Under the pieces are notes generated by a model. The model was not told where the DNA came from. It was given only the letters and a program-made list of their open reading frames with translations, and searched no databases. Source: an uncultured Thermoplasmata archaeon (lineage in GTDB: Archaea > Thermoplasmatota > Thermoplasmata > Halarchaeoplasmatales > Halarchaeoplasmataceae). From it: 15,087 nucleotides of DNA. The translations under genes were made by a program, and so were the position numbers. The stretch's first letter is position 1, and the number at the start of each line of letters is the position of its first letter. The DNA lies in the NCBI GenBank assembly GCA_964399335.1, contig CAYNQI010000025.1:1-15087 (forward strand). Direction: 5' to 3'. Below are positions 1-15,087 of this stretch, in pieces.

Positions 1-2
1 AG

Positions 3-71
3 ATGGGGATAATCTTGGACACGGTAAAGGATGAGATAGAAACTGCAAGGAAAGCTTTGAGATTACGGTAA
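3..71 (+). CDS. Possible C-terminal end of an upstream gene cut by the window edge (..GIILDTVKDEIETARKALRLR*)
   Basis: Frame +3 is open from the window start to TAA at 69-71 and reads as a plausible helical tail; the other two + frames stop early. Too short to identify. Confidence 0.4.
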   Translation: MGIILDTVKDEIETARKALRLR

Positions 72-113
72 ACTTTCGCGAATCTATTTATCTTTGGTAT
101 ATCATTACAAATT

Positions 114-1136
114 ATGGAAGTTAGAACAAAGGGAGTTTCTCTCTTACTTGATAAGCTGGAATCCATCGATGAGCAAAAGTTAGAAGAGCATAAGATCCAT
201 GAGATCGTTGATCATCCTGATATCCAGCGCTGGTTGAAGGCCTACGATTGGATAGAGGATCGGGAAGCAAAATTTAAGCAAATTTTGAGCAAAATACATG
301 ATGGGGTGGATTACGAATCTGAAAGAGATGAACTGACGATACAAGAACTATGGGTACAGAAGATCGACTATGGATTGAGGAAAGCTGTGGAAGACCCAGA
401 TAAGATGAGTTCATCTTTAGAGGAGATAAAAAAATATGATTGGGGTTCGACGGTTAAAAAAGCTAGGGAGTACTTACCAGAAGGTACTGAACTAGAACCG
501 GTTCTAGTAGTGACCATAGATGGTTTCAACGGTGGGATGTTCCGGTATGGAACGGTATATCTGTCTTTAGTTTACTTCGATCCTTCTCTGATATCTGAAG
601 ATACTTTCTCTCATGAACTACACCACATGGGTGCTGAGTACTGGTGGGAAAAAGATCCACGGATTCAAAAGTATAAAAATTCTGAGGATAAACAAAAACG
701 TTACCTAGCACGTCTTTTAACCTATCTAGTGGGAGAAGGTCTAGCCAACGCATTCTGCTCACCAGAGGCCTTGACAAAAGTTGAAGGTAAAGAAGAGCAT
801 AATGAGATGATAAGATATTATCAGGAGAATCTTGATGAATTATTTGACAAACTGGAAGAGTTGGTAGAGCAGATATTTGAGAACCCGGAAGAAGTTTCCG
901 AACTTTATAACGATTTTACCATGGATAGGGAGAATAGAGGTATACCTCCTGGGCATTTCCTTTCGGGTAAGATGGTTCAGATCATGGATAGGTCCTCTAA
1001 CGTATCTAGGGATGAAATAATAAACTTGATCAAGGAACCATTCGATTTCTTAGAACTTTATAACGTTGCTGCAGAAGAACTAGGATACCGTAAATTTTCG
1101 GAAGAGTATATCGAAAAGTTTACTAACTTTTTATAA
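114..1136 (+). CDS. Putative Zn-dependent peptidase (DUF5700/DUF2268-like, gluzincin-type)
   Basis: 340-aa ORF with an HExxH motif (FSHELHHMG) and a downstream EGLA third-ligand motif (LVGEGLAN); no signal peptide. Confidence 0.7.
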   Translation: MEVRTKGVSLLLDKLESIDEQKLEEHKIHEIVDHPDIQRWLKAYDWIEDREAKFKQILSKIHDGVDYESERDELTIQELWVQKIDYGLRKAVEDPDKMSSSLEEIKKYDWGSTVKKAREYLPEGTELEPVLVVTIDGFNGGMFRYGTVYLSLVYFDPSLISEDTFSHELHHMGAEYWWEKDPRIQKYKNSEDKQKRYLARLLTYLVGEGLANAFCSPEALTKVEGKEEHNEMIRYYQENLDELFDKLEELVEQIFENPEEVSELYNDFTMDRENRGIPPGHFLSGKMVQIMDRSSNVSRDEIINLIKEPFDFLELYNVAAEELGYRKFSEEYIEKFTNFL

Positions 1137-1176
1137 AAAAGAAAAGGTTTTTGAAAAATGTACTAGCCTAAAGAAT

Positions 1177-1416
1177 TTACTTCTTCCTGGAGGCTTCGTT
1201 CATCTTCATCTGTAGTTGATTGATCTTTGTTTCGTAGTCGTATATTTTATCTTGGATCTTCTTAGCTCTCTTTTCGTTTCCCACCCTTTCTGCTTCATTC
1301 CTTTTATTTTTCAAATCAGTTATTTTAGCATGTAGTTTTGTCATCTTCTCTTGATATTTTTCTTTATTCTTCTCGTGAGAGCCCTTAGTCTTGTCCTTTT
1401 TTATTGAAACCATCAT
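1177..1416 (-). CDS. Small Lys-rich coiled-coil hypothetical protein (79 aa)
   Basis: GGTGAT Shine-Dalgarno-like motif directly before ATGATG (the second ATG, at 1413, may be the start); helical K/E-rich sequence; fills the gap between two real genes. Confidence 0.7.
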   Translation of the reverse strand: MMVSIKKDKTKGSHEKNKEKYQEKMTKLHAKITDLKNKRNEAERVGNEKRAKKIQDKIYDYETKINQLQMKMNEASRKK

Positions 1417-1522
1417 ATCACCCGATAATAAGTATCGTAGAAGAGCTATAAGTATTTATCGTATTTTTTTATTAAATTATTTAAGCATTAATTATTTATC
1501 TGTTCACGGAGTTAAAAAATTT

Positions 1523-2554
1523 ATGAGAGTGGTGATTCTCGGTGGGGGTTTCTGTGGTTCAATGGTTGCCAAGAGATTGGACAACATAGATGATCTCGAT
1601 GTAATTTTGATAGATAAGGAACCTTACTTTGAATATTACCCGTCCTTACCCAAATTGATCACCAACCCAGATCATCATGAGAAGATTATCAAGCGGTATT
1701 CCACGTTTTTAAAGGATGTTAAGATGATCACGGAAAAAGTGGTAAAGATCACTCCAGGTGATGTTTTAACAACTAAAAGAACAGTTGATTTCGATATATT
1801 GGTGATCTCTTTAGGAGCTAATTATCCGATATATTTAGATGACAAAAAGAACGTTTTTACAGTCAGTTCTGGTAAAGAAGTCAAAGAACTTTCTAAACGG
1901 ATAGAGAAAGCGAGTGATGTTCTGATAGTTGGAGGGGGTTTGATAGGTACCGAGGTTGCAGCTGAAATAGCTTCTAAGACTGAAAAGGAAGTTACTTTAG
2001 TCCATTCCCACAGACGACTCATCGAGAGAAATCCTAAGATGGCATCTTTCTTTGCTGAAAAATATCTCAGAAGTAAAGGTGTTCGATTGATATTTAACGA
2101 AAAGGTCGTTGATCGTGAAGGCAAAGAATACGTAACCAGTGAAGGTAGAAGGATCAATTCAGATGTATGTATCTGGAGTACTGGATTGAGTTTCGATAGG
2201 AGTTTATTTCGTGGTTTTGAAGATTCCTGCTTTACAGGAAAAAATACACTCAAGGTCAACGAACACCTCCATTTGATCGATCATCCTGATATCTTTGTCG
2301 GCGGAGATATAGCTGGTATGGATGAGGAGAAGACCGGTCACAATGCAGATTCACATTCTAAAGTTATAGCGGATAATGTGATCAGATCTAGCAAGAGTCT
2401 TAGTTTAAAAAGGTACAGCAATGTCAAGATCCCACTCTTCATCAGCTTGGGAGATGTGAATGGATTGATATCTTTTAATCCTTTAGCTATACCCGGTCCC
2501 GTGCCAGCTGTAGTAAAATATCTGTTAGAAAAAGGTGCTTTGTTAAGATTATGA
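1523..2554 (+). CDS. FAD/NAD(P)H-dependent oxidoreductase, AIFM2/FSP1-like / type II NADH dehydrogenase family (343 aa)
   Basis: Two Rossmann motifs (MRVVILGGGFCG; VLIVGGGLIGTEVAAE), VTLVHS after the second, and a GD motif (IFVGGDIA). Start reassigned from 1391 to ATG 1523, where the first Rossmann strand begins. Confidence 0.85.
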   Translation: MRVVILGGGFCGSMVAKRLDNIDDLDVILIDKEPYFEYYPSLPKLITNPDHHEKIIKRYSTFLKDVKMITEKVVKITPGDVLTTKRTVDFDILVISLGANYPIYLDDKKNVFTVSSGKEVKELSKRIEKASDVLIVGGGLIGTEVAAEIASKTEKEVTLVHSHRRLIERNPKMASFFAEKYLRSKGVRLIFNEKVVDREGKEYVTSEGRRINSDVCIWSTGLSFDRSLFRGFEDSCFTGKNTLKVNEHLHLIDHPDIFVGGDIAGMDEEKTGHNADSHSKVIADNVIRSSKSLSLKRYSNVKIPLFISLGDVNGLISFNPLAIPGPVPAVVKYLLEKGALLRL

Positions 2555-2555
2555 A

Positions 2556-3497
2556 TCAAATCAGGACCAGATCTACAGCATATCCAAGCATCAAGAGTAT
2601 CGAAAAAGATGCATACAGCTTGAAATTTAGTTTAGAGATATCCCTTATCTTTGACTCGTGACCGTTCATGCCTTTCAACTCCGACCAAATCTTCGGGAGT
2701 AGAACTGCATGAGATGCAAAGGCTATCAATAGTGGCCATCCTGGATTGAGCAGAAGAAGTACTACCACTAATACATTGATGAGAGCTAATAGATGTATAC
2801 CGATCAGACCGTACCTAGATCTACTAAAACCCATCCTAGCAACTAATCCCAATTTTTTACCTTTGATATCGGTTGGAAGATCTACCATCTCCCCCATCCA
2901 AACTATGAACAGCGTTCCGAAACCGGTGATCGGTGAGATCGAGAGCAAGATCGGATGGAAACCTACATTTTGACTGATACCTGCTAATAATACAGCTAAA
3001 GGTCCAAATCCGATAACAACTACAATCTCCCCCATACCCCTGTAAGCAAATTTGAAGGGTTCCGCGGTATAATATTTACTCAAAAATACCGAAATCCCTA
3101 TGATTATCCAAAGGGGTACCCAGAGTGTTCTATCTATCAAGGATGTCAATAAAATCGTTCCAGCGAGACCTACAGCGATCCCAGATCTTGCGATAAGGTA
3201 CATCTTCGGTAAAAGTTCCGGATAGTTGACGATGATACCCGACCCTCCACTGAACTCACTTTTCATTGATTTTCGGTTATCTGCCCCCTGAAGTGTATCG
3301 TATATGTCATTGTAAACGTTGGTGGTTATGTGGAGGCTGATACCTATGATGAAAACGAGTACGAAATTGATCGTTCGGAATGAATTTGAGATCGTTATCG
3401 AAACCAAGGTCCCGGATACTAAAGGCACTACGATCGCGAACAGAAACGGTGCCCTTATCATCTCTAGGTATCCTGGTTTGTTTTCTCCCTCATTCAT
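2556..3497 (-). CDS. menA: UbiA-family prenyltransferase, MenA-like (1,4-dihydroxy-2-naphthoate polyprenyltransferase)
   Basis: Multi-TM protein with NVYNDIYDTLQGAD (NDxxDxxxxxD), GGSG, YTAEPFKFAYRGMGE and EMVDLPTDIKGKK motifs typical of the MenA branch. ATG at 3497 preferred over TTG at 3518. Confidence 0.8.
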   Translation of the reverse strand: MNEGENKPGYLEMIRAPFLFAIVVPLVSGTLVSITISNSFRTINFVLVFIIGISLHITTNVYNDIYDTLQGADNRKSMKSEFSGGSGIIVNYPELLPKMYLIARSGIAVGLAGTILLTSLIDRTLWVPLWIIIGISVFLSKYYTAEPFKFAYRGMGEIVVVIGFGPLAVLLAGISQNVGFHPILLSISPITGFGTLFIVWMGEMVDLPTDIKGKKLGLVARMGFSRSRYGLIGIHLLALINVLVVVLLLLNPGWPLLIAFASHAVLLPKIWSELKGMNGHESKIRDISKLNFKLYASFSILLMLGYAVDLVLI

Positions 3498-3528
3498 AAA
3501 GAAACCTAATATATTCAACCTATTTAAA

Positions 3529-3735
3529 TCATCGAGATGAAGTCGATCTATCTAGCTCTTCCGTCATCTTCTTAACAAATTCTTCGTACTCACCTTCTTC
3601 GTAGATATCATCTTTTTTGTTGTAATCGATAGGTTTTCCAGGGAAAGGATCATCCATGGTCCTGGGATACAGGTGTAGATGCAGATGTGGAAGAGTATTA
3701 CCGTGGATCTCGTAGTTTATCTTAACAGAATTCCA
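3529..3735 (-). pseudogene. 5'-truncated HIT (histidine triad) family hydrolase remnant
   Basis: Manual translation (not in the ORF track): WNSVKINYEIHGNTLPHLHLHLYPRTMDDPFPGKPIDYNKKDDIYEEGEYEEFVKKMTEELDRSTSSR*. It contains the HxHxH triad. An in-frame TAA (3736-3738) lies directly upstream, and there is no room for the N-terminal half before the divergent gene at 3771. Confidence 0.8.
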
Positions 3736-3770
3736 TTAACCTTTAATTACTCTAGAATCATTTTCAATAG

Positions 3771-4346
3771 ATGAAATTCAATATCTTCGACCTTATCGCC
3801 CCTATATACCCCTTCTTTGAGAAAGTATTGTTTTCTGATACGCGAGAAAGGATGATCGAAGAGATGGAATTGAGTGAAGGGGATAAAGTTTTAGATGTTG
3901 GAGGTGGAACGGGTATGTTACTGGAGAAGATATTGAAAGAGCGTTCCGATGTAGATGTGTATCTGTTAGATGAATCAAAAGAGATGATGCAGAAAGCACC
4001 TTCCTCACATAATAAAGTCCGTGGAAAAGCATGTAGAACTCCCTTCGATTCTAAGTCTTTTGATATCCTACTCTGTGTGGATGCTCTTCATCATTTTGAA
4101 AACAAAGCTGGGAGTCTGAAGGAGATGATGAGAGTTCTAAAATCTGAAGGCGAGTTATTGATCCTAGAACTGGATCCACAAAGTCCTTTGACCAAATTCG
4201 TCGAGTTCGGGGAAAAACTAGTAGGGGAACAACCTTATTTCTTTGAACCTGAAGTTCTTCAAAAATTCTTTTCAAGGCGTGATTTCCAAACTTCGGTCAA
4301 AAAACTACATCCCTACGACTATATTTTAAAAGCTAAAAGATCATAA
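3771..4346 (+). CDS. Class I SAM-dependent methyltransferase, UbiE/MenG-like
   Basis: Motif I VLDVGGGTG, LLDES, PFDSKSFD, ALHH and RVLKSEG motifs. The N-terminal FDLIAPIY resembles the FDxIAxxY of UbiE/MenG. Confidence 0.8.
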   Translation: MKFNIFDLIAPIYPFFEKVLFSDTRERMIEEMELSEGDKVLDVGGGTGMLLEKILKERSDVDVYLLDESKEMMQKAPSSHNKVRGKACRTPFDSKSFDILLCVDALHHFENKAGSLKEMMRVLKSEGELLILELDPQSPLTKFVEFGEKLVGEQPYFFEPEVLQKFFSRRDFQTSVKKLHPYDYILKAKRS

Positions 4347-4544
4347 TAGCCAAGCTTTCTCGACTTGACTCTTCGGTACCCATTCTTCATCGATGAGCAC
4401 TGCTTTCTTCGTAGTAGCTTCTACGGTACCAGTTAGTATATTATTCGGAAATCCTTTTTTCTCGCCGAGCCATTCTACGACTTCGACTCCGATCTCTTCA
4501 CTCTTTCCAACATCGTTGATATCTATTTCATCGTCTCTGCTCAT
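4341..4544 (-). CDS. Small hypothetical beta-rich protein (67 aa)
   Basis: GGGGAT SD-like motif before ATG 4544; protein-like sequence (TKKAVLIDEEWVPKSQV); 6-nt convergent overlap with the methyltransferase. Confidence 0.6.
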   Translation of the reverse strand: MSRDDEIDINDVGKSEEIGVEVVEWLGEKKGFPNNILTGTVEATTKKAVLIDEEWVPKSQVEKAWLL

Positions 4545-4587
4545 GGATATCCCCATTTTTTACATGGATAAGAAACTTTTGGATAGG

Positions 4588-4654
4588 TTTTATAGAGATA
4601 TCACACTTCGAAATGTGCAAAAATTAAAATATTAGATATGCTTGATTGAGCATA
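4588..4654 (+). promoter_or_regulatory. Candidate promoter/operator region of the ECF operon
   Basis: TATA-like TTTTATAGA (4588-4596) and TTAAAATA (4624-4631); 14/16 palindrome CACACTTCGAAATGTG (4602-4617); inverted repeat TATGCT-N6-AGCATA (4637-4654); GAGGT SD before ATG 4668. Confidence 0.4.
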
Positions 4655-4667
4655 ACGAGGTAATCAG

Positions 4668-6575
4668 ATGCGTTATAATAGATTAAAAAATTTAGCAGTG
4701 TTTTCCATTGTCTTAGTGATGTTGATATCGGTGTTCACAGCCGGTTGTTTAGAAGAAGATGATACTGATGACGATGATGCACTAATCACTATCAATGGAC
4801 AAAATTTTGACCTAGAGGACCTAGAAGATATGGATACAGTAGAAGGTACAGCAAGATATCAAAATAGATTCTATAACTGGAACGAAAAAGCGGAATACAA
4901 AGGGGTAGCTTTGGGTACCCTAGTTCCGGATATGGAAACAAGTGATGTTCTGGAAGTTACTGCTTCAGATGGATTTTCACAGGAATTTTCCTATAGACAG
5001 ATCTTCCCATCTGAGACGAACATGGAGATCCAGGGGGAGATAATACTAGCCTACGTCAGTGACGGGATATCTGTACCCGAATGGGAAGATGGTCCCATGA
5101 TAGCTGTACTCCCTCCTGATGAAGATTTCAGTAACGATGATTTAAACATGACTAGGTCTTTAGACTCGCGATTCGATTCTCAGAGCTCTGCAGGATCCTT
5201 ATGGGTTAAAAATGTAGAGGAAATAACGGTGAACGAAGACGTTTATAGTGATACTGAAATAGGTCTTACTCTTGAAGGGGCAACTGTACATGATTATTCT
5301 TTCGAAGAATTGAGGAACATGGATTCCATCCAGGGAGAAGGGACGAGGATACGGTCGACAGCAAATGTTAGAGGACCTAATACTTACAGAGGGATTTATC
5401 TCACAGATCTAATTTCCAACATCTACAGTGGGTCGGAATATACCCTTCAGGTTGAGGCAAGAGACGGTTACACAATGACTTATCCTAGAGAACAGGTAGA
5501 AGGCGATGTACCTGTTTTAGACGAAGATTATAAAGAGACAGACATAGATGCTGATTTTGAAGTCATACTGGCATATGAAGAGGACGGCGATCCCGTACCG
5601 GATTGGGAAGACGGACCTCGTATTGCATTTTTAAACGAAGAGGGCCATCTCAGTGAAGCAGGTCTATGGGCGAAAATGGTAAGATATATTCGAGTTTTAC
5701 CAGAACAAGAAGATTGGACACTCGAGTTGAAAAAAGGATCTGAAACAGTTGATATAAGCAAGCAGTATTTTGAAAGTGCAGCCAATTGTGAATTCCATAG
5801 AGCTGAGTATGAGGAGGAAGGTGATGTTTATGCAGGTGTAACTCTCTGGGAAATAGTGGCAGCTGTTGATGGAGGAGATCCCCCTGATGGTCACTATATG
5901 TACAATACCGTGTTGGCTGAATTGGGGTATGATGTTGTAGTAGAAGCAGGAGATGGATTCTCCGCAACATTAACATCTCAACAGATCGCCAGGAACGATA
6001 GCATAATCCTTGCAAATGAGCTGAACGGAGAACCTCTTCCTGAAGGAGAAGCTCCATTGAGGTTGGTAGGTGAAGACCTACCTGGAGAAAAAAGCGTTAG
6101 GAATATTGTTAAGATCGAACTCACAGATCTTCCCGACGAGAGCGAGATCCCGGATTGGTCATTGACCCTCAATGGTACTTTAGTCAGGGAATACGATGCC
6201 ATGGTATTCGGTTCTTTGATAGGATGTGGGGTACATACCGAAGAATTCAATGCTGATGAGGGTACCTATGAAGGTATACCTCTTTGGATCCTTATCGCTG
6301 CTGTTGATGACGGGGAGACCTTGAGCCACTGGTCATTGAATGAGACTTTGGTCGAACGTGGTTACGAAGTTCAGGTTATCGCTGAAGACGGTTACAGCTA
6401 CACATTCGATATAGATGACGTGGCCTTCAACGACACCATGATATTAGCCTCTCGGTTGAATGGTGAACCATTAGATGAGAACGATTCACCACTACGACTG
6501 GTTGGTGAAGGTTTGTCGGGTGAGCAGAGTGTTAGAAATATCATTGAAATAAGACTCGTCGGCCTAGAATTATGA
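4668..6575 (+). CDS. Acidic lipoprotein with four tandem molybdopterin-oxidoreductase-like (sulfite-oxidase/Oxidored_molyb-like) domains
   Basis: Signal peptide plus lipobox TAGC (Cys27). Four repeats (about aa 39-188, 198-344, 349-486, 496-632) of Y-x-G-[VI]-x-L ... V-x-A-x-DG-[FY] ... ILA ... [ND]G ... GP/P-L-R ... [WS]-[VA]-[KR]-x-[VI], matching the Oxidored_molyb C-terminal pattern. Confidence 0.75.
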   Translation: MRYNRLKNLAVFSIVLVMLISVFTAGCLEEDDTDDDDALITINGQNFDLEDLEDMDTVEGTARYQNRFYNWNEKAEYKGVALGTLVPDMETSDVLEVTASDGFSQEFSYRQIFPSETNMEIQGEIILAYVSDGISVPEWEDGPMIAVLPPDEDFSNDDLNMTRSLDSRFDSQSSAGSLWVKNVEEITVNEDVYSDTEIGLTLEGATVHDYSFEELRNMDSIQGEGTRIRSTANVRGPNTYRGIYLTDLISNIYSGSEYTLQVEARDGYTMTYPREQVEGDVPVLDEDYKETDIDADFEVILAYEEDGDPVPDWEDGPRIAFLNEEGHLSEAGLWAKMVRYIRVLPEQEDWTLELKKGSETVDISKQYFESAANCEFHRAEYEEEGDVYAGVTLWEIVAAVDGGDPPDGHYMYNTVLAELGYDVVVEAGDGFSATLTSQQIARNDSIILANELNGEPLPEGEAPLRLVGEDLPGEKSVRNIVKIELTDLPDESEIPDWSLTLNGTLVREYDAMVFGSLIGCGVHTEEFNADEGTYEGIPLWILIAAVDDGETLSHWSLNETLVERGYEVQVIAEDGYSYTFDIDDVAFNDTMILASRLNGEPLDENDSPLRLVGEGLSGEQSVRNIIEIRLVGLEL

Positions 6576-8056
6576 TAAATAAAAAGCTAACTCTGTTGAT
6601 AGTCATCGTGATCATGCTCTCTCTCTTCACCGTAGGGTGTACTGAGGAGCCGGAGTACGCCCTCGAGGTGTCAGGAGGAATAGTACTAGAGGAATCCGAT
6701 GATCATATACGTATCCGCTCCATATCACCGGATACGGAGGTAGTGGTACAGGGTTTCCAGGGCACTATAGAGCTCACGAACTCCCATCTCGATCCTGTGG
6801 TAGAAGGTGTAGAGGGGTATGAGATGGATAAGACTTCCATAAATATGGATATCGATGATAGGTCTGAAAAAACCATAACCATAGATACACCTGAAAAGAC
6901 CGACTTCGAATTCGCGGTCATCGGTGATACCCAGGGCATGAATCACATATTCAAAGATGCAGTTGACGATATGGAGGAAATCGAGTTTTTGATCCATACC
7001 GGAGACTTGACACCTCATTCACAGGTAGATGAATATCATGCAGTTATAGAAGTCATGAACGATGCTGGTTTTCCAGTTTATCCAACTATCGGAAACCACG
7101 ACAACAGGTTCAACGGTACGGAGATATACGAAGAGTTGATAGGGCCAACAGAGTATTCCTTCGTTTACTCGGACTATAACTTCATATTCTTGGATACATC
7201 AGAGCTTTCGTTGACTGAAGACCAGATAGACTGGATCGACACACAGGTGTTAGAGGATAAACAGAACGTTATCGTAACCCATTCCCCATACTACGACCCC
7301 TTCGGAGGGGATCATACTCTTGATCCCGAGTCCGATGCGATGCTTGAACAGTACCTCTTAGATGGTTCAATAGATGTTTTCATGGCCGGCCATATACATG
7401 CTTATCATGAGGATGTTTCACACGGGATGCAGCGATTGATCACCGGTGGTGGCGGTGGATCGCTTGTAGATGGGGTACATCATTACACTCACGTCACCGC
7501 AGACAGCACCGGTTTGACCTTCGAGAAAGTACCTATCGATACACCGGAACAGAACATATTTGAGATATCGGTGGAAAGAGGTGAAGAAAAAGAGGACATC
7601 ACCTACGAGAGGTTGCTGCAGATCATGAAGCAGGAGGGTGTATCCGGGATGTCTTCCTTCCAGAACCAGTTCGGGAATCAAAGAGGTGAAGCCTACTACA
7701 GCGGAGTTAAGATCAGTACTATCATCGAGAAAGTAGGCGGAATGGATGAGGATGATATCCTTGTTGTTGAATCCATCGATGGTCATGAACAGGAATTCGG
7801 TTATCTTAACGTGTATCCGGACGAATACTTCTTATCTGAACAGGGAGAGTTCATCCTGGCTCTGACTTATAACAATCAGACCATCGACGAATGGAACGAC
7901 GGGCCCAGGGCGGTGTTCATGCCTGACGACGGATATTATACCAACCAGAACTGTGAGAACACATCCTATGAAGGACAGGGATGGAATGAATACGATTCTG
8001 CAGGTGCAAGATGGGTAAAATATGTAAGTTCATTCACGGTGGTGGAAAGTGGATAG
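6572..8056 (+). CDS. Lipoprotein: calcineurin-like metallophosphoesterase fused to a C-terminal Oxidored_molyb-like domain
   Basis: Lipobox TVGC (Cys23); phosphoesterase motifs GDTQG, HTGD, GNHD, VTH, GHIH. The C-terminal domain (QNQFGN..YSGVKI..SIDGHEQEF..FILA..WNDGP..SAGARWVKYV) aligns by eye with domain 1 of the upstream protein. ATGA overlap with the upstream stop. Confidence 0.8.
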   Translation: MINKKLTLLIVIVIMLSLFTVGCTEEPEYALEVSGGIVLEESDDHIRIRSISPDTEVVVQGFQGTIELTNSHLDPVVEGVEGYEMDKTSINMDIDDRSEKTITIDTPEKTDFEFAVIGDTQGMNHIFKDAVDDMEEIEFLIHTGDLTPHSQVDEYHAVIEVMNDAGFPVYPTIGNHDNRFNGTEIYEELIGPTEYSFVYSDYNFIFLDTSELSLTEDQIDWIDTQVLEDKQNVIVTHSPYYDPFGGDHTLDPESDAMLEQYLLDGSIDVFMAGHIHAYHEDVSHGMQRLITGGGGGSLVDGVHHYTHVTADSTGLTFEKVPIDTPEQNIFEISVERGEEKEDITYERLLQIMKQEGVSGMSSFQNQFGNQRGEAYYSGVKISTIIEKVGGMDEDDILVVESIDGHEQEFGYLNVYPDEYFLSEQGEFILALTYNNQTIDEWNDGPRAVFMPDDGYYTNQNCENTSYEGQGWNEYDSAGARWVKYVSSFTVVESG

Positions 8057-9107
8057 GAAATATTTCTTGTCAACTAAAGACCTAGTCACTATAGCTATCC
8101 TCTCCGCTCTAGGCGGAGGTCTATCAGTCTACGTTGGTTACTTGGGTAATCTGGTCAATAGAGTGGTTGGAGTACCCTTCGGTGCAGGTCAGTTCATGGC
8201 AGGTTTACACGTTATATGGATCGTTTTGGCGGTAGGCATAACAAAAAAGAAAGGTGTAGGAACCGCTACCGGTCTGTTGAAGGGCGTTGTAGAACTATTT
8301 TTAGGAGGTACACATGGAGTTGTGATAGTAGTAGTTTCCCTTGTTCAGGGTTTGTTGGTCGATGCAGTTCTTTTCAAAGATTCTACTAAAGAGAATAGAG
8401 GATTGATACCATACTGTTTTGCAGGTGGTATCTCTGCGGCATCTAACGTATTTATCTTTCAAGCATTCTTTTTTGCAGGAGTCCCGATAGTTTTGATATC
8501 TATGCTAGGTATGTTAGCATTTGCCTCTGGCATCATATTTGGAGGCTATGTCAGTCTTCAGATGATGGATTCTTTGGAACAAGGGGGACTCATATACAGT
8601 TCTAGAAATGAAAAGAAAGATACGGATAAGCCAGTTTACATCAGATACGGTAGTGTGATCGTTACTGTGATATTTCTTATCTCTTTCACAGTCGGAGGAG
8701 TGTATTATTTTCATAACGTTTACGAACCACCTGGTTCAGAGTCTATAAGCATAATTGGTGAAGTGGATAACGAATATGAGTTCGTATATGATGATTTTCA
8801 AGATCAAGAGGTAGTTGTATTTGCGGAACTCGAAGGATCGGTGACTTACGAACCACCTAGAAATTATACAGGTATACCTTTGAACGTGATCTTAAGCCAT
8901 GCAGAACCTCGGGATGGAGCCACCAAGGTAAGAGTTATAGCCACAGATGGTTATGACCGGGAATTCGATCTAGAGAGTGTGGTGAACGACGATGAAGTTA
9001 TCATCTCTTTTGATGATGGTGAATATAGGATAGTGGTGGATTCAAGAAAAGAAGGTTACGACGGCTCAGATTGGGTAAGAGATATAAGTAGGATAGAAGT
9101 TTCTTAG
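8049..9107 (+). CDS. ECF transporter S component (YkoE-like) fused via an extra TM helix to an Oxidored_molyb-like domain
   Basis: N-terminal ~175 aa of Gly-rich TM helices starting KDLVTIAILSA, then a basic linker, one more TM (YGSVIVTVIFLISFTVGGVYYF), and an acidic domain YTGIPL..VIATDGYDREF..WVRDISRIEV. GTG start overlaps the upstream stop by 8 nt; adjacent to ECF A and T genes. Confidence 0.75.
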   Translation: MDRKYFLSTKDLVTIAILSALGGGLSVYVGYLGNLVNRVVGVPFGAGQFMAGLHVIWIVLAVGITKKKGVGTATGLLKGVVELFLGGTHGVVIVVVSLVQGLLVDAVLFKDSTKENRGLIPYCFAGGISAASNVFIFQAFFFAGVPIVLISMLGMLAFASGIIFGGYVSLQMMDSLEQGGLIYSSRNEKKDTDKPVYIRYGSVIVTVIFLISFTVGGVYYFHNVYEPPGSESISIIGEVDNEYEFVYDDFQDQEVVVFAELEGSVTYEPPRNYTGIPLNVILSHAEPRDGATKVRVIATDGYDREFDLESVVNDDEVIISFDDGEYRIVVDSRKEGYDGSDWVRDISRIEVS

Positions 9108-9114
9108 TGGAATC

Positions 9115-10560
9115 ATGTTAGAAGTTCAGGGACTGTCTGTGACATACCCCAGCAAAGACAAACCTTCGATACAAAATATTTCCTTTTCGTTGAAACAGGG
9201 AGAGTTTGTTTGGCTTGCAGGGGAAAGTGCATCTGGAAAATCCACTCTCATGAACTGTATCTGTGGTTTCATACCTCAGATAATACCTGCTGATTTAAAA
9301 GGGTCCATCATATTTCACGGAAAAAAGAACCTAGAGCCACTCCAGCTCTCAAGACACATAACCATGGTTCATCAGGATCCAGAAACACAGTTCTGCACAG
9401 AGACTGTAGAGGATGAGATAGCTTTTGGATTAGAAAACAGATGTTTATCTAGAAGGAAGATAGATAAAAGGATAGAAACGACTTTAAGGGATCTTAACTG
9501 CAGTGAATTAAGATATCGAGAGTTACGTACTCTTTCTGGTGGTGAGAAACAGAAGATAGCCATCGCTTCTATGCTGGTTTTGAATCCGAAGGTTTTGATA
9601 CTGGACGAACCCACTTCCAACCTTGACCCTATATCTATGAATGAGGTTCTAAACGCTATAGAAAACGTACGGAGGAAAAGTCATGATCTGACTATAATCC
9701 TGGCCGAACATCGAATAGGCGACTTGGTAGAACAGATCGACCGGGTACTGAAACTAGAGGATGGAGGCTTATCCAGAGATTTTCAAGATCTAGAGCAAAA
9801 AAATTCCATAATGGATTACTCTTATCCAGAGTACTCTCGAGAGGGTGTGAAGGATGGTGAAACGTTACTGAAAATTAAAAATTTGGATCATACTTTAGAT
9901 GGTAAAAAAATACTCAAGGATATAGATTTAAAAGTTAGAAAGGGGGAGATAATCGCTTTGATGGGTAGGAACGGGTCAGGCAAAACCACTCTAGTAAAAC
10001 TCATATCAGCTCTATCGGAAGTCCATGAAGGAAAGATCAAGATATTTGATCGGGTCATGGACAGATCCAATAAAGTACAGCCTTATGAACTAGGGAAGAG
10101 GATAGGATATGTTTTCCAGAATCCAAATCACCAGATATTCGAGAACTCTTTAGAAGAGGAGATCAAGTTCGCTACTAAAAACTTCTCTAAAGGAGGAGCT
10201 AAGGCTAAGAAATGGCTGAAAAAGATAACCACTGAAGAAAACTTAGATGAAAAAACTCATCCACACACCCTGAGCTTCGGTCAAAAGAGAAGGTTGAATA
10301 TCTATTCATCTTCCCCTCACGACCCAGAATTCGTGGTGATAGATGAACCCTTCTCCGGACAGGATCATCAAAATGCTCTCATGATAGCAAAGATAATGAA
10401 TGATCTATGGAGGGAGGGAAAAACATTGATGATCGTCACTCACGATCTCGAATTTGCCAAAAAATTCTGCACAAGAGCTGTGGTCTTGAAAGATGGAGGG
10501 ATCGTTTACGATGGAGAGCCAGATAGTTTGAAAAGTGTGAGTGGTGAAAATGAAAAATAA
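9115..10560 (+). CDS. ECF transporter tandem (double) ATPase, YkoD/EcfA-A'-like
   Basis: Two NBDs: GESASGKS / QDPETQF / LSGGEKQ / LDEPT and GRNGSGKT / FQNP / LSFGQKR / IDEPF. Confidence 0.9.
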   Translation: MLEVQGLSVTYPSKDKPSIQNISFSLKQGEFVWLAGESASGKSTLMNCICGFIPQIIPADLKGSIIFHGKKNLEPLQLSRHITMVHQDPETQFCTETVEDEIAFGLENRCLSRRKIDKRIETTLRDLNCSELRYRELRTLSGGEKQKIAIASMLVLNPKVLILDEPTSNLDPISMNEVLNAIENVRRKSHDLTIILAEHRIGDLVEQIDRVLKLEDGGLSRDFQDLEQKNSIMDYSYPEYSREGVKDGETLLKIKNLDHTLDGKKILKDIDLKVRKGEIIALMGRNGSGKTTLVKLISALSEVHEGKIKIFDRVMDRSNKVQPYELGKRIGYVFQNPNHQIFENSLEEEIKFATKNFSKGGAKAKKWLKKITTEENLDEKTHPHTLSFGQKRRLNIYSSSPHDPEFVVIDEPFSGQDHQNALMIAKIMNDLWREGKTLMIVTHDLEFAKKFCTRAVVLKDGGIVYDGEPDSLKSVSGENEK

Positions 10561-11269
10561 GATCAACCCCGTTGTTAAACTCATAGCACTGGTTATCGGT
10601 GCAGTGATGGTTTTCCTCATCGATTCAGTCATGATCCTAATTTCTTTTGTTCTATTATTGGTACTCCTTAAAGTGATCTACAGTGTCAAAGGACGTTTTG
10701 GCAGAGGTATCGTTTTTTTGGTCGTAGCTATATTTTTAGCCCAAGTGATATTCGTACCCGAGGGGGAGGTTATACTAGATCTATGGTTATTCCATATCAC
10801 TTCGGGAAGCCTTATAAACGGCATTTTGATATCTGGTAGATTCTTTTCTCTTATCACTATGTCTTGGATCTTTGTAGGTACGACAGAACCTAGAGATCTC
10901 TCGTCTGCTTTATCCAATCTAGGTATTCCATATCGCTACAGTTTTTTACTGATAATCGCAATGAGGTTCGCACCGATATTCCAGTTCGAGTTGTCCAACG
11001 TGCAGCAAGCCCAGAAGATAAGGGGTTTGAAAATCGATAAGAATGTGAGGGGATTGATCCGATCAGTGAGGTTCACGACCATGCCTCTGTTATACTCAGC
11101 CATGTCGAAAGTGAACACTTTGGCTTCCTCCATGGAAGGTAGAGGTTTCGGAATGTACGACAAAAAAACATTTTTACATCCTATAAGATTCACATTATGG
11201 GATGCGGTGTTGATCATAGCACTTTTGGTCTTTAGTTTTAATGTATATTATCTAAACCTTCTTCTTTGA
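10541..11269 (+). CDS. ECF transporter transmembrane T component (EcfT/CbiQ-like)
   Basis: TM N-terminus, then RFAP, AQKIRG and SMEGRGF coupling-helix (x-R-G) motifs; overlaps the ATPase stop. The start may be ATG 10550. Confidence 0.9.
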   Translation: MVKMKNKINPVVKLIALVIGAVMVFLIDSVMILISFVLLLVLLKVIYSVKGRFGRGIVFLVVAIFLAQVIFVPEGEVILDLWLFHITSGSLINGILISGRFFSLITMSWIFVGTTEPRDLSSALSNLGIPYRYSFLLIIAMRFAPIFQFELSNVQQAQKIRGLKIDKNVRGLIRSVRFTTMPLLYSAMSKVNTLASSMEGRGFGMYDKKTFLHPIRFTLWDAVLIIALLVFSFNVYYLNLLL

Positions 11270-11915
11270 TCTTGTCGCCCCACTTTTTCATAAGTTCTCC
11301 TTGAGAACTGTATTTTGAATAATGGAGTAGCGACTCAACTAACTTTTCAGTGATATCTACTCTTGGTTTCGATACTTTTGAGAAATAGATATCTAAAAAG
11401 AACTCTACCTGATTGAATTTTTCATCAGTGAAAGCAGGTCTCATACGGAGTACCGATGTACACATATCTCCGAGGTCTCTTAGAAAATCACCGGTCTGTG
11501 CCTCTTCGAAGTCTATCCCATAGATTTTGTCATCAAATAATATGAAATTGGCTAAGATACAATCCCCCTTTCGTTTGTCAAACCCGAATGACGTGTGAAA
11601 TCTAGCTAACCACTCCGCTATACCGGAGAGGATTTTATCCACGTTTTCACGTGAATCAAAGATCTTTTTGCAGTTAGTTCCTGAGATATATTCGAGTATC
11701 AATGTGTCATCTTTGATATCGATGAGCTCAGGCACTCGGAGGCCTTTGTTTCTACACTCTTTGAGAAGAGTAAGTTCGGTTTTTAGATTATCCCGAAATT
11801 TTGGATCGAATTTTTTTACAATTAAATAATTTCCCTGGATTTCAACTTTATAGACCTTATTCTTTTTACTATCTAGAACCTGGACAACTTTCCAGCCATC
11901 AGGACCTGTCATCAT
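11238..11915 (-). CDS. Protein-kinase-fold phosphotransferase (RIO1/Bud32/APH-like)
   Basis: LIVKKF (catalytic Lys), TE helix-C Glu, LILEYI hinge, KGDCILANF catalytic loop (D...N), GIDFEE Mg-binding motif. Confidence 0.75.
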   Translation of the reverse strand: MMTGPDGWKVVQVLDSKKNKVYKVEIQGNYLIVKKFDPKFRDNLKTELTLLKECRNKGLRVPELIDIKDDTLILEYISGTNCKKIFDSRENVDKILSGIAEWLARFHTSFGFDKRKGDCILANFILFDDKIYGIDFEEAQTGDFLRDLGDMCTSVLRMRPAFTDEKFNQVEFFLDIYFSKVSKPRVDITEKLVESLLHYSKYSSQGELMKKWGDKIKEEGLDNIH

Positions 11916-12059
11916 ACTTCGTTATGTGGAATCAAGTATATGTATGTTTATCGTAAAATTGTTCAGGGGACTAGCCAACGATATGACTCATCCCCTTAAT
12001 TCGAAGGGAAGTATATTCCTCTGGGAATGGTTAAATAATTACAAGTGACTTCTAGAAAG

Positions 12060-12464
12060 ATGAACGACTCTAAAGATGGATCACCGATACTCACCCGCTG
12101 CGGATATAGATGTGACCTATGCCTGGCATACAAAGAAAATATCAAGAGCTTTGAAGATAGGGAACGGATCAGCGATGGTTGGTTCAAGTACTTTGGATTT
12201 CGTATCAGTCCTGAAAACATAAAATGTGACGGATGTTTGACTTCGGATGAAGAAAAACCCCATCTTAACGATGATCCTTGTCCCGTCAGAAAATGTGTCT
12301 TAGAGAAGGGATTCGAGAACTGTTCCCGATGTGAAGATTATATCTGTGAAAAGCTCGATAGTCGCATGGTAGATAGAAGTGATCTTGGATCGATTTCTGA
12401 AAAGGATTACAGATGTTTCGTGAAACCTTACGAAAGTCGGGAAAGGCTTGAAAAACTGAGATAG
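12060..12464 (+). CDS. Cys-rich DUF3795-like protein
   Basis: CGYRCDLC, CDGC, CPVRKC and CSRCEDYIC pattern characteristic of DUF3795. ATG 12060 preferred over GTG 12045. Confidence 0.75.
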   Translation: MNDSKDGSPILTRCGYRCDLCLAYKENIKSFEDRERISDGWFKYFGFRISPENIKCDGCLTSDEEKPHLNDDPCPVRKCVLEKGFENCSRCEDYICEKLDSRMVDRSDLGSISEKDYRCFVKPYESRERLEKLR

Positions 12465-12570
12465 GAATGCCAAAATTAATATATCTTTTATATATTATCA
12501 TTATCATGGTAGGTGAAAAAATGGTTGAAAAATCAGTCGATATGCATTTTTTTGTAAAGGGGTGTGAACT

Positions 12571-12720
12571 ATGAGTCCTTTGAGAGGCCCATTGAGAGGT
12601 GGTTCAGCAAGTAGAGATCCAATGGGTTATTTTGTAAGACGTATAGTCAGAAAACTCATCTTCATCATAGTAGCAGTCATCGTGATAGCGGTCTTGTACT
12701 TCATGGGCTATATCGGTTAG
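12571..12720 (+). CDS. Small single-pass membrane protein (49 aa), below the ORF-track cutoff
   Basis: Manual translation MSPLRGPLRGGSASRDPMGYFVRRIVRKLIFIIVAVIVIAVLYFMGYIG*; GGGGTG SD-like motif upstream; basic residues followed by a ~20-aa hydrophobic helix. Confidence 0.7.
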   Translation: MSPLRGPLRGGSASRDPMGYFVRRIVRKLIFIIVAVIVIAVLYFMGYIG

Positions 12721-12800
12721 ATCCTGATCCTTACCCATAACTATATAACATAGCAGCGGTAGCTCTATTTGAGATATACATAGCAGGAGGTGAATAGTAC

Positions 12801-12995
12801 ATGAAAGGAAAAGTTAAGTTTTATAATACCATGAAAAACTTTGGATTTATTGAACCTAATGAAGGTGATGAGGATTTATTCGTTCACAGAAGCGATATAG
12901 AAGGTAATTATCTTAAAGAAGGCGATGAAGTAGAGTTTGAATCGGAAGAGGGCGAAAGAGGCCCAAGAGCTGTCAACGTTAAGAAGCTCGATTAA
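12801..12995 (+). CDS. cspA: Cold-shock domain protein
   Basis: 64 aa with RNP1 KNFGFI, RNP2 LFVH and GPRAVNV; perfect GGAGGTGA SD; TATATAA box at about 12742-12748. Confidence 0.95.
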
Positions 12996-13028
12996 GTAAA
13001 TATTCTTGATTAAAATCGGATATCAAAA

Positions 13029-13052
13029 TTTTTTCTTTTTTTCTATTTTTTT
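13029..13052 (+). terminator. Archaeal-type oligo-T terminator downstream of the csp gene
   Basis: Three runs of 6-7 T (13029-13034, 13036-13042, 13046-13052) starting about 35 nt after the stop. Confidence 0.6.
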
Positions 13053-13080
13053 AGTAGTTTGTGCCGGCTATGGTAAAATT

Positions 13081-13845
13081 TCAGTAGTGCCCCAATAGCC
13101 CTCTCTTTTTTGCCACCCTTTCCAGATAACTGAAGATCAATATACCTGCAAACAGATAGGCGAATGAATTTATGAGCAATATTGAGTAGTCAAAAACAGA
13201 GAAATCCAAGAGTGACATACCACCTACCAGCATCCGGTTTATCAAAATATTTCCCCATGATATAGGTGTGATGTAGATTATGTAGTGGTTCGTAATAGAT
13301 GGTAGCACTAAGAACAGTATGAACATGAATTGAAGTATTTGGTTACCCGCTTGGACTTTTTTGAAGACCAAAGAAAGACCCCCCATGATATAACCGATAC
13401 CATATATCGAAAGGAGTGCAAGTCCAACTAGAACTACAACTCCTGGATTCAAGATCAAGTATTCTCCGGTCACAACCATCATCACCCCCAGGAATGCAGC
13501 GAAAAGCATGAATTGGAAGATAAATGATGCTATAACTCGATAAGCTGATATCCTCCTGAAACTAGAAGGAGTGAGGTAAAGTTGTTCCAGTGTCCCGTCT
13601 CTAGCTTCTTGAAGTAATCCCCATGACATCTCACTGTAAGCCATGGCGGCGAAAATCCACATGGCGAATCCAACGATAGTTCCTTGTAGGGTTTCAGTTC
13701 CAGCTTCGAAGCTCCTCAGTCCAAAAAACACCAGCATGAAAAGTATGAATATGCCGCCCATACTCATTAAAGTGTTAAGAAAGTACCTTCTCAGTTCGAT
13801 GAAATGTTTTTTTACGATGGAGTAAAATATGATGTGCTCTTTCAT
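13081..13845 (-). CDS. ABC-2 type exporter permease
   Basis: About six TM helices, EARDGTLEQLYLTP motif, 4-nt overlap with the upstream ATPase. Confidence 0.9.
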   Translation of the reverse strand: MKEHIIFYSIVKKHFIELRRYFLNTLMSMGGIFILFMLVFFGLRSFEAGTETLQGTIVGFAMWIFAAMAYSEMSWGLLQEARDGTLEQLYLTPSSFRRISAYRVIASFIFQFMLFAAFLGVMMVVTGEYLILNPGVVVLVGLALLSIYGIGYIMGGLSLVFKKVQAGNQILQFMFILFLVLPSITNHYIIYITPISWGNILINRMLVGGMSLLDFSVFDYSILLINSFAYLFAGILIFSYLERVAKKRGLLGHY

Positions 13846-14807
13846 CTTACCACCCCGTTCTCCTCGATTATGTTCATGAAGATCTCTTCCATGTGAGTAT
13901 CTAGATTCTTGACCTTTTCCAACTCGATAGATCGTTCTTTAAGCTGATCAACGATCTTGTAGAATGAATTGGAATCGTTCAATACGACTTTCATGGTGGT
14001 TTTCCCGTTGATGTACCTCATGTCGGTAACGTTGTGTTCGTTTCTAATTTTCTGGAGTTGATGCTTTCCTTTTAGGATAAATTCGTAAAGGTGAACGTTG
14101 AAGACATTTCTCAGATTTTCTACAAGATCATCAGCTAAAACTTTACCTTTGTTGATGATTATAACTCTCTCACATACTTCCTCTACTACGTTCATATCAT
14201 GGCTGCTGAGTAGTATGGTTTTACCTTCTTCTTCTGCCAGTTTCAATATAAAACGTCTCAACTCCTTTGAAGTCTTGACATCCAAACCTAACGTGGGTTC
14301 ATCGAGCAGTAGAAAATCAGTCCCTCTGACGATAGCGCAGCTCAAGGCCAATTTCTGCTGCATACCACGTGATAATTTCCTAGCGGGAATATTTTCTTTT
14401 TCGACAAGATCGAACCGTTCCATCAGACTTTTGATCTCGGGTTCGACTTCTTTTTTACTCCTTCCGTGCAGCCCGGCGAAGAATTCTAGGTTCTCCCTGG
14501 TCGTCAACCGCCAGTAGATGTTCCTGTTACCTTCCAGAACAGCACTAGTGTTTATTACAGCTTTTCTGGTCTGTTTAACTGCATCGATACCGAATATGTT
14601 TATATCTCCTGCAGTAGGTTCAACCAGTCCACATATGCATTTGATGGTCGTTGTTTTTCCAGCACCGTTGGGTCCCAGGAATCCTACTACCTCACCTTCA
14701 TCCACGGAGAAGGAAACCCCATCTACCGCCTTGGTTGATTCTCCTCTCCATTGCGGATATGTTTTCTCTAGGTTACTGACTTTCAATGCATAGGTTATAG
14801 AACTCAC
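13842..14807 (-). CDS. ABC exporter ATP-binding protein (DrrA/NatA-like)
   Basis: GPNGAGKTT, LSRGMQQK, LLDEPTLGLD and SSH motifs plus a C-terminal regulatory extension; GTG start. Confidence 0.92.
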   Translation of the reverse strand: MSSITYALKVSNLEKTYPQWRGESTKAVDGVSFSVDEGEVVGFLGPNGAGKTTTIKCICGLVEPTAGDINIFGIDAVKQTRKAVINTSAVLEGNRNIYWRLTTRENLEFFAGLHGRSKKEVEPEIKSLMERFDLVEKENIPARKLSRGMQQKLALSCAIVRGTDFLLLDEPTLGLDVKTSKELRRFILKLAEEEGKTILLSSHDMNVVEEVCERVIIINKGKVLADDLVENLRNVFNVHLYEFILKGKHQLQKIRNEHNVTDMRYINGKTTMKVVLNDSNSFYKIVDQLKERSIELEKVKNLDTHMEEIFMNIIEENGVVR

Positions 14808-14815
14808 CTTCAGCG

Positions 14816-15087
14816 AATAAATCCTTTATCACTATGTGACCTCCTCACCCACCTAAATCTTTGATTTAGGAAGGTGTTTCCATCCCTTTGCTCGTATTTT
14901 ATCATCTGGTTTTCGAGCTACCGATGAAAGTTCGCAAGAACGTCTTGCGAAGGTAGAACGTCCACCTGTTTTGTGGTTATCACCTACCTCACTAACTTGT
15001 CTCTCTACGGGTAGTATCCAGAGGTTAGGTCTTCAGTAGCGACTTCGAGTACGGTCACGGTACTCCTGATGTCAGAAGAGGCTTTCT
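14816..15087 (-). ncRNA. Candidate TnpB reRNA/omegaRNA scaffold plus flanking guide
   Basis: At least five consecutive stem-loops: 15047-15065 (6 bp), 14951-14989, 14931-14951 (perfect 9 bp), 14902-14927 and 14846-14876. The putative guide ATAGTGATAAAGGATTTATT (14835-14816) follows the TCAC end. Confidence 0.5.
14836..15087 (-). mobile_element. Probable right end of an IS200/IS605-family (TnpB-type) element, continuing beyond the window
   Basis: The minus strand ends GGGATGGAAACACCTTCCTAAATCAAAGATTTAGGTGGGTGAGGAGGTCAC: a subterminal hairpin followed by GAGGAGGTCAC, resembling archaeal IS605/IS1341-group right ends. One minus frame is open from the edge to a TAG at 15005-15007 (possible tnpB tail). 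No transposase or tnpB motif is visible in the window. Confidence 0.6.

Follow-up and report, generated by a model that had tools for sequence, protein, structure and literature searches.

Why would an ECF transporter be encoded together with six copies of a sulfite-oxidase (SUOX)-like domain, and what would such a system carry? The question is raised by the window studied here, a stretch of 15,087 nucleotides (positions 1-15,087, forward strand, of contig CAYNQI010000025.1, assembly GCA_964399335.1) from an uncultured Thermoplasmata archaeon (Halarchaeoplasmatales; Halarchaeoplasmataceae). The host is salt-loving. The original prediction had proposed an uptake route for the molybdenum or tungsten pterin cofactor (Moco/Wco), with thiamine/HMP salvage as the alternative. 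The prevailing view is that most organisms have to make their own Moco, and to our knowledge its uptake is known from nematodes alone. No prokaryotic Moco importer was found described in the literature that we searched; one review considers Moco uptake impossible in most organisms (PMC9026282), and a catalogue of riboswitch-controlled coenzyme uptake systems holds no Mo/W-pterin importer (PMC3766115).

The cassette (4668-11269) comprises five tightly coupled plus-strand open reading frames, whose junctions (three overlaps, of 4, 8 and 20 nt, and a single 7-nt gap) agree with the co-oriented, overlapping or closely spaced arrangement first described. It opens with a lipoprotein of four SUOX-fold domains (4668-6575; Pfam PF00174, lipobox, alignment and models), followed by a second lipoprotein in which a metallophosphoesterase is joined to a C-terminal SUOX-like domain, D5 (6572-8056; Pfam Metallophos, PF00174, lipobox). 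The third gene (8049-9107) encodes a YkoE-family (PF09819) ECF S component bearing another SUOX-like domain, D6; the fourth (9115-10560) a fused tandem ECF ATPase (A-A'); and the fifth (10541-11269) an ECF T component of the CbiQ family (PF02361, 120 bits). Two ABC_tran domains are present in the fused ATPase, which scores 324.9 bits against ECF_ATPase_1 (cut-off 315) and 315.8 bits against ECF_ATPase_2 (cut-off 330) in Pfam/NCBIfam. As in group I ECF transporters, an S component, two ECF-signature ATPase domains and a CbiQ-type T component are encoded together. Convergent with the T-component gene, on the minus strand, lies a gene for a small APH/RIO-fold kinase (11238-11915); the two 3' ends overlap by 32 nt.

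PF00174 matches the first three proteins at 72.8, 22.6 and 17.2 bits, of which just the first exceeds the 24-bit cut-off. Alignment reveals a core common to all six domains (Y-x-G-[VI]-x-L ... D-G-[YFH] ... P-x-R ... [WS]-V-[KR]); D1 (about 4779-5243) and D5 (about 7532-8053) were assigned from sequence alignment alone, and the others were modelled. The model of D3 (about 5706-6143) matches chicken sulfite oxidase (3hbg/1sox) with Z 16.7 and an rmsd of 2.3 Å over 127 residues, and that of D4 (about 6144-6572) matches SorA (2blf) with Z 14.8; superposed on the Moco-binding domain of the family (chicken sulfite oxidase 1SOX, SorA 2BLF, YedY/MsrP 1XDQ), the two give Z of 16.7, 14.8 and 11.2. D2 (about 5250-5705) matches the pterin-binding protein PruR (Z 14.3), and D6 (about 8727-9104) both sulfite oxidase and PruR. 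PruR structures 7kom, 7kp2, 7kos and 7rkb gave Foldseek TM-scores of 0.63-0.73 and VIA Z of 13.9-15.0. Judged by these models, or by alignment for D1 and D5, all six share the pterin-binding fold of sulfite oxidase and PruR, in keeping with the six copies of one Oxidored_molyb-like domain that had been claimed.

Their description as largely Cys-less held for D1, D2 and D6, which contain no Cys, but not for D3 and D4. These two resemble true sulfite-oxidase Moco domains most, and each contains a conserved C-x-x-H, with C374 of D3 found in 27/29 homologues, H377 in 28/29, and the D4 motif in 17/23. Both Cys residues precede Y-x-G-V by the expected distance and are candidate equivalents of the Mo-ligand Cys, as judged by spacing and superposition range, the hhalign alignment having ended short of them. 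D3 and D4 further share P-L-R-[LI]-V with the SUOX enzymes. Unlike those enzymes, the domains here span ~140 residues rather than ~230 or more, lack such a Cys in four of six cases, are accompanied by no dimerisation or heme domain and stand in a genomic context of transport, not redox. Export is by Sec, not by Tat as in extracytoplasmic SUOX-family members: the two lipoproteins have lipoboxes (FTAGC and FTVGC) and signal peptides starting MRYNRLKN... and MINKKLT..., and, as already noted in the original prediction, the twin arginine is absent from both.

D1, D2 and D6 resemble PruR, which binds pterins in the periplasm of Agrobacterium, Vibrio and Klebsiella (7KOU, 7KOM, 7KP2, 7RKB) and has a Cys-less, exported and truncated SUOX fold of ~140 residues. 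Its pterin is sandwiched by Tyr104 and Trp160 and hydrogen-bonded to Asn102, in a cleft said to be too short for whole Moco (PMC11194511). The PruR-like D1 and D2 have the same exported, truncated fold without the Mo-ligand Cys, and D1, D2 and D6 all have an invariant D-G-Y motif and an invariant Trp ~10 residues before the end of the domain. These are candidate counterparts of the PruR residues, N-D-Y being aligned to D-G-Y by a weak HMMER match (E above 1) and the Trp equated by position alone. Whereas PruR is a single-domain sensor controlling the c-di-GMP enzyme DcpA, the fold here is repeated, tethered by lipid anchors and joined both to a phosphoesterase and to a subunit of the transporter, and neither the window nor related loci contain a DcpA-type GGDEF/EAL gene.

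The S component has six helices, to which a basic linker, a seventh helix (residues 196-224) and the outward-facing D6 are added. It matches YkoE (5edl) with a profile E of 5.3e-9, a Foldseek TM-score of 0.77, an rmsd of 2.5 Å and 22% identity. YkoE belongs to YkoEDC, by which Bacillus subtilis imports thiamine/HMP and which is itself a group I ECF system (structure 5EDL; PMC5037267), and the two systems share the PF09819 fold and a dedicated S, A-A' and T gene set. The aminopyrimidine-contacting residues Glu77 and Gln95 of YkoE are kept as E82 (50/50) and Q100 (49/50). In contrast, three of the five thiamine-contacting residues compared are changed: Trp49 is replaced by H54 (50/50) and Tyr46 by A51, and Asp131, in an insertion, has no counterpart. 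The seventh helix with its tethered external domain, the capture lipoproteins, the phosphoesterase and the kinase are likewise additions relative to YkoEDC.

Could the system nevertheless salvage thiamine or HMP, with the phosphoesterase stripping TPP outside and a ThiK-like kinase acting inside? The homology to YkoE and the identical S-AA'-T layout speak for it, and ThiK is a member of the APH kinase family. Thiamine genes, however, do not follow the cassette: ThiC is present in 24/25 carriers and 17/18 non-carriers, and ThiE shows no correlation. TPP riboswitches were found neither in the window nor in any of 18 bacterial cassette loci, and the fold of the capture domains is a pterin-binding one. 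Together with the invariant His at Trp49 and the other altered contacts, these results leave thiamine/HMP salvage scarcely credible.

What does precede the cassette in bacteria is the Moco/Wco riboswitch. RF01055 lies on the same strand directly 5' of the first gene in 6/18 bacterial loci (L070, L073, L075, L076, L087 and L089), scoring 55.6-69 bits where the gathering score is 36; no such element occurs in the archaeal window. Thermovorax subterraneus DSM 21563 is a cultured carrier, and its cassette copy is riboswitch-controlled. Homologous bacterial operons are tied to Moco/Wco elements, with no ties to TPP, B12 or Co/Ni elements, the associations that would have counted against the original proposal. 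A cognate-cofactor riboswitch before the importer, and complementarity of the importer to de novo biosynthesis across genomes (Rodionov-type regulon logic), are also features of the riboswitch-controlled ECF vitamin importers ThiT, RibU, FolT, CbrT and QueT/QrtT. ECF systems normally have no external binding domains, unlike the cassette.

Complementarity of this kind was evident in Thermoplasmata, where the cassette occurs, in line with the original prediction, in Mo/W-enzyme genomes that lack moaA, moaC or moeA. Among 43 good genomes, all with tungsten AOR enzymes and, being related, not independent observations, MoeA and MoaC are both missing from 20 of 25 carriers, and MoeA is present in 5/25 carriers vs 17/18 non-carriers. 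Most of the 20 cassette-only genomes also lack MoaE. In a 400-genome sample of the class, again of related genomes, MoaC occurs in 9/55 carriers vs 226/345 non-carriers, and nine archaeal carriers have both the cassette and the biosynthesis route. AOR is universal in two carrier families (42/42 and 46/46 genomes), and the switch between cassette and biosynthesis recurs within several genera (g5, g13, g2, g50 and g58) and also in families f24 and f2. On three closed chromosomes (G146, G153 and G318) the cassette and AOR are encoded without MoaC, MoeA or MoaE; MoaA and MoaB are missing from the two genomes checked, closed G318 and draft G002. Every one of the 18 genomes in family f4 retains a MobA-like gene, those that have lost all upstream steps included.

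The window's own genome shows the same losses. Its contig C160 retains moaB-moaE-metG and lacks moaC, moaA and wtpABC-moeA, which in the congener G283 stand between or beside these three genes. Some cassette-only genomes, this one included, have retained moaE or moaB although moaC and moeA are absent, a retention that uptake of a ready-made cofactor does not explain. Nor is the cassette the sole solution: in families f9, f16, f17 and f21 AOR is present and MoaC occurs in just 2/21 genomes, and both MoeA and this S component are absent from five tested f9, f17 and f21 genomes, so another route must exist there.

Four independent lines therefore support uptake of the cofactor, as originally proposed: the Thermoplasmata profile, the losses in the window's own genome, the bacterial riboswitches, and the changed YkoE residues together with the lack of thiamine tracking. 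Comparative genomics suggests a six-gene salvage system for Moco/Wco, that is, metal-bearing molybdopterin or a close derivative, and we put the probability of this reading at roughly two in three.

The same data bear on whether the ECF system instead replaces WtpABC as a tungstate or molybdate importer whose SUOX-like domains bind oxyanion rather than pterin. Moco/Wco riboswitches often control oxyanion transporters. Within the window's family, moreover, the occurrence of the cassette complements that of WtpA (present in 0/10 cassette-only and 10/12 Moco-making genomes), and bacterial carriers make their own molybdopterin: all five tested have MoaC, so the system is not needed there for auxotrophy. 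Yet in the 20 good cassette-only genomes, three of them closed, an imported metal would find no pterin, since MoaC and MoeA are missing. The pterin-binding fold with its candidate stacking residues, kept as judged by weak alignment and position, also argues against an oxyanion, for which a phosphoesterase and a kinase would be superfluous. Oxyanion import appears unlikely.

We regard as rather improbable, too, that the ligand is another pterin or aminopyrimidine (a folate or methanopterin precursor, neopterin, monapterin or a deazapurine) with only an indirect link to Moco. PruR does bind small non-Moco pterins in its short cleft (PMC11194511), and the S component keeps from YkoE only the aminopyrimidine-contacting Glu and Gln. 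The riboswitch, however, is specific for Moco/Wco, and among the genes profiled, which belong to Moco synthesis, tungstate uptake and thiamine synthesis, the losses that track the cassette are those of moaC, moeA and wtpA. D3 and D4, moreover, are nearer to true Moco domains than to PruR and keep Cys and His.

Transport in the opposite direction would deliver Moco to Sec-exported apo-SUOX domains acting as surface oxidoreductases, much as a Listeria ECF system supplies flavin outside the cell. Sec export means that the domains leave the cell without cofactor, D3 and D4 keep the candidate metal-ligand Cys, and the bacterial carriers do make Moco. Most archaeal carriers, in contrast, cannot make the cofactor and so have nothing to export; the four domains without Cys and the absence of redox partner genes from the cassette weigh further against an exporter, which we consider very improbable.

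Two enzymes conserved with the cassette also count in favour of Moco/Wco salvage. The calcineurin-like metallophosphoesterase domain occupies residues about 114-293 of the second lipoprotein, and its gene holds the same position in 61/80 related loci. The kinase gene accompanies 13/13 cassette carriers and 0/10 non-carriers in the window's family; in Thermoplasmatota loci it is missing just where the contig stops <=~300 nt past the T-component gene or earlier. It also lies 3' of that gene in five bacterial loci, co-directionally in four, and both enzymes are kept with the cassette in archaea and bacteria alike. The convergent APH-like kinase is the sixth component of the system. The limits of 4668-11269 first given thus stand for the five genes, but not for the system, which extends to include the kinase gene.

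We infer the ligand, the direction of transport and the following order of events. Outside the cell, the Sec-exported, lipid-anchored SUOX/PruR-fold domains would capture the cofactor, whether intact, as a dinucleotide or in degraded form, and the anchored metallophosphoesterase, with its own pterin-fold domain, would remove a phosphate or nucleotide. The domain tethered to the S component would then pass the ligand to the YkoE-like membrane portion, in which the aminopyrimidine-binding Glu and Gln are kept and thiamine-specific residues changed. Import would be powered by the dedicated A-A'-T module, and the APH-like kinase would put the phosphate back inside the cell. With somewhat better than even odds, this would be the first prokaryotic uptake path for a Mo/W pterin, combining an ECF importer and its tethered pterin-fold capture domains with a phosphoesterase outside the cell and a putative molybdopterin (dephospho-Moco) kinase inside it; phosphorylation of a dephospho-pterin is accordingly a predicted new enzyme activity.

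If this is true, many anaerobic archaea, including Thermoplasmatota and perhaps cassette-carrying Asgard lineages, are Moco/Wco auxotrophs fed by cofactor that their neighbours release. A dedicated importer would place the Mo/W pterin among cross-fed cofactors and would yield candidates for proteins able to bind a very labile cofactor and keep it stable. It would also alter how metabolic potential is read from MAGs without Moco biosynthesis, and would account for the survival of genomes that have several tungsten AOR genes but no moa or moe genes.

The cassette lies on contig C25 of a 1.57 Mb, 80% complete MAG whose homologues place it with the halophilic Thermoplasmata kin of 'Candidatus Saliniplasma' and 'Haladaptatiplasma'. 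Using Pfam and NCBIfam, we assigned families to five plus-strand genes: a PF00174 lipoprotein carrying domains D1–D4 (4668-6575), a calcineurin-like phosphoesterase lipoprotein with a weak PF00174 tail, D5 (6572-8056), an S component of family PF09819 whose tail likewise matches PF00174 weakly, D6 (8049-9107), a tandem ECF ATPase, A-A' (9115-10560), and a CbiQ-type T component (10541-11269). The ORFs are joined by overlaps of 4, 8 and 20 nt and one 7-nt gap. Both lipoproteins have a lipobox and neither has a twin arginine; all three exported proteins are very acidic (pI ~4.1-4.6). Just 5' of the cassette (1391-4346) sits a possibly quinone-related cluster of three genes, encoding an FAD-dependent pyridine-nucleotide-disulfide oxidoreductase (1391-2554, plus strand), a MenA-like UbiA prenyltransferase (2556-3518, minus strand) and a UbiE-like methyltransferase (3771-4346, plus strand). 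An intervening 80-aa ORF (4393-4635) is probably not a gene: it is of low complexity, belongs to no family and has a counterpart in 0 of 80 related loci. At the far end (12045-14807), a DUF3795 gene (12045-12464, plus strand) is followed by a minus-strand ABC-2-type exporter pair, comprising an ORF without a family, presumed to be the ABC-2 permease (13081-13845), and a DrrA-like ATPase (13842-14807).

A small APH/RIO-fold kinase gene (11238-11915, minus strand), convergent with the T gene, is linked to the cassette as a sixth member. Within the window's family (f1), all 13 cassette carriers had it and none of 10 non-carriers did, and it invariably adjoined the T gene. In f4, the other carrier family, carriers had a cassette-linked kinase plus a paralogue and non-carriers the paralogue only. 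Among 80 related loci, 40 of the 52 from Thermoplasmatota had the kinase 3' of the T gene, and in the remaining 12 the contig runs out ahead of the T gene or no more than ~300 nt beyond it. Five bacterial loci also carry a kinase homologue 3' of the T gene, co-directional in four. A search for PDB sequence relatives of the kinase returned none at E up to 0.1, and an identity as Bud32 was rejected on NCBIfam Bud32 matches far below cut-off.

We compared the occurrence of the cassette with that of cofactor genes in 400 genomes drawn evenly from the class; three unpublished genomes of family f11 (G100, G214 and G303) were counted only in the class-wide tallies of S fusion, MoaC and the tungsten enzyme AOR. 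The S fusion occurred in 55 of the 400 genomes, mostly in f1 and f4, and every f1 and f4 genome (42/42 and 46/46) encoded several tungsten-type AOR genes. MoaC was found in only 9 of the 55 carriers, compared with 226 of 345 non-carriers. In 43 good genomes MoeA followed suit (5/25 carriers versus 17/18 non-carriers), and the five positive carriers were the same five that had MoaC. The sole non-carrier lacking MoeA, G040, has wtpA on a contig resembling the start of a cofactor island, and that contig may simply be truncated. This either-or pattern was repeated within genera g5, g13, g2, g50 and g58 and families f24 and f2, and is therefore not the effect of a single clade. Three closed chromosomes (G146, G153 and G318) contain the cassette and AOR without MoaC, MoeA or MoaE, and MoaA and MoaB were missing from both genomes checked, closed G318 and draft G002. 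WtpA in f1 was likewise confined to Moco makers (10/12, against 0/10 carriers without MoaC and MoeA, hereafter cassette-only). Complementarity with biosynthesis also bears on whether the system exports cofactor to load surface enzymes, which is impossible in genomes that do not make it.

The genome of the window records this loss directly. In its congener G283, an island (L017 7295-13837) runs wtpA-wtpB-wtpC, then moeA-moaB-moaC-moaE-moaA-metG. Contig C160 of the window's own genome (L011 1-2045) retains intact moaB (105-608) and moaE (601-996), overlapping by 8 nt, with metG from 1039, and its first 56 bases match G283 DNA just upstream of wtpA. Given this layout and match, moaC, moaA and wtpABC-moeA have been deleted rather than left unassembled: C160 preserves what remains of the Moco island after their clean loss, and these deletions rule out an assembly gap of the 80%-complete MAG as the source of the missing moa genes. 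Four AOR genes remain in this genome.

Some cassette-only genomes, the window's own included, retain moaE or moaB without moaC or moeA, which could reflect ongoing decay or use of a precursor such as cPMP as well. All 18 f4 genomes examined have a MobA-like gene, including those in which every earlier step is lost; the matches are full length (E 1e-19 to 1e-32) and fall below the curated cut-off. Judged by these matches, retention of MobA would be expected if the pathway takes in metal-bearing molybdopterin from outside. Families f9, f16, f17 and f21 also have AOR, with MoaC in 2 of 21 genomes. Five of their members checked (G010 and G091 of f9, G023 and G035 of f17, G055 of f21) have AOR genes but lack MoaC, MoeA and the cassette, and searches with the S-component profile gave no relative in f9 or f21 and only a true sulfite oxidase (SUOX) enzyme in f17; these five appear to be cofactor auxotrophs with some other route.

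Riboswitch control of the cassette is seen in bacteria. Scanned against Rfam (E up to 1), the window itself gave no RNA element. Among 18 bacterial loci scanned, six (L070, L073, L075, L076, L087 and L089) carry the Moco/Wco riboswitch RF01055 immediately 5' of the first gene on the operon strand, with scores of 55.6-69 bits (gathering score 36); upstream sequence is truncated in many of the remaining 12. The Pelotomaculum locus, L087, has a second Moco/Wco riboswitch (10276-10396, plus strand) just 3' of the cassette's kinase gene, presumably controlling the next operon. Import of another pterin seems less likely, as Moco is indicated both by the riboswitch and by which genes are lost. Tungstate or molybdate import, by comparison, is compatible with this riboswitch, with the WtpA pattern and with the bacterial carriers, all of which, where tested, have MoaC; yet it would be pointless where molybdopterin cannot be made and has no need for a phosphoesterase or kinase. 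We infer that the cargo is the cofactor itself, Moco or Wco.

The S component is homologous to YkoE (5edl, E 5e-9, TM-score 0.77); after the YkoE-like part come a basic linker, then a seventh helix, then D6. YkoE contacts thiamine through five residues (PMC5037267). Of these, just the pair holding the aminopyrimidine is conserved here, as E82 and Q100, whereas Trp49 is replaced by an invariant His, Tyr46 by Ala, and Asp131 has no counterpart. Pterin also contains an aminopyrimidine ring, and the kept residues would fit a changed cargo of this kind. Thiamine or HMP transport, the function that YkoE homology would suggest, is not supported, given these differences in binding residues and the independence of ThiC (41 of 43 genomes) and ThiE from the cassette; no TPP riboswitch was found in the 18 bacterial loci.

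We next turn to the exported domains. One common core aligns across D1-D6, and AlphaFold models of the lipoprotein and S component are confident (pLDDT 84 and 81). By sequence, the lipoprotein profile reached sulfite oxidases and the periplasmic pterin-binding protein PruR weakly, so the evidence for the fold comes from structure searches; phmmer with D2 alone against PDB sequences gave chance matches only. D3 superposed on the chicken sulfite oxidase Moco domain (Z 16.7; 127 residues at rmsd 2.3 A) and D4 on both SorA and YedY (Z 14.8 and 11.2, respectively), D2 was closest to PruR (Z 14.3), and D6 matched both sulfite oxidases and PruR. These model-based searches point to two kinds of domain among D1-D6; D1 and D5 are putatively assigned to the SUOX-like fold from alignment alone.

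PruR, an exported protein with a truncated SUOX fold and no Cys, holds pterin between Tyr104 and Trp160, with Asn102 (PMC11194511). Its N-D-Y falls, in a weak alignment, on a D-G-Y motif of the cassette domains that, with a Trp near the domain end, is invariant in D1, D2 and D6. The original prediction of largely Cys-less domains holds for these three and fails for D3 and D4, which conserve C-x-x-H (in D3, Cys in 27 and His in 28 of 29 homologues) and share with true Moco domains the motif P-L-R-[LI]-V. Hhalign aligned the lipoprotein profile with P0185, a true SUOX enzyme, over D3 from Y-x-G-V onward (95.7% probability), in an alignment that stops short of the Cys; this residue in D3 and D4 is a candidate metal ligand. 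P0185 itself (L014 9621-10655, minus strand) joins a SUOX-family domain with Cys (PF00174, E 1e-42) to a C-terminal multi-helix membrane part, in a genome where Moco biosynthesis genes are absent.

The full layout of capture protein, phosphoesterase, S fusion, AA' and T was seen in Thermoplasmatota, in Asgard archaea (Thor-, Hermod- and Heimdallarchaeota) and in anaerobic Bacillota (Syntrophomonas, Syntrophaceticus, Pelotomaculum, Dethiobacteria and the cultured Thermovorax subterraneus DSM 21563). In Thermovorax (L089 2936-5164), three S-layer homology domains rather than lipid anchor the SUOX-like capture protein, the phosphoesterase resembles purple acid phosphatases in type, and a single 799-aa protein fuses A, A' and T. 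A near-identical relative (L019 2599-9876) shows uneven identity to the window along the operon, from 98% for the S component and 94% for AA' through 84% (T), 81% (lipoprotein) and 72% (phosphoesterase) down to 49% for the kinase, which in these comparisons suggests recombination inside the cassette.

We found no prokaryotic Moco importer described in the open-access papers searched, nor one in a published catalogue of riboswitch-controlled coenzyme uptake systems (PMC3766115). What the analysis shows directly is the folds, the linkage of the genes, the complementarity of the cassette with biosynthesis and its control by riboswitch in bacteria. In the mechanism that we infer, the cofactor would be captured outside the cell, trimmed of a phosphate or nucleotide and handed over to the S component; import would be powered by ATP, and the phosphate would be restored inside the cell.
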